A stretch of 64,000 nucleotides of DNA, taken from a virus. Shown one piece after another: positions 1 through 64,000 of the stretch. The notes under the pieces are model-generated. The model ran no database searches and was not told the DNA's origin. It was given only the letters and a program-made list of their open reading frames with translations. The stretch is taken from IMG/VR virus record IMGVR_UViG_3300045988_059906; one strand, given 5' to 3'. Made by a program: the position numbers and the translations under genes. Position 1 is the stretch's first letter. Every line of letters begins with the position of its first letter.

Positions 1-3
1 GTG

Positions 4-77
4 TGGGCCCAGCCAGACTTGAACTGACAACCTCAACACTATGAGTGTTTTGCTCTAACCAATTGAGCTATGAGCCC
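4..77 (-). tRNA. tRNA-Met/Ile2 (anticodon CAT)
   Basis: Reverse complement folds as a cloverleaf: acceptor GGGCTCA/TGGGCCC, D arm GCTC..GAGC, anticodon loop CTCATAG, T arm GTCAG-TTCAAGT-CTGGC. Confidence 0.75.
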
Positions 78-159
78 TTAATTCTTTAAGACTAACACAA
101 TTAATAGTAAGGTCTTATTAATAACAAACTCATTAACATATTAAAATCATAATTAGTAG

Positions 160-230
160 TTGGACCACCAGGATTCGAACCTGGACAAACAGAACCAAAA
201 CCTGTTGTGCTGCCGTTACACCATAGTCCA
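160..230 (-). tRNA. tRNA-Gln (TTG), copy 1
   Basis: Cloverleaf with U1:A72, acceptor TGGACTA/TGGTCCA, anticodon loop TTTTGGT, T arm CCAGG-TTCGAAT-CCTGG. Confidence 0.75.
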
Positions 231-245
231 ATTACTAAGGGAATA

Positions 246-1292
246 CTATGACTCCCTTACATACTCTTCATAAATATACAGTTCAAAGTTAGGTCTTATA
301 AACATATCTTTGTCTGTAGCTTCGTCCCAATGAGTAACTATAACCTTCTTGCGAACGTTATGGCTAAACATAGAATCAATATTGAGACTATGCCTAAACA
401 AAACTGGATCAAACTCTATAGCCCGGAAAGATTTCTGAAAGTCGTTAAATTGGTTGTTGGGGTCTACAACAGGTCTAACTGGCTTATCAGAAGGAAACGG
501 ACCGTTACCATGACGCGTTATGTATGGTCTAGTAACGTAATTAACCGTAACGGTGTCATTACATCCAATTTGTTTTAGTATTCGATGAGCATTCTGTGAT
601 GTTGTATTAGATGGAGTGCAATGGGGCATTATTCCGAATCTTTGGTCTAATAATATACCTTGAGAACCTTCAAAGATAAGATTGTCGTAATCTTCCCATA
701 TAGCTTCTAAGGTACTTACTTGGACAGTGTTGAAATATGCATTCACAGTTCTGCACCAATTATCCAAGTCAATTGATGGATATACACTATTCATGTGATA
801 ATAGTTGTCTGCTATTGCATTAACTTTCTCTCTAAGAATGTGTATATTCAAGCAATCTATAACCATAAGATTATACCCCGACTTCACTCGGTCTAAACAC
901 GTTTTAAAACCAGTCCCTACAGTACCATGACGTAGATTTACTACGTCACTTACTTGGGAATAGACGTCGAATGGTACTATGACTTGACATAATGGATTAT
1001 AAATAATTTTAGGAGTAATACCTAATTTCTTTAAATCCATTGCTTCAAGTGTAGAGGTTACTGGGTCTACAGTACAGTATTCAGACCAATATGTAGGCAC
1101 TCCTAGCAAGGTTCCACTTCCAAAGTTACTAAATGTGTGCATAAGGTCTCCGTATTTAACAGTATGGCCAACTTGATGTCCACCACTAAACCTTATTACA
1201 AGTGAGTTCTCTGGATTCTTAGCACATATATTATGTACCGTCTGTCCCTTACCTTCATCGCCCATAAATGAGCCTAACACTATACTAATCAT
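246..1292 (-). CDS. adenylosuccinate synthetase-like protein (PurA-like)
   Basis: ORF track 246..1400, trimmed to Met37. Motifs MGDEGKGQ (P-loop), FSGGHQVGHTV and FEGSQGILLD match the conserved PurA signatures. Confidence 0.55.
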   Translation of the reverse strand: MISIVLGSFMGDEGKGQTVHNICAKNPENSLVIRFSGGHQVGHTVKYGDLMHTFSNFGSGTLLGVPTYWSEYCTVDPVTSTLEAMDLKKLGITPKIIYNPLCQVIVPFDVYSQVSDVVNLRHGTVGTGFKTCLDRVKSGYNLMVIDCLNIHILREKVNAIADNYYHMNSVYPSIDLDNWCRTVNAYFNTVQVSTLEAIWEDYDNLIFEGSQGILLDQRFGIMPHCTPSNTTSQNAHRILKQIGCNDTVTVNYVTRPYITRHGNGPFPSDKPVRPVVDPNNQFNDFQKSFRAIEFDPVLFRHSLNIDSMFSHNVRKKVIVTHWDEATDKDMFIRPNFELYIYEEYVRES

Positions 1293-1296
1293 GATT

Positions 1297-2217
1297 TTAA
1301 TAGAAATTTTGTTTGTCTTCGGTAGTTGTACTACTAGAAGCATCACTAGGAGTTTCTGCATACACAGGCTCCTCGTAATTGTCTTTAATTGCTTTAGCAA
1401 TTACTTTATCCACTTCATCAGATTTGCACATTAGTACATTCTGTCCAAGTAGATTCTTCCAAGATTCAGCCACCCTTGTGCCATAACTGGCATTAGTAAT
1501 GTGAATGTGGAATACATGGTACTGCTCTTGTGCTTTCCGAATTGCTTCATTAGCACTAATAGAACCAGCACCTTTTTGATACCCTAGAATTTCAGTTAAA
1601 CTATCACCTGGGATTCCCTGTAGATTAGGTTCATCACCAATAGTGAACAAGAATCCTTTAGTGTGTCTTTTGAACCAAGAATCGGTTTCAGTGTGATATC
1701 CTGCAACTATGTGAGCTAATAAATAGCTCTCACCTGCATTACCACCACCTCCACCTTCTATTACTAAGGACTCTAATGAATTTAGAATCTTCTCAGTATC
1801 AGATTCAAACTGTCCAACCTGAATAGGATATCTATCATATTCGTGGTCTCCAACTGCCATAAACAACAATTGAGGATCACGTACTCCCATTTGCATGACA
1901 GAATCCATAATCTTAGGTAAATGGTTCTTAATCATTTCATAAGGAGTATTCATCATTGAACCAGTAACATCTAGTGCAATGATTATCGGAGTAGAGTATG
2001 GATGTTCTTGTGAGTCACGACACTCACGAACTCCAACATTGACCATTTCAGCTTTAATTTGAGTATTAAAGCTACGTGCATTTACATTAAATGACGCTGC
2101 TGTATTACTAGCATTTACTGAAATGTTCTTAAAGAGCTGGTCACGCGATGCTTTAGCATATCCTCTATCATCGGATAAAGTACTATAAGCAATACTACTG
2201 TAAACACCACTTCCCAT
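1297..2217 (-). CDS. von Willebrand factor A (vWA) domain protein
   Basis: IIALDVTGSM is a MIDAS-like DxTGS motif, followed by a glycine-rich segment. Confidence 0.5.
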   Translation of the reverse strand: MGSGVYSSIAYSTLSDDRGYAKASRDQLFKNISVNASNTAASFNVNARSFNTQIKAEMVNVGVRECRDSQEHPYSTPIIIALDVTGSMMNTPYEMIKNHLPKIMDSVMQMGVRDPQLLFMAVGDHEYDRYPIQVGQFESDTEKILNSLESLVIEGGGGGNAGESYLLAHIVAGYHTETDSWFKRHTKGFLFTIGDEPNLQGIPGDSLTEILGYQKGAGSISANEAIRKAQEQYHVFHIHITNASYGTRVAESWKNLLGQNVLMCKSDEVDKVIAKAIKDNYEEPVYAETPSDASSSTTTEDKQNFY

Positions 2218-2219
2218 GA

Positions 2220-2600
2220 TTAATTATCTAATGGGTTAGTAATGTCTCCTTTTACATCATCCAAATTAATGGATTCTGTTGCATCAGCAGGAAATTCTTC
2301 TTCGTCTACCTGCATGGCCAAAGCAAGTTCAATCTTTGCAACACGTAACTTACGTGCTAATTCATGTCTTGTTCTCACCCATTCAGCCGGATTCAGATTC
2401 TCTCCCGGATTCAAAGAGTCTCTTGATTTAACGGCAAGATCATTATGCTTATTGATTTCTCCCTGAATACGGAGTACTTTCAACTTGCAGTCCTGAACGA
2501 ATCTGTCTTCTTCAATTTTAGTCAATTCATACAGATTCTGTGCTCTTGCATCAAGTACACTCTGACCACTCTTACTCAATTTCTCTTTAAAACTGCTCAT
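2220..2600 (-). CDS. hypothetical protein
   Basis: Uninterrupted 126-aa ORF, co-oriented and tightly packed with its neighbours. Confidence 0.4.
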   Translation of the reverse strand: MSSFKEKLSKSGQSVLDARAQNLYELTKIEEDRFVQDCKLKVLRIQGEINKHNDLAVKSRDSLNPGENLNPAEWVRTRHELARKLRVAKIELALAMQVDEEEFPADATESINLDDVKGDITNPLDN

Positions 2601-2682
2601 TTACATTTCACATTAACATGTTAACTTCATAAGCATCTCTGTGTGTTAAAAATAATCTAACAATAGCCTAAGACTATCATCG

Positions 2683-2755
2683 AGCCTCCTACCGGAATCG
2701 AACCGATAACCTATCGCTTACAAGACGATTGCTCTGCCAGTTGAGCTAAGGAGGC
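2683..2755 (-). tRNA. tRNA-Thr (TGT)
   Basis: Acceptor GCCTCCT/AGGAGGC, anticodon stem ATCGT/GCGAT, loop CTTGTAA, T arm ATCGG-TTCGATT-CCGGT. Confidence 0.75.
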
Positions 2756-2818
2756 AATTTCAGAAGACTTTGATATAAAACTATACTGCTGTAGTCTTCT
2801 TATGCAAATCAAAGATTG

Positions 2819-2890
2819 CGGTGCATACGGGAATTGAACCCGTACCCCAAGATAGACAGTCTAGTATCCTAACCTTTAGACCAATGCACC
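2819..2890 (-). tRNA. tRNA-Asp (GTC)
   Basis: Acceptor GGTGCAT/ATGCACC, anticodon loop CTGTCTA, T arm ACGGG-TTCAATT-CCCGT. Confidence 0.75.
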
Positions 2891-3205
2891 ATAGAGCTAG
2901 CTTACCTACACTTAACTTCCGTTCCCGGACACAGGATTCAACTTCCGTTCCTAAGTGTATTGTCTCTTCCCGCCAGCTGAGGTATTCCCAATGTTATTGA
3001 TAGGTGTCCATCTCTTCAAATAACTTGGTATGCCAATGAGACCTGGGCATATAACTATAAGAGTGGGTGCTAGCCGTTTCTATCCCACCATTGTGTACTA
3101 CAGCGCTAGCCACCGCTTGAAACTTCTATGCCCTCACGTCGTCTCAAGATGTGTATGATTATTATTACATAGCCGTTATGTGGCTAGGGAGGATTATGCA
3201 CGAGG

Positions 3206-3278
3206 TATTCCCAACGGGGCTCGAACCCGTATCTTCACCGTGAAAGGGTGATTACCTAACCAGTTAGTAGATGGGAAT
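3206..3278 (-). tRNA. tRNA-Glu (TTC)
   Basis: Acceptor ATTCCCA/TGGGAAT, anticodon stem TCACC/GGTGA, loop CTTTCAC, T arm ACGGG-TTCGAGC-CCCGT. Confidence 0.7.
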
Positions 3279-3515
3279 ATAAGAGTCATGAATAGGAGGT
3301 ATAAGCGTAGTCTAAAACTAACTCAAAGGCTAAGACCAGCTGCATGAGCAAAGACAAAGATAACGACCTTTAAAGGATTCGTTTTATGCAGCTGTCAGTA
3401 CATTTTATAAGTTAATATGCCAAGATCTGTGGAACAGATCTTAAAATTGCTATAAACTTTTATACCTTTCCTATTCATGTAAAGAGAGATTAGAATCTAA
3501 AGCGATTCAGGTTCT

Positions 3516-4403
3516 CTACACCTCAGTAGTGAGAGCTTTCAGCTTCTCATATGTTTTAGCAAGAGCTTCTGGAATAACAATCTTAAGAGCGGCAATCTTA
3601 CTACGCTCTTCAATTTGCCAAGTTCTGAACTCAGTTCCTTTGGCTTGCATTGTCATACTATAGACTTCACTTGCATCCTTATACTTACGTTCAAGTTCTA
3701 GATTGTGTTCCTCAACAAGCTTCTTGATTCTGTATTTGTACTTATTTAATGCTCCTTCAACATTTCTATGTTTCTGTTGTAGTTGCATATAACAATCCTC
3801 TACTAAATCAGAGCTAATTGATGGGACGAAATGATACATCATTGCATTGACACCTTCTCCTACTAGCTTATTAGGCTGTACCATACGTTTCATCATATCA
3901 GTACGCGCCATAGAGAATGGTTTGTCTGGATGGATAAACTTACCTAGAGTAGCTGCTTCAGCTTCTAAGTTATAATATTCCATTCTTTCTGCAATAGAGA
4001 ATGTAGCAATGGCATCCTTCTCATTCCACATAATACCTCTTTCAGGAACTTCGGGCATTTCGGAAAGATTCTCAAGGTAATCACATAAGTCAGCATTATC
4101 AATGAGGCTTAGTTCCTCATCCTTAGCCTTAATAGCTTCACGCATCCAAGCGCAGAAAGTATTCATTTCAGCGATTTCTTCAAGAAGTTCTGGTATAGAA
4201 GATAGGTATTGTTCGTTTCTACCTTCAGTTAAAATGGAAGCTTGGCCTCCACTTAACAATCTTACAGTACTCGTAATAAATCCCACACCCTCTAAGGCTC
4301 TGCGATTAGATTCCATACATTCTTTAGCCAAATTAGCTAAATGATTAGCGGAAGTAGAAGTAATTCCCTTCTCGCCAAAGAATACACGATTAATTTCCTT
4401 CAT
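3516..4403 (-). CDS. hypothetical protein
   Basis: 295-aa uninterrupted ORF. Confidence 0.4.
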   Translation of the reverse strand: MKEINRVFFGEKGITSTSANHLANLAKECMESNRRALEGVGFITSTVRLLSGGQASILTEGRNEQYLSSIPELLEEIAEMNTFCAWMREAIKAKDEELSLIDNADLCDYLENLSEMPEVPERGIMWNEKDAIATFSIAERMEYYNLEAEAATLGKFIHPDKPFSMARTDMMKRMVQPNKLVGEGVNAMMYHFVPSISSDLVEDCYMQLQQKHRNVEGALNKYKYRIKKLVEEHNLELERKYKDASEVYSMTMQAKGTEFRTWQIEERSKIAALKIVIPEALAKTYEKLKALTTEV

Positions 4404-4427
4404 ATAAATCCTTATTAATTAAGTTAG

Positions 4428-4500
4428 TACCGGGTACGGGATTTGAACCCGTGTTACATGTGTGAGAGACATGCGTCCTATCCAATTAGACGAACCCGAC
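4428..4500 (-). tRNA. tRNA-Glu (CTC), putative
   Basis: T arm ACGGG-TTCAAAT-CCCGT, anticodon stem CATGT/ACATG, loop CTCTCAC. The acceptor has two wobble pairs, so this call is less secure. Confidence 0.5.
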
Positions 4501-4505
4501 ATCCG

Positions 4506-4793
4506 TTATGCCTTCCAGAAAGTGAATTCTGCATCACTTCCTCTTCCTACGTACTTTACTCCGAATCCATTGGCTCTATAAATAGGTTCTACGTCCAACC
4601 AATGATTCTTAATAGCTTCTTCCTCTGTTATATTATCAGATGCTATATAGGCAATCACATCTGATTGTTTAAACGCGGAAGCCAGACCATTCCAATTCTT
4701 AACTATTAAAGTATTAAAAGCTAAGATAACCGCATCGGGTATAGACTTAAAGTCTCTACTCATCAATTCCCTTGAATTTAACACTTTCACCAT
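4506..4793 (-). CDS. hypothetical protein
   Basis: 95-aa ORF. Confidence 0.35.
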   Translation of the reverse strand: MVKVLNSRELMSRDFKSIPDAVILAFNTLIVKNWNGLASAFKQSDVIAYIASDNITEEEAIKNHWLDVEPIYRANGFGVKYVGRGSDAEFTFWKA

Positions 4794-4843
4794 AATTTTA
4801 GTAATTAGGTTAATAATAATTTCACAACTCTTATTAATCAGCG

Positions 4844-4931
4844 CGGAGGCAGCTGGATTCGAACCAGCGGAACCCTTTCAGAGCTCAGCACGTTAGCAAT
4901 GTGCTGGTATAGACCACTCACCCATACCTCC
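4844..4931 (-). tRNA. tRNA-Ser (GCT), type II, copy 1
   Basis: Acceptor GGAGGTA/TGCCTCC, anticodon loop TTGCTAA, long variable arm, T arm GCTGG-TTCGAAT-CCAGC, 88 nt. Confidence 0.7.
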
Positions 4932-4995
4932 AATTACAGAAGACCTTGCTGTATCATTATTAATGCTGTTCGTCTTCTTAAGCTGTAAAAGATTG

Positions 4996-5658
4996 TTACT
5001 TCACAGCTTCAAAGTTGTCTTCGGTTGGATTATCCTTTTTATCCTCGACAAACATTTCTTTAAATGTCTTCTTAAAAGGAATACTCTTAAGAAGTTCAAA
5101 TGCTGGATTAAGATTCTCAGCTGTTTTAGCCATGAAACTACCAGCAGTATTTTCATTACCATAAACAGTAACTTGTCCAAGATGGATATGTTCATACATC
5201 TCTGCGGATGCTTCAGCAATACCTTTAAGCTGATCCACTGTCTTGTATTGAACAATCATTTGTGGAGTCATACCACATCCAATCATCTTCTCTACTGCCT
5301 TTGCAGGAGCCATTTCAACAGCAGTAATCTTGTCTGCCTCTGCCATCAAAGATGCTCTCTTACCTTCAGCCTCTGCAAGCAACTTTCTCTTAGTACCTTC
5401 AGCTTCAGCTTCAAGTTGCATCTGAGTTGCATTTGCCTTAGCTTCTGCCTCCTTAAGAATTTCAGCAGCTTTAGCTTCTGCCTTAAGAATAGCTTCTTGC
5501 TTTACAGCTTCAGCATCAATAATGGCTTTCTCCTTAGCCTTATTAGCAGGCACAATTACTGTTGCATTCAATTCAGCTTCTTTAGCTTTGGCTTCAGCTT
5601 CTTTAATTTCTGCAATCTTCTCTTGCTCGGTTCTAGCAATAGTAGTTTCTGCATCCAC
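4996..5658 (-). CDS. flotillin-like C-terminal coiled-coil protein (truncated paralog of the 27144..29117 gene)
   Basis: The Ala/Glu/Lys-rich repeats and the C-terminal segment LLAEAEGKRASLMAEADK...HLGQVTVYGNENTAG are near-identical to the C-terminus of the 657-aa flotillin-like protein. The SPFH domain is absent. Confidence 0.5.
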   Translation of the reverse strand: MDAETTIARTEQEKIAEIKEAEAKAKEAELNATVIVPANKAKEKAIIDAEAVKQEAILKAEAKAAEILKEAEAKANATQMQLEAEAEGTKRKLLAEAEGKRASLMAEADKITAVEMAPAKAVEKMIGCGMTPQMIVQYKTVDQLKGIAEASAEMYEHIHLGQVTVYGNENTAGSFMAKTAENLNPAFELLKSIPFKKTFKEMFVEDKKDNPTEDNFEAVK

Positions 5659-6016
5659 TTATATTTATAAAAGCTAAATAGCGTTTATCGTCTAAGCGAA
5701 CATATATTCTAGCTGGTCTTCCTGCTAAGTATACAAGAGGTTCGTCGGTTGGAAAGTTCTGTAATTTCATACAGAATTTATATAAATGATACAGCATAAA
5801 CACAAATACAAGACCTATAAAGAATCCTATTAACCAATCAACCCAGGTTATCTCGTAACCTAGTAGTTGTTTAATAGAAGTCCATCCTCCAAATCCCATC
5901 AGGAAATGAATAAGACCTTTAAATGAAACAACATCACCAATGTCGAAATCGGCATCTCCATCGAAGTCCACATCAACATCAAGTTCACCTGCAACCCATG
6001 ATATTATGAATTGCAA
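5633..6016 (-). CDS. NfeD-like membrane protein (short paralog)
   Basis: VSFKGLIHF, a hydrophobic helix, and a layout matching ORF 29136..29654. It sits immediately upstream of the flotillin-like fragment. Confidence 0.45.
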   Translation of the reverse strand: MQFIISWVAGELDVDVDFDGDADFDIGDVVSFKGLIHFLMGFGGWTSIKQLLGYEITWVDWLIGFFIGLVFVFMLYHLYKFCMKLQNFPTDEPLVYLAGRPARIYVRLDDKRYLAFINISGCRNYYC

Positions 6017-6091
6017 GATAAAGATACCATAGGCAACACCACCTACGACACATCACTCATCTTGTTAATAATTTAATCTGTTAATAAATAG

Positions 6092-6166
6092 TGGGACAGG
6101 ATGGAGTCGAACCATCATCTCTGAATTTTCAGTCCAGCGCGAACTGACCACCTGCGCTACTGCCCC
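6092..6166 (-). tRNA. tRNA-Phe (GAA), copy 1
   Basis: Acceptor GGGGCAG/CTGTCCC, anticodon stem CTGGA/TTCAG, loop CTGAAAA, T arm GATGG-TTCGACT-CCATC. Confidence 0.7.
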
Positions 6167-6441
6167 ATATTGCCTACACATACGTCTTCACTGGATTTTA
6201 TGCTTTATTACGCCAGTTGCTTTGGACAACCTAAATCCTTCAATGCTGTACAATCCTAAAGGCGCCATACAGACTGCCATCGCACCTACTCCCATTACCG
6301 TGTCACGCAACGTATCCTCACCTACTCATGGGAATTGCACCCAACCACTACCTCGGCATTATAGTATCTTAATGAATAATAAACAATGAAACAAACTGGA
6401 AATTAATTTTAAAGTTAATATTATGTCTATAAGATACTAAG

Positions 6442-6516
6442 GGTGTTATGTCAGAATCGAACTGACGACCTCTTGAACCACAATCAAGTGCTCTAACCAA
6501 CTGAGCTAATAACACC
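6442..6516 (-). tRNA. tRNA-His (GTG) with encoded G-1, copy 1
   Basis: Acceptor GTGTTAT/ATAACAC with an extra 5' G opposite C73. Anticodon stem CTTGA/TCAAG, loop TTGTGGT. Confidence 0.75.
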
Positions 6517-6524
6517 ATATATAG

Positions 6525-7031
6525 TTACTCATTCTCGTAACCTTCGCGCACTGCATTTGCAAATACTTGTTTACACATCTCGTATTCTAGAATGGCTAGT
6601 GCTAAGTCTTCTCCTACGTCTTCTACAAACTTGTCTCGGTTATCAGTCTCGTCAAGTTCGTTTAATACCGCTATCAAGTATTCTAGTAGTTCAAGACATC
6701 TATTGTAGCTTTCCCCAACTTTATTAATAATGGCTATCCTATCATTGCTTCTCTTATAGTACTTATGGGTTGAATAATTACAGTATAACACTACTAATGC
6801 ACATATAAGTGTAGTAGTAGTGAATGCTTCATTTATATAACATAAGATACTGTGAGTTACAGTAGCAATTAATACAACTGTATTAGCATAAAACATCCAA
6901 TTTAAAGACTTGAGAGCTTTACGGTGTGATAATAAATTATCAACCTCTTCTTTTACCTCGTTAAGCGATTCTAATTCTTTTTCATACTGTTCACATGATA
7001 CTTCAAGTAGTTCTTCACTCATATTATTCAA
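6525..7031 (-). CDS. hypothetical membrane protein
   Basis: 168 aa with a central hydrophobic segment. Confidence 0.4.
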   Translation of the reverse strand: MNNMSEELLEVSCEQYEKELESLNEVKEEVDNLLSHRKALKSLNWMFYANTVVLIATVTHSILCYINEAFTTTTLICALVVLYCNYSTHKYYKRSNDRIAIINKVGESYNRCLELLEYLIAVLNELDETDNRDKFVEDVGEDLALAILEYEMCKQVFANAVREGYENE

Positions 7032-7045
7032 TTTAGTTTAATAGT

Positions 7046-7116
7046 GGACCGTGTGAGATTTGAACTCCTCCTTCATCTTGCAAGGATGATGTGCTCCCGG
7101 ATTACACTACACAGCC
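7046..7116 (-). pseudogene. degenerate tRNA-like sequence (anticodon-arm TGC, Ala-like)
   Basis: D arm GTGT..GCAC and anticodon arm TCATC-CTTGCAA-GATGA are intact. The T stem is only 3 bp and the acceptor has two wobble pairs, so it is probably a pseudogene or non-canonical. Confidence 0.35.
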
Positions 7117-7127
7117 CGTATGTAGCC

Positions 7128-7205
7128 ACACTATCGTAGGGCTATCAACTCTCAACGTCCGATTGCTTACGGAAGGTTATTTACCGGTCTAATAACCTAT
7201 TATTC
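7128..7205. repeat. conserved 78-nt element adjacent to tRNA genes, copy A
   Basis: About 90% identical to 25668-25745. It contains the hairpin ggttatttaccggtctaataacc. Confidence 0.6.
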
Positions 7206-7220
7206 ATTTTATATGCTTTG

Positions 7221-7448
7221 TTACTTCTTAGTTAAGTACCTGTACACATCTTCGCTACTACTAGATACTACGATCATTACACCTATCCAGGAGCTAATTA
7301 CAAACAGTGTCAGAACTAGTAACATTCCATAGTCGAACTCGTAACGTTCTTTATTTCTTTGCCTTACTTTGTACTCAATAATTAATCCGATTATGGTACG
7401 TAATAAAGCAGCAATGCATCCAGCCGAATAAATCCATAAGAACAACAT
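7221..7448 (-). CDS. small membrane protein
   Basis: 75 aa with two hydrophobic helices. Confidence 0.35.
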   Translation of the reverse strand: MLFLWIYSAGCIAALLRTIIGLIIEYKVRQRNKERYEFDYGMLLVLTLFVISSWIGVMIVVSSSSEDVYRYLTKK

Positions 7449-7449
7449 A

Positions 7450-7659
7450 CTACTTCTTTCTAAACATCACTATACCTGGAGATACAAATACTATAACTGC
7501 AACAACACCAATCCATGAAGTTATTACAAGAGTTAATTCCATTAATAAGTCACACAAGTTGTAAGTGTAATTAGAATTTCTCTTATAGTCACGATATTCA
7601 TAGAAACACACAGCCATCAAAGCAACTACACATCCGATAATATAAATAATCAGTATCAT
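7450..7659 (-). CDS. small membrane protein
   Basis: 69 aa with two hydrophobic helices. Similar to its neighbour. Confidence 0.35.
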   Translation of the reverse strand: MILIIYIIGCVVALMAVCFYEYRDYKRNSNYTYNLCDLLMELTLVITSWIGVVAVIVFVSPGIVMFRKK

Positions 7660-7684
7660 ACATTTTTAATTATTAGTTAATAAG

Positions 7685-7756
7685 TACCCCGACTGCGATT
7701 CGAACGCAGATTATGGGGTTAGAAATCCCAGGTTCTATCCCTTGAACTATCGAGGC
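7685..7756 (-). tRNA. tRNA-Arg (TCT), copy 1
   Basis: D arm GTTC..GAAC, anticodon stem TGGGA/CCCCA with an A31.C39 mismatch, loop TTTCTAA, T arm CTGCG-TTCGAAT-CGCAG. Confidence 0.7.
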
Positions 7757-7824
7757 ATTAACAGAAGACATTGTAATCATATGTAACATGACACCTGCTG
7801 TATGTCTTCTTAGGCGATACTATT

Positions 7825-8172
7825 TTATGAACATAAAGCTATCAGTTCTTTAGTAGTCCTTTTATATTGCAATCTGTTATATCTTTCTCCCTTACATATT
7901 GCACAACTACAGGGAGTACTCATGGTTTTAAACCTAAAGGTATTCTTAGCATTATAAAGTTCAGTCCAGCTTATTGCTTTACGCCACTTATTACTGCTAC
8001 AGATATACCAATGCGGAAATGACCGTTTAATCCTAGTAATATACTTCTGGTCTTTCTTTAGGTTCCTCCACAATTTGTTTCTGTGAATTCTTGATTCTTT
8101 CATGTTTAGTTCTTCCATCGTCTCGTCCACTGATATTAACAATATCCTGACTTGGATTGTAACCAGTACCAA
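7825..8172 (-). CDS. hypothetical protein
   Basis: 115-aa ORF. Confidence 0.3.
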   Translation of the reverse strand: MVLVTIQVRILLISVDETMEELNMKESRIHRNKLWRNLKKDQKYITRIKRSFPHWYICSSNKWRKAISWTELYNAKNTFRFKTMSTPCSCAICKGERYNRLQYKRTTKELIALCS

Positions 8173-8229
8173 TGAATTTCTTCATATCTAGTCCCGATAA
8201 ATTGATTGTCTTCATACGATAATTAAATT

Positions 8230-8517
8230 TTAATAGTTAAATACACTGTGATACTTTAGCCAATCTCTATAAGCTTTAGCATCCATGTTATAGGAATAAT
8301 TCCAGTGAAACCTTCTCAGCTCCTTAATAAGTTCTGTTCGTATTTCATACGTGAGACGCACACCAGGTGCTGTATTAGATATGTAGAATTGTTCTTTAAC
8401 AAATGAGAAATACCCGTATAATATAGGTGTGCGCTTTCCCTTAAACTTATTAAGTAGAATAGCATGCAAACGGCTGTTATCCTTGCTGTACTTCGTTGGA
8501 TATAGTGTCACGTTCAT
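8230..8517 (-). CDS. hypothetical protein
   Basis: 95-aa ORF. Confidence 0.3.
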   Translation of the reverse strand: MNVTLYPTKYSKDNSRLHAILLNKFKGKRTPILYGYFSFVKEQFYISNTAPGVRLTYEIRTELIKELRRFHWNYSYNMDAKAYRDWLKYHSVFNY

Positions 8518-8803
8518 TGTCTAATATAGCAACAGCTAGACTATAACCATTATATAATGTCCCAATAAGACGTTTAAGTCTCTTCTTCATCTTCCTAGGA
8601 AGTTTTGGAAGATTAACATTCATAAGCTCTTCAGCTTCTTTATGTCTGGCTCTAACAGCAAGTTCTAAGTTCTCAGGGACATCTTCGGAATCAAAGAATG
8701 CGTTCAATACAGGTTCCTCTGGTAACAATCTTATGACTCTGTAAGCTACTCTTGCTTTCTTATTGTTACTGAGCTGATCAACATGTTTAAATTTCAATTT
8801 CAT
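8477..8803 (-). CDS. hypothetical protein
   Basis: 108-aa ORF. Confidence 0.3.
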   Translation of the reverse strand: MKLKFKHVDQLSNNKKARVAYRVIRLLPEEPVLNAFFDSEDVPENLELAVRARHKEAEELMNVNLPKLPRKMKKRLKRLIGTLYNGYSLAVAILDNERDTISNEVQQG

Positions 8804-8827
8804 AATCTTTCATTAATAAATTAATAA

Positions 8828-8917
8828 GAGGAAGGACAGGGATTCGAACCCTGGGATCGCTGTTACACGACCAACAGTTTTCAAGACTGCCGCATTAAGC
8901 CAACTCTGCCACCCTTC
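8828..8917 (-). tRNA. tRNA-Ser (TGA), type II, copy 1
   Basis: Acceptor GGAAGGG/TCCTTCC, anticodon loop CTTGAAA, long variable arm, 90 nt. Confidence 0.7.
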
Positions 8918-8926
8918 CATTAATAA

Positions 8927-8999
8927 GCACATCCTGCACGACTCAAACATGCAACACCCAGTTTTGGAGACAGGGGCTCTACCAATTGAGCTAAGGATG
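8927..8999 (-). tRNA. tRNA-Trp (CCA), copy 1
   Basis: Acceptor GCATCCT/AGGATGT, anticodon loop CTCCAAA. The T loop TTTGAGT is unusual and the anticodon stem has a U.U mismatch. Confidence 0.55.
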
Positions 9000-9252
9000 C
9001 ATTTTAGTTACCAATCCTGAATGATTGTAAGGAACATTACTATAAAACCCGCTGTACCTACAGCAACTCTGCCATCTTCATTTAGTGGAGAATACACTGC
9101 TATTAGAATTAATGCAAATCCTAATAATAGTTGTAATATAAACTTAACATTTCTCATAATCACGCATCTCCAGAATTAGCAATCCACATGATGTATATAA
9201 TCATAATCACACCTACGACAAATTCTGTTAACATAATCAAATACATTTAAAA

Positions 9253-9678
9253 TTAAACATTCACTATCTTGTCAAATAGATAATCTTCATAGTTTAATGA
9301 TTTGTGTTGATTATGTGTTTCTACATAAGGAATTCTAAAAGAAACAGCATTTCTTCCCTCAAATTCCTTTATTGGCAACATGAGAAGAGTATCAGAAGCT
9401 AAGTTATAGACTACGAAGTAATCTATTTCTGACGCATCATACCTGTGAACATAGTTTACTTGATTTCTGATAGTACTGCTTTTTAAACTAACAGTAAATT
9501 TGTTATCTTCAAACTTCTCTGAAGTTTTAACCTGTAGTTTATTGAGCTTACCATTGAAATCAGCAACTAAGTCTGCTTTCTCATTATCACCGAAACTGAC
9601 ATAAACTGGCACATTCATTGAAACTAACTTAGCTAATGTTTTAGCTTCTCCGATATTACCTAATTGTTTGGTTGTCAT
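9253..9678 (-). CDS. hypothetical protein
   Basis: ORF track 9253..9756, trimmed to the internal Met (MTTKQLGNIGEAK) because the annotated N-terminus overlaps tRNA-Asn. Confidence 0.4.
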   Translation of the reverse strand: MTTKQLGNIGEAKTLAKLVSMNVPVYVSFGDNEKADLVADFNGKLNKLQVKTSEKFEDNKFTVSLKSSTIRNQVNYVHRYDASEIDYFVVYNLASDTLLMLPIKEFEGRNAVSFRIPYVETHNQHKSLNYEDYLFDKIVNV

Positions 9679-9680
9679 AG

Positions 9681-9754
9681 CGGGAAGGGCGAGATTCGAA
9701 CTCGCTGTCTTCTGCTTAACAGGCAGTAGCTTATACCACTTAAGCTTCCTTCCC
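9681..9754 (-). tRNA. tRNA-Asn (GTT), copy 1
   Basis: Acceptor GGGAAGG/CCTTCCC, anticodon loop CTGTTAA, T arm GCGAG-TTCGAAT-CTCGC. Confidence 0.75.
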
Positions 9755-10176
9755 ATTTAAACACCATCTAGCATTATTAAGAAACCTATAATGGCTATCA
9801 TAGAACCAATTATGATTGGAACTCCTATAATATCTCCTAAGTTTACTAGTATTGGCAACAATAGAATCATGCATCCAATTAGAAACATGATAAGTCCTTT
9901 AATAAATCTGTGTGTCATAAAATCTATATATTTCCTACTGACAGGCGGCAGCATGATTATCCATGCGGAATTATCATGCCTGTGGGAGTCATTACATAAG
10001 TCTTAGAGACTTGAATGAAATACCACTTAACTGCTTTCTTAATTAACTTAAATAGTTTCATAATAACTCAGTTTTAGTCAGTAAATTAATAATCTAAAAG
10101 GAAACCACTCTATCTTCACAGACCGAGTGGTCGAATACAATTTGCACTTCAAGTTGCTTAATTAAAGCATTCCTAG

Positions 10177-10248
10177 TGACTCCGCAGGGACTTGAACCCT
10201 GTTCTATAGATTAAAAGTCTATAGCATATCCATACATGCTCCGGAGTC
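10177..10248 (-). tRNA. tRNA-Lys (TTT), copy 1
   Basis: Acceptor GACTCCG/CGGAGTC, anticodon stem ATAGA/TCTAT, loop CTTTTAA. Confidence 0.75.
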
Positions 10249-10341
10249 ATCCTACAGAAGACAGAATTAAATCACACGAATAAATTGGCGGTTGCCAAGT
10301 CATGAAGTGCTGACGTCTTCTTATATTTCACTAAATCGAAG

Positions 10342-10415
10342 AGTGGGCGCTCGGATTCGAACCGAGGAATACAGATTTTGCAGACCTGCCTATTAAGCCA
10401 CTCTAGCACGCCCAC
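10342..10415 (-). tRNA. tRNA-Cys (GCA), type I
   Basis: Acceptor GTGGGCG/CGCCCAC, anticodon stem CAGGT/ATCTG, loop CTGCAAA. Confidence 0.65.
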
Positions 10416-10513
10416 ATGTCAATGGACTAATGTGAGGCGAAAGTGAAACGGTTTAATCATTAAGGTTTTAATGATTGGATCTAGTGAAACTAAACAAACA
10501 TACAAATAAATCG

Positions 10514-10587
10514 TCTGGGTAGCCGGGTACGATCCGACACTCTCTAGCTCCCAAAGCTAGCGGATTAACCTATTCTCCTATACCCAG
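10514..10587 (-). tRNA. tRNA-Pro (TGG), copy 1
   Basis: Acceptor CTGGGTA/TACCCAG, anticodon stem CTAGC/GCTAG, loop TTTGGGA. The T loop ATCGTAC is unusual. Confidence 0.6.
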
Positions 10588-10660
10588 AGTGCGGAAGTCT
10601 AAATATGCTTGACATGGGTTATGCTGTAAGACTTCTTATTATTCATCCAAAATCAAGATG

Positions 10661-10734
10661 TGGGCAAGATAGGACTTGAACCTATGACCCCTACCTTATC
10701 AGAGTAGTGCTCTGACCTACTGAGCTACTTGCCC
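10661..10734 (-). tRNA. tRNA-Ile (GAT)
   Basis: Acceptor GGGCAAG/CTTGCCC, anticodon loop CTGATAA, T arm ATAGG-TTCAAGT-CCTAT. Confidence 0.75.
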
Positions 10735-10874
10735 ATCCACAGAAGACGATACTAATACTAATCACGATAGGAGGTGTGTGCTGACGTCTTCTTAACTAAA
10801 AAAGAAAAACAATACTTTAGTCGAATTAGCGTTACCCGAATCTCACCACGTGGAGGTTTCGACTATGAGATTCT

Positions 10875-10951
10875 TGCGGAGATGGGAGTCGAACCCAATA
10901 TAACTAGCTTATGAGACTAGTATGATTTATATATCCGTTTCATTCCTCCGC
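10875..10951 (-). tRNA. tRNA with CAT anticodon, atypical structure
   Basis: Acceptor GCGGAGG/TCTCCGC and anticodon arm CTAGT-CTCATAA-GCTAG are present. The D region is oversized and the T stem is only 4 bp, so this may be non-functional. Confidence 0.4.
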
Positions 10952-10955
10952 AAAG

Positions 10956-11027
10956 TGCTCCATACAGGATTCAAACCTGTGACACGTAGGTTTAGGGTCT
11001 ACTGTTCTATCGCTGAACTAATGGAGC
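10956..11027 (-). tRNA. tRNA with CTA anticodon (second putative amber suppressor; C33, Arg-like scaffold)
   Basis: Acceptor GCTCCAT/ATGGAGC, anticodon stem GTAGA/CCTAC with A31.C39, loop CCCTAAA (CTA at positions 34-36, which reads UAG), T arm ACAGG-TTTGAAT-CCTGT. The D arm resembles tRNA-Arg(TCT). Confidence 0.5.
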
Positions 11028-11064
11028 GTGTGGCAATGCTTTTAAGGTGCACCGCCAATTCATC

Positions 11065-11385
11065 CTATTCAATAATTTGATTCCACTGTTCAAGTGTAAG
11101 TTCCTTGACTACTACACCATTTAACTCACATGGTTTATACTGATTGCCGCTCTCTTTTACAAGGATTAGCCATTCATAACCATGTTGTAAACTGTAGTCC
11201 TTTATAATCTCCTTAATGGTTTCGATACCAAATGGAGTTAGAATCCTATCTCCTACTTTATAAGTGTAACGGATAGAGGCATTATTAATGTCTTCAGCTA
11301 CAACTTCAAATGGAGTGTTTGCATTCTTAGTAATGACTACATGTTCGTCATTTACACTGATATAGTAATCTCTCTTATAACTCAT
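11065..11385 (-). CDS. hypothetical protein
   Basis: 106-aa ORF. Confidence 0.35.
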   Translation of the reverse strand: MSYKRDYYISVNDEHVVITKNANTPFEVVAEDINNASIRYTYKVGDRILTPFGIETIKEIIKDYSLQHGYEWLILVKESGNQYKPCELNGVVVKELTLEQWNQIIE

Positions 11386-11684
11386 TCTCTTACTAATTTA
11401 AGTTTCTTGAACATACGACCATCATCTTGTAATGCGATTGCTGTTAATTGGTTATTAAGGTCTGGTTCACGGAATGTAGAGTAATCCTTATTAGTAAGGT
11501 CTAATCTAACTCTCCATTTATCCAAGTCAGCATATAAGTAGATTAAGTAGTTATTGTTCCAATTCTGATTAGGATGTTCCAATAACCACTGTGCTACTGC
11601 ATGACCACCTTGTACACAACCATAAACTACATCAAGCTTCTGGTCTATCAGCACATACAGTCTCTTCATCAGAATATGCATCAA
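11382..11684 (-). CDS. hypothetical protein (weak peptidyl-tRNA hydrolase PTH2-like pattern)
   Basis: The GCVQGGHAVAQ motif loosely recalls GKxAAQCSHA of PTH2. This is a weak match. Confidence 0.25.
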   Translation of the reverse strand: MMHILMKRLYVLIDQKLDVVYGCVQGGHAVAQWLLEHPNQNWNNNYLIYLYADLDKWRVRLDLTNKDYSTFREPDLNNQLTAIALQDDGRMFKKLKLVRE

Positions 11685-11979
11685 TTAGTGAATCAACTCT
11701 ACTCACAAAGTATTTCCATGTTTCCTTTGAGTAATCTCCACCGGAGCAACCATACCAGCCGTTGAATTTTAATTTCTTCCAAGAATCTAATACTTGCTTG
11801 TAGTAAGCTTCTTGTGCATCCCCAACCAGTTTATGTTTTAGAATGTAATAAGCTACATACATTGCATGTAATAAACCTCTGTTACGATATACTTCTGATT
11901 GATGATTAATTCTTTTAGCGACCTTCTGTGCTTTTACTAATTCGCTAATTTCTCTTTTAAAATCGTTAATTGTTGCCAT
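11632..11979 (-). CDS. hypothetical protein
   Basis: 115-aa ORF. Confidence 0.3.
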   Translation of the reverse strand: MATINDFKREISELVKAQKVAKRINHQSEVYRNRGLLHAMYVAYYILKHKLVGDAQEAYYKQVLDSWKKLKFNGWYGCSGGDYSKETWKYFVSRVDSLIDAYSDEETVCADRPEA

Positions 11980-12068
11980 AATAATTAGTTGTTAATAAGT
12001 TAATAAAATTGTAATTTCTAAATAACAGACTAACTGTTATGGTGGTTTGTAAGAAATCTACCGCATAA

Positions 12069-12353
12069 TCATTTCCTTTTAAATTGTTTGCACATGTTAA
12101 TAAACTCATCTTCCGATTCGCATATAATCGGATTTATTTCCTTAATAAAATCCTCCTGATAAGCTTCTTTGGACAAATCATCTATCCCATCAGGGTAAAC
12201 ACCATGCACGTCATAAGCCATATTGGATTCCCAACAACAGAGCCAATCAGCTTCTTTAAACGATGAACATATACATACACTTATTCCAGATTGCTCTAAC
12301 CTTTGTCTAAGTTCTGGAGTATTACTTTTAATAATACAGCATTTACTCATCAC
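12069..12353 (-). CDS. hypothetical protein
   Basis: 94-aa ORF. Confidence 0.3.
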   Translation of the reverse strand: MMSKCCIIKSNTPELRQRLEQSGISVCICSSFKEADWLCCWESNMAYDVHGVYPDGIDDLSKEAYQEDFIKEINPIICESEDEFINMCKQFKRK

Positions 12354-12727
12354 TCACTTTCACTGACGAATGGAGTCCAACTAAGACTAAGTGACTCTAC
12401 TGTGTTATTGTCACTAATGGCAGTGGCTCTAGCAGTAAAACCTCCATGACCGACATTATATGCAAATACATCAGAAGTGTCGTCTAAGCGTTTATAAAAT
12501 TCCGGATCAAGTAATATGTCAATAACACTCTCTGCTGTCTCTCTCAACAATTTAGCAGTCAGGAATTTACCATTCCATGATACTGAAGCTGCTATAGGCG
12601 AGGAGGCCAACTTATGGAAATCACAAGGCTGATTGACATCTATGTATAGATTATATATTTCCAATATCCTCTCGAAATCCATACCGTCTAAACATTCATT
12701 TTTAATCTTTTCACTTACACTGTTCAT
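12350..12727 (-). CDS. hypothetical protein
   Basis: 125-aa ORF. Confidence 0.3.
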   Translation of the reverse strand: MNSVSEKIKNECLDGMDFERILEIYNLYIDVNQPCDFHKLASSPIAASVSWNGKFLTAKLLRETAESVIDILLDPEFYKRLDDTSDVFAYNVGHGGFTARATAISDNNTVESLSLSWTPFVSESE

Positions 12728-12749
12728 AATACTTCAAATTTAAAACGAG

Positions 12750-12821
12750 AGCGGGATAACAGAATCGAACTGTCATCTTCAGCTTGGAAGGCTGTTATAA
12801 TAACCATTATACGAATCCCGC
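12750..12821 (-). tRNA. tRNA-Gly (TCC), copy 1
   Basis: Acceptor GCGGGAT/ATCCCGC, anticodon loop CTTCCAA, T arm GACAG-TTCGATT-CTGTT. Confidence 0.7.
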
Positions 12822-12909
12822 AGTTTACTTCTACTATTCTCACGAACCATAGAAGGGTTTGCTGAGCGAATGCTCAACAGATGTTGTATTTAATTATCGC
12901 AGTGTGGGG

Positions 12910-12993
12910 TGGGCCCGGGAGGACTCGAACCTCCAGTCCAATTAAGGAGTAGATTTACAGTCTACGCGGCTACCAATTACCGGTTACGTGCCC
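12910..12993 (-). tRNA. tRNA-Tyr (GTA), type II, copy 1
   Basis: Anticodon stem GTAGA/TCTAC, loop CTGTAAA, long variable arm, T arm GGAGG-TTCGAGT-CCTCC, 84 nt. The acceptor has one A.G mismatch. Confidence 0.65.
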
Positions 12994-13144
12994 AAATCAC
13001 ACAATCCATATTAACTGATGAATTGTGAGTGCAAAGATAAGTAATCCTTCTCACATATAAAAGTTAATATGTATTAAATACAACATGGGGAAATTTAATT
13101 GGATATAGACTTACTATCTTCACAGACTGTAAGCCTTTATGACC

Positions 13145-13205
13145 ATTTCCAATAGTTGCTGTTTTAAGTAGTAATGGCAATGACACAGATGCAACTATCG
13201 GAAAT
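13145..13205. repeat. 15-bp inverted repeat hairpin in the intergenic region
   Basis: atttccaatagttgc and gcaactatcggaaat are complementary with one mismatch and are separated by a 31-nt loop. Confidence 0.5.
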
Positions 13206-13359
13206 TCTTTATGAGTAATTTAAAACTACAGTAATAATAGTCAGCTAGGTGGGATTCGAACCCACATCATTCAAATAAATCCCATCTAATAGATTAGATA
13301 TGTAATTAGACTGTCTTTGATTTGTAATGCACTTCTAATTACATAAGGAATTTAATCTT

Positions 13360-15078
13360 CTAGCCTTGTTGAGTGGACACAGTGCGCTTATTATAAATTG
13401 GCTTCTCAGCCTTTGCAGGCTTACTCTGCACGCTTGCATTCTTTCTCGGTGTGTCCTTCTCTAACACCATCATATTCAAGAGTTCTTGATTCATCATGTA
13501 ATCGAACAACTCTTTAGGCGTACTAGGATTCTGGAATCTCTTCTCTCCGGTTATAAATCCAGCAGTGGACTGACTTAATCCGTTAACAAAGAAACAGTTA
13601 GAAACATTGCGAATCAATTCAACTTTAGACTTAGTCTGTTTAGAGGCTAAATGCCAAATAATTAATTTAAACTGTTTAACAAACTCTTTGCTAAATCCAG
13701 CTTTTAAGAGTTTAGATTTAAATTCAATGAATTGTTCACTGGTGTTTCTTAAATGTCCCAATGCTCCGCTAATTACCAAACAGCCATTTGGAAATTCACC
13801 TTCCCGAATTCCTCCAGATTTAATAGATATAAGCATATCTGCAATCATAGACAGAGTTGGACTAGTTACTAAGGCTTCCTCAGTATCTGAAATCCACTTA
13901 TTAGTAGGAGTTGTACCTTCCCACTTACGTAAATCACATCTATTGTTGGCAAATACACCATACATGCCAGAGAACGCTACAGGCATTAATTCGGAATGAT
14001 ACATAGCATAAGCCTTACCAACACTATAAGCAGAAGTTTCAGTAGCTTCTATCTCAGAATAAGCAGAATTACTAATGTCTCTAATTACTAATAGTGGTGA
14101 TACTTTCTTTAGCTTAGCATTCTTCACGAATGTATTAAAACTAACATCTATAGAAGAACCCATGAATTCTGGTACGAACTCTGCAATTTTATCAAGTCCA
14201 AATGGCTTAAATAAATTATGCACAAATCCGTCATTACAGGGCTTTCTACGAGTCTTCAGCCATTTCTGATACTTCTCTGCAAGACCTTGTTGTTTGAGGA
14301 ATTTAGAGCCTACTAGCAGTGCTAGAGCCTTTCCTGGAACTGTATCAAAGTCAATGTCGAGTAATTTCTTATGGCTTATTAATTGCTGCCATTTCATAAC
14401 TGTACCGCTGTTCTTCATCTTTCTATACTTACGATAAGATGAATAGTCTCCTTCCTCTTTCGGTTTACCATAAAGGCCTTCAGCTAGATATTTAGCAACT
14501 ATGTTACGGGCTTTCGCCTCGTCTGTCTTACATATAGTATTAGCTCGAACTCTAGGAAGATACTTCTTTACTAAGTCACATGTTTGCCCTTCTACTAAAC
14601 CAGCATAAATAGTCTTTCTAAAGAAATCCCAATCTAGTCTATGCTTGTATCCATGTAATTGAGCATCCATTACTAACATATTAATAAAGTCCTTCCAGCA
14701 TCCTGCTGCCGCAAAGTAAGGCATATTGGCATGGAATGTAGATTTATGATATGTTGCCAACCACATCATTCTTAATAAACCTTCATTCTTTAGACCACCT
14801 CCTCGCTGTGTGTCTAAGTAAATAACTCCATTAGGAGTAACTACTCTACATTTACGTGTAATAAGTCTTACATAGGCAGTAAATTTGACACACAGCTTTG
14901 GATTGGCCTTCCACAGTTCATACATATCTTGACTAACGTCTTCATAAGAACGTGGTTCAAGATAGTGCGCAAGGTTTACGAATTGGTCCACAAATACTTT
15001 AGTAGGATTTGTATACCTTCGTCCCCCACCTTGAGAGGGCTTAGAGCAAGCCTTTTTAGGCCTTTCATTCATTTCCAT
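13360..15078 (-). CDS. large protein with a C-terminal vWA-like MIDAS motif; possibly TROVE/Ro60-like
   Basis: 572 aa. A helical N-terminal region of about 330 aa is followed by LLVIRDISNSAYS (a DxSxS MIDAS motif). The identity is uncertain. Confidence 0.3.
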   Translation of the reverse strand: MEMNERPKKACSKPSQGGGRRYTNPTKVFVDQFVNLAHYLEPRSYEDVSQDMYELWKANPKLCVKFTAYVRLITRKCRVVTPNGVIYLDTQRGGGLKNEGLLRMMWLATYHKSTFHANMPYFAAAGCWKDFINMLVMDAQLHGYKHRLDWDFFRKTIYAGLVEGQTCDLVKKYLPRVRANTICKTDEAKARNIVAKYLAEGLYGKPKEEGDYSSYRKYRKMKNSGTVMKWQQLISHKKLLDIDFDTVPGKALALLVGSKFLKQQGLAEKYQKWLKTRRKPCNDGFVHNLFKPFGLDKIAEFVPEFMGSSIDVSFNTFVKNAKLKKVSPLLVIRDISNSAYSEIEATETSAYSVGKAYAMYHSELMPVAFSGMYGVFANNRCDLRKWEGTTPTNKWISDTEEALVTSPTLSMIADMLISIKSGGIREGEFPNGCLVISGALGHLRNTSEQFIEFKSKLLKAGFSKEFVKQFKLIIWHLASKQTKSKVELIRNVSNCFFVNGLSQSTAGFITGEKRFQNPSTPKELFDYMMNQELLNMMVLEKDTPRKNASVQSKPAKAEKPIYNKRTVSTQQG

Positions 15079-15276
15079 CTTGTAAAATTAAATTAGCAGG
15101 TTAATCTGAGAGTTCTTTATTCTAATTGATAAAATGGGACACATAGACATTGAGCCAGCTTAATACAACTCGCTACTTACACACTACATGCCCCATATCA
15201 AATGAGGAAAGAGGTTCACTTGATGACCTATCTACGTGCTGATTATAACGTAGACCGTGCAGATTCTCTCTCACAC

Positions 15277-15339
15277 AATACTATGATGGACTCAAACCAT
15301 CTCCACCCCTAGGTGAACTTTCCGTTATTCGAATAGTAC
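15277..15339 (-). ncRNA. incomplete tRNA-like structure lacking an anticodon arm
   Basis: Acceptor-like GTACTAT/ATAGTAT, D arm GAAT-AACGGAAA-GTTC and T arm GATGG-TTTGAGT-CCATC are present. Only 13 nt occupy the position of the 17-nt anticodon arm. Confidence 0.3.
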
Positions 15340-15439
15340 AGGTTTCAACTCTTTATAACGCCTTTAAGTCAAAGTATACTCCGGAATATACTCTTAGTTC
15401 ATCAGACCAAGTTTGCGCTTAGAATTATCTAAGATTAAG

Positions 15440-16138
15440 TTACCCTATTAAATATGCAATTTGCAAATCTACGGACGTTCCGTTGTCTTCTAGAGTAACC
15501 GTTGTGGATATTGTTTCCAGTTGACCATTATTAACGATAGCACTTCTAATCTCATGTGGAGACTCAATGTGCAAATAGCCTTTACCGTCCCAAGCAGGTA
15601 TATAACCTCCTCTCAAGATATTCTTGGAGGGAATGCTCTTATAGTAGAAGTCAGCTGTTCTATAATGTGCGAATGATACAGTGATTGGAACATCAGAAAG
15701 GTTGCCTATAGTAAAACCTCCCAATACAGTTGCCAATTTAGTAACCTTCTCAACATAAGAAGTTCTGCCAACTACTTGCAAAGAAATCTTCAAGCCTGGA
15801 GCGTAAAACTGCTTAACTCTGGAATTAATATCCTTTAGTGTTTGAAGTGATTGCAGTTCTGAGATGTCAATATAATCCTTCTCAGATTCTTCATCGCCAA
15901 ATACACAAGCTACCGAGATTGGCAGGCTTTCATTTATAAAGTCTGTAATCCTAGCAATTGCTTTGGTTGTGATTGGCTCATTTCCCATTCTAATTCTATT
16001 CGTAGCATATAAGATATGCGCTACAATATCTTGTAAGGGAAGTGATTGATTCTCTTTAGCGAAATTGCTGTCCATATCATATAGATACTGACAGATGTGC
16101 ACCCCAAATTGGGATTGACTACTAATTGTTAATTTCAT
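15440..16138 (-). CDS. hypothetical protein
   Basis: 232-aa ORF. Confidence 0.4.
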   Translation of the reverse strand: MKLTISSQSQFGVHICQYLYDMDSNFAKENQSLPLQDIVAHILYATNRIRMGNEPITTKAIARITDFINESLPISVACVFGDEESEKDYIDISELQSLQTLKDINSRVKQFYAPGLKISLQVVGRTSYVEKVTKLATVLGGFTIGNLSDVPITVSFAHYRTADFYYKSIPSKNILRGGYIPAWDGKGYLHIESPHEIRSAIVNNGQLETISTTVTLEDNGTSVDLQIAYLIG

Positions 16139-16935
16139 AAACTTGCTATCTTCATATACATATTAAACCATGCTTCAGTAGTGTCCTTGGGCTCTTCCCA
16201 AGTTGCAGCTCTTCTTTTAAGTCTTACTATGAACTTAGTAAAAGGAATGCCAAGTCTTGTACGTGCTTTCATCCAACCAGTACTGTGGTCTCTAGCATAT
16301 ACAGATTGAGTTCCTAATACTTCTGAGATTAATGACAATTCATCCATCATAGCCTCTCCTAATTCTAACTGAGTTTCGTTAATTAATAACTTACCGTTGG
16401 AGAATGCAGTATTTAAAGATGCTCTTGTCCTACCTCCAGAAAGAAGACTTAAGCCAGCTTGTACCATATACTCACCATTACGAATAAATATAGATGGATA
16501 TTTATCCATAAACTGTTTTAGTATCATATACGGTTCTTTCTTCTCATATACATAAGACATAAGTTTGTCATGTGCCTTCCATCTATTCTGAGTATTATTA
16601 ATGAGACGGGCAGTTTCTAATGCAGATTCGTCGGCATAGAAGTATACTCTTAACGTAAATGGAATATTCCTTTTAAGACATTCCAAAGCAGCTGCAAGTC
16701 TGTGATTACCTTCAGTTACAAATCTGAAAGGAGTTGATACTAGAATAGGAGGAATATAATCCTTGTTTTGATAAGCTTTTACTAAGTCCTCAACCTTCTT
16801 AGGTTTGATTTCTCTGTTTCCGGGTAAGAACCTCAAAGCCTGGATAACCTTTCGGTTATCATTAGTAAGAACATAAACGTTCTCTGTGGTAACTCCATTT
16901 AGAAGTTTACCAAAATCAATGTTACCTCTTTCCAT
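16135..16935 (-). CDS. ParB-like nuclease domain protein
   Basis: The GNHRLAAA motif is preceded by PILVSTPFRFVTE, as in ParB/sulfiredoxin N-terminal domains. Confidence 0.45.
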   Translation of the reverse strand: MERGNIDFGKLLNGVTTENVYVLTNDNRKVIQALRFLPGNREIKPKKVEDLVKAYQNKDYIPPILVSTPFRFVTEGNHRLAAALECLKRNIPFTLRVYFYADESALETARLINNTQNRWKAHDKLMSYVYEKKEPYMILKQFMDKYPSIFIRNGEYMVQAGLSLLSGGRTRASLNTAFSNGKLLINETQLELGEAMMDELSLISEVLGTQSVYARDHSTGWMKARTRLGIPFTKFIVRLKRRAATWEEPKDTTEAWFNMYMKIASL

Positions 16936-17598
16936 GTCAAAGTGATTTAATTAGTTAATAAGTGGACCATCGCGGACTCGAACCGCGGTCTTCACAACTC
17001 TAAATAATAAGATTACGTGTGTCTCTATTTTATTACATCAGCTGTTGAGTTCAGCATGTAGACAGTTTTATTAGTCTTATCCTGGAACCAGGTGATTAGG
17101 CTGCAATAGCCAAACCAGTACGCCAAAAGCTAATTTACAAACTACCAAACTTAAAGGTTCAGAAGCTGACGCTTCCAAACCTGGGCTGACCGAAGTCGTC
17201 CTTCCACCACTCCATTTACGTTGGAGAACGTCTATTTGTAGCCCATAGATAGGCAGTGGAGATTTCAGCTCTACTAACCTTTGGCTTTCAAGTTAATGCA
17301 TCTAAGCTTCACTGTAACCTGTAGGTACTATGATTCTTCCCTGAAGGTCTCGTTATAACACTTAGATACAAACCTCTTCTGTTTCTAGGTCTCTCCAGTA
17401 ACCCGACTTGATTAATAGTGTCTATTAATAAGCCAGCAGCTTAGGCTGCCATTCTTACAGGTGCAATTTCTGCAGTTATTTGTTTTCTTCGTTTAAAGAG
17501 ATTGCGCTCTACACGTCCTTATAATTCGTAATCGCCTGTCAAATCCAAGTAGGCCCATGTTCCAGTTTATCTCTGATTAGAAAACTGGAGAAAAGAAA

Positions 17599-17856
17599 TT
17601 ATAGCATTATAGTTGAGCCAGGAGGCAAAATTGTGACCTTACAAGTAAGCAAACGACGCGTATCCTCAACAGTAAACAGCTTAGGATAGCATAGACCGCT
17701 ACGCCCACCAATGATAATTAAAGCATCTCCGTACCTCTGAACTATAGTTCCAGGCTCCATTTCCTCGTCACAGAACCAATTTACAATCTCAGCTACATCT
17801 CCATCTTTCATATTTGTAAGATGTGTTGTGATTGTCTTATTAATTACTTTTGCCAT
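17599..17856 (-). CDS. hypothetical protein
   Basis: 85-aa ORF. Confidence 0.3.
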   Translation of the reverse strand: MAKVINKTITTHLTNMKDGDVAEIVNWFCDEEMEPGTIVQRYGDALIIIGGRSGLCYPKLFTVEDTRRLLTCKVTILPPGSTIML

Positions 17857-18418
17857 GTAAACACTGTTTTAATATTTCCTTAGTAACTACTCTATCAGCT
17901 TCTCTAGATAGCTTATCCAACTTTTCTAAGTCAAACTCGCTAGACTGGAACTTAAATTGAATCCAAGTTGGTTCACTAGGTCTATAGTCTAAATAAGTCT
18001 CACACTTATCAGTTCCCAAAACCTCATGCACCATAGCTAATATACGTTCACCAGCAGCTTTAGTTTTTACGAATCCAGATAAATCATATCCAACACCTCT
18101 AGAACTCCAGTATTCTCCTTCCTCTGGACGAATGTCTTTTGGTTCCCAATGCCAGGCAGAAACACCGGACCTAGGATGAGCAATACGATGAGCATACTCC
18201 ATTACAGATTCCGAATTTGGATCAGAAGGATTCTCTGGATGAGAGCCATATTGCACTATGCCTTTTCCGTTATCACTTCTTATTTCGAATGTTAGTTTAC
18301 AATGTCTGCAAGTTCCAGAGGTAACTCCTCCGCAAGAGAAACAACCACTGGTCACAGAATCACATCCACAATTAGGACAACCCCATTCCTTAAATTCTGA
18401 GAATAATATAGATAACAT
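17840..18418 (-). CDS. zinc-ribbon protein
   Basis: CPNCGC...CFSCGG...CRHC cysteine clusters. Confidence 0.4.
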   Translation of the reverse strand: MLSILFSEFKEWGCPNCGCDSVTSGCFSCGGVTSGTCRHCKLTFEIRSDNGKGIVQYGSHPENPSDPNSESVMEYAHRIAHPRSGVSAWHWEPKDIRPEEGEYWSSRGVGYDLSGFVKTKAAGERILAMVHEVLGTDKCETYLDYRPSEPTWIQFKFQSSEFDLEKLDKLSREADRVVTKEILKQCLHGKSN

Positions 18419-18711
18419 TAGTAATTAGGTTTAAATTCTACTTCCTTTAATACAACATACATCTTACCATCCTTCTGTTCTATACAACCATTGGCCTGTA
18501 GAAAATTAATTATAAAGTCCATAGGAATGTGGTAATTGTCAGTTACAAGCATACTGCCATCAATATGATAGCGTTCTTTTCTCTCTAATCTAGTGGGATT
18601 ACCATTTATAGTAATCTCACCAGAACATTCATTATCCTTATCTGGTTTAATTCCCTTTATGTAAATAGAATAACCAGCTTCAGCTAAATAAACTTGTTGT
18701 ATTACACTCAT
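18418..18711 (-). CDS. hypothetical protein
   Basis: 97-aa ORF. Confidence 0.3.
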   Translation of the reverse strand: MSVIQQVYLAEAGYSIYIKGIKPDKDNECSGEITINGNPTRLERKERYHIDGSMLVTDNYHIPMDFIINFLQANGCIEQKDGKMYVVLKEVEFKPNY

Positions 18712-19133
18712 AGTTTTGGAACATCAGAACGGTTATCATGATAGCCCTCGTCCCCAACAAGTTGGGCTAAACAACCGTGCATATAAGGAACAAGTTCGGG
18801 TTTCTCCTTATAACACCTGTATAGCATCCAACTCATGCTCATAGAGTTTCCACTATGTCCTTTGTCGTAGTACGGAAGTTTGTCTTTGATAGCCTCAATC
18901 AGCTCAAATAAGCTAGGATATTTCTCATAGAAGGCTTTACATTCCTCCAGACTCATTTCTTTGAAAAACTCAGAAAATGATAGAGCTTGCTTTATACAAG
19001 CCATTTCATAATCGAATAGGTCATTTTCTTCAAATGTACCATTACCAGCTTCAATGAATAAACGATTGAAACGTTCAATTCTCTCCTGAAATTCTTTCGG
19101 AAGAGATTCCTTCGTAAGATTCTTGAAATCCAT
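18708..19133 (-). CDS. hypothetical protein
   Basis: 141-aa ORF. Confidence 0.35.
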   Translation of the reverse strand: MDFKNLTKESLPKEFQERIERFNRLFIEAGNGTFEENDLFDYEMACIKQALSFSEFFKEMSLEECKAFYEKYPSLFELIEAIKDKLPYYDKGHSGNSMSMSWMLYRCYKEKPELVPYMHGCLAQLVGDEGYHDNRSDVPKL

Positions 19134-19163
19134 AATCTAATTTTAATTGTTAAAAATAACTTA

Positions 19164-19236
19164 GTAGCGGGAGTCGGATTCGAACCGACGACCTTCAGGT
19201 TATGAGCCTGACTAGCTACCTCTGCTATCATCCCGC
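19164..19236 (-). tRNA. initiator tRNA-fMet (CAT)
   Basis: Unpaired C1.U72, acceptor CGCGGGA/TCCCGCT, and an anticodon/T-arm region (AGGCTCATAACCTGAAGGTCGTCGGTTCGAATCC) close to bacterial tRNA-fMet. Confidence 0.65.
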
Positions 19237-19240
19237 GATA

Positions 19241-19426
19241 TTACAAATGCTTTTTAATTAGTTTACAATGATTATACTCTCCTCCCCATCTAATAGGAAA
19301 CTCTTTTTCCTTAGCCTCTTTATACTTCTCTGCCTGTTTCTTGTCTAAAAAGATTTGGCAATCAGTTTCATAATTTTGAGGAGCATTAGCTGGGTGATAA
19401 TTTACTACAACTACATATACTTTCAT
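19241..19426 (-). CDS. hypothetical small protein
   Basis: 61-aa ORF. Confidence 0.25.
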   Translation of the reverse strand: MKVYVVVVNYHPANAPQNYETDCQIFLDKKQAEKYKEAKEKEFPIRWGGEYNHCKLIKKHL

Positions 19427-19446
19427 AATTTTTTAAATAAAGTTTG

Positions 19447-19519
19447 TGGACACGCAGGGACTCGAACCCTATCTTCCGGTGTGCAAAACCAGCGCTCTAG
19501 CCATTTGAGCTAACGGCCC
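19447..19519 (-). tRNA. tRNA-Ala (TGC)-like with imperfect acceptor stem
   Basis: Canonical D arm, anticodon stem CTGGT/ACCGG, loop TTTGCAC, and G3.U70. The lower half of the acceptor is mismatched. Confidence 0.45.
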
Positions 19520-20046
19520 ATTTTTGGGATTTTCTTTTTAATTGGTGACATACCCATAAATTTCCACTGTTAAGATTCCATAACTTAACAACACCAGATA
19601 AGTTTTTTTTTGTTTAAATCATGTTCTAGTAGCATAAGTCCGCAACCATACTACTCTCTCAGTTCATCGACTATCGTATCAGAAAAGGTCTTTATGATTC
19701 CGCAGGGACTGGCTTCAACTTAAACCCCGAATGGATTTTTACCTTGCCAGGTCAGGATATTATTACGTTTCTAGCACTCTGAATTGATTTAGCCTGTTTA
19801 ATCTTATAATCACGAACTACTTCTTTCATATAAGAGTTAAATTCCTTCATGTCTTTCCATGAAATCTCATTAGCTAGTTTTGGAGTTTGAAACATTTTGT
19901 ACTTTTCTAATAGGTCTTTCATTTCTCTCTTTAGTTTTCAAAGCATTTTCACACGCTTGTTTCTTCATTACATATGGACAATCACAATTTCCACTGTAGT
20001 ACCAACAATAATCACACTGATGCATAATCTAATATAAGGTCAATAG

Positions 20047-20117
20047 CTGGGGCACATGGACTCGAACCATGATTCTTTGATTAACAGTCAAAAGTTCTGA
20101 CCTTTGAACTATACCCC
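20047..20117 (-). tRNA. tRNA-Asn (GTT), copy 2
   Basis: Acceptor TGGGGTA/TGCCCCA, anticodon stem TTTGA/TCAAA, loop CTGTTAA, T arm CATGG-TTCGAGT-CCATG. Confidence 0.65.
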
Positions 20118-20362
20118 AATAGTTAATTTTCTCCACGGGTGTAGATAAGTACCCCTTTGGTACTTACCTTTTAGTAGTATCTTTACTCTAGACCTCTATA
20201 AGGAGGCGGAATAGTTCCAGAAACTAACCATGTATAGCTCTTAGAACTCTGTTCAAAATACCACTTAGCAGCTTTCTTCACAACATTAATTACTTTCTTC
20301 ATAACATCAAAGTTTAAAATTGTTAATAATTAATCTAATTCAGAGCCACAAAAGGAGTTTCG

Positions 20363-20441
20363 TTGCGGAGGTAGGATTCGAACCGTTTATGACGATTTCT
20401 AGGTTATGAGCCTAGCGAGATGACCACTTCTCTACTCCACG
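20363..20441 (-). pseudogene. initiator-like tRNA (CAT) with a disrupted T arm
   Basis: Acceptor CGTGGAG/CTCCGCA with C1.A72, D arm GAGA..TCTC and anticodon arm CTAGG-CTCATAA-CCTAG are present. The T stem cannot pair (AACGG versus CCTAC). Confidence 0.35.
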
Positions 20442-20866
20442 ATATTGGCAGCTACTTTACATCCGCTACCCAGGGATGCCTCTATCACCAGTGAGGCACG
20501 GACTATTCTAACCGTATAGCACGACTGGTTGGTAACGTCTCCAGACACGGCATTTAGACTGAAAATGTCGAAACAGTGATTTAAAGATTAAATAGGCTCT
20601 GGAAGATATTTCCAAATATAGCCATACTATGATTTGGTTTTATTCTTACAGCATCCTATAATATGACTCTATGCAGATTTATTGTCAGTAATTCCGTTAT
20701 TAATTAACCATTCCTAAGCTTCTCTGGAACCAAAGAATACCTGTATAAAATTACCTGCTAAGTCATACTAAGCAATTAACTTTGCGTTACTTTTTCTAAT
20801 TTTTATATTATTTGCCTTCAAAACTTTGTAAATAGTGTCTTTACAGCACCCTATTTTTTCTTGTAT

Positions 20867-21079
20867 CTAAGAACTAGTATATCCCAATCTAGCTAATTCT
20901 ACAATTTCACTATGATTGTATAGAATAGTGCCATCTCCTCCTTTAGAGGCATTGTACCCATTAGAACCATAAGTTCCTAGCTCTTTTATCCAATAGATTT
21001 CTCTTTCAGATAATTCAGAGTTACTATCTACATATTCCAATTCCTCTATCATAAAGTTCTCAACACCATACTTATTCAT
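20867..21079 (-). CDS. hypothetical protein
   Basis: 70-aa ORF. Confidence 0.3.
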   Translation of the reverse strand: MNKYGVENFMIEELEYVDSNSELSEREIYWIKELGTYGSNGYNASKGGDGTILYNHSEIVELARLGYTSS

Positions 21080-21243
21080 GGCATCATATAAAGGTCTTTT
21101 GTTGCATCTTTCTTTCTAAAAGTCATAACAATGTTCCTTCCAGCGCTCTTCTATAGAAGTAGTAGTTTTTCCTACGTATCGCTTGCTATTAATTAAATTT
21201 GTAATGCAATAAATATATGCCATATTTTTAAATTTAAAATTAG

Positions 21244-21328
21244 AATCCGTGGAGGGATTCGAACCCTCATTAAAGATTTCTCTTTTCAGTTTTGCAGACT
21301 GATGGCTAAACCATTCACCCACACGGAT
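21244..21328 (-). tRNA. type II tRNA with GCA anticodon (long variable arm, GNRA-capped)
   Basis: Acceptor ATCCGTG/CACGGAT, anticodon stem TCAGT/ACTGA, loop CTGCAAA, variable arm AAAGA-GAAA-TCTTT, T arm GAGGG-TTCGAAT-CCCTC. Confidence 0.5.
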
Positions 21329-21329
21329 A

Positions 21330-21632
21330 TTAAGATTTAAAGTACTTCTCTCTAAATGGGATATTAAATAATGAATCATTAATATCCTTATCAGTTATTT
21401 CCCTATCTAGAGCCTTCTCCGCACATTCGCTACAGATAAACACATGGTGGTCTGGATAATAATCTTTACCTCCCCCTTTGTAATAAGAGGAGAATTTCTT
21501 TGCAGCTTCTTTTTCAAAATTGGTTAGCTTAAAGTAATTTATTATCTTGTTCCAAACCTCATCAATAAACATTGGAGAGTTATGGTCTCCATAATAAAAT
21601 TCTTTATTACATACTGTACACTTTATTTTCAT
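21330..21632 (-). CDS. zinc-ribbon protein
   Basis: CTVCNKEF...CSEC cysteine pairs. Confidence 0.35.
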   Translation of the reverse strand: MKIKCTVCNKEFYYGDHNSPMFIDEVWNKIINYFKLTNFEKEAAKKFSSYYKGGGKDYYPDHHVFICSECAEKALDREITDKDINDSLFNIPFREKYFKS

Positions 21633-21647
21633 AAAACTTAAATTTTG

Positions 21648-21719
21648 AGTAGGTAATGAGAATCGAACTCACATCCTCGGCATGGCAAGCCGATGCACTA
21701 ACCGTTGTGCTATACCTAC
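21648..21719 (-). tRNA. tRNA-Gly (GCC)
   Basis: Acceptor GTAGGTA/TACCTAC, anticodon stem TCGGC/GCCGA, loop TTGCCAT. Confidence 0.7.
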
Positions 21720-21724
21720 AAATG

Positions 21725-21799
21725 TGCAGATAGAGAGACTCGAACTCTCCCCTTCAGATTGGAAGTCTGACGTGCTCAAACCATTAACACCACATCTGC
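21725..21799 (-). tRNA. tRNA-Gly (TCC), copy 2
   Basis: Acceptor GCAGATG/TATCTGC, anticodon stem TCAGA/TCTGA, loop CTTCCAA, T arm GAGAG-TTCGAGT-CTCTC. Confidence 0.65.
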
Positions 21800-21836
21800 A
21801 TAAGGAGAGTTATACGATACTCTCCTAAACGCTATC

Positions 21837-22178
21837 TTAAGATAGTAATTCCTGTGCCTCAATCTCGCCGATTATTTTAGTAACCGCAATCTTGAACGGA
21901 TTTCCCTTAGTCTTGTCAAACAGATGTACATCACGTACCTCGTCAACCTTGTCAGGAACATTCACCTTTCTTTTCCCTCTCTCTATGGTCTTCCAAGTGA
22001 TGACTTCGCACCGTTTCACGTCATAAACGCTATCGTTGCGGTCTACATAGACCCTGAAGAAGTTCTTCTTATGCTTCACAATCTCAACTCTTTTAAAGTT
22101 TTTGATGTTAGCATGAAATTTCAAATCGCATTTTCCGTTAGGTAAGAAAATCAATTCTGCCATAATGATACTCCGCAT
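21837..22178 (-). CDS. hypothetical protein
   Basis: 113-aa ORF. Confidence 0.35.
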   Translation of the reverse strand: MRSIIMAELIFLPNGKCDLKFHANIKNFKRVEIVKHKKNFFRVYVDRNDSVYDVKRCEVITWKTIERGKRKVNVPDKVDEVRDVHLFDKTKGNPFKIAVTKIIGEIEAQELLS

Positions 22179-22299
22179 AGTCGGAGATTCAAAGTTAAAC
22201 TATGTTAATTCCAGTCTTTCGTCTGGCACTCCACCTCGTTTTAACCAATAGCTACTGTTCTTCACTACTTGAGCTAAGCTCTAAACTGGGATAAAGGTA

Positions 22300-22683
22300 T
22301 TATTCTATATACATAAATGGTTTTCCAAATTCTTGCCTGAAAGACTCAAGCCAGCCTTCCATTTCCTCATCACTATCAAAATAGATAGACTCATCATGTC
22401 TCTCAGAGAACTCTAGAATAATATGCGGCTTCTGGTATACTATTCCATCCTTGTAGAAGGACGTTCTCTTACTAATTGATTCGAGCATCCCTTTCTCAGA
22501 GTAAGTCCCAAAGCATGGGTCTAGAAGATACCAATAATCAATATGCCTTTTCCAGAATAAAAATTTGGTATCCGCTATTCTATGCTTCCATTCTGGATGT
22601 TTTCTAGTTTTAAAAACTAGTATCCTCTTTATTAAATTTCCATTAATATATTTATCCATAATTAATCCCAATATTCTGGACAA
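22300..22683 (-). CDS. hypothetical protein
   Basis: 127-aa ORF. Confidence 0.35.
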   Translation of the reverse strand: MSRILGLIMDKYINGNLIKRILVFKTRKHPEWKHRIADTKFLFWKRHIDYWYLLDPCFGTYSEKGMLESISKRTSFYKDGIVYQKPHIILEFSERHDESIYFDSDEEMEGWLESFRQEFGKPFMYIE

Positions 22684-23078
22684 TCATCTGTCGTTAATAA
22701 TCCTTTCTCGCATAGACCTCCATCATAGAATATACATGATGAGCATGAAAGATTGTCCCTGGACTCATATTCCTGAATACCTTCCTGGATATCTTTCTTA
22801 GCCTTATATCTATCTTTTCTATTCTCTTTCTTATATTCGTACTGCATCATCTTACTTCTGTAGGGAGAAGTGCAATTCTTAAGCATTTTGGCATACTTGG
22901 AATCATTAAGAAAATCCGTAATTGATTCACAAACTCTAACCGAACCGAAAGTAAATCGTGTTCTATAATCCTTAATTCCTTTTATTGGAACATAAAATTC
23001 CTTATAAGAATTGTAGATTTTTTTAGCTCTAGAAATCCACTTTCTTTTAGAAAGCTCTCTTCTTAATTTTCTGTCCAT
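22662..23078 (-). CDS. hypothetical protein
   Basis: ORF track 22662..23309, trimmed to Met78 because the annotated N-terminus runs through a tRNA gene. Confidence 0.35.
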   Translation of the reverse strand: MDRKLRRELSKRKWISRAKKIYNSYKEFYVPIKGIKDYRTRFTFGSVRVCESITDFLNDSKYAKMLKNCTSPYRSKMMQYEYKKENRKDRYKAKKDIQEGIQEYESRDNLSCSSCIFYDGGLCEKGLLTTDDCPEYWD

Positions 23079-23098
23079 AGGCAAATAAATTGGTGTAG

Positions 23099-23172
23099 AA
23101 TCTGGAGTGGGATTCGAACCCACGAAACACGGTTTTGCGGACCGTTCCCTTAGACCACTCAGGCATCCAGAC
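23099..23172 (-). tRNA. tRNA with GCA anticodon, Ser-like body but short variable loop, C33
   Basis: The D arm and anticodon stem (ATGCCTGAGTGGTCTAAGGGAACGGTC...ACCGT) resemble tRNA-Ser, but the variable loop is only 5 nt. Loop CCGCAAA. Confidence 0.45.
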
Positions 23173-23199
23173 ATAAAGGGGAGACTAGCTCCCCAGTTT

Positions 23200-24384
23200 T
23201 TAAAGTACCAAAGAATCGTATCTTCCTGTACGATACAGAGATGGTTTACTGTTAGGATCTTTAATCCACCAGTAGTTAATTTCGCCACCGTCCTTAGTAA
23301 CAATAACATTCAACTTCTTGTCAATAGCGATAATCTCGTCATTGTAGAAGTCGTCTCCTACCTTAAGATTGCTGAACTTGGTAGAAGAATAGATAAAGTT
23401 ATACGACAGGCTGTGGAAGTTATGACGACGATACTCATAGTATTCGTTGAGGGCTTTTCTTTCCTCTATAGTACAGTTATCCTCGTCATCAACAATAGGC
23501 TTAGGTATAGGATTATTAAATCTCTCAACAGCCTTGGAGAAGTTTTCAATAGAGAACTTATTCTTGTCTTGTTCAATTTCTCCAGTGTAAGCGTAACCTC
23601 TGATACAAGAATACTCATACTCATTAGTTACTACGTTGAAGAAACTCTTAGCCTTTTTCAAACCTTCAATTCCATGAATGTTAACTTCATTAACTATAGT
23701 TTTGAGAATATCAATAGTTGATATAGTCAAAGAATCAATGAAGTCAAGTAAATCTTGACGTGCTTCTGGAACCTCCAGGGCATCGTCTAGATATTCGTTT
23801 ACAACCTTCAAATCAAGATTTTCAAACTTCTTGACGTAGCGGATTCTAGACGGACGTCCTACCATATTCTCGTTGATAGACATTGCATTAGTAGTCAACA
23901 AGAATACCTTACGATACTTAGAGCTATAAACTCCATCCATAATTTGGAGGATTGTAGAATCCGACTCGCTGAAGTTCTTTTCAAACTCATCTAGGAAGAG
24001 AACACAGTCTCCCTCAATACCAGAGAGAAACTCAATCATAGATTGATTATGGTCTCCCATATCCTTTACGATAATAACAGGAAGGTTCAACTTATTAGCT
24101 AATTCTTTAGCTGTGACAGTCTTTCCAGTACCTTTTGTACCAGTAAACATGATTCCCAAGTTTCCTTCTGTGTTATTATAAGTTTTGATTACATGGTCTA
24201 TGAAATCTTCCTGCAGTCCATACATCTTGTACGGAAATACGAACTTGTCTGCATACTTATCCAGGTGATAACCTGTCATTGTCAGACTAATACTGTAAAT
24301 ACCAACCGGAAGAGATTCCGAAACCTTGTAACCTGAGCCTACTTGGGTGTATGTAGACCCGGAACACATCCAAACTTTGTTCAT
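23200..24384 (-). CDS. AAA+ family ATPase
   Basis: Walker A GTKGTGKT and Walker B VLFLDEFEK. Confidence 0.6.
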   Translation of the reverse strand: MNKVWMCSGSTYTQVGSGYKVSESLPVGIYSISLTMTGYHLDKYADKFVFPYKMYGLQEDFIDHVIKTYNNTEGNLGIMFTGTKGTGKTVTAKELANKLNLPVIIVKDMGDHNQSMIEFLSGIEGDCVLFLDEFEKNFSESDSTILQIMDGVYSSKYRKVFLLTTNAMSINENMVGRPSRIRYVKKFENLDLKVVNEYLDDALEVPEARQDLLDFIDSLTISTIDILKTIVNEVNIHGIEGLKKAKSFFNVVTNEYEYSCIRGYAYTGEIEQDKNKFSIENFSKAVERFNNPIPKPIVDDEDNCTIEERKALNEYYEYRRHNFHSLSYNFIYSSTKFSNLKVGDDFYNDEIIAIDKKLNVIVTKDGGEINYWWIKDPNSKPSLYRTGRYDSLVL

Positions 24385-24615
24385 TTCTTTATTTTTAATT
24401 GTTATTTAATATGAATGTTTCAGAACATTCAGTTAATTAAAGTTCTCCACTGTCTTTGATAAGTTCTTTAGCCTTATCCATTCCAGCTTCGTAAGCCTCC
24501 ACAACATACTGTATAGCAGTTTTTGAATCAATTTGATTCATGGAATTGCTACTGTCTACCAATTCTTGGATAATTTCACTTAACTCTTTCATAATCTATA
24601 ATCGAATAAAAGTTG

Positions 24616-24697
24616 TAGGGTAGGAGGGACTCGAACCCTCACACATTTCTGTACTAGATCCTAAGTCTAGCGCGTCTACCAATTCCGCCACTACCCC
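24616..24697 (-). tRNA. tRNA-Leu (TAG), type II
   Basis: Acceptor GGGGTAG/CTACCCT, anticodon stem CTAGA/TCTAG, loop CTTAGGA, long variable arm, 82 nt. Confidence 0.7.
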
Positions 24698-24701
24698 AAG
24701 G

Positions 24702-25151
24702 TTACAATTCCCCGTCTCTTATTTTCTCAGCCATAGTACACATCTCTTGATAATACTTGACTACCTTATTGAACAATTCTTCAGGAACTATTGTACACTT
24801 TTCACTTTCCTGCCCAGGAAGCCATTGACGATTTATCATTCTCTTCTTTTCAAGACTTATTCTAGTTGTATTGCTATCTATGAAAACTTCATAGAAATCT
24901 TCTTTAACATCTTCTCTAAAGGCAGTAATATCTTTAGTTATCTTGAAATAACCAAATGATTGTCTATTGAAGTTTATTTGAAAGCATTTTCCCTCAAAAC
25001 TTTTTAGAAGTTGATTATTTTCTTCTTCTTTTAGTCTCCTTCTTTCTGCTTCCTCTCTAGCAATATTATCTAAGTATTCACAATACTCTTGAAGAGAACA
25101 GCCAGGATGTTTCCTGGCATATTCTTTCATTGGACTTTCTCTTGACCACAT
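24702..25151 (-). CDS. hypothetical protein
   Basis: 149-aa ORF. Confidence 0.35.
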   Translation of the reverse strand: MWSRESPMKEYARKHPGCSLQEYCEYLDNIAREEAERRRLKEEENNQLLKSFEGKCFQINFNRQSFGYFKITKDITAFREDVKEDFYEVFIDSNTTRISLEKKRMINRQWLPGQESEKCTIVPEELFNKVVKYYQEMCTMAEKIRDGEL

Positions 25152-25567
25152 TATTTCACTAATTTTATTTCACAACAAATATTGAGTTTGGGAATAGAAA
25201 TCCACTCGCATATTCCATTGCTATCAACTGGTTTTCCTCCATTGATTGTGCAAATAGTAATATGTGGTTTAGCATTTGCACAAGGCAAGTCTGGTATAGT
25301 AACTCTAAAAGCTATTGCTTTGTTAGAGAAACCTATTCCATTTACTTCTACCATCCATGATTCATCAATCTTCTTTACAAGAGAGTCATATATCTCTTTG
25401 TCGTTTTGATTTCTGTGGAGCAGAGTACAATGGTCTAGATATAAAGTACTTCCTCTTTGAAGGACCAGATTAGCTATAATAGGATTAGCAAAAATGATTT
25501 TCATAAGCTCATTCCTATTATGTTCATTTAAAAACAATCCGAAATACTGATAATTCATAAATTCCAA
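25151..25567 (-). CDS. hypothetical protein
   Basis: 138-aa ORF. Confidence 0.35.
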   Translation of the reverse strand: MEFMNYQYFGLFLNEHNRNELMKIIFANPIIANLVLQRGSTLYLDHCTLLHRNQNDKEIYDSLVKKIDESWMVEVNGIGFSNKAIAFRVTIPDLPCANAKPHITICTINGGKPVDSNGICEWISIPKLNICCEIKLVK

Positions 25568-25582
25568 TTTTTAATTCTCTAG

Positions 25583-25657
25583 TGGACCTAGAGGGCTTTG
25601 AACCCCCGACCTCCTGATTATGAGTCAGTTGCTCTGACCTGGCTGAGCTATAGGTCC
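25583..25657 (-). tRNA. tRNA-Met/Ile2 (CAT)
   Basis: Acceptor GGACCTA/TAGGTCC, anticodon loop CTCATAA, T arm GGGGG-TTCAAAG-CCCTC. Confidence 0.7.
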
Positions 25658-25667
25658 GATTTAGTCT

Positions 25668-25745
25668 CACTATCGTAGGACTATAAGCTCCCAACGTCCG
25701 ACTGGCTACGGAAGGTTATTTACCGGTCTAATAACCTATTCTACT
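25668..25745. repeat. conserved 78-nt element adjacent to tRNA genes, copy B
   Basis: About 90% identical to 7128-7205 and shares the ggttatttaccggtctaataacc hairpin. Confidence 0.6.
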
Positions 25746-26523
25746 GTTAGTTCCTGTTCGCAGACATATTCAACTAGCAATTCATCATTACCAAATACCA
25801 TAATCTGCAATACCACAATTTCCGGCCCATCCTTACTTAGTCTTGGTCTACTAGAGAATGCATATTCTGACATAGGAGACCTAGAATGAAATCTTACGAA
25901 TTTACTTCTAGGATGAGACCTCTGGATTATTCCGCTACTGGGAGTATTTAGAGATACTTTACTAGTTATCTCCCCAATATTGAAAGAAGTTACGTTAAGC
26001 ATAAGCACTTATTGATTGACATTTAAATATTATAGTTTTACCAATAATATCATCAGGCTTTATATTAAACTTAGAAAACTCCTCAACCAGCTCATTCATA
26101 TCTTCTACAGAATATGTCTCTCCAATAACTCTCATATTATCTAGAGAAGTTTGGAAGTTCTTCAGTAGCTCTGTAAGTAAACAGCTATTAATTATTACTT
26201 TCATTTTACTATGATTTGCTCTTCAGGTTTTAACTTAGCTGGAGCATCAGAATGTAATTTACCACATCTTACACACCAACAAACTCCAAATGAATTTTCT
26301 CTCACTTTACATCTGCCTTTCTCACAGATTTTAACTACTTTTCTATAATTCTTCTTATCCATAATTATATAATTTAGAAATACAGCCTTACTACCCTTAT
26401 GTTCCTAGTTATTCTTTAGCTAGCTTTAGATTATTACTAGGTAATACCTCAACGGATTTATTCAGCTGACTTTACCGCCTCTTGGTATGCAAGGCTAGGT
26501 CTCCCTAGCGAAGCTGTATTTAG

Positions 26524-26595
26524 TTGGGCTACCAGGACTCGAACCTGGACTCTCAGAACCAAAATCTGATGTGACTACCATTACACCATAGCCCA
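26524..26595 (-). tRNA. tRNA-Gln (TTG), copy 2
   Basis: U1:A72, acceptor TGGGCTA/TAGCCCA, D arm TGGTGTAATGGTA, loop TTTTGGT. This is the scaffold shared with the CTA suppressor. Confidence 0.75.
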
Positions 26596-26657
26596 GTTTA
26601 GCTTAACTATTCTCTCGAACCGTTAAGCCCATATTTACCATGAAAACACACAATGCG

Positions 26658-26734
26658 TGGGACGAGGCAGGATCGAACTGCCGCTATCGTCCTGGATTTT
26701 CAGTCCAGCGCTCTACCTACTGAGCTATCGTCCC
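26658..26734 (-). tRNA. tRNA-Phe (GAA), copy 2
   Basis: Acceptor GGGACGA/TCGTCCC, anticodon stem CTGGA/TCCAG, loop CTGAAAA, T arm GGCAG-TTCGATC-CTGCC. Confidence 0.6.
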
Positions 26735-26740
26735 ATGTAA

Positions 26741-26980
26741 TTAGATACTCAAATCTAATACTTTTTTGTTCCACCAGTTAGTTAAATCTTGTAAAGAAAA
26801 CTTAAATTCTTCCTCAAATTTTTCTACCGGAACAGTTTCATCTCCTAATTCTATTGCCCATCTCCAGCAAGCTTCTGTTTCAGCTACGTCAATAGGCTCT
26901 TCCATTAACCAAGTATCATCCATAAGTAAGTCAAGAAATGGCTTATGAAGGGACTTAAATATTTCAATTCTTTCTTCCAT
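26741..26980 (-). CDS. hypothetical protein
   Basis: 79-aa ORF. Confidence 0.3.
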   Translation of the reverse strand: MEERIEIFKSLHKPFLDLLMDDTWLMEEPIDVAETEACWRWAIELGDETVPVEKFEEEFKFSLQDLTNWWNKKVLDLSI

Positions 26981-26996
26981 AACAAATTTTATTAAG

Positions 26997-27081
26997 CGGA
27001 GGCAGCTGGATTCGAACCAGCGGGACCCGAAGGCCCTCCGTCTTAGCAGGACGGTGGTTTAAGCCACTCACCCATACCTCC
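26997..27081 (-). tRNA. tRNA-Ser (GCT), type II, copy 2
   Basis: Acceptor GGAGGTA/TGCCTCC, anticodon stem CCGTC/GACGG, loop CTGCTAA, variable arm GGGCC-TTCG-GGTCCC. Confidence 0.7.
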
Positions 27082-27143
27082 AAATTGCGAAGGGGCTTTT
27101 GTTATACTTTACTATTGAAATTGTAAAGCCCCTTCGCTGTGAA

Positions 27144-29117
27144 TTACTTCACTTCTTCAAACTCAGTTGTTTCAGCTTTCTTCTCCTCCAACTCTTTCTT
27201 GCCGAGAACACTTTTCAGTGTATCAGCGAAAGGTATAGAGCGAAGCAAGTCGAACGCAGGATTCAAGTTCTCAGCAGTTTTAGCCATGAAGTTACCAGCG
27301 GTATTCTCGTTACCATAAACAGTAACCTGTCCAAGGTGAACGTGTTCAAACATCTGAGCAGATGCTTCTGCAATACCTGTCAACTGGTCAACTGTCTTGT
27401 ACTGAACCACCATTTCAGGAGTCAAGCCGGATTCAATCATCTTCTGGACTGCCAGAGCAGGAGCCATTTCAATAGCCTGAACCTTGTCAGCCTCAGCCAT
27501 CAAAGACGCTCTCTTACCCTCAGCTTCAGCAAGCAGTTTCTTTCTTGTACCTTCAGCTTCGGCTTCTAGCTGCAACTTCGTAGCATTTGCTTTAGCTTCT
27601 GCTTCTTTCAGAATTTCAGCAGCCTTAGCTTCTGCTTCAAGTACAGCCTTCTGCTTAACAGCTTCTGCCTCAATCGTAATACGTTCCTTTTCTTTTTGGG
27701 CAGGAACAATTGTCTCAGCATGAAGCTTAGCTTCCATAGCCAATGCAGCTGCTTCGTTTACTTCCAGTTGCTTTTCTTGCTTAGTTTTCTCGATAGTCAT
27801 TTGAGCTTCTACCTTAGAAGTTCCTGCTACCTTTTCAGCTTCAGCCTTAGCTTTCTCGGCTTCTCCCTTAGCTTTAGAGACTTCAATCGTGGCATTTTGT
27901 TCTGCCACTCCTGCAATCTTATCAGCTTCGGCTGCCTTTACACGCTTGTCTGACTCATACTTAGCAACTGCAGCTTCCTGTTCGTTAATTGCTTTTTGCG
28001 TCTCAGCTTCCTGTTTTTGCTTAGCCTGAGCAATACGAGTTTGTTTCTCTGCTTCTGCTTCTGCTTTCTTAGAGTCAGCTTCTGCTTTAGCCTTAGCTAC
28101 ATTAGCCTCAGCTAGTGATTCAGATTCTGCTCTATTAGAATCGGCTTCTGCTTGAGCTTTAGCTATAGCTGAAATTTTCTCAGCTTCTGCTTTAGCTTTC
28201 TCCGATTCCGCTGCAGTATTAGCTTTAGCAATATTGGCAGCTTGCTCAGCTTTCTGATTAGCAATACCCGATTGCTTATTCTTCTCAGCTTCTGCAAGTT
28301 TGATTTCCTTCTCCTGGTTAATCTCTGCCACACGAACCTCTTGCTCTTGTCTAGTCTGAGCAACAGTAGTTTCACGCTCTTTCTCAGCGTCTGCTACAGC
28401 AATTTCACGTTGCTTGTTGGTTTCTGCAATCTGAATATCTCCTTTCTTTTTCTCTTCTGCAATGTCTGCTTGTGCCTGAGCAAGAGCTTTAGTTGCAGCT
28501 TTCTGACCTAGATTCTTGATATAGTTTGCATCATCCGAAATATCAGCATTGTTAATGTTGATAATACTGAAACCTACCTTATTTAACTCGGTCTCAATAT
28601 TCTCCTTAGCTTTGCCGATAAACTTGATTCTATCAGCGTTAATTTCCTCAATCGTCATTGTAGCCATCAAGCTTCTCACTTCACCAATGAGAATATCCTT
28701 GATTTGGTCTGAGATTTCAGAAGTTTTAGCTGTTAAGAATCTACTTGCAGCGTTTTGCATTAATGTTTGAGTAGTTCCAATACCAGTGGTCAATGTTACA
28801 GGAATAGTTACCTTAATCATTTGACTGGAAACACCAGTAACATTTACTTGAATTTGGATAGGTTTCAAGGACATTTTAGCCCAGTCTTGGATTACTGGCA
28901 TTACGAATGTACCTCCACCATGAATGATTTTGGACGGCAGAATAACTTCCTCCGACTTTCCAGTCTTCTCGTTAACTACCTTCTTCTTACCAGCCTTACC
29001 AAACACAACCAAGATTTCATCACTGGCACACTTACGATACCGTGACAAAAGTCCAATAAAGGTTAAGACTACTAGCAATACAATAACACCTGCTACAATA
29101 AGAGTTTCTGTTGTCAT
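27144..29117 (-). CDS. flotillin-like SPFH/band-7 domain protein
   Basis: 657 aa: N-terminal transmembrane helix, SPFH-type domain, long Ala/Glu/Lys coiled-coil repeats and a flotillin-type C-terminus. Confidence 0.6.
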   Translation of the reverse strand: MTTETLIVAGVIVLLVVLTFIGLLSRYRKCASDEILVVFGKAGKKKVVNEKTGKSEEVILPSKIIHGGGTFVMPVIQDWAKMSLKPIQIQVNVTGVSSQMIKVTIPVTLTTGIGTTQTLMQNAASRFLTAKTSEISDQIKDILIGEVRSLMATMTIEEINADRIKFIGKAKENIETELNKVGFSIININNADISDDANYIKNLGQKAATKALAQAQADIAEEKKKGDIQIAETNKQREIAVADAEKERETTVAQTRQEQEVRVAEINQEKEIKLAEAEKNKQSGIANQKAEQAANIAKANTAAESEKAKAEAEKISAIAKAQAEADSNRAESESLAEANVAKAKAEADSKKAEAEAEKQTRIAQAKQKQEAETQKAINEQEAAVAKYESDKRVKAAEADKIAGVAEQNATIEVSKAKGEAEKAKAEAEKVAGTSKVEAQMTIEKTKQEKQLEVNEAAALAMEAKLHAETIVPAQKEKERITIEAEAVKQKAVLEAEAKAAEILKEAEAKANATKLQLEAEAEGTRKKLLAEAEGKRASLMAEADKVQAIEMAPALAVQKMIESGLTPEMVVQYKTVDQLTGIAEASAQMFEHVHLGQVTVYGNENTAGNFMAKTAENLNPAFDLLRSIPFADTLKSVLGKKELEEKKAETTEFEEVK

Positions 29118-29135
29118 CTTTTAAAAAATTCTTTT

Positions 29136-29654
29136 TTAGTTAAAATAATACTTTCCATTCTCAAATTTAGAAATTACCACACGAGTACCAACCATATATC
29201 CCATTTTTGGGACTTCTGGATAGGCTACAATTTCCTCAGAACCTCCATTTACTTCAATAGTAATGAAGAAATGGTTTTCACAAGGAACTGTGATAATTCC
29301 AACCCTTCCAATCAAGGCTTCACCCTCTTCTGGAATGACTTGATGCTGGAGTTTTAAACAGAGTTTATATAAGTAGTAAAGTATAACCACGAAAAGAATA
29401 CCGCACACTAATGCGATTAGATAATCATACCATTCTACAGAATGAGATATGGACTGCTTAACACAAAGCCATCCACTAGCTCCCATTATAAAATGGATTA
29501 ATCCCTTAAATGAGACAATATCACTCACGTTCATATCTAGTTCTCCATCTAAGTCAACATCTAAGTCAGTGTCTCCACCAAACCAAGATAAAATGAATTG
29601 AACTAGAAAAATGCCATATGAAACGGCTGCCAAAAGATAATACACTTCACTCAT
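29136..29654 (-). CDS. NfeD-like membrane protein
   Basis: Hydrophobic N-terminal helices and a C-terminal beta-rich domain. It sits immediately upstream of the flotillin gene, the classic nfeD-flotillin pairing. Confidence 0.5.
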   Translation of the reverse strand: MSEVYYLLAAVSYGIFLVQFILSWFGGDTDLDVDLDGELDMNVSDIVSFKGLIHFIMGASGWLCVKQSISHSVEWYDYLIALVCGILFVVILYYLYKLCLKLQHQVIPEEGEALIGRVGIITVPCENHFFITIEVNGGSEEIVAYPEVPKMGYMVGTRVVISKFENGKYYFN

Positions 29655-29881
29655 CTCTTACAATATTTACAATCTGGGTCATGGACCACTCCTACAACCT
29701 TGTAGTTTCCATTTCCCTCGGTGAATTTAATGTACTGATGATTCTTGTATTTAAAGTGAACTGCAGCATCAAATGGAATAATCCCATCTCTGGTATTCCT
29801 AGTAGCTTCTAGTTCACTAGTTGGACCTGAACAACTGAACAGTAGTATAAGTCCTAACGAAATGATTGTTAACTTTTTCAT
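29651..29881 (-). CDS. putative lipoprotein
   Basis: Signal peptide with lipobox LILLFSCSG. Confidence 0.4.
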   Translation of the reverse strand: MKKLTIISLGLILLFSCSGPTSELEATRNTRDGIIPFDAAVHFKYKNHQYIKFTEGNGNYKVVGVVHDPDCKYCKR

Positions 29882-29905
29882 AATCTAATTTATTAATTAA
29901 AATAG

Positions 29906-29979
29906 CATAGGATAAAGGATTCGAACCCTTACTTTCGGTTTTGGAGACCGACGTGCTAACCGTTAAACACCAATCCTAT
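29906..29979 (-). tRNA. tRNA-Trp (CCA), copy 2
   Basis: Acceptor ATAGGAT/ATCCTAT, anticodon stem TCGGT/ACCGA, loop CTCCAAA. Confidence 0.65.
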
Positions 29980-29985
29980 ATATTG

Positions 29986-30074
29986 CGGAAGGACAGGGAT
30001 TCGAACCCTGGGGACGTGTTACCGCCCGACGGTTTTCAAGACCGTTGCAATAAACCTGACTCTGCCACCCTTCC
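29986..30074 (-). tRNA. tRNA-Ser (TGA), type II, copy 2
   Basis: Acceptor GGAAGGG/TCCTTCC, anticodon stem ACGGT/ACCGT, loop CTTGAAA, long variable arm. Confidence 0.7.
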
Positions 30075-30169
30075 AAAAGCTAGTCTTATGACTAGCTAAG
30101 AATCATACCAAGAAGCAATAATACACAGAATATAGCTAGAATACACCAGCCTATAGCCTGGATTGCTCC

Positions 30170-30649
30170 TCAGCCAAATATACAAATCATTGAAGATATA
30201 AAGAATACAGCTCCTCCTACTACACTTGTCCAACCTCCAGCATCTTCGTCATTCTTAGATAGCTTTCCTCTACCAGTTAGTAGCATAAACAAGGATATTC
30301 CTAATAATATGATACCTATTACAACACCTGCTATCTCTTTGTAAAGTAATTTCCATACTACGATAGTTATTGCTGTTTGTCCCAAATTAGAGTCTGCTAT
30401 TCTGATGGCGGAATCTTCAACTGCTTTAAGAGTTTCATTAACAGCCACGCCTATTTCCTTACCAAGGTTAGCATACTCAGAAACTTCCTTGATTTCACCC
30501 TTTATAGCTTTCTCTGTTGTTATCTTCTCAATTTGAGTTCTAGTATCACTAGGCAACTTATCATAGTCTTCTTGTGATATAGTTATCTGAGAAAAAGCTG
30601 CTACGCTCATCCAGAGCATAGCAAGCATAATTACAAGGAACTTTTTCAT
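30170..30649 (-). CDS. secreted/membrane protein
   Basis: N-terminal signal peptide and a C-terminal transmembrane helix. Confidence 0.4.
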   Translation of the reverse strand: MKKFLVIMLAMLWMSVAAFSQITISQEDYDKLPSDTRTQIEKITTEKAIKGEIKEVSEYANLGKEIGVAVNETLKAVEDSAIRIADSNLGQTAITIVVWKLLYKEIAGVVIGIILLGISLFMLLTGRGKLSKNDEDAGGWTSVVGGAVFFISSMICIFG

Positions 30650-31209
30650 TAGTCAAGCCATTCAAATTCTTCACCCTTGAAGTGTCTGGCAAAACAAGCT
30701 TCGAATACGAGTTTGCCAAACTGAGTTGATACATATTTGGCAATCTCCTCAGATTTGCACGCAAGCAACCCGACAGTGGAAGTGGCAAGGCTGACGCCAT
30801 AGTGAGAATAGAAAGAGCCGAGACCCGCACCGCCGCCATTATACGCGAGGCCGCCCACCAACGCGAATTTCTCGCCCTGATAACGGAAGTGTCCAATGAC
30901 CTCTGCATCTTTCGGTACTGATTTCATTCTAAAGAACCGAACCCAAGGATACCATACAGTTCCAGTTAATAGATTAAACTTATGTCCTTCGTTTAAGGCA
31001 TCGAGAATGACGTGCAATTTGCGCAAAGCATCAACAGAGAAATTTGCAGGAACATTACCATAGACATCTCTACTCATGATTTTACAAGCATCTTCGTAAG
31101 TCTGTACCCTTGCAGTAATGTCTTCAGACACAATTTCTACTTTTCCAGTCTCTGCATTGTAAACTGGTTTGTAACCATCAGGACATTCGATTTCAATTGT
31201 CTTTTTCAT
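30649..31209 (-). CDS. DGR target protein 2 (small C-type lectin-like variable protein)
   Basis: Contains VR2. The residues LVGGLAYNGGGAGLGSFYSHYGVSLATSTVG parallel the C-terminus of the tail-protein target, and the segment is a GC-rich patch in an AT-rich genome. Confidence 0.6.
   Translation of the reverse strand: MKKTIEIECPDGYKPVYNAETGKVEIVSEDITARVQTYEDACKIMSRDVYGNVPANFSVDALRKLHVILDALNEGHKFNLLTGTVWYPWVRFFRMKSVPKDAEVIGHFRYQGEKFALVGGLAYNGGGAGLGSFYSHYGVSLATSTVGLLACKSEEIAKYVSTQFGKLVFEACFARHFKGEEFEWLD
30766..30861 (-). repeat. DGR variable repeat VR2
   Basis: The 96-nt minus-strand sequence aligns with the template repeat (58787-58882) without gaps, and every interior mismatch falls where the template has adenine. 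Confidence 0.7.
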
Positions 31210-31421
31210 TCGTTGTAATTTTTAATAAAACACCAATAGGTAATTATGTAAATTATAGATATTACACAAAACCAAAATAATTTTCTATCTTTCATAATAT
31301 AATTAATAAGAGTTCCGATTCTTCACTTATTCAGACTTTCCTAAGACTCTACACTATGTCTTGTTATGAGATAACACTGTACATCTGCCAATTTGTTGAT
31401 CGTTCTGGGAATTATACTATG

Positions 31422-31495
31422 GGTGTTATAGCGGATTCGAACCGCTGACCTCTACAGCCACAATGTAGCGTTCTGCCAACTGAACTAATAACACC
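31422..31495 (-). tRNA. tRNA-His (GTG) with G-1, copy 2
   Basis: Acceptor GTGTTAT/ATAACAC plus a 5' G opposite C73, anticodon stem CTACA/TGTAG, loop TTGTGGC. Confidence 0.7.
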
Positions 31496-31501
31496 ATCAA
31501 A

Positions 31502-31966
31502 TTATTCGAATAGCGGCAGCAACTTCTTTCCTAGTATCTTCACCGCTTTCTGTACATCAGCTACAGTTCTAAAATAAACAACACCTGGATATTTTACGTT
31601 TTGATGCATGACGACGTACACTCCTTTTATATCAGTTTCCGTCTTTCCAGATAGAGAAGAACCTTTTCCAAGAAAATAGCCAGTATTACCTTCTGTTTTG
31701 ATCCATCCTTTATTTAGATAGTTAGCAACTATTTGTAAACTAGCTAGAGAACTGAGTTGTTCTGTCATGCTTGGAGGACATACTAATGTATTCCAAAAAC
31801 CATAATCTTCTTCAGACTCTACTATCTCTTTAAAGGAAGGAATTAGCATTTCCTCACTAAATGCAGTAAGAGCTAATTTCTTCAAGTCTTCATTACCGCT
31901 TTCATACCATTCGCGTGCCTGCTCTAAAGTTACCTCAAGATAGGCTTTTGTCTTAATTCTATTCAT
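31502..31966 (-). CDS. hypothetical protein
   Basis: 154-aa ORF. Confidence 0.35.
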   Translation of the reverse strand: MNRIKTKAYLEVTLEQAREWYESGNEDLKKLALTAFSEEMLIPSFKEIVESEEDYGFWNTLVCPPSMTEQLSSLASLQIVANYLNKGWIKTEGNTGYFLGKGSSLSGKTETDIKGVYVVMHQNVKYPGVVYFRTVADVQKAVKILGKKLLPLFE

Positions 31967-32214
31967 TTTTGTTTATTAGTTTTTAATGGACACCAATCCG
32001 GAATTAATACCCTTTCGTAAGGTCTTAACATTCCTTCAATTAGTTTATTCTCAGACTCCTTACAGAGCGCTTTCTCGTCGTCATCATTGAACCAGTCATT
32101 AGGATCTGGGTCAGGAACAATTAAGCAGTGCGGACATTCTCTACACTGCTTAATTTCTTTTTGAAATACTACACTAGTACCAGATTTCTGGTAAGTATCC
32201 TTCTCCGTACTCAT
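31963..32214 (-). CDS. hypothetical protein
   Basis: 83-aa ORF with cysteine pairs. Confidence 0.3.
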   Translation of the reverse strand: MSTEKDTYQKSGTSVVFQKEIKQCRECPHCLIVPDPDPNDWFNDDDEKALCKESENKLIEGMLRPYERVLIPDWCPLKTNKQK

Positions 32215-32454
32215 AATTTGTCATTTTGTAATTTCTTTAAATTCGTTTATAACTGTTTTTATAAATGGTTTAATATCAAATAATAGTATTACAATAACAA
32301 ATATAGTATTTATTACTGGTAATGCCATTATTACGAGTCTTCTAACTGTAACAGATCGTTCATTTACTGCCATATAAAGGCTAACTATGTACATGCTTAT
32401 TATGTATATAAATGCTGAATATACAAATATCATCATAATATATTGAAATTAGTG

Positions 32455-32538
32455 TGGGATTGGGAGGACTCGAACCTCCAGTCTCAAAAGAGAGCAGATT
32501 TACAGTCTGCGCGGCTACCAATTACCGGTTACAATCCC
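32455..32538 (-). tRNA. tRNA-Tyr (GTA), type II, copy 2
   Basis: Acceptor GGGATTG/CAATCCC, anticodon stem GCAGA/TCTGC, loop CTGTAAA. Confidence 0.7.
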
Positions 32539-32751
32539 GAATCGACCTAGTAGAGAACCCTGGTTTCCTCATTTAAATATGACTAACCTATATGCAGTGG
32601 GTATACATATTTCTAAAATTCATATCCTAGGTCTCGCTAATAGAGTTTTATTCATAGACAGATTTATAATAATCTATCCAATAGTCTGCTTCCATATCTT
32701 CGAAGATTTCTTTAAGTTCTTCATCAGATAATCCTTCGTATTTGTCTTCCA

Positions 32752-33123
32752 TTATATCTTTCTCCTATTAAATAGTCTAAAATATTCGTCAGAATATACG
32801 CTGCATAAGTCCTTATACTTTTTTGGCATAGGATAATCAAAGTCATCAAATGCAGATTCTTTAATAAATCCATCATGTAGAGCCATATTTGCTGTGGTAA
32901 CAGCAATATTACAATTACGCTCCTTTCCCCAGTCAACAATGTTACTCATAACACTATTAAAGTATTCTGTATCATTATCTACTTGGAGATAGATTTCCAC
33001 TCTGCAAATTGCAGGATTTTTGAATCCTTGTCTACCTTGTCTAAGAGTTATTTTAGATACGAAATTCAAGTCTAGCAAATCTGCTATTCTATCCTTAGCT
33101 ACAATTCTAGAAATTCTTATCAT
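32752..33123 (-). CDS. hypothetical protein
   Basis: 123-aa ORF. Confidence 0.35.
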   Translation of the reverse strand: MIRISRIVAKDRIADLLDLNFVSKITLRQGRQGFKNPAICRVEIYLQVDNDTEYFNSVMSNIVDWGKERNCNIAVTTANMALHDGFIKESAFDDFDYPMPKKYKDLCSVYSDEYFRLFNRRKI

Positions 33124-33150
33124 CTTTTGGTAAGTTATTTTACATAATTG

Positions 33151-33234
33151 TGGGATAGGTAGGATTCGAACCTACTAAGCCTAAAGGCAACGGATTTACA
33201 GTCCGTCCCAACTCTCCATCGTTGGCGCTATCCC
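33151..33234 (-). tRNA. tRNA-Tyr (GTA), type II, copy 3
   Basis: Acceptor GGGATAG/CTATCCC, anticodon stem ACGGA/TCCGT, loop CTGTAAA, long variable arm. Confidence 0.6.
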
Positions 33235-33443
33235 ATAAAGCAATTAACAGATTTGTTCTAATTAACATAGCTACTACAATTCTTCCTCTTGGCACCCCAA
33301 GTCCTCTAGTAGCTAATAGCCGCACTAGTGCGTGGTAACAATTTTAAGGGAACTCACCTCTGTTAATTGGAGTAATCAGGGATTCATCTACGTAGGCACC
33401 CAATAGACATTATCTATTCTACTAGTGAATGGTGATTACTTCG

Positions 33444-33516
33444 TCTGGATAGTGTGGCTCGAACACACGACCTCTGCATCCCAAATGCAGCGTTCTACCT
33501 ACTGAACTATATCCAG
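33444..33516 (-). tRNA. tRNA-Pro (TGG), copy 2
   Basis: Acceptor CTGGATA/TATCCAG, anticodon stem CTGCA/TGCAG, loop TTTGGGA, T arm GTGTG-TTCGAGC-CACAC. Confidence 0.7.
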
Positions 33517-33584
33517 GTGTAAGTATGTGTTTCACAACAAATACTCACTGCGTAAGAAAAAGAAAAATTCAAGAAAATTGCCTG

Positions 33585-33658
33585 TGACTCCGCTGGGATT
33601 CGAACCCAGGACCCCCAAATTAAAAGTTTGGTGCTCTAACCAACTGAGCTACGGAGTC
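33585..33658 (-). tRNA. tRNA-Lys (TTT), copy 2
   Basis: Acceptor GACTCCG/CGGAGTC, anticodon stem CCAAA/TTTGG, loop CTTTTAA. Confidence 0.7.
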
Positions 33659-33673
33659 ATTTTAATGATAAAG

Positions 33674-33747
33674 TATCCCGTGAAGGATTCGAACCTTCGA
33701 CCCACAGCTTAGAAGGCTGTTGCTCTATCCAACTGAGCTAACGGGAC
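33674..33747 (-). tRNA. tRNA-Arg (TCT), copy 2
   Basis: Acceptor GTCCCGT/ACGGGAT, anticodon stem ACAGC/GCTGT, loop CTTCTAA. Confidence 0.7.
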
Positions 33748-33799
33748 ATCGTGTTCGCTATTATATACAGCGAACTACGTTCTTCTTAGTTAATAATTG

Positions 33800-34759
33800 T
33801 TAAATCTTCTCTTCGGAAATAAGCGCATTACCGCACGTTATTCTGTCAGCATCTTCTTCTTTAGAAGGAACAAATACGATAACATCCCAACCTTCTTCAA
33901 GTAAAGGCTGTTCGAATTGACGATAAACATTATAATCAGAGTAGCCAGTTACTTCAAAACCATTCTCAACTGCGGATGCAGTTTCATGAATAGGGGTTAT
34001 TTTCACAATAAACTTCTCTTTATCGAAAAGTCTAGATAACTCCTTTGCATCCAGAATAGTCTGTGCAGTAACTGGGAAATTCAACGTATACTTTCTACCT
34101 TTCGGCATAGGTAAACGACTAGCCATTTCAGAAATAGTAGCTAATGAATGACTTTTGTTGTCAAATAGCTCTCTTCTCTGTTCGTCATTAGTAGAATTTA
34201 TTGAGAATTGAAGACCTGCCTCACCTCCATAGAAGTCATTCTTGATTCCACACCAAGTTTGTATGAAGTTCTCTAGTTTTCTATTAGCTCTAGGAAGCAT
34301 AGTAGAAACTACTGGATGGACAGTCTTAGCTATCAATCCACAACTCTTTACTACTTCTTTTAGAACAATCCCAAATGCTAGTACATTATCATTCCAAGTT
34401 GGCTCTCCCATTCTTGCGAAATGCACATTGAATCTGTCAGTATTCCTAACAGTCTCATTCTTGATAATGTTTCTTATTTGCCATTCCATCTCTTCAATAG
34501 AAACGTTTCCATAGAATCCAAATTTCGGAACATCACAGAACTTGCATTTCATTGGGCATCCTTTCTGGGTGGAAATGGTTGCAACCCACTTTTTACTAAG
34601 GTCAACTTCAGTATTGGCTACTCCATTAATCTCCTTAGTTAATCCTAGGAAATTAGCTTTGATATTGTTCTCCTTTCCATAGTCTCCTACGGTTAGAAAT
34701 TCAAGTTTATGTTCTGTATCAACATAAATCTTTCCTGTGTGAGTAAGTATTGTCTTCAT
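33800..34759 (-). CDS. radical SAM domain protein
   Basis: CPMKCKFC is a CxxxCxxC cluster motif, followed by a GEP-containing segment. Confidence 0.5.
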   Translation of the reverse strand: MKTILTHTGKIYVDTEHKLEFLTVGDYGKENNIKANFLGLTKEINGVANTEVDLSKKWVATISTQKGCPMKCKFCDVPKFGFYGNVSIEEMEWQIRNIIKNETVRNTDRFNVHFARMGEPTWNDNVLAFGIVLKEVVKSCGLIAKTVHPVVSTMLPRANRKLENFIQTWCGIKNDFYGGEAGLQFSINSTNDEQRRELFDNKSHSLATISEMASRLPMPKGRKYTLNFPVTAQTILDAKELSRLFDKEKFIVKITPIHETASAVENGFEVTGYSDYNVYRQFEQPLLEEGWDVIVFVPSKEEDADRITCGNALISEEKI

Positions 34760-35039
34760 TGTTCTTCAATTGCCTTCCAAATGATAATTAATATTATGAA
34801 TACTACTATATAGGTCATGGTACAATCCTCCAATCCAATCTATTCATCACTATTCTGAATTTGTTAGCTTCTGACCAGCTACGGAAAGACCTAATGATCT
34901 TCCCGTAGCTGTCCAACAGATAATATTTCATACTTAACTAGCTCTCCATTAATATGAATTGTACAAAGGATTATATTGCCTACAATAATCATAGTTTCCA
35001 CCATAATTATCTCACCGTTTATTTCGGTGATTCTTCTCA

Positions 35040-35291
35040 TTATTGCCATAAACTAAATACTTTTTTTGTTAATGGATAGTTTCCTCTCCACTTTGTTGCA
35101 TACTTAAATACACGAGAATCGCCTGTACGACGCCAAGTAGATCGAAATAGCGGGAATAAAATCGCCATAACGACAAGTCCAAATACTAGAACAATGAAAG
35201 TTAAACCTTTCAGTATATGTTCTAATAACCAAACGGGTAAAGTAATGCCCCATCTAACAATTGCTAATAAATCTTCCATATTAGTTCTCAA
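35040..35291 (-). CDS. small membrane protein
   Basis: 83-aa ORF with a hydrophobic helix. Confidence 0.3.
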   Translation of the reverse strand: MRTNMEDLLAIVRWGITLPVWLLEHILKGLTFIVLVFGLVVMAILFPLFRSTWRRTGDSRVFKYATKWRGNYPLTKKVFSLWQ

Positions 35292-35514
35292 CTATCAGAG
35301 TGTTATGGATTCTCAATTCCTCTTCCGAAATCGGAATTAATTCTCCAAATACTCTTATGTATTTTTGTTCTTTGATTACTAATGATGTGGTAATTTCAGT
35401 GATTACCTCGATGTTAGCATTGTGCCATCTCTTTAAATACTGAGAATGTATTCTTCTAGACAATTCATAGTTGTCTGAGGATGCAATTCTCGCAGCTTTG
35501 AATCTTTTTCTCAT
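35281..35514 (-). CDS. hypothetical protein
   Basis: 77-aa ORF. Confidence 0.3.
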   Translation of the reverse strand: MRKRFKAARIASSDNYELSRRIHSQYLKRWHNANIEVITEITTSLVIKEQKYIRVFGELIPISEEELRIHNTLIVEN

Positions 35515-35711
35515 GGTTTTCTTTTTAATTCGTTAAATCTTTTTCTTGCTAATTTTCCATTCACAAATGTTTCTGTAACTGTTCTGATGCCTTCTATGTG
35601 AATGGTATACTCGAAGGCGTGGGTTCCAGTGAGAGTTATCACTCTTCCCCATGAATCTGTAAATCTTGCGCGAACAGTTGAATCGCAATGTAATCTGTTG
35701 AATTTTCTCAT
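35511..35711 (-). CDS. hypothetical protein
   Basis: 66-aa ORF. Confidence 0.3.
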   Translation of the reverse strand: MRKFNRLHCDSTVRARFTDSWGRVITLTGTHAFEYTIHIEGIRTVTETFVNGKLARKRFNELKRKP

Positions 35712-35725
35712 TTTCTTTTTCTTTT

Positions 35726-35786
35726 AATCCTGACTACCTATTTCTAGGTAGTTTCGTCTTAATTTTCAAAGACTCGTCAGAGGATT
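35726..35786 (-). ncRNA. hammerhead ribozyme (type I), copy 1
   Basis: The minus-strand RNA reads AAUCCU-CUGACGA-GUCUU(UGAAAAUU)AAGAC-GAA-ACUACCUA(GAAA)UAGGUAGU-C|AGGAUU. Conserved cores CUGANGA and GAA, the G10.1:C11.1 pair, a GUC cleavage triplet and a 6-bp stem I are all present. Confidence 0.75.
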
Positions 35787-36272
35787 TTATCTCCAGCAAT
35801 GCTTTTCAAGCATCTTTTGAAAGATAGGAATATCAGAAACAGATGCGAAAAGTAACATACAAGACCTTACTTTAATTACATCGTTTCCAAATATCTCGTA
35901 AACTGATTTCTCATTATTATAGACCGCTTCTGTGATTTCAACTAACCTATCTCTCAATATAGGATGGTTGATATATTCAATAGCTTCATCACGTCCACTT
36001 ATTCCATAATAACGAGACTTTTCACTCGTGCCAAGCCTCCTCATTTGAGGAAAGATAAACCAAATCCAATGTGTTTTCTTCTTCCCTGCTTTGACTTCTT
36101 CCAAGGCAGTTTGATAAGTATTCCACTTATCTTGTGCTTCAATGAATCTGTCAAGTCCAAGATACATTTTGCGAGCAAGTTGTCTTGTTTCTTCTAGAGG
36201 AAGTCCACTCTGATCTAATTGAGAGTGAGGCATAGCCAGTTGGCACCACTCTTTGAATGTAAATTTATTCAT
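35787..36272 (-). CDS. hypothetical protein (HWIWFIFPQ motif)
   Basis: 161-aa ORF. Its stop codon abuts the hammerhead ribozyme. Confidence 0.4.
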   Translation of the reverse strand: MNKFTFKEWCQLAMPHSQLDQSGLPLEETRQLARKMYLGLDRFIEAQDKWNTYQTALEEVKAGKKKTHWIWFIFPQMRRLGTSEKSRYYGISGRDEAIEYINHPILRDRLVEITEAVYNNEKSVYEIFGNDVIKVRSCMLLFASVSDIPIFQKMLEKHCWR

Positions 36273-37455
36273 CTTTATTTAAATGTTTATAACCTAGCAT
36301 TCCCATCATGGTAAGAGATAAGAATGGATTATATAGCTTTTTGGGACTAACATCATACATTCCAGATCCTCCAAATACAGATTTTACAGGAATATCTGGG
36401 CCTACTATAGTAAATACTCCTTTTATAGGGTCAGAATTAAGAACCTATGTTGCATAATCGTCTGTAAGAACACCTTCAGACATATTTACAGAACGTGCTC
36501 TATCCTTGCTTAAATAAGCACCTATTGGACCTCCTGCCCAATTATTAGAAGATGGATTAGCTTTCTGCCTTTTTATAAGCCTAATCTAGTCATCCCAGTT
36601 GGGATTAATTATAGAAGGTTTAACTGGTAGTCCCCAGATTGCAAAGTCTCCGTAAGCTTTTGCTCCTCTTGGATTAGAACTGAACCATTTCTCATAATTC
36701 TGGTTATTTTTTCCGGTTTCAAAACTATGTTTATCCTTAATTCCAGACCTCATTGTGATACCATTATATAAAAGATTCTTACCTTGAGGAGAGTTTGCCT
36801 AGATATAATACATAGTTTCTATGTTGCTTAGATTCTTCCTTCCATTAGCAGTATATCTTCCATTAGGCTATCTTATCAGCTTACCAGACTTAATTAGCTC
36901 ATTATAAGTTTGAACAAACTAGGGAAAAGCTTTTTTAGTGAATAAGTCTATTTCCTCCTGTGACATCTTATGTCCTGAAGCTAGTGATTGCCAATTTTCT
37001 AAAGAATAATCAAGTCCCGTTCGAAGTCTAAACTTTTCTGCTTCTTCGTTATGCTCTTTGATTACTTTCTTTTGTTGATTAGATCTGGCTTTAGCCTTAG
37101 ACTTATTTTCCTCAATTCTTTTTTCTACGGCTTGAGTCTGTTTGTAAGATGATAAGCTTTGAAGTTTTCCTTCTTTATTCCTAATGTATTCAACTCCCTA
37201 TGGGTCAAATATTCTTCCCTTCGTTTCTCGCCAACCTTTCTTTATTAAAACGTTTGAAAGTTTCTTTATTTGCCCTCCTGTGATTCCTGGAATAATTAAG
37301 CCTGTAGCTGCTAAACCCATACTTATATAATCTTTATCTTTTGCGGCATGAATAAAATCATGTGCGTCCTATGCTTCTCCAACTCCAGGAATAAATCCTG
37401 CTAGGAAGTCTAGTATAGGATTTTTGTCTCTAAATTCTTTTACTTTGTCTTCCAT
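36265..37455 (-). CDS. hypothetical protein encoded with in-frame TAG codons (TAG-containing island in the standard-code module)
   Basis: Read by eye, the minus-strand frame stays open from ATG (37455) to TAA (36267) over about 397 codons with at least 8 TAG and no TAA or TGA. The six-frame track shows no long ORF here for that reason. Confidence 0.5.
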
Positions 37456-37522
37456 AAATATTTAATTTTTATTTATAGAATACTACACATTTGTTTGCTA
37501 AATAGCAAGTATTTTACACTAC

Positions 37523-37544
37523 GTAGGTAGACTATTCTACCTAC
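37523..37544. promoter_or_regulatory. perfect 8-bp inverted repeat (gtaggtag..ctacctac) upstream of the TAG-containing gene
   Basis: Palindrome with a 6-nt spacer, about 70 nt upstream of the start codon at 37455. Confidence 0.35.
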
Positions 37545-37559
37545 CGCTCTCCGCCTAAA

Positions 37560-37586
37560 GCCTATTTATACTCGCGAAGTCGAGTT
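37560..37586 (-). promoter_or_regulatory. conserved hairpin-plus-tataaa element, copy A
   Basis: gcctatttatactcgcgaagtcgagtt. The copy at 38541-38567 has the same stem actcg/cgagt with a different loop, and both lie upstream of minus-strand genes. Confidence 0.35.
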
Positions 37587-37920
37587 AGAATGTTTTGTAT
37601 CCGTACTTTTGCAAAACTGATCTTAAATCACTTAGCGATTTCCTTCCAACACCAGGCATTTTCATGAAATCACGCCAAGAATAGTTTTCCATGAAAATGT
37701 TGAGAGAGATATAAACTTGATCATCCAACATAGCTCTAATACGGCTAGCTGTCCTAGGTTGCATTTCTGGAAGAATACTCGCCAGTGTAATGTTTCTATT
37801 TTTCCTTTCAAGTGCTGTAATCTCTGGATAAATACCTAAAGACCATAATACGGAACAAAGTAAATCAGCCTCTCTATCAGAGAGAACTTTTGTTGTTTCT
37901 AGAATTTTTATCTCTTTCAT
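37585..37920 (-). CDS. hypothetical protein
   Basis: 111-aa ORF. Confidence 0.35.
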   Translation of the reverse strand: MKEIKILETTKVLSDREADLLCSVLWSLGIYPEITALERKNRNITLASILPEMQPRTASRIRAMLDDQVYISLNIFMENYSWRDFMKMPGVGRKSLSDLRSVLQKYGYKTF

Positions 37921-38244
37921 ATATAACTAGTATTGCATTTTACACCTAAAACTCTATGAGCAGCAACTCACATTCAAAGAATAGTTTGCTTGCGTTTTAT
38001 AATAAAGAAACTGGTGCCCTCAATGTCTTGGGAAGTTATTGAGTTTTTTAAAGAAAGCTATACTAAATCCCATTCACGTAAGGCTTCTTCTGGAGTACAT
38101 CCAGCCTTAATAGACTGAAGTACTTCATATTGAAGACCATATTGAGCAGCAATTTGCATAGCTTTTTCTTCTCTTACCATTTTGGCATAGAGAGTTTCTG
38201 TTTTCTTTTTTGTCAATTTGCTCATAATATTTATGTTTTAGTTA

Positions 38245-38472
38245 TTAAAACTCTAGCATGAGATATTCCCATACATCCCTTTCTTCGTTCGACTGTTTTA
38301 AAGGAATTAAATTCCCCTTTGGTTCGATATAGAGATCCGAAACCTCAAAGGAACACCCGATAGATAGAAAATATCCAGCAAACGCTAATACCTCGTCATA
38401 ATTATTACATTCAAATCCACAGCTAGCAGAAGCAAAATGCAGTTCCTCTGGGATAATAACTCTTTTTTTCAT
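38245..38472 (-). CDS. hypothetical protein
   Basis: 75-aa ORF. Confidence 0.3.
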   Translation of the reverse strand: MKKRVIIPEELHFASASCGFECNNYDEVLAFAGYFLSIGCSFEVSDLYIEPKGNLIPLKQSNEERDVWEYLMLEF

Positions 38473-38540
38473 TTTTTGTTTTGATTAGTTAATACAACCC
38501 AAGTAAGATGTAAAGTCCTACTTGACGCACTAGACCTAAT

Positions 38541-38567
38541 GCCTGTTTATACTCGTCTAGTCGAGTT
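38541..38567 (-). promoter_or_regulatory. conserved hairpin-plus-tataaa element, copy B
   Basis: gcctgtttatactcgtctagtcgagtt. See copy A. Confidence 0.35.
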
Positions 38568-38738
38568 TTGAAATAGATATGATGTTAGTTCTAGCAATTG
38601 TACATAAAGGTAAATTATTATCCTTTAAAGGCTGAACAAAATTATCGTCCACTTTATACTCGTTACAATATACGTAGTCAATGCCATATCTATATTTAAA
38701 AGTAATCTTATATTTCATAATTTTACTTACTTTGAGTT

Positions 38739-38791
38739 AATCCTGACACAAATGTGTTTCGTCGCAATTTTCAGCGACTCATCAGAGGATT
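38739..38791 (-). ncRNA. hammerhead ribozyme (type I), copy 2
   Basis: The minus-strand RNA reads AAUCCU-CUGAUGA-GUCGC(UGAAAAUU)GCGAC-GAA-ACAC(AUUU)GUGU-C|AGGAUU. The cores match copy 1, with compensatory changes in stems II and III. Confidence 0.75.
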
Positions 38792-38820
38792 TTTAAAAAT
38801 ATCCCCACAGCGGTGGGGAT
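38791..38820 (-). terminator. rho-independent terminator (minus strand)
   Basis: Hairpin atccccacagcggtggggat (7-bp GC-rich stem), followed on the minus strand by a U run (rc of aaaaat). Confidence 0.5.
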
Positions 38821-39861
38821 AAAAAATGAACACTATCAAAAGACCTTCCTGTGCCACTCTCCTTTGAATTGTTTCACAACAATTACATAGTCTCTGGGCG
38901 TACTCATTATAGTCTCCAATAATACACAACAATAGTTCCCTACTCTGGACTTGAACCAGAATCTTCTCCTTTAGAGAGAGATATACTGACTTGTACTAGT
39001 AGGGAAATACTCCACTGCCTAAGCTCCCTATGGGAGCTGTAGGCTATCTAGAATAAGATGGAGAGTTATTTAGATAGTTTCCTATGCTATCTACGTTACT
39101 AACGTTCACTAAGAATATAGGTAGCTAATCCATATTCTTGCGACTGAGTTCGAGGTAGGAAATATACCCTTATGAGGTATCCTCTTATCAGCTAACCTTA
39201 TTTTAATCTAGCGGCTTATACTAGGCAACTTCTAAATAAATAAAATGCATAACTATAAGTGATATGCTTTGGTCGACTGGCATATCAGCAGTACTTCATA
39301 ATATTGCTATAAGTGACCAACCCTATAGCTCAATCCTCTTGTAATAGTGTTTAAGTTTGCGAATATACACATTACAATCGTAGCAGTTATTTTCGGATAT
39401 TGGGCTATCTGCGTAACCCCGCTTTTTGTTGCCTTTTTATGGGCTAATGTTAGAGTAAATAATCATTGTAGTATGAGTTATAAAACTCGTCCTACTGGCG
39501 ATTTTTTGAAAACTGGAAAAAGTCGGAAAATTGGCTGCCGACGTTCTGGACAATTATTCTCCTTACTCTCCATATTTTCACGTGAAACATACACGATTTT
39601 ACTAGAAATGATAGTCTTTCCTATCAGCCAGACATAAAACTAAAACTACTACAAAAGTTAACTCGGTTTTTGATTTTTTTTTGTTTTGTTGTTGATTTCT
39701 CCGTTGACCAATGTTCCAATGATGGAGTTCATATGGGCATTTTATTTTAACTCATAATACCTTAGAGCTGCACGTTTGACTTATTTTAAATCTCGTTGTG
39801 CGCTGAGATTGACTCTAAGATTCGGTCACACTCTCACTTATTTATACACGAGAGAGTCGTG

Positions 39862-40056
39862 TTAATCTACAAAGACAATTCTTATTACTTTTGGGATGTC
39901 TTCTTCTGACTTTTGATAAGTCATAATCCATGCTTCAGAAGCTTTACAATAAACTCTGTCCGCTTTGAGATTTAACTTTTCTCCAGTCTTTGGGTCATAG
40001 ATTGCTCCCCAGCTATACAAACACTTTTTCGTTCTGAACTTTTTTCTCGTGTCCAT
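39862..40056 (-). CDS. hypothetical protein
   Basis: 64-aa ORF. Confidence 0.3.
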   Translation of the reverse strand: MDTRKKFRTKKCLYSWGAIYDPKTGEKLNLKADRVYCKASEAWIMTYQKSEEDIPKVIRIVFVD

Positions 40057-40107
40057 AACTACAAAGACTATTTGTATGTAAAAGAAAGGGGATTTCTCCC
40101 CTTTCTT

Positions 40108-40554
40108 TTACTCGTAATCCTCAACCTCAAGCTTGTAAGTTCTCTTGGTATAAGCTGGAACTTCTCCGTGTGCCTCGATGTCTTCAGAGGTGATGCTCTT
40201 AACCACAAATGTTACTTTGTGGTCTATGCACCAAACAAGGAAATTTGCATTTTCCAAAGGAGTAGAACCAATAGCAGGAGCTTCGTCGTCGATAGTTACG
40301 CCAGCGAAGTGTTTAGCTCCGATTGATGCACCACTGTCAGTTGTGAAAGTGATAGGCACAAACCTTGCTTGTCCTTCTCTTTGTGTGTTGTTTGTCAATT
40401 CCATTTTGTTCATAGCAACAATCTGGAACTTATCGCCCTTCTTCAAGCCGACAACAACTGAACGTTCATTACCTTCCAAACCTAATGAGTTTACCACTGA
40501 TTTAGCACGTTCTTCTACGCTGAGATTACTGTTTTTTAATTCTTCGAGTGTCAT
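40108..40554 (-). CDS. hypothetical protein
   Basis: 148-aa ORF. This is the last minus-strand gene before the strand switch. Confidence 0.4.
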   Translation of the reverse strand: MTLEELKNSNLSVEERAKSVVNSLGLEGNERSVVVGLKKGDKFQIVAMNKMELTNNTQREGQARFVPITFTTDSGASIGAKHFAGVTIDDEAPAIGSTPLENANFLVWCIDHKVTFVVKSITSEDIEAHGEVPAYTKRTYKLEVEDYE

Positions 40555-40872
40555 AATACTAAAAATTTTTAATTTGTTAATACTGTGAGTTACTTTTGTT
40601 TTTGTTTTAGTTTTATATCAATATACAGGGGGGGACTAAAGGGGTTGTGGACCGCCATAACAGTCTCTCATATAATTTTCGGAATCTAGGTAATTTTCAC
40701 CTGTATATAAATTCCGAATTTATTAAACCCCCAGGGGGCTATTTATATAAAGTACCTGTACCCATTTGCGGATAACTAAATGAAATATGTATAATATTAG
40801 AATTAGAATTTTTTAACTTTGTATTTAACTTTTCAGAAGGTATTGTTGTATATAACTAAAAAAGAAACAATT

Positions 40873-41274
40873 ATGATTACAGACTTAGAAACATTACTAA
40901 ATTAGGACGAGTTTAAGAATCTCGTTGATGCAATTAATAAGAACTAGGAGTATTATCTATCAAGTAATGGTCTAACCATTAAAGCGGAATCTACAGATGA
41001 TTCTTTATTCTTATTAATATCTTATGAGAGATAGAAAGAGGAAAGCTGTCTAGCTAATGAAGAAGTAGGCAAATTCCAGAAATACTTAGAATCTTTAGAT
41101 GATGATTTATTTATAGATGTCTGCGAATATCTAGGAGAGTCCGAATTGAATAAAATTCAAGAATGTTTGGAAAGTGGAAAATTGGAATCAGTAAGAGCTG
41201 GAATTACTAAATTCAGAATGGCATTATCTAATGTGGTAACTATGAAAATAGAACAACTGAAAGCATATGTATGA
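40873..41274 (+). CDS. hypothetical protein, 3 in-frame TAG
   Basis: The frame from ATG (40873) to TGA (41272) is open except for three TAG codons. Confidence 0.45.
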
Positions 41275-41407
41275 ACAAATAGCTCAAATAAGAATACTCC
41301 TTGCTAATGTAAATGCAACCATGTAGGCTTTATTTCACGAAAACGAACAGCTAAGGAAAGAACTAGAGAAATTGGCAGCGGAGAATAAATCTCTAAAAGA
41401 GAAATAA
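41267..41407 (+). CDS. small protein, 1 in-frame TAG
   Basis: ATGTATGA overlaps the upstream stop. One TAG, ends with TAA. Confidence 0.3.
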
Positions 41408-41411
41408 ATAC

Positions 41412-41483
41412 TGCCCTATGGTGTAATGGTCAGCACAGATGACTCTAAATCATTTAGTCTGGGTTCGAATCCTAGTAGGGCAA
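41412..41483 (+). tRNA. amber suppressor tRNA (anticodon CTA), tRNA-Gln-derived
   Basis: TGCCCTA-TG-GTGT-AATGGTCA-GCAC-A-GATGA-CTCTAAA-TCATT-TAGT-CTGGG-TTCGAAT-CCTAG-TAGGGCA-A. U1:A72, and the D arm is near-identical to both tRNA-Gln(UUG) genes. The anticodon CTA sits at 41445-41447. Confidence 0.8.
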
Positions 41484-41500
41484 CGCCAAAATTAATAGTT

Positions 41501-41728
41501 ATGATAAATTTAAATGAGAATTATGCTGTAACTCCAACAGGAGCTAAGACCCTTATTATTGAAGAGGGAGATGATTGGAATAAAGTTTGCGATAAGGTAG
41601 TTGGATGTAGATTTGATTACATATTTGTACCTCAAGAATTTGAGAATCAAGCCTGCTACTTTCTTCCACAAATAAGTATTCAAGGAAAGCAGATAGGTAA
41701 GATATGTACTTATAAAGTAGTGAAATGA
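41501..41728 (+). CDS. hypothetical protein
   Basis: ORF track 41426..41728, trimmed to the Met after the tRNA. Confidence 0.35.
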   Translation: MINLNENYAVTPTGAKTLIIEEGDDWNKVCDKVVGCRFDYIFVPQEFENQACYFLPQISIQGKQIGKICTYKVVK

Positions 41729-42039
41729 AACAGTGTGCAGTCGTATTGAATGGTAATGATGTTGTCAAAGTTTCTAATTTAAAAAGAAAGTATGACAAAA
41801 TAATGAGTAATCCCAATATGAAAATATTGGAGGAGTGTGATAAGGAAATGCTAGATGAGAAATACAACTACTGGAATAGAACATTAAATAGAAATATAGA
41901 AGAGGAGAAAAATGAGGAAGCAAAACTCCATCATTTTAGGAATCCAAAAACAGGTTGCACTATAGCAAGTATCTATCCAGATTTAGAGGAATGTAAATCA
42001 TATATAAAAGACTGGATGGATTATGTTAAACTTGACTGA
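41725..42039 (+). CDS. hypothetical protein
   Basis: 104-aa ORF. Confidence 0.35.
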   Translation: MKQCAVVLNGNDVVKVSNLKRKYDKIMSNPNMKILEECDKEMLDEKYNYWNRTLNRNIEEEKNEEAKLHHFRNPKTGCTIASIYPDLEECKSYIKDWMDYVKLD

Positions 42040-42207
42040 TAAATACAATGAACTAACTAAGCCAAATTTAAAAGAGTTATCTGAAACTATACTCCTAGCA
42101 GCAGAATCTTTAATTGAGATTGTTGCAGAAGAAGGAAAACAAAATGAACAATGGTTTCTAGATTACCTAGATGAATTAAATAGACTAAGTGTAATATACT
42201 AAAATAT

Positions 42208-42444
42208 ATGGATAAAGAATTTAAATTTGAAGTCTTTATTAACGGCCAACTAATAAATATGATAAAAGCTGGATATTTAGAAAGTACACTTAGAAGTGTT
42301 CCGGAGAATAAATCATTACTGATTGATATATGGAATGTAGTTGACAATTCAGTTAGAAATCTAATTAAAAATGGACTATATAAAGACACTACACTAGAAA
42401 AAGCAATAATTGATAATACATTTGAGGGATATGATAGACTTTAA
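42208..42444 (+). CDS. hypothetical protein
   Basis: 78-aa ORF. Confidence 0.35.
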   Translation: MDKEFKFEVFINGQLINMIKAGYLESTLRSVPENKSLLIDIWNVVDNSVRNLIKNGLYKDTTLEKAIIDNTFEGYDRL

Positions 42445-42646
42445 AAAGACATTGACAAACTTACATAATGAATTTCCAGAATTTGACTTGGATACATTAT
42501 TTAAAATAGTAGATGCTATAGTAGAAACTTCTACTCCTACAATAACCATCCCAAGTGGTATTAGATAGCCATCAGATAAACCTTGGTGGGAGGATGGTAT
42601 AAATAGAATCACTTGTACTTATGATACAAAGTATAATGTTAAATAA
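42431..42646 (+). CDS. small protein, 1 in-frame TAG
   Basis: ATG at 42431 through TAA at 42644, with one TAG. Confidence 0.3.
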
Positions 42647-42950
42647 AAATAGGCGAACCTAATCTCTAGGCTCACCTATTTTGTTATATAATATAGTACC
42701 AATCAGTTCTCTCCATGACTCCCTTTTCTCTAAGCTATTTATTATCTAAATGATAATCTCCGTTTCTGAAATTCAATTCCTTTTTAGAATAATCCCAATA
42801 AAAATATCCTCTCCATCCAGGAAGTAAGAGAGTACGACCTGTTGCCGCGTGTAAAGTTGCTTTGTTATAGTCCATGTTACTTTTTAAATATAAATAGTAA
42901 ATATAGATATATTCTTAATACAATCTCTTTAATGCACTTAATAATGTTTT

Positions 42951-43292
42951 TCATCGTTTCTTAGTTTTAATAAATCCATAAGTTCCCTTCTTTAATCTAG
43001 TAGTAGGAATCCATCCATTATCTAGAATAGACCTATGTCCACTCGGTTTATGTATCTTAGCCCCATCTTCGTGTTTCCATTTAGAAGCATTTCTAGCAAA
43101 ATTAGCTCGCTTCTTCTAAAGAGGGGTAGCGTTAGGATTGTTTAGTACATGCTTAGCGTGTTCTTGTACAGATTCTCCTGCTGCCTTGGCAGATGCTGTA
43201 AATTTGCCTCTGTTCTTCTCTTTAATGTGAATGCCCGACCCATTTTTGAAAATTGGACACCCAAATGTTGTAATTTTCTTACTGTTAGACAT
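42951..43292 (-). CDS. hypothetical protein, 1 in-frame TAG (minus strand)
   Basis: From ATG (43292) to TGA (42951), with one TAG between NATPL and KKRANF. Confidence 0.4.
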
Positions 43293-43406
43293 TTTTAATA
43301 TAATGTATTATTTATTGATTTGTATCTTACAAAGAATATTAATATACTTGAAAAGTATCAAATAAATATAGATAAATGTGATAAATGATTAAATGAATTA
43401 TGACTA

Positions 43407-44321
43407 ATGGACAAAAGTAAAATTACAAAACAAAATGGGAACATAGCTTTTGAGGAAGAAGCTCATATTTATTATGATGTTACAAAGCCAGAACAGAAGT
43501 TTATATCTGTAACGACTTTAATTCATTCTTTCACCCAACCATTTGATAAGGAGTTCTGGTCAGCATATAAAGCACTAGAGAAACTCTTACCTAAAGAAGA
43601 TTGGGCTATAGAAAAAAAGTCTTTGTTGAACACTAAGAAATTTGATAAAGTTCTACTTGAACTTCATAACATTACAGAAGACGAGTTTAATAAAGAGCAA
43701 CAAGCTATCTTAGATGCTTGGGATTTAGAGAATAGAAACTCATGCGAGAGGGGAACTAAAATCCATGCAGATTTGGAAAACTCTTTCTATAAAAAGAAAC
43801 AGAACATAGACCTTAGTAAATATCAAATAGGTGGCAAGTTCGAGTGTATAAAAGACCACAATGAATTAGACTTAGAGAATGGTGTATATCCTGAGTATTT
43901 AATATCTAGAGTATCGGATGATGGAAAGCTAAGAATAGCAGGACAGATTGACTTATTAGTTAAAAGAGGAAATAAGATAATTATAGGAGACTGGAAGACC
44001 AATAAGAAAATAGAAACTAAGAGTTTCTTCAATTCTAAAACCAAAACTTCTGTTAAGATGAAATATCCTCTAAATAATTTAGATGATGTTAATTACTGGC
44101 ACTATACTTTACAATTAAGTACTTATGCTTGGATGATTCAAAAGAAAAATCCAGAGTTTGAAATAGAGGATTTGGTTTTGGTACATTTCGACCATAATGA
44201 CAATATGACAGTATATCATTTGCCATATCTAAAAGATGAGGTTATAAAAATGCTAGCCTTCTATAAGAAGGAATCTATATTGGCAGAAAATAAAAGAAAA
44301 CGTCAACGTATTGAATATTAA
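43407..44321 (+). CDS. PD-(D/E)XK (RecB/Cas4-like) nuclease
   Basis: GQIDLL...IIGDWKT forms a D..D/ExK pattern, and the C-terminal QLSTY is a QxxxY motif. Confidence 0.45.
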   Translation: MDKSKITKQNGNIAFEEEAHIYYDVTKPEQKFISVTTLIHSFTQPFDKEFWSAYKALEKLLPKEDWAIEKKSLLNTKKFDKVLLELHNITEDEFNKEQQAILDAWDLENRNSCERGTKIHADLENSFYKKKQNIDLSKYQIGGKFECIKDHNELDLENGVYPEYLISRVSDDGKLRIAGQIDLLVKRGNKIIIGDWKTNKKIETKSFFNSKTKTSVKMKYPLNNLDDVNYWHYTLQLSTYAWMIQKKNPEFEIEDLVLVHFDHNDNMTVYHLPYLKDEVIKMLAFYKKESILAENKRKRQRIEY

Positions 44322-44323
44322 TT

Positions 44324-44539
44324 ATGACACTAGAGGAAATAGAAGAAAGATTTGAGATATGTAGACGCTGTCCAATATGTGACCAAGATAATGGATTATG
44401 TAATGGGCATTTGTATCTAAATCCAAAGAATAATGATATAAGTATAAGCCCTAAAGAAGGGTATATAAAGGGATGTGGATGTTTACTAGAGAAGAAGATT
44501 CCAAACGAAAAGAAACATTGTCCAGCAGGGAAATGGTAA
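44324..44539 (+). CDS. zinc-ribbon protein
   Basis: CRRCPIC and CGC cysteines. Confidence 0.35.
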   Translation: MTLEEIEERFEICRRCPICDQDNGLCNGHLYLNPKNNDISISPKEGYIKGCGCLLEKKIPNEKKHCPAGKW

Positions 44540-44859
44540 TCTATGGAACTCCTATATTATATAAACCAGATAAGCATTATATACTTACTGTCCAAAATAT
44601 AAATAGGGAAACAAAGGAGGAAGATATGATATGGAAATGGATTAAAGCAATATTTACTAAACCTTTAACAATATTGAAAAGTATATATTTCAATATATTC
44701 GGAATAAATCAAGATTTGACAACCAAAAGATTAAAAATTTGTGACGCTTGTTCCCATAAATTACAAACATCTGTTGGGGAAGTGTGCGATGAATGTGGTT
44801 GTATATTAGAGAATAAAACAAGAATTGAAGATGAACATTGTGATTTATGTAAATGGTAA
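44533..44859 (+). CDS. zinc-binding protein
   Basis: Trimmed to the internal Met. CDAC...CDEC...CDLC motifs. Confidence 0.35.
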   Translation: MVIYGTPILYKPDKHYILTVQNINRETKEEDMIWKWIKAIFTKPLTILKSIYFNIFGINQDLTTKRLKICDACSHKLQTSVGEVCDECGCILENKTRIEDEHCDLCKW

Positions 44860-44867
44860 AATGAATT

Positions 44868-45470
44868 ATGGAAACTTTAAGAACAGAATTAAACAGTAAC
44901 GAAAAACTAGCACTATCATTAACTGGAATGGAAGGTACGGGAGAACATTTTATTTTAAATGGAGAAGCTGCAGACCAAACATTATTAAGAGAAAAACAAG
45001 AGAAGTTTAATACCTCAGTAGATGAGTTAGAAGATAAATTCTCTAAACATAATCAGGCACTAGAGGATTACGCTAAATCATTATCTAACGATATGAATGG
45101 AGTTGAAATTATGCCGATGTATGGGTATGCATTAATTAAACCCTTTGAACAAAACCCATTCCAAAAAATAAAAACTACTAAAAGCGGTCTTATTACTGAT
45201 TTAGGTGGATTTACTCCTACTTATAAATCTAATGAGACTGGAGAAATTGAAGAAGAGCAACAATTTATTAAGGTAGGAACTGTGATAGAAGTAGGACATA
45301 AGTGTGAGTTCTTGAAGCCTGGAGATATTGTATTTTATACAATAGCTAGTGAATGTATGGTTCCATTCTATAAACTAGGATTTGTAGTAGTTAATGAGAA
45401 TAGAATCATGGCTGTAGTTAATGAGAAACTAACTGAAAGAAGAGACGAATTGAAGCATGGAAACAATTGA
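44868..45470 (+). CDS. hypothetical protein
   Basis: 200-aa ORF with no TAG. Confidence 0.4.
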   Translation: METLRTELNSNEKLALSLTGMEGTGEHFILNGEAADQTLLREKQEKFNTSVDELEDKFSKHNQALEDYAKSLSNDMNGVEIMPMYGYALIKPFEQNPFQKIKTTKSGLITDLGGFTPTYKSNETGEIEEEQQFIKVGTVIEVGHKCEFLKPGDIVFYTIASECMVPFYKLGFVVVNENRIMAVVNEKLTERRDELKHGNN

Positions 45471-45681
45471 TGAAAAAGTTTATTTTAAGCCTGGGGATTG
45501 TGTTACTTTACGGTAGTGTAAAGTAATGCACTCTCCAGTTATGCTTGTTCTAAGAAGAGAAGCAGCTTTATTTAAAGATAACCAAGGATTACGAGGACTA
45601 AGATGTAGATGGTTTACTGATTCTGGATTAATGCAGGAAGCAGTATTTAATACAAAGGATTTAATTAAAGTAGAAGAGTAA
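45457..45681 (+). CDS. small protein, 1 in-frame TAG
   Basis: ATG at 45457 through TAA at 45679, with one TAG. Confidence 0.3.
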
Positions 45682-46253
45682 TGGCTAATTAGGAAGAATT
45701 ACAGAAGGCATTCATGGCATACTTGATACAAGATGCCCAAGCACAAGGAATACAATTACAATCAGAGCAAGATTTATAGGCTTACGCTGAATAGCTTGGA
45801 GAAGATGGAATTAAAGCCAAGTATCAAGAATTTATGTAGAAGATGCAAGGCGGAGTTATGGCTAGACTTGGAGCTAAACTAGAATACTATAAAAAATTAA
45901 AAGGAGTATGCCCAGAAGGAGAGGAACTTGTTTATTTTAAACAGGGAGGAAGAATCTGCAAAGCTTGCCAAAAAGCATAGAAAGGAACTAAGGTTACTAA
46001 GAAAGCTAATGAAGTTGACAAGTTCAAAGCTGGAAGAGCTTAGTATAAAAAGGATATGAAATCTGCAAAGGATGAAGCATCTAGGGATTCTGTGTCCATT
46101 AATAAATATAATGACTAGGAGGTCATGGCAAATAGAGGACACAGGGGAAACTTTAAAAATGGAAAATGGGTTCCAGATAGAACAAAGTATGCTAAGAAGG
46201 ATGCTTGTGGTTCTAAAATGAAAGTAAGTAAATGCGGTTCTAAAATGAAATAA
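45681..46253 (+). CDS. Gln-rich protein, 8 in-frame TAG
   Basis: Reading TAG as Q gives MANQEELQKAF...IQLQSEQDLQAYAEQLGEDG, where TAG sits among CAA/CAG-encoded glutamines. Ends with TAA. Confidence 0.5.
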
Positions 46254-46289
46254 AAAGATTAAAGATGTTAATGTTAATGATTGATGAGT

Positions 46290-46850
46290 ATGAATGTATT
46301 TAATTATAACACTTTAACTAAATAGTTAGAAATAAATGAACCAGAGCTTCTTCTAGTTAAAGAGTTTAAGGCTTTGATACAGAGAGATAAATCTGTTGAC
46401 AAGGAACGAGTAACTAGAGAATTATCTTACATTTATCTAGCTATTGATTGGAAGAGTCCCTATAGCCAATATTCAGAACATGAAAGACATGATGAAGCTA
46501 TTAGTGACTCTGGACTATCTGAATCCGAATTTAATGACCCGTTATTCAGGGAAGCCTGTAGAAAATACCGAGCATTGTAGGATTCTAACAAATCAATAAA
46601 ACTTCTAGAAGCAGCTAAAAGAGCAGCTGACTAGTTTATTGATTATTTTGATACTATAGTAGATTTAAATGAACGTGATAATAATGGCAAACCCGTCTTT
46701 CAAGCTGAAAAGGTAATGAAAGAAATGGCTACTCTTCATAAAGTTCATGAAGAATTAGTAACACTAGAAGAGCAGGTTAAGAAAGAGCTTACAGAACAAT
46801 CTACTGTAAGAGGTGGAGCTACAGACGGCTTTGACCCAGGAGACTTTTAA
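46290..46850 (+). CDS. putative terminase small subunit or DNA-binding protein, 3 in-frame TAG
   Basis: Continuous frame from ATG (46290) to TAA (46848), immediately upstream of TerL. Confidence 0.35.
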
Positions 46851-46852
46851 TT

Positions 46853-49213
46853 ATGCCTAGAAAGAAAAAAATATTACCTGAAGAAATCTAGAATATAGTA
46901 GATTAGGTAAGAGAGAAAGAACAAAAAGAGGATGCCAAAGAAGCTAGAGAACTAGTATAGAAGATAAGAGAGGAAAGGGGCAAAAATGCTGATTATTGGG
47001 ATGTAAAGAGAGGAGATAAGATAGAGGTATTTGACCCTACTTTATCTTATGAAATAACTGGATATAGACCAATAGATGAAACACACGGTCTTGACTTCGA
47101 CCCAGATTGGTTTACTGAGACCAGAGAAGTGTATAGAAAAACTGGAAAGTATTGTCCATATCTAAAAGATAGTAAGAGATATAATGAGTTTTGGAAGGAA
47201 TAGTATAGAAGATGTAAATACGGAATGACTGTTAATGGTTATACAATTACTGGAGATAACTATTTCTTCCTAAACTTCTACTAGCTTCCTATTATTGATG
47301 ATAACAAGGCATCTGGAGAAGGAACAAGTAGTGACTTTCCTATATTTTTCGCATCTCATTATATGTTCTTTCATTATCTATAGATGGCTAGAGTTCTGCA
47401 TAAACACGCAGCTCTTATGAAAGCTCGTTCTATTGGATTCTCTGAAATAAATGCATCCTTATCTGCAAGAATGTATTCAGTAATCAGAAGAAGCAGAGTA
47501 ATGATTACTTGTTTTAATGATACCTTCCTTAAAGGTACTTTTAGTAAGTTTGATAATGCTTTAACATTCTTGAATACTTGTACAGGAGGAGGATTCTTCA
47601 AACTACGTTTGATTGACCAAGACTTAAGAAAGAAGTCTGGTAAACAGATTAAGGTAAACGGACAGTTTGAGGATGTTGGATTTAAATCAGAAGTAGTTGG
47701 AATAAATGGAGCTAAGGCATCTAATATTCGTGGAGACCGTGTTGACCTATTAATATATGATGAAGCGGGGTCTTGGCCCGGACTAGATACTGCTGTAGTG
47801 CAGGGACAAGAGCTTTGTGAAGTTCAGGGTAAACCTCGTGGAACAATGTTATTTGGAGGTACTGGTGGTGATATGGGTGCTCCATTAGCAGGTCTTAAGA
47901 AGATATATTACAATCCAAAAGCTTACAAAGTTCTTCCATTTAGACATAATTATACACAGGATGGGACTACTATTGAAAGTGGGTTCTTCATTCCATATTT
48001 TGTCTAGTCTCTAAATTCAGAATACATGGACCATAGAGGTGTATGTAATACAGTAGAATATAAAAAGTATCTATAGGAAGAGCGTGACAATTTATTAGCA
48101 GTTCCAGACGACTATCTAAAGAAGTGTGCCGAACGATGTTGGAATGCAGAAGAAGCATTTAATCTTGAAGGTGTTAACAAGTTCAACAAGATTCTTATTG
48201 CGGACCAGTTAGCTAATATAAGACTTAAGAAAATAGGACCAAGACCAGAATCTGGATACATAGACTATTTCTATAAAAATAATAAACACACCTAGGATAA
48301 TATAGATGGTTTTAAATGGATTCCTAATATTAACGGAAAAGTAAAAATACTTGAACATCCTGTATGGTCTGATTTGTATAAAGAGTAGATGGATAAACTT
48401 AGATAGGAAGCCGAGGAAAGGGGAGAAGAATTTGAATCTCCAGCGTACAAAGAAATGCATGATTTATATGTTGCAGGAATAGACGGTATTGATATAGGAG
48501 CTAGTCAAACTTCAAAAGAAACAAGAGATCCTTCTGATTTCTGTATAACTATAAAAAGAAGAGCATTTGGTCTAAACGAACCGTAGTATGTTGCTATGTA
48601 TAAAGACAGACCTAATGACATTAGAGAAGCCTATAAAATAGCTATGTGTTTAGCTAGATACTATAATTGTAGAATAAACATAGAAGCTACCCGTGTAGGT
48701 ATGATTACCTGGGCTAGAGAAAAGGGTTGTTTAAACTACTTTATGAAAAGACCTAGAGCTACTCTAACAGACGTCAAGAATGGAACTACTAAATAGTACG
48801 GAACACCCGCTACCAAAACTATTATAGAACAACATACTGATTTGACAGCAGCCTTTATTGAGGATTTCTGTCATACTATATGGTTTGAAGAAATGTTAGA
48901 CCAATTTACTGGATATAATGATGAGAATAAAGGTAAATTCGATATTGTAGCAGCTGTGGGAATGACAGAATTGGCAGACTAGGAATTGTCAGGAAGATAG
49001 CCAGTGCTTGTTGAAAAAGAAGTTGAACAATTCCAAGATTATGGTTATTATTACGACGAGAGAGGAATCAAAAGATTTGGGGTTATACCAACTTCTAAGA
49101 CTTTTGAAACTAACATACAAAAAAATGAATACGATGACCCATACAGAATTGAAACAAGTGATCCTAGGTTATATGAGAGACTTGTACAAAATGGAATACG
49201 TAGGTGGGCTTGA
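46853..49213 (+). CDS. terminase large subunit (TerL), with in-frame TAG
   Basis: About 787 codons in frame 2, with multiple in-frame TAG and a TGA stop. Contains the Walker B-like LLIYDEAGS and the nuclease-domain YVAGIDGIDIG. Confidence 0.65.
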
Positions 49214-49371
49214 AATTCAGAACCTAGATCCAGTTGGTTATAAGGTATCGTTTAACTTTGATAGGTCAGAGATGCCTTTAGTCATTATAGCTGATTTACC
49301 TGATGAAGAATTTCTCCCATTTATAAAGGAAGAATTAAGAAGTAGGAAGTTACAAAGAGTTAAATACTATA

Positions 49372-51582
49372 ATGCAACTAAACTTCCTCCAGAACAGCAT
49401 AATTTATGTTATGAAAGAAAAAGAACTGATAGACAAGACGAACGAGGCTATTGCGGAGCTTGTATATGATAAGTACGAATTATAGAAAGCCTATAATTAC
49501 TATAACGGAAAGAGAGACCCAGAATAGTTTCGTTACCTGGAAGAAAACTTTGGAATAGGTAGTCCTACTTCTGTAGAATTTACACCATTACTAAAAAAGC
49601 ACGTAGATGCTCTAGTAGGGGAATATCTAGGAACCCCTATCCTTCCGAAGATTTCTTGTAAGGATTCAGATACCATTAGTAATATCACCAGAGAAAAATA
49701 GTTAGAAATAACTAAAGGAATAGTTAAATTTCTTAGAGACCATTTAAGTAATTCTATTCTGAAATTTATCGACGGAAAAGATATTACAGATAAAGCCGTG
49801 AAGACTTAGTTAGATAAAATTATTCAAGACATTGATTAGTCTTTTATTTCTCAATATGAGATAGCTGCATAGAATATTATTCATTATATCATGCAGTCTA
49901 GAGAAACCGATTTAATAACTAAACTCCGATAGTTACTTACAGATTTATTAATTACTGGCTATACATTTTTCAGAGTAAAATCATCATCTTCTGGAACTAA
50001 CATAGAAATAGAAGTTCTGAATCCTTTAAATACTTTCGTAGATAGGAATCCAGAATCTCCATATGTTAGAAATTCGTATAGAGTTGTGGTTAGAAAATGG
50101 ATGAGTAAAAGCTAGATATTAGCTAAATACGGAAAAGAAATCTCTAGAGAAGATTTGAAAAGACTAAAAGATGAATGGAGAGCTGATGATTCAGCTGCAG
50201 TTTATAGAAGAGTTTATGGTGACACTTGTACTATAGTAAATGAAGACTAGAATCATGAAACTATTCCTGGATACCCAGATAATGAATATAGTGCTCATAG
50301 ATTTTAGTTAATTCCTGTTTATGATGTAGAGTGGATAGAAACTGATGACGATTTTGTAATGTAGAGATACAATACCATTAGAATTGGAGAAGAAATATAT
50401 ATTCTGAGAGGTCTAGACAAGACTGTTATGAGGTCGAAAGATAATCCTAATTTCTGCTCTTTGTCTGTAAATGGAGTATATTTCTTAAATCGCTCTCAAC
50501 AACCGTACTCTCTGATATTAAAGTGTGCACATCTACAGGATAGATATGACTTGTTAAATTATTATAGGGATAACCTGATAGCTAACAGCGGTACTGCTGG
50601 AGTAATCATGGATATGTCATTGCTTCCTACTAACCTAGGCGTAAAATGGCCAGAAAGAGTGTAGAAATGGTTAGCATACAAGAAGGGTGGTATCATGTGG
50701 ATTGATTCTACTTAGGAAGGGAGAAATGACGGAGCGCAAGCACCTAACTAGATATACAATGGATTTGATGATACCTTAAAAGCTTAGGCTGTATAGGCTA
50801 TTGAATTAGCAATTCAATCAGTAGAACAAACTACATCATCTATAACTGGAGTATTTAGAGAAAGATTAAATGGAATAGAAACTCACGATGCTGTAACTAA
50901 TATTAAGCAAGGTGTTACTAACTCTTACATAGTAACCAAGCATTATTTCTAGTAGATGGACCTAATCACTTGTGAGATATTATTGGATAGTCTAAACTAG
51001 GCTAAAATAACATATAAGAAAGGATTAACTGGAACTATTATACTTGGGGATAAATATCAACAGATATTCACCGCACTTCCTGAGTATTTTACTGTTACTG
51101 ACTACGATATTCATATTACTGCTAGTTCAGAAGTGATGGAAGATCTATAGACTATAAAAGCAATCATTCCAGAGTTCGTAAAAAGTCAACAGATGGACCC
51201 AGATATTATTTTTGAGGCTCTTACATCTAAGAGTCTGACAGACCTTAAATATAAGGTTAAGAAAGCTGTTCAAGTTCGCAAAGAGGAAAATAATCAGCTT
51301 CAGCAACTACAAGAAAAATTAGAAGAAACTTCTCAATAGGCTCAGTAGTTATAGCAAGAATTATAGAAAGCTCAGCAAAAGATTGAAAGCTTAGATGAAT
51401 AGAGACTAGGATTAGAATAGTAGAAGATGCAGTTAGAATATAAAGTTAACTGGCTTAAAGCTCAGTCTGATTTTACATATAAAGATAGACAAATGGATAT
51501 AGAAGAAAAGAGAACTGAAATAGAGTTAGCTTAGCTTCATGATGGAAATCCATATAATGACAAAATAAGACAAATACATTAA
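49372..51582 (+). CDS. putative portal protein, with in-frame TAG
   Basis: Frame 1 is open from ATG (49372 or 49411) to TAA (51580), with many TAG. It lies directly downstream of TerL. Boundaries are approximate. Confidence 0.4.
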
Positions 51583-51583
51583 T

Positions 51584-52318
51584 ATGGCAACTGGAACAAT
51601 TGTATATAATAAGGATTAGCAATAGATTTATCCTATTTCAGATGGTTCAGTAATTATTAGTAATGCTTCTGGTTCCAAATCAAATGTGGAAGAAGATTTA
51701 AAGAAACTATTTAAATAGGTGTCAGATCTTTCTGGTTCTAGTGAAGCGGTAAATAATATTATTATTAAGATTCATTACTTACCTGCTGATACTGCTGAAG
51801 AATCTGAGATAAAATTATCTACTAAATAGTGGACTGATACTTTTGAACTTCCAACTGAAGAGAATCCATACATCTGGAAAAGAACTAAATTTACTTTCTA
51901 GGGAGCTGACGAATCTCAGGGAACTACTATTTATGAGATTGTGGCAAGCGATGTTTCTACTATTATCTAGAATATATACACTAGAACTGAGGGAATAACT
52001 CCAGTTATTGAGTATAAGCAGAAAACAGATGAGGATGGAAATCCTCTATATGTAGATTCAGAAGGACATGAAACAACGACTGTTACTCCAACTAAGGCAT
52101 ATGACTATAATTATTATTGGAATGGGAAACCAGCTGGTAAATTAAATAGTCTACCACCGACTCCTGAAGGTTAGTCATATACATGGACAGACTATCCTCA
52201 AGATATTAGTTTATCATTTAGTTCAGTTTTTATGTCTAGACGTATACGACAAGAAGGTAAGTGGAAACCATTTTCTACTCCTGCTCAATATGGTCAATGG
52301 CCTACTACTGAGTCTTAA
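51584..52318 (+). CDS. structural protein, with in-frame TAG
   Basis: Frame 2 from ATG (51584) to TAA (52316), with several TAG. Confidence 0.35.
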
Positions 52319-52511
52319 TTATTATAATATGGAATTTAGTATTGATATACATACCCAGATTAACGGGGAAATAACTATTGAAGACTTTTCAAAGGAATAT
52401 GGATAGTATATTGATGAAGATTTAGAGGTAGTAACTTCCTATGATTCTTATAAGTATAGTGAAAGTGCTACCCTAAATACTATCATAAAAGTTAGTATAG
52501 GAGATGCTACT

Positions 52512-53057
52512 TTGATAGACGTACTTCTCAATGACCATACAGAGGATTTAGACTCTTGTACATTTAAGGTGAAAGAAGATGGATATTATGTAGTAGACCA
52601 CATAATTCTTCCTAATATGAAATGGTATGAAAATTCATCTGATGAATACAAGGAGTATTATGAAACTATCTATATAACTGATGGAGAGAAACTATATAAA
52701 GAAGTAGATGGAGAGCTAGAGGAATGTACTGTAAAAGAAATCCTTGAGAGAAATATAGAAGGAACTACTATCAAAAAATGTAAGGTAGATGTATTCTTTA
52801 CAGGAAATCTGCAATAGTGTTATATTAACTACTGTAAGAAACTCTTTGACTCTTTATTAAATAAGTGTCTAACTAGAGAACATGATGCAGATATATTTGC
52901 AAGAGATTTTATCTGGATGACACTTAATATTATAGATTATTTAATAGGCTTTAAACAATTCATGGAAGCTGAAAGATTGTTAGCAATGTTCCGCACTTGC
53001 GGTGGATTCTGTGACAATCACCATGAACATAAACGTATAGGTTGTGGATGCTCTTAA
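52512..53057 (+). CDS. zinc-binding protein, 1 in-frame TAG
   Basis: ORF 52512..52817 continues through a TAG to TAA at 53055. C-terminal CGGFCDNHHEHKRIGCGC. Confidence 0.35.
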
Positions 53058-53212
53058 AAGAAAGGCTATTAAAAGGTATGAGGATTTCCTTAAAAGGGTT
53101 AGAAAGGGATATAGACCAGATTATTAGGATATTTTGAATCTAATTTGTTTTATTAACCTACCCATAAAATTAGATAATCACGAATTTATTAAATAGCAAT
53201 TATTGAATCATA

Positions 53213-54802
53213 ATGATACAGCCTATTTACACTTCGGTAAGCAATGCTGATATAAAGCCTTGTGGAAAGAAAGGACATTTAATAAAAAGTGAACCTATAC
53301 CTCTCCTAAGAAACAACTATCTTGGAGAATATAGAACTGAATTAGAAAGAGCTAAGGTTAGAAAGAATCTAGGTATTGCTGATGAGTAGAGTCTTCTTTG
53401 GGGAAATATAGAAGGAACTATAGAAGCCTAGAAAGATTTAGTATAGTACATAGAATAGAAATGGACTTATACTAGTGATGTTGCAGAGAATATCAATACT
53501 GTAAAAGATGCCTTAGATTATGCTTTATTCTTTATAAGTTAGTACGAAGCTAATACAGAAGAAATAGAGGAAATAAAAGTTGATATAAGTAATATCAGAA
53601 CTTCTATTACTGTACTTAAGGAAGAACTTGAAGAAGAAATTGAATCTAACAGAACTGGCATAAACAATCTTTCTGAGAAAATAACCTAGATTAATGAGGC
53701 AATAGAGGATATTAATGAGTCTATCAAAAATATAGATGTTGACAAAAACATCTAGAATTGGATAACTAATAGTCTAAGAAACTCCAAAACCATAGAAATA
53801 AAGGATGATAATACTCTAGAAGTAATTCTATCTTAGTAGGAGGATAATGCAATACATCTGATTCAGTAGGAAATTCCTCCAGTAGAGGAGGAAGGAGAAC
53901 CTTCCACAGTAGTTCTACCTGGAATATATGTAAAAGACCTGGAACCATCTCTAACAGAGGTAAAGGAAGAAGTTAAGGGAGTATAGGAAGCTTAGAAGAA
54001 CACTGATTCTAAAGTAGATTCTAATACTGAGAATATCACAAATATATAGACAAGTTTAGAAACTATAGCTACTTATCAAACTGAACTTCCAGATGATACT
54101 ACTTCTACTGTTATTCAAGGAACTACAGTTGAAAAATTGAAAGGAAAGCCGTTTAATGAGATTATAGACACTCTATTATTTCCTACTGTTGTTAGAGATT
54201 TGGTTTATCCTTAGTTGTATTATAGCTTCACCTCTTAGATTGTGGAGGTAGGATCCGCTTTACTTACCCCTACTTTAACATTTATAAAAAATGATGCTGG
54301 AGAGGAAACTGGTAGAGAAGAAACTATTACCTATAATGATTCTCCTGTAGAATCTGAAACATATGATTCTATCGGTGTTTATGTGCATTCTGGTACCGTA
54401 AATTATGCTGCTGGAGAATATCTTATTAACAACAAGGGAGAGGTTACAGACAAGAGGGTGGAGGCTGGTTCAATATCAACTACAGCATAGGTGACTGCTA
54501 CCTACCCTTGGTATTCTGGTAATACAGATAGTTTAATCAAATAGAGTCTTGTTCCATTTGGACAATCTTCTGGAATTATTACATTTTCATTAAGTGGAAA
54601 GGCTATTATAAAATTACCTGGAAGTAATACTTAGCTAAATTCATTTACAGTAGATGGAGGACTAGGATACCTAAATGTTGATTTAAGTGGCTGGGAAACT
54701 TCTACTGAATAGATAAATGGATTTCCTTATAAAGTATGGACTAAGAAGGATACTTATTCTTCAGCATTGCCTCATCAAATTAACTTTACTTTATCACAAT
54801 AA
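53213..54802 (+). CDS. tail/structural protein, with in-frame TAG
   Basis: Frame 2 from ATG (53213) to TAA (54800, overlapping the next ATG as TAATG), with many TAG. Contains coiled-coil EEIEEIKVD... Confidence 0.4.
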
Positions 54803-57800
54803 TGGCATTTAAATATACAGGTGATGCTACATTAGGCGTTGCTTTAACCGTAGAAACTCCTAAACCTCTTGATAATAGAACAGTAGTCGATAATTTAGAC
54901 GAATTATATTCTATTCCGGAGAAATATGCTTATCAAGGCATGACCGTTTCAAATATAGATAACGGAAATATTTATATGCTAGTAGATAAGTCTAAGATTA
55001 AATACAAAGAAGGTTGGAAAGCTTCTTATGAATCTATTTAGATAATCACCTGTACAGAGGCTGAATATAAGGAATGGTCTGAAAATACCACAGAAGATTT
55101 TAAACCTATAGACGAAAATAAAACATATCTTCATGCAGAAACATATTATTATATATATGAAGACAGCCTAGATGATGATTAGTTTTATTTATCAGCAGAA
55201 TGGGGTAAAAAGATAGAGGAATAGTTGAAATAGAAAGCTCTAAATACTACTGTCGTACAGATTAGAACGGATTTAGACTAGACAATCTCTAACCTTTCCA
55301 AGTATGCTACTCTTGAAGAGTTAACTGAGAATTATGCCCCTAAAACTGATCTAGATTTAGAGGACCCAGAATCCTTGTTATCTAAAGCCTTATCTAACCA
55401 TTATACTAAGGAAGAAACTGATGACATATTTGTTACCAAAGAAAGTCTTAGAGGAGAAGGAATGGAAGGAGATGATTTTGTCTTTGTTACAAAGAAATAG
55501 TATGACGAAGACCAATAGGCTATTCAAGATGAGCTAGATAAGACTTTAAAGGTAGATGGAGATGGTTCCCTAGAAAGTATTACTGTAGGATAGATAAAGT
55601 CTCCAGTAGTAGAAGGGAAGGATTAGCTAGTAGTAGATGTTAAATCTGATGGATTGTTTGTTGGAGAAGACCAATTCGCCATGATGTCAGATGTTCCTAA
55701 TCTGGTTACATTAACTGAAGAGGAATATTTAAAACTGGTAGAAGATGAGGCTATAGAACCTGACACATATTACTATGTGTATGATGTAACAAATGATGCT
55801 AAAGTCTATATTACTAAGGAGTACTTAGATCAAAATTACCATACTACACATCAGTATTAGTCCTGGGTTGCTACTAATTATTACTCAAAGACATAGATTG
55901 ATGAAATTGTTTCTGGTTTATAGAAACTAGGAAGCTACGTTACTACAGAAGATATTAAAGCATACTACACTAGCTCGTAGGTAGATGAAAAGTTTCTTAC
56001 AAAAGAAAATGCTCAATCTACATACGCCACTCAATAGTCATTAACCGACCTTTCCGATTAGATAGCAGAGGAGTATGTGACAAAAGAAAGTTTAAGAGGA
56101 GATTCTCCCGAAACTGGTGATGACGATTTTATATTTGTTACCTAGAAGAAATATTAGGAAGATTAGGATGCCGCTTCTAAGGAATTTAGCACAGAGCTTC
56201 TAAAATCAACCTCTATAGAAACTTCTGATATTACTATTTAGAAAATTGTCGAAAAAGAAGTACAATAGGGAACAACTGGAGAAAGTTCAGAAGATGAAAC
56301 AACTGAACAGACTATTGAAAGTTCTGTTAAACTTACTACAGAAGACAATAGATTATTAGCATCTGGAAAGCAAGTTGCTCTTACAGAAGAGGTTCCTAAA
56401 TTGGTATGTCTTCCACAAACAGATTATGATGACTTAGTTGAAAATAATAAGACAGAGAACGATACGTACTATTGTACTTATGGAGAAAAAGATATATAGG
56501 ATACAGGATATGTCAGAAGTGAATATCTGACAGAACGCTACTATACAAAAGCTGAGGTGGAAGAATTAATAAAGGCTGCTGTAGACGAATTGTAGAAGAA
56601 AATAGATGCAATATAGCCTGGTTCTGGTAACGTACAGGTAGATGGAGAAAATGAACAATTAATATTTTAAATAGTATGGGAACAATTTGGGTTGAAGGGT
56701 AGTTTAAGAACTCAGCAAAACCAGTAAAAGTTGTTGGAGGAAATATAGGAGGATCTGGAATAGACCCAGATACATTAAAGAACTACGCTACCAAGGCTGA
56801 ACTGTAGAAAGCTGTTGAAGACTTAACTGCCTCCATAGAAGGAATAGATCATAATGTAGAAGAAGAAACTTTAATAATACAATAATATGGCAGCTATCAA
56901 ATCTATAAAGGTTGGAGAAACCGTATATGACTTAAAGGCTACCTATGATGGCTCTGGAAATGTTATAGATTAGACATATGCAAAATCTAGTGCCATTCCA
57001 ACTAAAGTGTCTTAGTTATAGAATGATGAAAATTATTTAAAGGAACACTAGGATATAAGTGGTTTAGCTACTAAAACGGAGTTGGAAAGTAAGGTAGATA
57101 AAGAATTAGGAAAAGGACTTTCTGAAGCTAATTACACAGAAACTGAAAAACAGAAACTTAGTGGTATTGCAGATAATGCAAATAATTATGTACACCCAAC
57201 TACTTCTGGAAATAAACACATACCTGCTGGAGGAGCACTTGGATAGATTTTAACCTTTTCTGAAGATGGGACTGCATAGTGGGCAGATACTAGTACTAAG
57301 TTAGAGGAACAATTTAATGCTCTTAATACTGCTTGGGAAGAATTACAAAAAGAACAATAGAGTCTAAGCAAACAAGTCACAGAGTTAAGCAGTAACGTAG
57401 ACTTATACTCTTATGGAGTAGAATGGGATATTACCGTATCTTCTCCTATCCTTACTAGAATAGGAAACCCACTATTACATAAATCCCTCCCTATTTAGTC
57501 CGCTTACAGAGGATGTGTAGCAAATAACGGTGTGGTAAATTACTATTTATATCCGGACGATTGGGCTTACAAAGAAGATGGAAGTACTCCTTCTGTGCTC
57601 GATGGAACTGATGGAACTGTAAGAGTCCACACTCCTAAATTTTATGGTAAATCAGGCTCTAATGGAAATAAAAGATGGGTTAGAATTTCTCTAGTAAAGC
57701 TTGATGATTCATGGGTAGAAATACCAGAACTATTAATTGACGCATATAGAAATACCGTTGATAATACTGTGTCAGCAACCCCTAAAGCTGTGTCTGTGGT

Positions 57801-58707
57801 CAATACTACAGAAGCATTTAGAGGTGGTGGAAATAGAGCACAATTCGATGAGTATCTAACTACTGAACTTGATACCAAAGATGCTTTTAGAAGCGATTTA
57901 GGAAAACCTAGAACTAATGTTTCTAGAGCTAATATGAGAACTTATGCTACAAATGCAGGTTCTGAATTATTATGCTATGAATATTATAAATGGATATTCT
58001 ACTGGAACTATGTAATAGAATATGCTAACTTTAACTCCCAGGCTGCCTATAATGCCGAACTTACTTCTGATGGTTATCGTCAAGGAGGACTTGGTCCTGG
58101 AGTTACAGACTGGAGTAACTCTGCTACAAGTTGGTCTGGATATAATGGAACTTATCCTATTACTCCATGTGGTTATTGTAATGATATTGGTAACTTCACT
58201 GGAATCAAAGATTTAGTTATTCCAGAGTGTACTGCAACAAACGAAACAGATACAGTAGCGACTAAGACATTTAAAGTTCCAAGATGGAGAGGTTTTGATA
58301 ATCCATTTGGAGATATTTGGACAAACCTAGATGGAGTAGTTATTCAAAGAACTGCGGCAAATGAAATCAGTAGTGTGTATACTACCACAAACAAGGAAGA
58401 GTTTACTGACGTAATTGGCAGCAAGACCATAGCAGGATACGAGGTAGCGCAAGATGGATACATTAAAGAGTTTGACTTAGGAGAGACAGCAGAGATTATA
58501 CCATCTTCTTGTACTGGAGCCTCAGCTACAACTTATATATGTGACTACCACTCTTGCAATGCTACCTCTACAGAGCTTCGCACGCTGCTGGTGGGCGGCA
58601 GCGCGGGTTATGGCGGCCATGCGGGTCTCGGCTCTTTCCTTTCTGGCAATGGCGTCGGCAGTGCCACTTCCCATGTCGGGTTTAGGACTCTAAATAGAGT
58701 ATCTTAA
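54802..58707 (+). CDS. DGR target 1: large tail fiber/receptor-binding protein with C-terminal variable region, with in-frame TAG
   Basis: Frame 1 from ATG (54802) through ORF 57532..58707 to a stop after VR1. Many in-frame TAG. The C-terminus ...LLVGGSAGYGGHAGLGSFLSGNGVGSATSHVGFR is encoded by a GC-rich patch. Confidence 0.45.
58585..58683 (+). repeat. DGR variable repeat VR1
   Basis: 99 nt at the 3' end of the target gene. It aligns gap-free with the template repeat, and all of roughly 24 mismatches fall on template adenines. Confidence 0.8.
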
Positions 58708-58724
58708 GATAAAATATAGAAAAT

Positions 58725-58742
58725 CGATTTAGATATAAATCG
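58725..58742 (+). other. hairpin downstream of VR1 (candidate DGR homing-enhancing stem-loop)
   Basis: cgattta-gata-taaatcg is a perfect 7-bp stem about 40 nt after VR1. Confidence 0.35.
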
Positions 58743-58783
58743 TAGGATATTACTTCTAAAAACCGTTGATTGGCAAAAAAGAA

Positions 58784-58882
58784 CTGCTAGTAGGCAGCAA
58801 CGCGAATAATGGCAGCAATGCAGGTCTCAGCTATTTCAATTCTAACAATGACGTCAGCAATGCCAATTCCAATGTCGAGTTA
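58784..58882 (+). repeat. DGR template repeat (TR)
   Basis: AT-rich cognate of VR1 and VR2: ctgctagtaggcagcaacgcgaataatggcagc... It lies between the target gene and the reverse transcriptase. Confidence 0.8.
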
Positions 58883-59020
58883 TTATATATTTAGAACAAT
58901 TTATTTTATTTTTTTAGTTTGCTAAGTAATATCCTTGCCTCTAGGCAAAAGACAACGTAGTGTTAAATGAAGGGTGTTAGTAGGTTAAATCTCGAAAGCT
59001 TCCGATGAAATATATAAAAA

Positions 59021-60295
59021 TTGAAACGTGTAGGATATTTGCACGAACGAGTGTATGATTTGAAAAACATCGAATTAGCTGATGATAAGGCTAGAAGAAA
59101 TAAATCAATTCGATGTGGTATTAAGTAGCATGATAAGAATAGATTAGAAGAAAATAAGGAATTATCAGACAAATTAAAATAGCTAATCTATTAGACTTCT
59201 GAATATAGTACATTTATAATATATGAGCCTAAAGAAAGATTAATCTTTAGACTTCCATATTACCCTGATAGAATCACTCATCATGCTATAATGAATATTA
59301 TGGAACCTATCTGGACCAGTATTTTTATAGATTAGACATATTCCTCTATAAGAAACAGAGGGATTCATAAGGTAGAGTATGATTTATTCAAGGTATTGTA
59401 GAAATACTCAGATGAAACTAAATACTGCCTAAAAATGGATATAAGAAAATTTTATCCATCTATAACACATGACATCCTGTATGAGATGTTGTAGAAGAAA
59501 ATAAAGGATAAGAAACTGTTAAGTCTATTGAAGGAAATAATATATTCAGCCAAAGGAGTTCCTATTGGAAACTATCTATCATAGTTCTTTGCAAATTTAT
59601 ATCTGACATATTTTGACCACTGGATAAAAGAGGAGTTAAAATGTAAGTACTACTTTCGATATGCTGACGATATTGTGATTCTTGGTAATGACAAGAATTA
59701 TTTGAGAAATGTATTAGTATCTATAAAACTGTATTTGAAACAAGTTCTTAATTTAGAATTAAAACCTAACTACTAGATATTTCCAGTAGAAAGTAGAGGA
59801 GTAGATTTTGTAGGTTACAAATTTTATCACACTCACGTTCTATTAAGAAAATCTATAAAAATGAGAATGTTTAGGCTTATAAATCTATATAAGCAAAATA
59901 AGATTGATAAAGAAGAATTGGAAAGAAGAATGAGATCTTATTTCGGCTGGATGAAATTCTGTGATTCTAAGAATTTGTTGAAAAAGATAGAAACTTTGAC
60001 TGGTTTGAAGTTCTCAAATTGGAATGGAAAGGAAGTCAATATATCTAAGTTTTATAATAAGTATATTCATATCATAGAGGTGGTTGATTATCATAGCCAT
60101 TTCAGAGTGCACTTTATGTATAACAACAAACCCTATTATTTTAAAAGCAAGAATAAGAAATTACATTATTCTTTGCTTAGATACAAATTTCCTATAAATT
60201 TTAAAGTAACACCTTATGTTAGAACCGAATAGAATACAAATGAACGTTTGTCCTTAGGTAATTCAAAAACTTGGGAACGGTACTTATTATTATAA
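59021..60295 (+). CDS. DGR reverse transcriptase, with in-frame TAG
   Basis: Frame 2 opens after TAA at 59015 and probably starts at TTG (59021) or GTG (59051). Motifs KMDIRKFYPSI, GVPIGNYLS[TAG]FFANLYL (SQ/QxxANxYL) and YFRYADDIVIL (YADD) are present. The true stop is probably TAA at 60293. Confidence 0.7.
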
Positions 60296-60605
60296 TTACG
60301 ATATAAGAGAAGTTGAGGCTGAAGTTGAAATACTAGATGAGAAAGACAGTACTAAATTTGAAACTTAGTACAATTTCATCTAGGTTTTACTTAATGGGCA
60401 ACCTAATTATAAGGATTGCGTAAGAGCTATTATTAGAAGTTTTATAACCATAGATGAAGAATTTGATTTAATCAACTCGTATAATAGTTATACAAAAAAC
60501 CTTAGCACAGATTCTTCTATCATAACAGATTATCAAGAATATCTTACTAAATTAATGGATATTAAAAACAAAGTCAAAAAAGATTTTGGACTTGTGAATA
60601 AATAA
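60240..60605 (+). CDS. hypothetical protein, 3 in-frame TAG
   Basis: Frame 0 from ATG (60240) to TAA (60603). It overlaps the 3' end of the RT gene. Confidence 0.3.
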
Positions 60606-60652
60606 TTTAAAATTGTTAAGTATTGTACTTTACAATATTAAAAATCTAATAA

Positions 60653-62407
60653 ATGGAAAATTACAAAAATTTAAATTTCTCCGCTGAACAAATAAACCAA
60701 AAGCTAGCTTGGGTTGGAGATAAGTCTAAGTTAGCAACTACATTATAGGAGACCCCTGTAAACTAGTTTATGTTTACTAAAGACTAGAAAACTTTAAAAA
60801 CTATCATAGACGCAAATAACTAGATAATTACCGTAGAGACTAATGATATGATAACAGAACCTGGGTCTAAATTAGAGTCGTGGAATGTATATGTGGACCA
60901 TTTACTCTGCATAAACTCTATAGCTTGCGAAGGAACAATGTGTTCTCATAATTATGTTGAGTTAGGTAATGGCTCTAAAAAGGATATCAATTTAAATGGT
61001 TTATACTTATTATACACAGATTGTTCTAAGGGATTAGAATCTGACATTGGGTATGTTTGGCAATATCTCCCATTGACTGGAGTTATCAAGGCAGGGTCTA
61101 CTTTTGTTATTAGAGGGAGACAAACTAATACAATTAAAGGTAGTATGATAAAAGTAGACTCTTATGATATGGAGTGGGATATAGAATTTAAATAGAATAA
61201 AGCTGCCTTCTATTTATGTGCTGGAGATTCTTTTAAACCCTTATTAGAATCTAATAGCCTTGGAAATCCTTGGGAAGCTAATTTAATTGGGTATATTGAT
61301 TCTTGCGGATTTGGAGCAGAAGCACCAGCAGAGGGGAATTCTCCTTTGTTGGTTAATGATAATTGGAATGATATTATCTTTGTTAGATGGTTTATGTTTG
61401 AAACGGCTAAACAAGGTACTAAAGCTTTTGCTAAAAGAAAAACTAAAGATTTATGGACTTATATAGATTTAACTAAGAATACTACTAAAGCAGGAAATAG
61501 TATATAGTATTATTATAGTGACAATATAAAGTTAAAATATACTCCTAAAGCTTCGTATCTAGGTAAAGATTTCTTTACTATATCTACATTATTTAGATAG
61601 GATATTCCTAATTATGTAAATTTAACTTTTGGAAGATAGGCAACCGACTCTGGAAGTGGTGCAACTAGATGCTTCAACTGGATTTCTGTTGGATATTATG
61701 ATGAATATGTGGAGATAAGAAAATAGGGAGAAGAGTGGTCAAAACATTATTCTATAATTGAAAAAGATAGTAGTAATACTGCTAACATTAATAAGTTTAT
61801 AAATTATTATAAAAGATATAAATGGATTGCTCCAGATGGGACTTTTGTTACTACTCATAAATGTATTATAGATAAATTAACAGCTGGAACTTATGAATAT
61901 CGAATTAGAAGAGATAATTTGTCAGGAGAAATTACTACAGATATGTCTAGAAAACCTGTTATTTAGGTGCTACGACAAGATTAGGTATAGGTAAATAATT
62001 TTGCTAGATACGAAGTTGTAGAAAATATTACAGCCCCAACCTATGTAACTTGCTAGGCAACTGGATATAAATTAATCTCTAATAAAGAATAGCCATCTGG
62101 GGATGCTTATAGAATACCTTGGTTGCTGGCTTACTTTCCCGCAGCTACTAGTTCTTCAAATCCTAAAGAAAATACTGCATAGCATAAGCCTATGTACATT
62201 AAATATGATGTGTCCGATACTAACATAAAAATAACCGCAGTCTAGATAAACGGAATTTGGGAAGTAGACTCAAGCTCAACAAAATATGATTTTAATAATT
62301 AGATAGAAAACCTTACTATTGATAAAATGACTTTGAGCACTTCCACAGAGGAAGATTTAGCTATATATAGTCCAGACAATCAAAATTTTTATACCCTTAA
62401 ATTATAG
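60653..62407 (+). CDS. structural protein, with in-frame TAG
   Basis: Frame 2 from ATG (60653) to TAA (about 62405), with many TAG. Includes ORF 60848..61195. Confidence 0.35.
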
Positions 62408-62413
62408 TAAAAA

Positions 62414-62692
62414 TGATTTTTCGTAATGGGAAGTTAGTTACTCAAGTCTTTAAGACTATATTAAAAGGTAGAGATCTTAGGATATATGATTCAAATGGAT
62501 TTATTTTAAGAGATATAAATCAAACAGTTCTTAATTTTAAAAAAGAAACTGACAAAAAAATAGGAGCCATATATAAAGGGTCGTAGTTAGTCTGGCTTAC
62601 CGTATATGACGCTGTTAGAAGCTGTTTTGGTAGCGGAACTTGGCTACAAGATAGACCTTGGTTAAAAGATGATTCATGGAAAAATAATTGAT
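62414..62692 (+). CDS. small protein, 1 in-frame TAG
   Basis: From ATG to TGA with one TAG. Confidence 0.25.
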
Positions 62693-62700
62693 TTGTAAAA

Positions 62701-64000
62701 ATGGCAAAATTTGAAAATTTACCTAATCAGATTACAGATTTACTGACAGAGTGGGATGGTCACTCTGGAATGGAGGTCGAGGATTTTATTTGCCGAAAAA
62801 TAGAAAAAGTAGAAGGATAGGACATAACTGATATGTCTTATGACTCAGCTACTAGTATGCTTACTCTTCTAAAGAGTAATGGAGAGAAGGTAGAAACTGA
62901 AGTATCAGTTATTCCTCCTACCTATTCTTATGGTATAATGGTATATGGGGTGATGTTGGACAATAAGTCTGATAAGATATATACCGAGGCAAATGGCTCT
63001 TTGTTAATGCAGTACAATTCAGACAGAAATGTTAAGGTAGGTATTGCTATGTATGCTGTTGCTACAACTTCTGTAACAACAGATAGAATTGGACCTTTTA
63101 ATGTCAAGATTAGTTATGGAACTTAGTCAGGGACATTTAGAGTAAATAATATTAAGTATAGCTAGTGTATTATAGATCCATCTACAGGTGCTATAACAGG
63201 AGTTAACATACCATCAGAGAATTTAATAAATACCTTAGCTTGGATTGATATAACTAGCTTGTTTACTAAAACTTAGTCTGCTAAGAAGATTACAGCCCAA
63301 GTTGTAGATGACCTAGATGTGGAAGATACACTAGACTTACCAATCACTACAGAGGTAATTACGTTAAATTATAATGGTGAAATTGTATTAGGTAACAACC
63401 TAGTTAATTTCTCACTTACTGGTGGAACTACTAGCAATTATCACCTAGAAGGTTTCAACAATGGAACGTCTTTCTCTACTAGTGGTGGAGTTTTGAATTA
63501 TTCTAGTCTAACATCTGGACTTAATCAATTAGCTGTTAGAGCAGTTCATAATACTGAAAGTTCAATCTACACTGATTACTTATACGTAGATATTATTTAT
63601 ACATATAACTGCTAGGATACTATAGTAGCTATCAATGGTGTAAGTAATGGTATAGCTAATAATGGTGTTGCTACTCTATATGAATTAACAGTATTTAGTC
63701 CAGATAATAGTTCGATGGCTATTACTACATATCTGGAAAATGAAATGCCAGATTCTGGAAGTATGAACCCCACTGAAATTATGAAGTATGAAATCATAGG
63801 AGCTTCTTCATATGACGAGTAGGGAGTATATGATACTTCATATAAGAAATATATAGAAATAAACAGTAGTGATTCTGAGAAATATCTAGTTATTAAGGTA
63901 GATGATACATATTACAAATTCTATACTGTGTTCACTAACAGTTTAGGACAGACTACTGCATATACTAGTAATTTCAAAACTATGAAAGTGGAAGCAGTAA
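62701..64000 (+). CDS. structural protein, with in-frame TAG (continues beyond the window)
   Basis: Frame 1 is open with TAG codons through ORFs 62833..63126 and 63319..63615 to the end of the window. Confidence 0.35.

What the first reader, a model, noticed from the sequence alone, without database searches (positions are those of the whole stretch)
41412..41483. tRNA-Gln-derived amber suppressor tRNA(CUA) at the head of the TAG-containing module, plus a second CUA tRNA of different ancestry
The plus-strand tRNA has anticodon loop CUCUAAA. Its U1:A72 pair and its D arm (UAUGGUGUAAUGGU.AGCAC) are shared with the two tRNA-Gln(UUG) genes at 160-230 and 26524-26595, implying a Gln-to-amber anticodon change (UUG or CUG to CUA). 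It sits directly after two small TAG-containing ORFs and before the plus-strand gene block. A second tRNA at 10956-11027 on the minus strand has loop CCCUAAA (CUA at positions 34-36) with C33 and a tRNA-Arg(UCU)-like D arm. It could be a second suppressor of another identity or a decoy.
Basis: seen in the sequence. Interest (0 to 1): 0.8.

Follow-up and report, generated by a model that had tools for sequence, protein, structure and literature searches.

The report
Phage amber-suppressor glutamine tRNA genes
This gut phage carries its own tRNAs that read the stop codon TAG as glutamine, so its TAG-filled late structural genes can be translated; this trick is already well documented in crAss-like phages.

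Summary
Window 41412-41483 (+) is a high-scoring tRNA (Rfam 66.3 bits) with CUA at positions 34-36, a U1:A72 pair and a tRNA-Gln-type D arm. It lies between small conserved ORFs at the head of the plus-strand block. That block (PD-(D/E)XK nuclease, terminase, portal, tail proteins, DGR-type reverse transcriptase) is readable only if TAG is a sense codon. ORF coverage rises from 31% to 90%, and there are 142 in-frame TAGs.

Among 38 related terminase genes, TAG alternates mainly with CAA/CAG, so TAG means Gln. The same tRNA sits upstream of the terminase gene in 42 of 47 related contigs, with compensatory stem changes.

The second CUA tRNA (10956-11027, -) is real and not Gln-like. It is weakly Arg(UCU)-like and has C33 and an A31-C39 mismatch. 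An allele with U33 in relatives still has CUA. What it is charged with is unknown.

Its slot carries CUA, UUA or CUG (Gln) in near-identical relatives.

All of this matches TAG-to-Gln ("code 15") recoding with suppressor tRNAs, described for large, probably Zeta-group, crAss-like phages. It is a well-supported new member of a known kind, of modest interest.

The parts
41412..41483 (+). tRNA(CUA), Gln-type body: the amber suppressor of the finding
   Evidence: ARAGORN. Rfam 66.3 bits. Covariation among orthologues: 99.4% of cells paired, 10 pairs changed on both sides. Gln-type. No encoded CCA (3' flank is CGC).
40873..41274 (+). First ORF of the plus-strand block (133 aa, 3 in-frame TAG), function unknown
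   Evidence: Conserved in relatives, with TAG/Gln exchange; TAG-free homologue in more distant relatives. No PHROG hit.
41267..41407 (+). Second small ORF (46 aa, 1 in-frame TAG); ends 4 nt before the tRNA
   Evidence: Reciprocal TAG<->Gln swaps at two positions among relatives.
41501..45470 (+). TAG-poor stretch of the plus-strand block, including a PD-(D/E)XK-type exonuclease at 43407-44321; its first ORF starts 17 nt after the tRNA
45681..64000 (+). TAG-dense late/structural genes: terminase large subunit 46853-49213 (15 TAG), portal 49372-51582 (28), tail proteins, DGR-type reverse transcriptase 59291-60295 (6)
   Evidence: TAG alternates with CAA/CAG in relatives.
38936..39005 (-). Third tRNA(CUA): U1:A72, A73, short D loop without GG. 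Not mentioned in the finding
   Evidence: The orthologous slot carries CUA, UUA or CUG in relatives; the body is 94% identical to the CUG (Gln) version in L039.
10956..11027 (-). Second tRNA(CUA): G1:C72, A73, C33, A31-C39 mismatch, and a D loop (GCGAUA) and T loop (UUUGAAU) that would allow an A19:U56 tertiary pair. Weakly Arg(UCU)-like body
   Evidence: Two alleles in public data, both with CUA, with compensatory changes at 3:70 and 49:65. Arg is the best profile.
10874..10952 (-). Non-canonical tRNA(CAU)-like element 3 nt downstream of the second CUA tRNA
   Evidence: tRNA model 20.8 bits, below threshold. Read by hand: acceptor UGCGGAG/CUCCGCA, loop CUCAUAA. Carries a long insertion in the anticodon loop in 5 related loci.
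10818..10873 (-). [quoted passage not shown]
   Evidence: RF02682 38.1 bits (gathering score 44), E 6e-6 in the local search. Hand fold: P1 7 bp, P2 8 bp, P3 3 bp, P1.1 GG/CC, J4/2 GCUAA. Compensatory changes in P2 and P3 in one relative.
160..230 (-). tRNA-Gln(UUG), resident sense isoacceptor used for comparison
26524..26595 (-). tRNA-Gln(UUG), second resident sense isoacceptor

Best explanation
The window comes from a gut phage of about 185 kb that is distantly crAss-like, probably of the Zeta group. It writes its late structural genes in genetic code 15, where TAG means glutamine.

The tRNA at 41412-41483 is a glutamine-type tRNA whose anticodon is CUA. Its loop (A36-A37-A38) suits codons that start with U. 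It sits inside the plus-strand late block, 4 nt after one ORF and 17 nt before the next.

The inferred mechanism runs as follows. The tRNA is transcribed together with the genes that need it and is cut out by host RNase P and 3'-end processing enzymes. It receives CCA from the host, is charged with glutamine by the host glutaminyl-tRNA synthetase, and outcompetes release factor 1 at UAG. In these late genes TAG is the majority glutamine codon (142 TAG against 118 CAA+CAG).

Two more CUA tRNAs lie in the minus-strand tRNA array, where most genes avoid TAG or use it as a stop. They probably supply suppressor before and alongside late transcription.

Shown here: the tRNA structure, the anticodon, the Gln-type body, TAG used as a Gln codon, and conserved synteny. 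Inferred: co-transcription, processing, charging by GlnRS, timing, and competition with RF1.
For: - tRNA call and anticodon register.
- Covariation across orthologues and the resident Gln tRNAs: 99.4% of cells paired, 10 of 21 pairs changed on both sides, 0 of 500 shuffles as good.
- Gln-type body: nearest neighbours, profile scores, and a D-arm word found only in tRNA-Gln(UUG) among the GTDB tRNA hits, which share U1:A72 and A73.
- Recoding: plus-strand ORF coverage is 31% under the standard code, 90% with TAG as sense and 34% with TGA as sense. There are 142 in-frame TAG in 12 late genes and none in 24 minus-strand genes. The late genes are terminase, portal, tail proteins and a reverse transcriptase.
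- TAG means Gln: 27 of 41 variable TAG columns in 38 distinct terminase genes have CAA/CAG as the alternative, and 27 of 36 variable Gln columns have TAG. The figures for other residues are 6/39 for Glu, 7/54 for Lys, 1/23 for Tyr and 0/4 for Trp. The small upstream ORFs show the same reciprocal swaps.
- Synteny: a same-strand CUA tRNA lies 5-9 kb upstream of the terminase gene in 42 of 47 related loci with enough flank, and is sequence-identical in most.
- No terminator-like site between the flanking ORFs and the tRNA.
- Literature: suppressor tRNAs and late-gene TAG/TGA recoding in crAss-like phages, including the 145-192 kb Zeta group, and a traced Gln UUG->UUA conversion (PMC7886860). TAG aligns with Gln and suppressor tRNAs are widespread (bioRxiv 10.1101/2021.08.26.457843). 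Proteomic validation of code 15 in crAss-like phages (PMC9523058, abstract).
Against: - There are no expression, processing or aminoacylation data.
- Several E. coli GlnRS identity elements are absent: C3:G70 instead of G3:C70, A73 instead of G73, A36 and A38. However, the phage's own tRNA-Gln(UUG) genes and the Bacteroidales tRNA-Gln genes found here also have A73.
- Two TAG-containing ORFs lie upstream of the tRNA, and about 4 kb of TAG-poor genes separate it from the TAG-dense genes. It is therefore not a simple gate placed directly in front of the recoded genes.
- Two other CUA tRNAs could carry much of the load.
- No release factor or synthetase gene was found among the larger ORFs of the window. 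How RF1 is overcome is open.
- TAG as a sense codon is not strictly confined to the plus strand. A GIY-YIG endonuclease gene (6 TAG) and a 396-aa ORF (7 TAG) lie on the minus strand.
Confidence: 0.85

Rival explanations
1. The 41412 tRNA inserts an amino acid other than glutamine at UAG: pyrrolysine (ARAGORN's label), or Lys, Trp or Tyr.
For: ARAGORN prints 'tRNA-Pyl' for any CUA anticodon. Lys, Glu and Arg codons are the next most common alternatives at TAG columns. Published isotype predictions for phage suppressor tRNAs include minorities of Trp, Ile and Tyr (PMC10879173).
Against: - The body is Gln-type.
- TAG exchanges overwhelmingly with CAA/CAG, and only 1/23 with Tyr and 0/4 with Trp columns.
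- Lys, Glu and Arg are also the usual replacement partners of Gln itself.
- The tRNA has none of the tRNA-Pyl hallmarks as I recall them (3-nt variable loop, 6-bp anticodon stem, a single base between acceptor and D stems). It has a standard D loop with GG and a standard T loop.
Confidence: 0.04
2. The plus-strand tRNA is accessory. Decoding of phage TAG codons is done mainly by the two minus-strand CUA tRNAs, and/or the main role of the suppressors is to sabotage the host by read-through of host TAG stops.
For: - Two TAG-bearing ORFs precede the plus-strand tRNA, so suppression must be available independently of it.
- Two further CUA tRNAs sit in the tRNA array.
- The anti-host idea has been proposed for crAss-like phages, some of which carry suppressor tRNAs without recoding (PMC7886860; PMC12386605).
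Against: - The plus-strand tRNA is the most conserved of the three. It is present in 42 of 47 relatives, including distant ones that lack a minus-strand CUA tRNA within 10 kb.
- The minus-strand slot varies in relatives (CUA, UUA, CUG, and one odd loop).
- It has the highest model score and a canonical loop.
- TAG makes up 2.6% of late codons, which argues for a dedicated supply.
Confidence: 0.08
3. The second CUA tRNA (10956-11027) is a working amber suppressor built on a non-Gln, Arg(UCU)-like body. Because synthetases that read U35 accept many CUA tRNAs, it is probably charged with Gln or Lys.
For: - Good tRNA score, 56.8 bits.
- Only two alleles in the viral and metagenome scans. They differ at loop positions 31-33 but both keep CUA-A-A, and one has canonical U33. 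Compensatory changes at 3:70 and 49:65.
- D loop GCGAUA with T loop UUUGAAU fits a covarying A19:U56 tertiary pair. The same pairing occurs in an Arg(UCU) tRNA of a relative.
- Arg is the best profile, with no hit to the Gln profile.
- It sits in a processing module with a theta-type ribozyme, a context reported for suppressor tRNAs (PMC10879173).
Against: - C33 in the window allele and the A31-C39 (or C-C) mismatch leave 9 unpaired bases. This would weaken the U-turn and makes the decoding register less certain.
- ArgRS normally needs C35 (from memory of E. coli identity rules), so the charging identity is unknown.
- The D-arm word also occurs in Gln(CUG), Asn(GUU) and Gly(GCC) tRNAs of unrelated viral contigs, so it does not diagnose ancestry.
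- There is no sign in the codon alignments of a second amino acid at TAG.
Confidence: 0.55
4. The second CUA tRNA is a decaying or non-decoding gene: a decoy, a processing scaffold for the neighbouring tRNA-like element and ribozyme, or a pseudogene.
For: C33, the non-standard 31-39 pair and the lack of GG in the D loop are all departures from a canonical elongator tRNA.
Against: The sequence is identical in 10 of 14 metagenome hits and in all 7 closely related viral loci that span the site. The second allele keeps every stem through compensatory changes and keeps CUA.
Confidence: 0.2

Closest known systems
Suppressor tRNA(CUA) of TAG->Gln (code 15) recoded crAss-like phages, especially the 145-192 kb Zeta group (Yutin et al. 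2021, PMC7886860; Zeta-group paper 2025, PMC12386605; Borges et al., bioRxiv 10.1101/2021.08.26.457843; Peters et al. 2022, PMC9523058)
   Same: Gut phage with a distantly crAss-like terminase. Relatives are 180-195 kb with many tRNAs and a DGR-type reverse transcriptase. TAG is a sense codon mostly in late genes, TAG aligns with Gln, and the phage encodes its own CUA tRNA.
   Different: Here there are three CUA tRNA genes of three different bodies in one 64-kb window, and one of them is embedded in the late block itself. I did not find either detail spelled out in the passages I read. Zeta membership was inferred, not tested against named Zeta genomes.
E. coli supE (glnV44) and phage T4 tRNA-Gln-derived suppressors (from memory)
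   Same: A glutamine tRNA body whose anticodon reads UAG and which is still charged with Gln, showing that GlnRS tolerates A36.
   Different: Those are single-base laboratory mutants of a sense tRNA. The phage tRNA is an old, conserved gene. It is only about 70% identical to the resident Gln(UUG) genes, and loop positions 32, 37 and 38 have changed as well.
Gln(UUG)->Sup(UUA) point conversion traced in alpha-group crAss-like phages (Yutin et al. 2021)
   Same: The slot of the third tRNA (38936-39005) carries CUA, UUA or CUG in near-identical relatives. These are single-base switches between Gln and stop-reading anticodons on one tRNA body. The UUA-carrying relatives do not recode TAA.
   Different: The tRNA body, clade and slot are different. 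Here the switching is seen in a phage that is already fully TAG-recoded.
Theta (minimal HDV-like) ribozymes next to phage tRNAs, 20% of them suppressor tRNAs (Kienbeck et al. 2024, PMC10879173)
   Same: A 56-nt HDV-like ribozyme lies in the tRNA array of a code-15 phage, with its cleavage site exactly at a tRNA-like 3' end.
   Different: The ribozyme abuts a non-canonical tRNA(CAU)-like element, not a CUA tRNA. The CUA tRNA lies one gene upstream. The other two CUA tRNAs have no ribozyme downstream.
'Code change module' of Jade phages: suppressor tRNA + TrpRS + RF1 upstream of the lysis cassette (Borges et al.)
   Same: A suppressor tRNA placed upstream of, and on the same strand as, the recoded late genes.
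   Different: This is TAG->Gln rather than TGA->Trp. No synthetase or release factor was found among the larger ORFs of the window. The ORFs around the tRNA themselves contain TAG.

Membership tests
tRNA (Rfam RF00005) | Covariance-model score above the gathering score (29 bits) over the full model | tested here: met
   66.3 bits (41412-41483), 56.8 bits (10956-11027), 54.9 bits (38936-39005), each matching model positions 1-71.
tRNA (Rfam RF00005) | Cloverleaf maintained by compensatory changes in orthologues | tested here: met
   For 41412: 99.4% of cells paired, 10 pairs changed on both sides, 0 of 500 shuffles as good, slid controls 40-52% paired. For 10956: two compensatory pairs between the two known alleles.
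Amber suppressor tRNA | CUA at anticodon positions 34-36 | tested here: met
   ARAGORN and the covariance-model alignments agree for all three genes. In 10956-11027 the loop is non-canonical (C33, unpaired 31-39).
Amber suppressor tRNA | Read-through of UAG in vivo | not testable with these tools
   Indirect only. Essential genes carry 15-28 in-frame TAG each, so some suppressor must act.
tRNA-Gln lineage | U1:A72 and a Gln-type D arm; nearest relatives are tRNA-Gln when the anticodon is masked | tested here: met
   For 41412. For 38936-39005: U1:A72 and 94% identity to a CUG (Gln) version in the same slot of L039, but no match to the general Gln profile. For 10956-11027: not met (G1:C72, no hit to the Gln profile).
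Substrate of GlnRS (E. coli identity set, from memory: U1:A72, G2:C71, G3:C70, G73, G10, U35, G36, A37, U38) | Presence of the identity nucleotides | tested here: inconclusive
   41412 has U1:A72, G2:C71, G10, U35 and A37. It lacks G3:C70 (it has C3:G70), G73 (A73), G36 (A36) and U38 (A38). The phage's own and the Bacteroidales tRNA-Gln(UUG) genes also have A73, so the E. coli rules may not carry over. Charging was not tested.
Genetic code 15 (TAG = Gln) recoded phage | Coding density recovers when TAG, and only TAG, is read as sense | tested here: met
   Plus-strand block: 31% under the standard code, 90% with TAG as sense, 34% with TGA as sense, 43% with TAA as sense.
Genetic code 15 (TAG = Gln) recoded phage | In-frame TAG aligns with Gln in homologues | tested here: met
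   At the codon level, independent of any annotation: 27 of 41 variable TAG columns have CAA/CAG. Distant standard-code terminases were too divergent at these positions to add anything.
Genetic code 15 (TAG = Gln) recoded phage | Recoding confined to late genes, with the standard code elsewhere | tested here: met
   Mostly met. There is no in-frame TAG in 24 minus-strand genes, and 8 of 52 minus-strand ORFs end at TAG; the three largest of these have back-up stops 2-9 codons later. Exceptions: a GIY-YIG endonuclease gene (6 TAG) and a 396-aa ORF (7 TAG) on the minus strand.
Zeta-group crAss-like phages | Terminase within the crAss-like clade; genome of 145-192 kb | tested here: inconclusive
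   The terminase matches phrog_6681 (E 1e-61) and Crassvirales terminases at 26-29% identity. Relatives lie on contigs of 160-196 kb. No tree was built and no named Zeta genome was compared.
tRNA-Pyl | Pyl-type architecture and a pyl gene set | tested here: not met
   The D and T loops and the 4-nt variable loop are standard in 41412. There are no pyl-related Pfam hits among the 20 largest minus-strand ORFs. TAG exchanges with Gln codons.
Theta-ribozyme-associated suppressor tRNA (Kienbeck et al. 2024) | HDV-like ribozyme cleavage site within 5 nt of the tRNA 3' end | tested here: not met
   There is no HDV-like hit downstream of 41412 or 38936. The one ribozyme (10818-10873) abuts the tRNA(CAU)-like element, 83 nt downstream of the 10956-11027 tRNA.

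The most novel reading that the evidence does not exclude
The three CUA tRNAs are not redundant copies but a layered system.
- A canonical Gln-type suppressor is hard-wired into the late block, so each late transcript brings its own decoder (feed-forward).
- A second slot flips between CUA, UUA and CUG within one species-level clade. This would be a live record of sense/stop anticodon switching on a single tRNA body.
- An Arg(UCU)-like tRNA may have acquired CUA by a one-base shift of the UCUAA motif in a 9-nt unpaired loop with C33. It may insert a different residue, act conditionally, or serve in regulation, and it is processed with a theta-type ribozyme.
Probability: 0.15. Interest if true: 0.6.

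Novelty: new member of a known kind. Interest (0 to 1): 0.3.

Why it matters
Annotators must read this genome with two codes, or the terminase, portal and tail genes fall apart into fragments. The locus is a clean, well-conserved example for testing how a phage switches a standard-code Bacteroidales cell to TAG = Gln. It offers one canonical Gln-type suppressor inside the late block and two non-canonical CUA tRNAs in the tRNA array, one of them next to a self-cleaving ribozyme. The variable anticodon (CUA, UUA or CUG) in one slot among near-identical phages gives natural material for studying how stop-codon reassignment arises and reverts. None of this changes the established picture of code-15 phages.

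Tried and rejected
- **Megablast against annotated phages.** A search of 41000-49300 found no match. The clade is not in that collection, so no curated annotation could be used.
- **Distant standard-code terminases** (cr109_1, cr10_1, Azobacteroides phage, MT835470). They are too divergent at the TAG positions to tell the amino acid. I replaced this with a codon-level comparison among close relatives.
- **Promoter scans.** Neither the sigma-70 consensus (13 found, 15 expected) nor the Bacteroidetes-type TTTG...TAnnTTTG pattern (2 found, 3 expected) was informative. No promoter is claimed.
- **Nucleotide after in-frame TAG.** It does not differ notably from that after other codons.
- **Sense-anticodon orthologue of the 10956-11027 tRNA.** One viral and one metagenome scan found only two CUA alleles.
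- **The D-arm word of 10956-11027 as an ancestry marker.** It also occurs in Gln(CUG), Asn(GUU) and Gly(GCC) tRNAs of unrelated contigs, so I dropped it.
- **My first isotype-profile run.** It was partly circular, because the training tRNAs had been fetched with the query's own words. I repeated it without them.
- **The GTDB scan pattern.** It inadvertently required T at position 34. It therefore tested only U34 tRNAs and could not find bacterial CUA or CUG copies.
- **A home-made HDV-like descriptor.** It gave 15 loose hits besides the one convincing ribozyme, and I discarded them.
- **TAA recoding in relatives with the UUA allele.** Tested and rejected.
- **A fourth CUA tRNA type** seen in three relatives is absent from the window.
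Full report

ARAGORN finds 43 tRNA genes in the window. Forty-two are on the minus strand between 1 and 39 kb, and one is on the plus strand at 41412-41484 with anticodon CUA. Rfam's tRNA model matches 41412-41483 at 66.3 bits against a gathering score of 29. Its alignment places C32-U33-C34-U35-A36-A37-A38 in the anticodon loop.

The acceptor stem starts with U1:A72 and the discriminator is A73. The D arm UGGUGUAAUGGUCAGCAC is nearly the same as in the two tRNA-Gln(UUG) genes at 160-230 and 26524-26595.

The second tRNA named in the finding, 10956-11027 (-), is also confirmed at 56.8 bits. It has loop C32-C33-C34-U35-A36-A37-A38, and the model flags a non-standard A31-C39 pair.

The finding omits a third CUA tRNA at 38936-39005 (-). 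It scores 54.9 bits and has U1:A72, A73, loop CUCUAAA and a short D loop without GG.

**2. What surrounds it?**

The window switches coding strand and GC skew near 40 kb.

- *Coding density.* Under the standard code, stop-to-stop ORFs of at least 100 aa cover 31% of the plus strand of 41.4-64 kb. Reading TAG as sense raises this to 90%. Reading TGA as sense gives 34%, and TAA as sense gives 43%.
- *Gene content.* The restored genes are a terminase large subunit (46853-49213, 15 in-frame TAG), a portal protein (49372-51582, 28 TAG), tail proteins and a reverse transcriptase of the diversity-generating type (59291-60295, 6 TAG).
- *Codon counts.* Twelve late genes hold 142 in-frame TAG against 83 CAA and 35 CAG. 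Twenty-four minus-strand genes hold no TAG at all.
- *Stops in the minus-strand block.* By a greedy ORF set, 34 ORFs end at TAA, 10 at TGA and 8 at TAG. The TAG-terminated ones include three large genes with back-up stops 2-9 codons later. TAG therefore behaves as a stop there.
- *Exceptions.* A GIY-YIG homing endonuclease gene has 6 in-frame TAG (Pfam E 6e-13), and a 396-aa ORF at 36265-37455 has 7.

The tRNA is not the first element of the plus-strand block. Two small ORFs precede it: 40873-41274 (3 TAG) and 41267-41407 (1 TAG, ending 4 nt before the tRNA). The next ORF starts 17 nt after the tRNA. Then come about 4 kb of TAG-poor genes, including a PD-(D/E)XK-type exonuclease. Dense TAG use begins at 45.7 kb. 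No terminator-like site separates the tRNA from its neighbours.

**3. Which amino acid does TAG stand for?**

The terminase has thousands of homologues. The closest lie on contigs of 160-196 kb, and 52 related loci were fetched from IMG/VR.

I aligned 38 distinct terminase genes codon by codon, so that no annotator's choice of code could bias the result. Of 41 variable columns that contain TAG, 27 have CAA or CAG as the alternative. Of 36 variable Gln columns, 27 have TAG. The corresponding figures are 6/39 for Glu, 7/54 for Lys, 5/41 for Arg, 1/23 for Tyr and 0/4 for Trp.

The two small ORFs upstream of the tRNA show reciprocal TAG/Gln swaps among relatives. In more distant relatives the first ORF is TAG-free, so both look like real genes. 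Distant standard-code terminases were too divergent at these positions to add anything. TAG is therefore a glutamine codon in this phage.

**4. Is the tRNA Gln-derived and functional?**

*Conservation.* A same-strand CUA tRNA lies 5-9 kb upstream of the terminase gene in 42 of 47 related loci that have at least 7 kb of upstream sequence. Most copies are identical to the window's. In relatives with 66-73% terminase identity, the acceptor, anticodon and T stems differ by compensatory changes. U1, the D arm and the CUCUAA part of the loop are kept.

*Covariation.* On an alignment of six distinct orthologues plus the two resident Gln(UUG) genes, 99.4% of cells pair. Ten of 21 pairs show changes on both sides. 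No shuffle out of 500 does as well, and slid controls pair at 40-52%.

*Ancestry.*
- With the anticodon masked, the three nearest of 266 distinct tRNAs are all Gln(UUG), at 0.72, 0.71 and 0.67. Other isotypes reach at most 0.65.
- A rough isotype profile gives Gln 34.2 bits against 24.7 for the next isotype.
- A Gln profile built from the resident genes and Bacteroidales genes gives 52.3 bits. This is partly circular, because those genes were fetched with its D arm.
- The 21-nt D-arm word hit 11 places in GTDB representative genomes. Ten of them are tRNA genes, and all ten are tRNA-Gln(UUG). Most are in Bacteroidales assemblies, with U1:A72 and A73. That pattern required U34, so the test covers only U34 tRNAs.

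*Age.* The tRNA is about 70% identical to the resident UUG genes and differs from them at loop positions 32, 37 and 38. It is therefore an old, adapted suppressor rather than a fresh point mutant. From general knowledge, the A36-A37-A38 arrangement shared by all three CUA tRNAs is the context in which A37 is hypermodified for codons starting with U.

**5. The other two CUA tRNAs**

*38936-39005.* Related phages carry one of four versions in this slot: CUA in most, UUA in nine loci, CUG (Gln) in L039, and an irregular loop in L023. The CUG version is 94% identical to the window's gene, and its spacing to the plus-strand tRNA matches that in L004, L021 and L022. A body that can carry a Gln anticodon in one phage and CUA in its near-twin is most simply a glutamine acceptor. 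The relatives with the UUA allele gain nothing from reading TAA as sense (94-96% coverage with TAG alone, the same as in CUA-allele controls), so TAA is still a stop there.

*10956-11027.* Its body is not Gln-like. It has G1:C72 and gives no hit to the Gln profile. Among the clade's own tRNAs it scores best with Arg(UCU): 26.6 bits, and 38.0 bits for the second allele. However, that D-arm word also occurs in Gln, Asn and Gly tRNAs of unrelated contigs, so it does not diagnose ancestry.

Viral and metagenome scans found only two alleles. One has the unpaired stretch A-CCCUAAA-C, as in the window. The other has C-UUCUAAA-C. They differ by compensatory changes at 3:70 and 49:65, and both keep CUA. 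The second allele has the canonical U33.

The D loop GCGAUA together with the T loop UUUGAAU would allow an A19:U56 pair in place of G19:C56. An Arg(UCU) tRNA of a relative has the same combination.

Conservation argues for a working tRNA that presents CUA. C33 and the unpaired 31-39 positions argue for caution. What it is charged with cannot be told from sequence.

**6. Mechanism**

Shown here: three CUA tRNA genes, a Gln-type body for at least one and probably two of them, TAG used as the majority Gln codon of the late genes, and conserved placement of one suppressor inside the late block.

Inferred: the plus-strand tRNA is co-transcribed with its neighbours and released by RNase P and 3'-end processing. 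CCA is added after transcription, since none of the three genes encodes it. Host GlnRS charges the tRNA. Suppressor supply from the early tRNA array plus the late block overcomes release factor 1.

No release factor or synthetase gene appears among the 20 largest minus-strand ORFs. The rest of the genome could not be read.

**7. Comparison with what is known**

Yutin et al. 2021 described crAss-like phages, including the 145-192 kb Zeta group. They reported many tRNAs, suppressor tRNAs and read-through of UAG or UGA mostly in late genes, and they traced a Gln UUG-to-UUA conversion. Borges et al. showed that TAG aligns with Gln, that suppressor tRNAs are common in recoded phages, and that a suppressor can sit upstream of recoded lysis genes. 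The 2025 Zeta-group paper lists amber-recoded, DGR-bearing genomes of 176-189 kb with CTA suppressors. Peters et al. confirmed code 15 by proteomics (abstract).

The terminase here matches Crassvirales terminases at 26-29% identity and a crAss-type PHROG. This fits that group, but I did not test membership against named Zeta genomes.

Kienbeck et al. 2024 reported minimal HDV-like 'theta' ribozymes abutting phage tRNAs, often suppressors. The window has one such ribozyme at 10818-10873 (-). It scores 38.1 bits on RF02682, below the gathering score of 44. A clean hand fold gives P1 of 7 bp, P2 of 8 bp, P3 of 3 bp, P1.1 GG/CC and J4/2 GCUAA, and one relative shows compensatory changes in P2 and P3. 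It abuts a non-canonical tRNA(CAU)-like element that lies 3 nt after the second CUA tRNA, not the CUA tRNA itself.

**8. Verdict**

The finding is accurate and its interpretation is supported. It is a clear instance of a known system, so its novelty is limited to detail:
- three CUA tRNAs of three different bodies;
- one of them embedded in the late block and conserved across the clade;
- one slot that flips between CUA, UUA and CUG;
- one Arg-like CUA tRNA with an irregular loop, next to a ribozyme module.

Interest is 0.3.

Noticed in passing
window 38936-39005 (-); L001-L047: A third CUA tRNA was not listed in the finding. In near-identical relatives the same slot carries CUA, UUA (9 loci), CUG (L039) or an irregular loop (L023). 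Phages with the UUA allele still use TAA as a stop.
   Followed up: partly
window 10818-10873 (-): A 56-nt minimal HDV-like (theta-type) ribozyme scores below Rfam's gathering score (38.1 against 44 bits) but folds cleanly by hand. One relative has compensatory changes in P2 and P3. Two relatives lack the ribozyme.
   Followed up: partly
window 10874-10952 (-): A non-canonical tRNA(CAU)-like element (U1:A72, A73, 14-nt D loop, loop CUCAUAA) is missed by ARAGORN and scores 20.8 bits on the tRNA model. It lies 3 nt after a CUA tRNA and directly before the ribozyme. In 5 related loci its anticodon loop carries a long insertion, possibly an intron.
   Followed up: partly
window 16960-17556 (-): A tmRNA-like RNA scores 33.8 bits on RF00023 (gathering score 47), with a 229-nt insertion. 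It has a G3-U70-type acceptor and a possible tag reading frame AEIAPVRMAA-stop. ARAGORN does not call it.
   Followed up: partly
window 39060-39233 (-), 38493-38566 (-), 37517-37585 (-), 15335-15432 (-): A RAGATH-14 RNA lies 54 nt upstream of the third CUA tRNA. Two pistol ribozymes flank the small ORFs just downstream. A RAGATH-34 RNA lies further away. Their relation to tRNA processing is unknown.
   Followed up: no
window 246-1361 (-): This is an adenylosuccinate synthetase homologue (Pfam E 3e-34, far below the NCBIfam PurA cut-offs). It could be a PurZ-type enzyme of phages with modified adenine. The gene ends at TAG with a back-up TAA 9 codons later.
   Followed up: partly
window 33800-34759 (-): This is a distant RlmN/Cfr-like radical SAM protein (NCBIfam 40 bits against a cut-off of 290; best PDB hits are RlmN at E 4e-5). 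It lies next to a tRNA cluster. From memory, RlmN methylates A37 of several tRNAs including tRNA-Gln, so this could be a tRNA-modifying enzyme relevant to the suppressors.
   Followed up: partly
window ~20588-21223 (-) and 36265-37455 (-): Two minus-strand genes use TAG as a sense codon, even though the rest of that block does not: a GIY-YIG homing endonuclease gene (6 TAG) and a 396-aa ORF of unknown function (7 TAG).
   Followed up: partly
L057 2561-2635, L061 2328-2402, L064 1687-1760: Three close relatives carry a further, different CUA tRNA (GAACCAG..., loop AUCUAGA with G37). It is absent from the window.
   Followed up: partly
window 1-39005 (-): The tRNA array is unusually large: 42 ARAGORN calls plus one Rfam-only call (19447-19519) in 39 kb. 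It contains duplicated isoacceptors and several oddly long genes, for example 'Cys' 21243-21328 next to the homing endonuclease gene.
   Followed up: no
window 39380-39860 and 40555-40873: Two non-coding stretches lie at the point where the coding strand and the cumulative GC skew turn. This may be the replication origin and/or divergent promoters.
   Followed up: no
L039 10001-13525, L047 10001-13526, P0003: Some relatives have a terminase gene lengthened by about 1.2 kb. P0003 carries Hint/intein and homing-endonuclease domains. This fits the intein-rich Zeta group.
   Followed up: no
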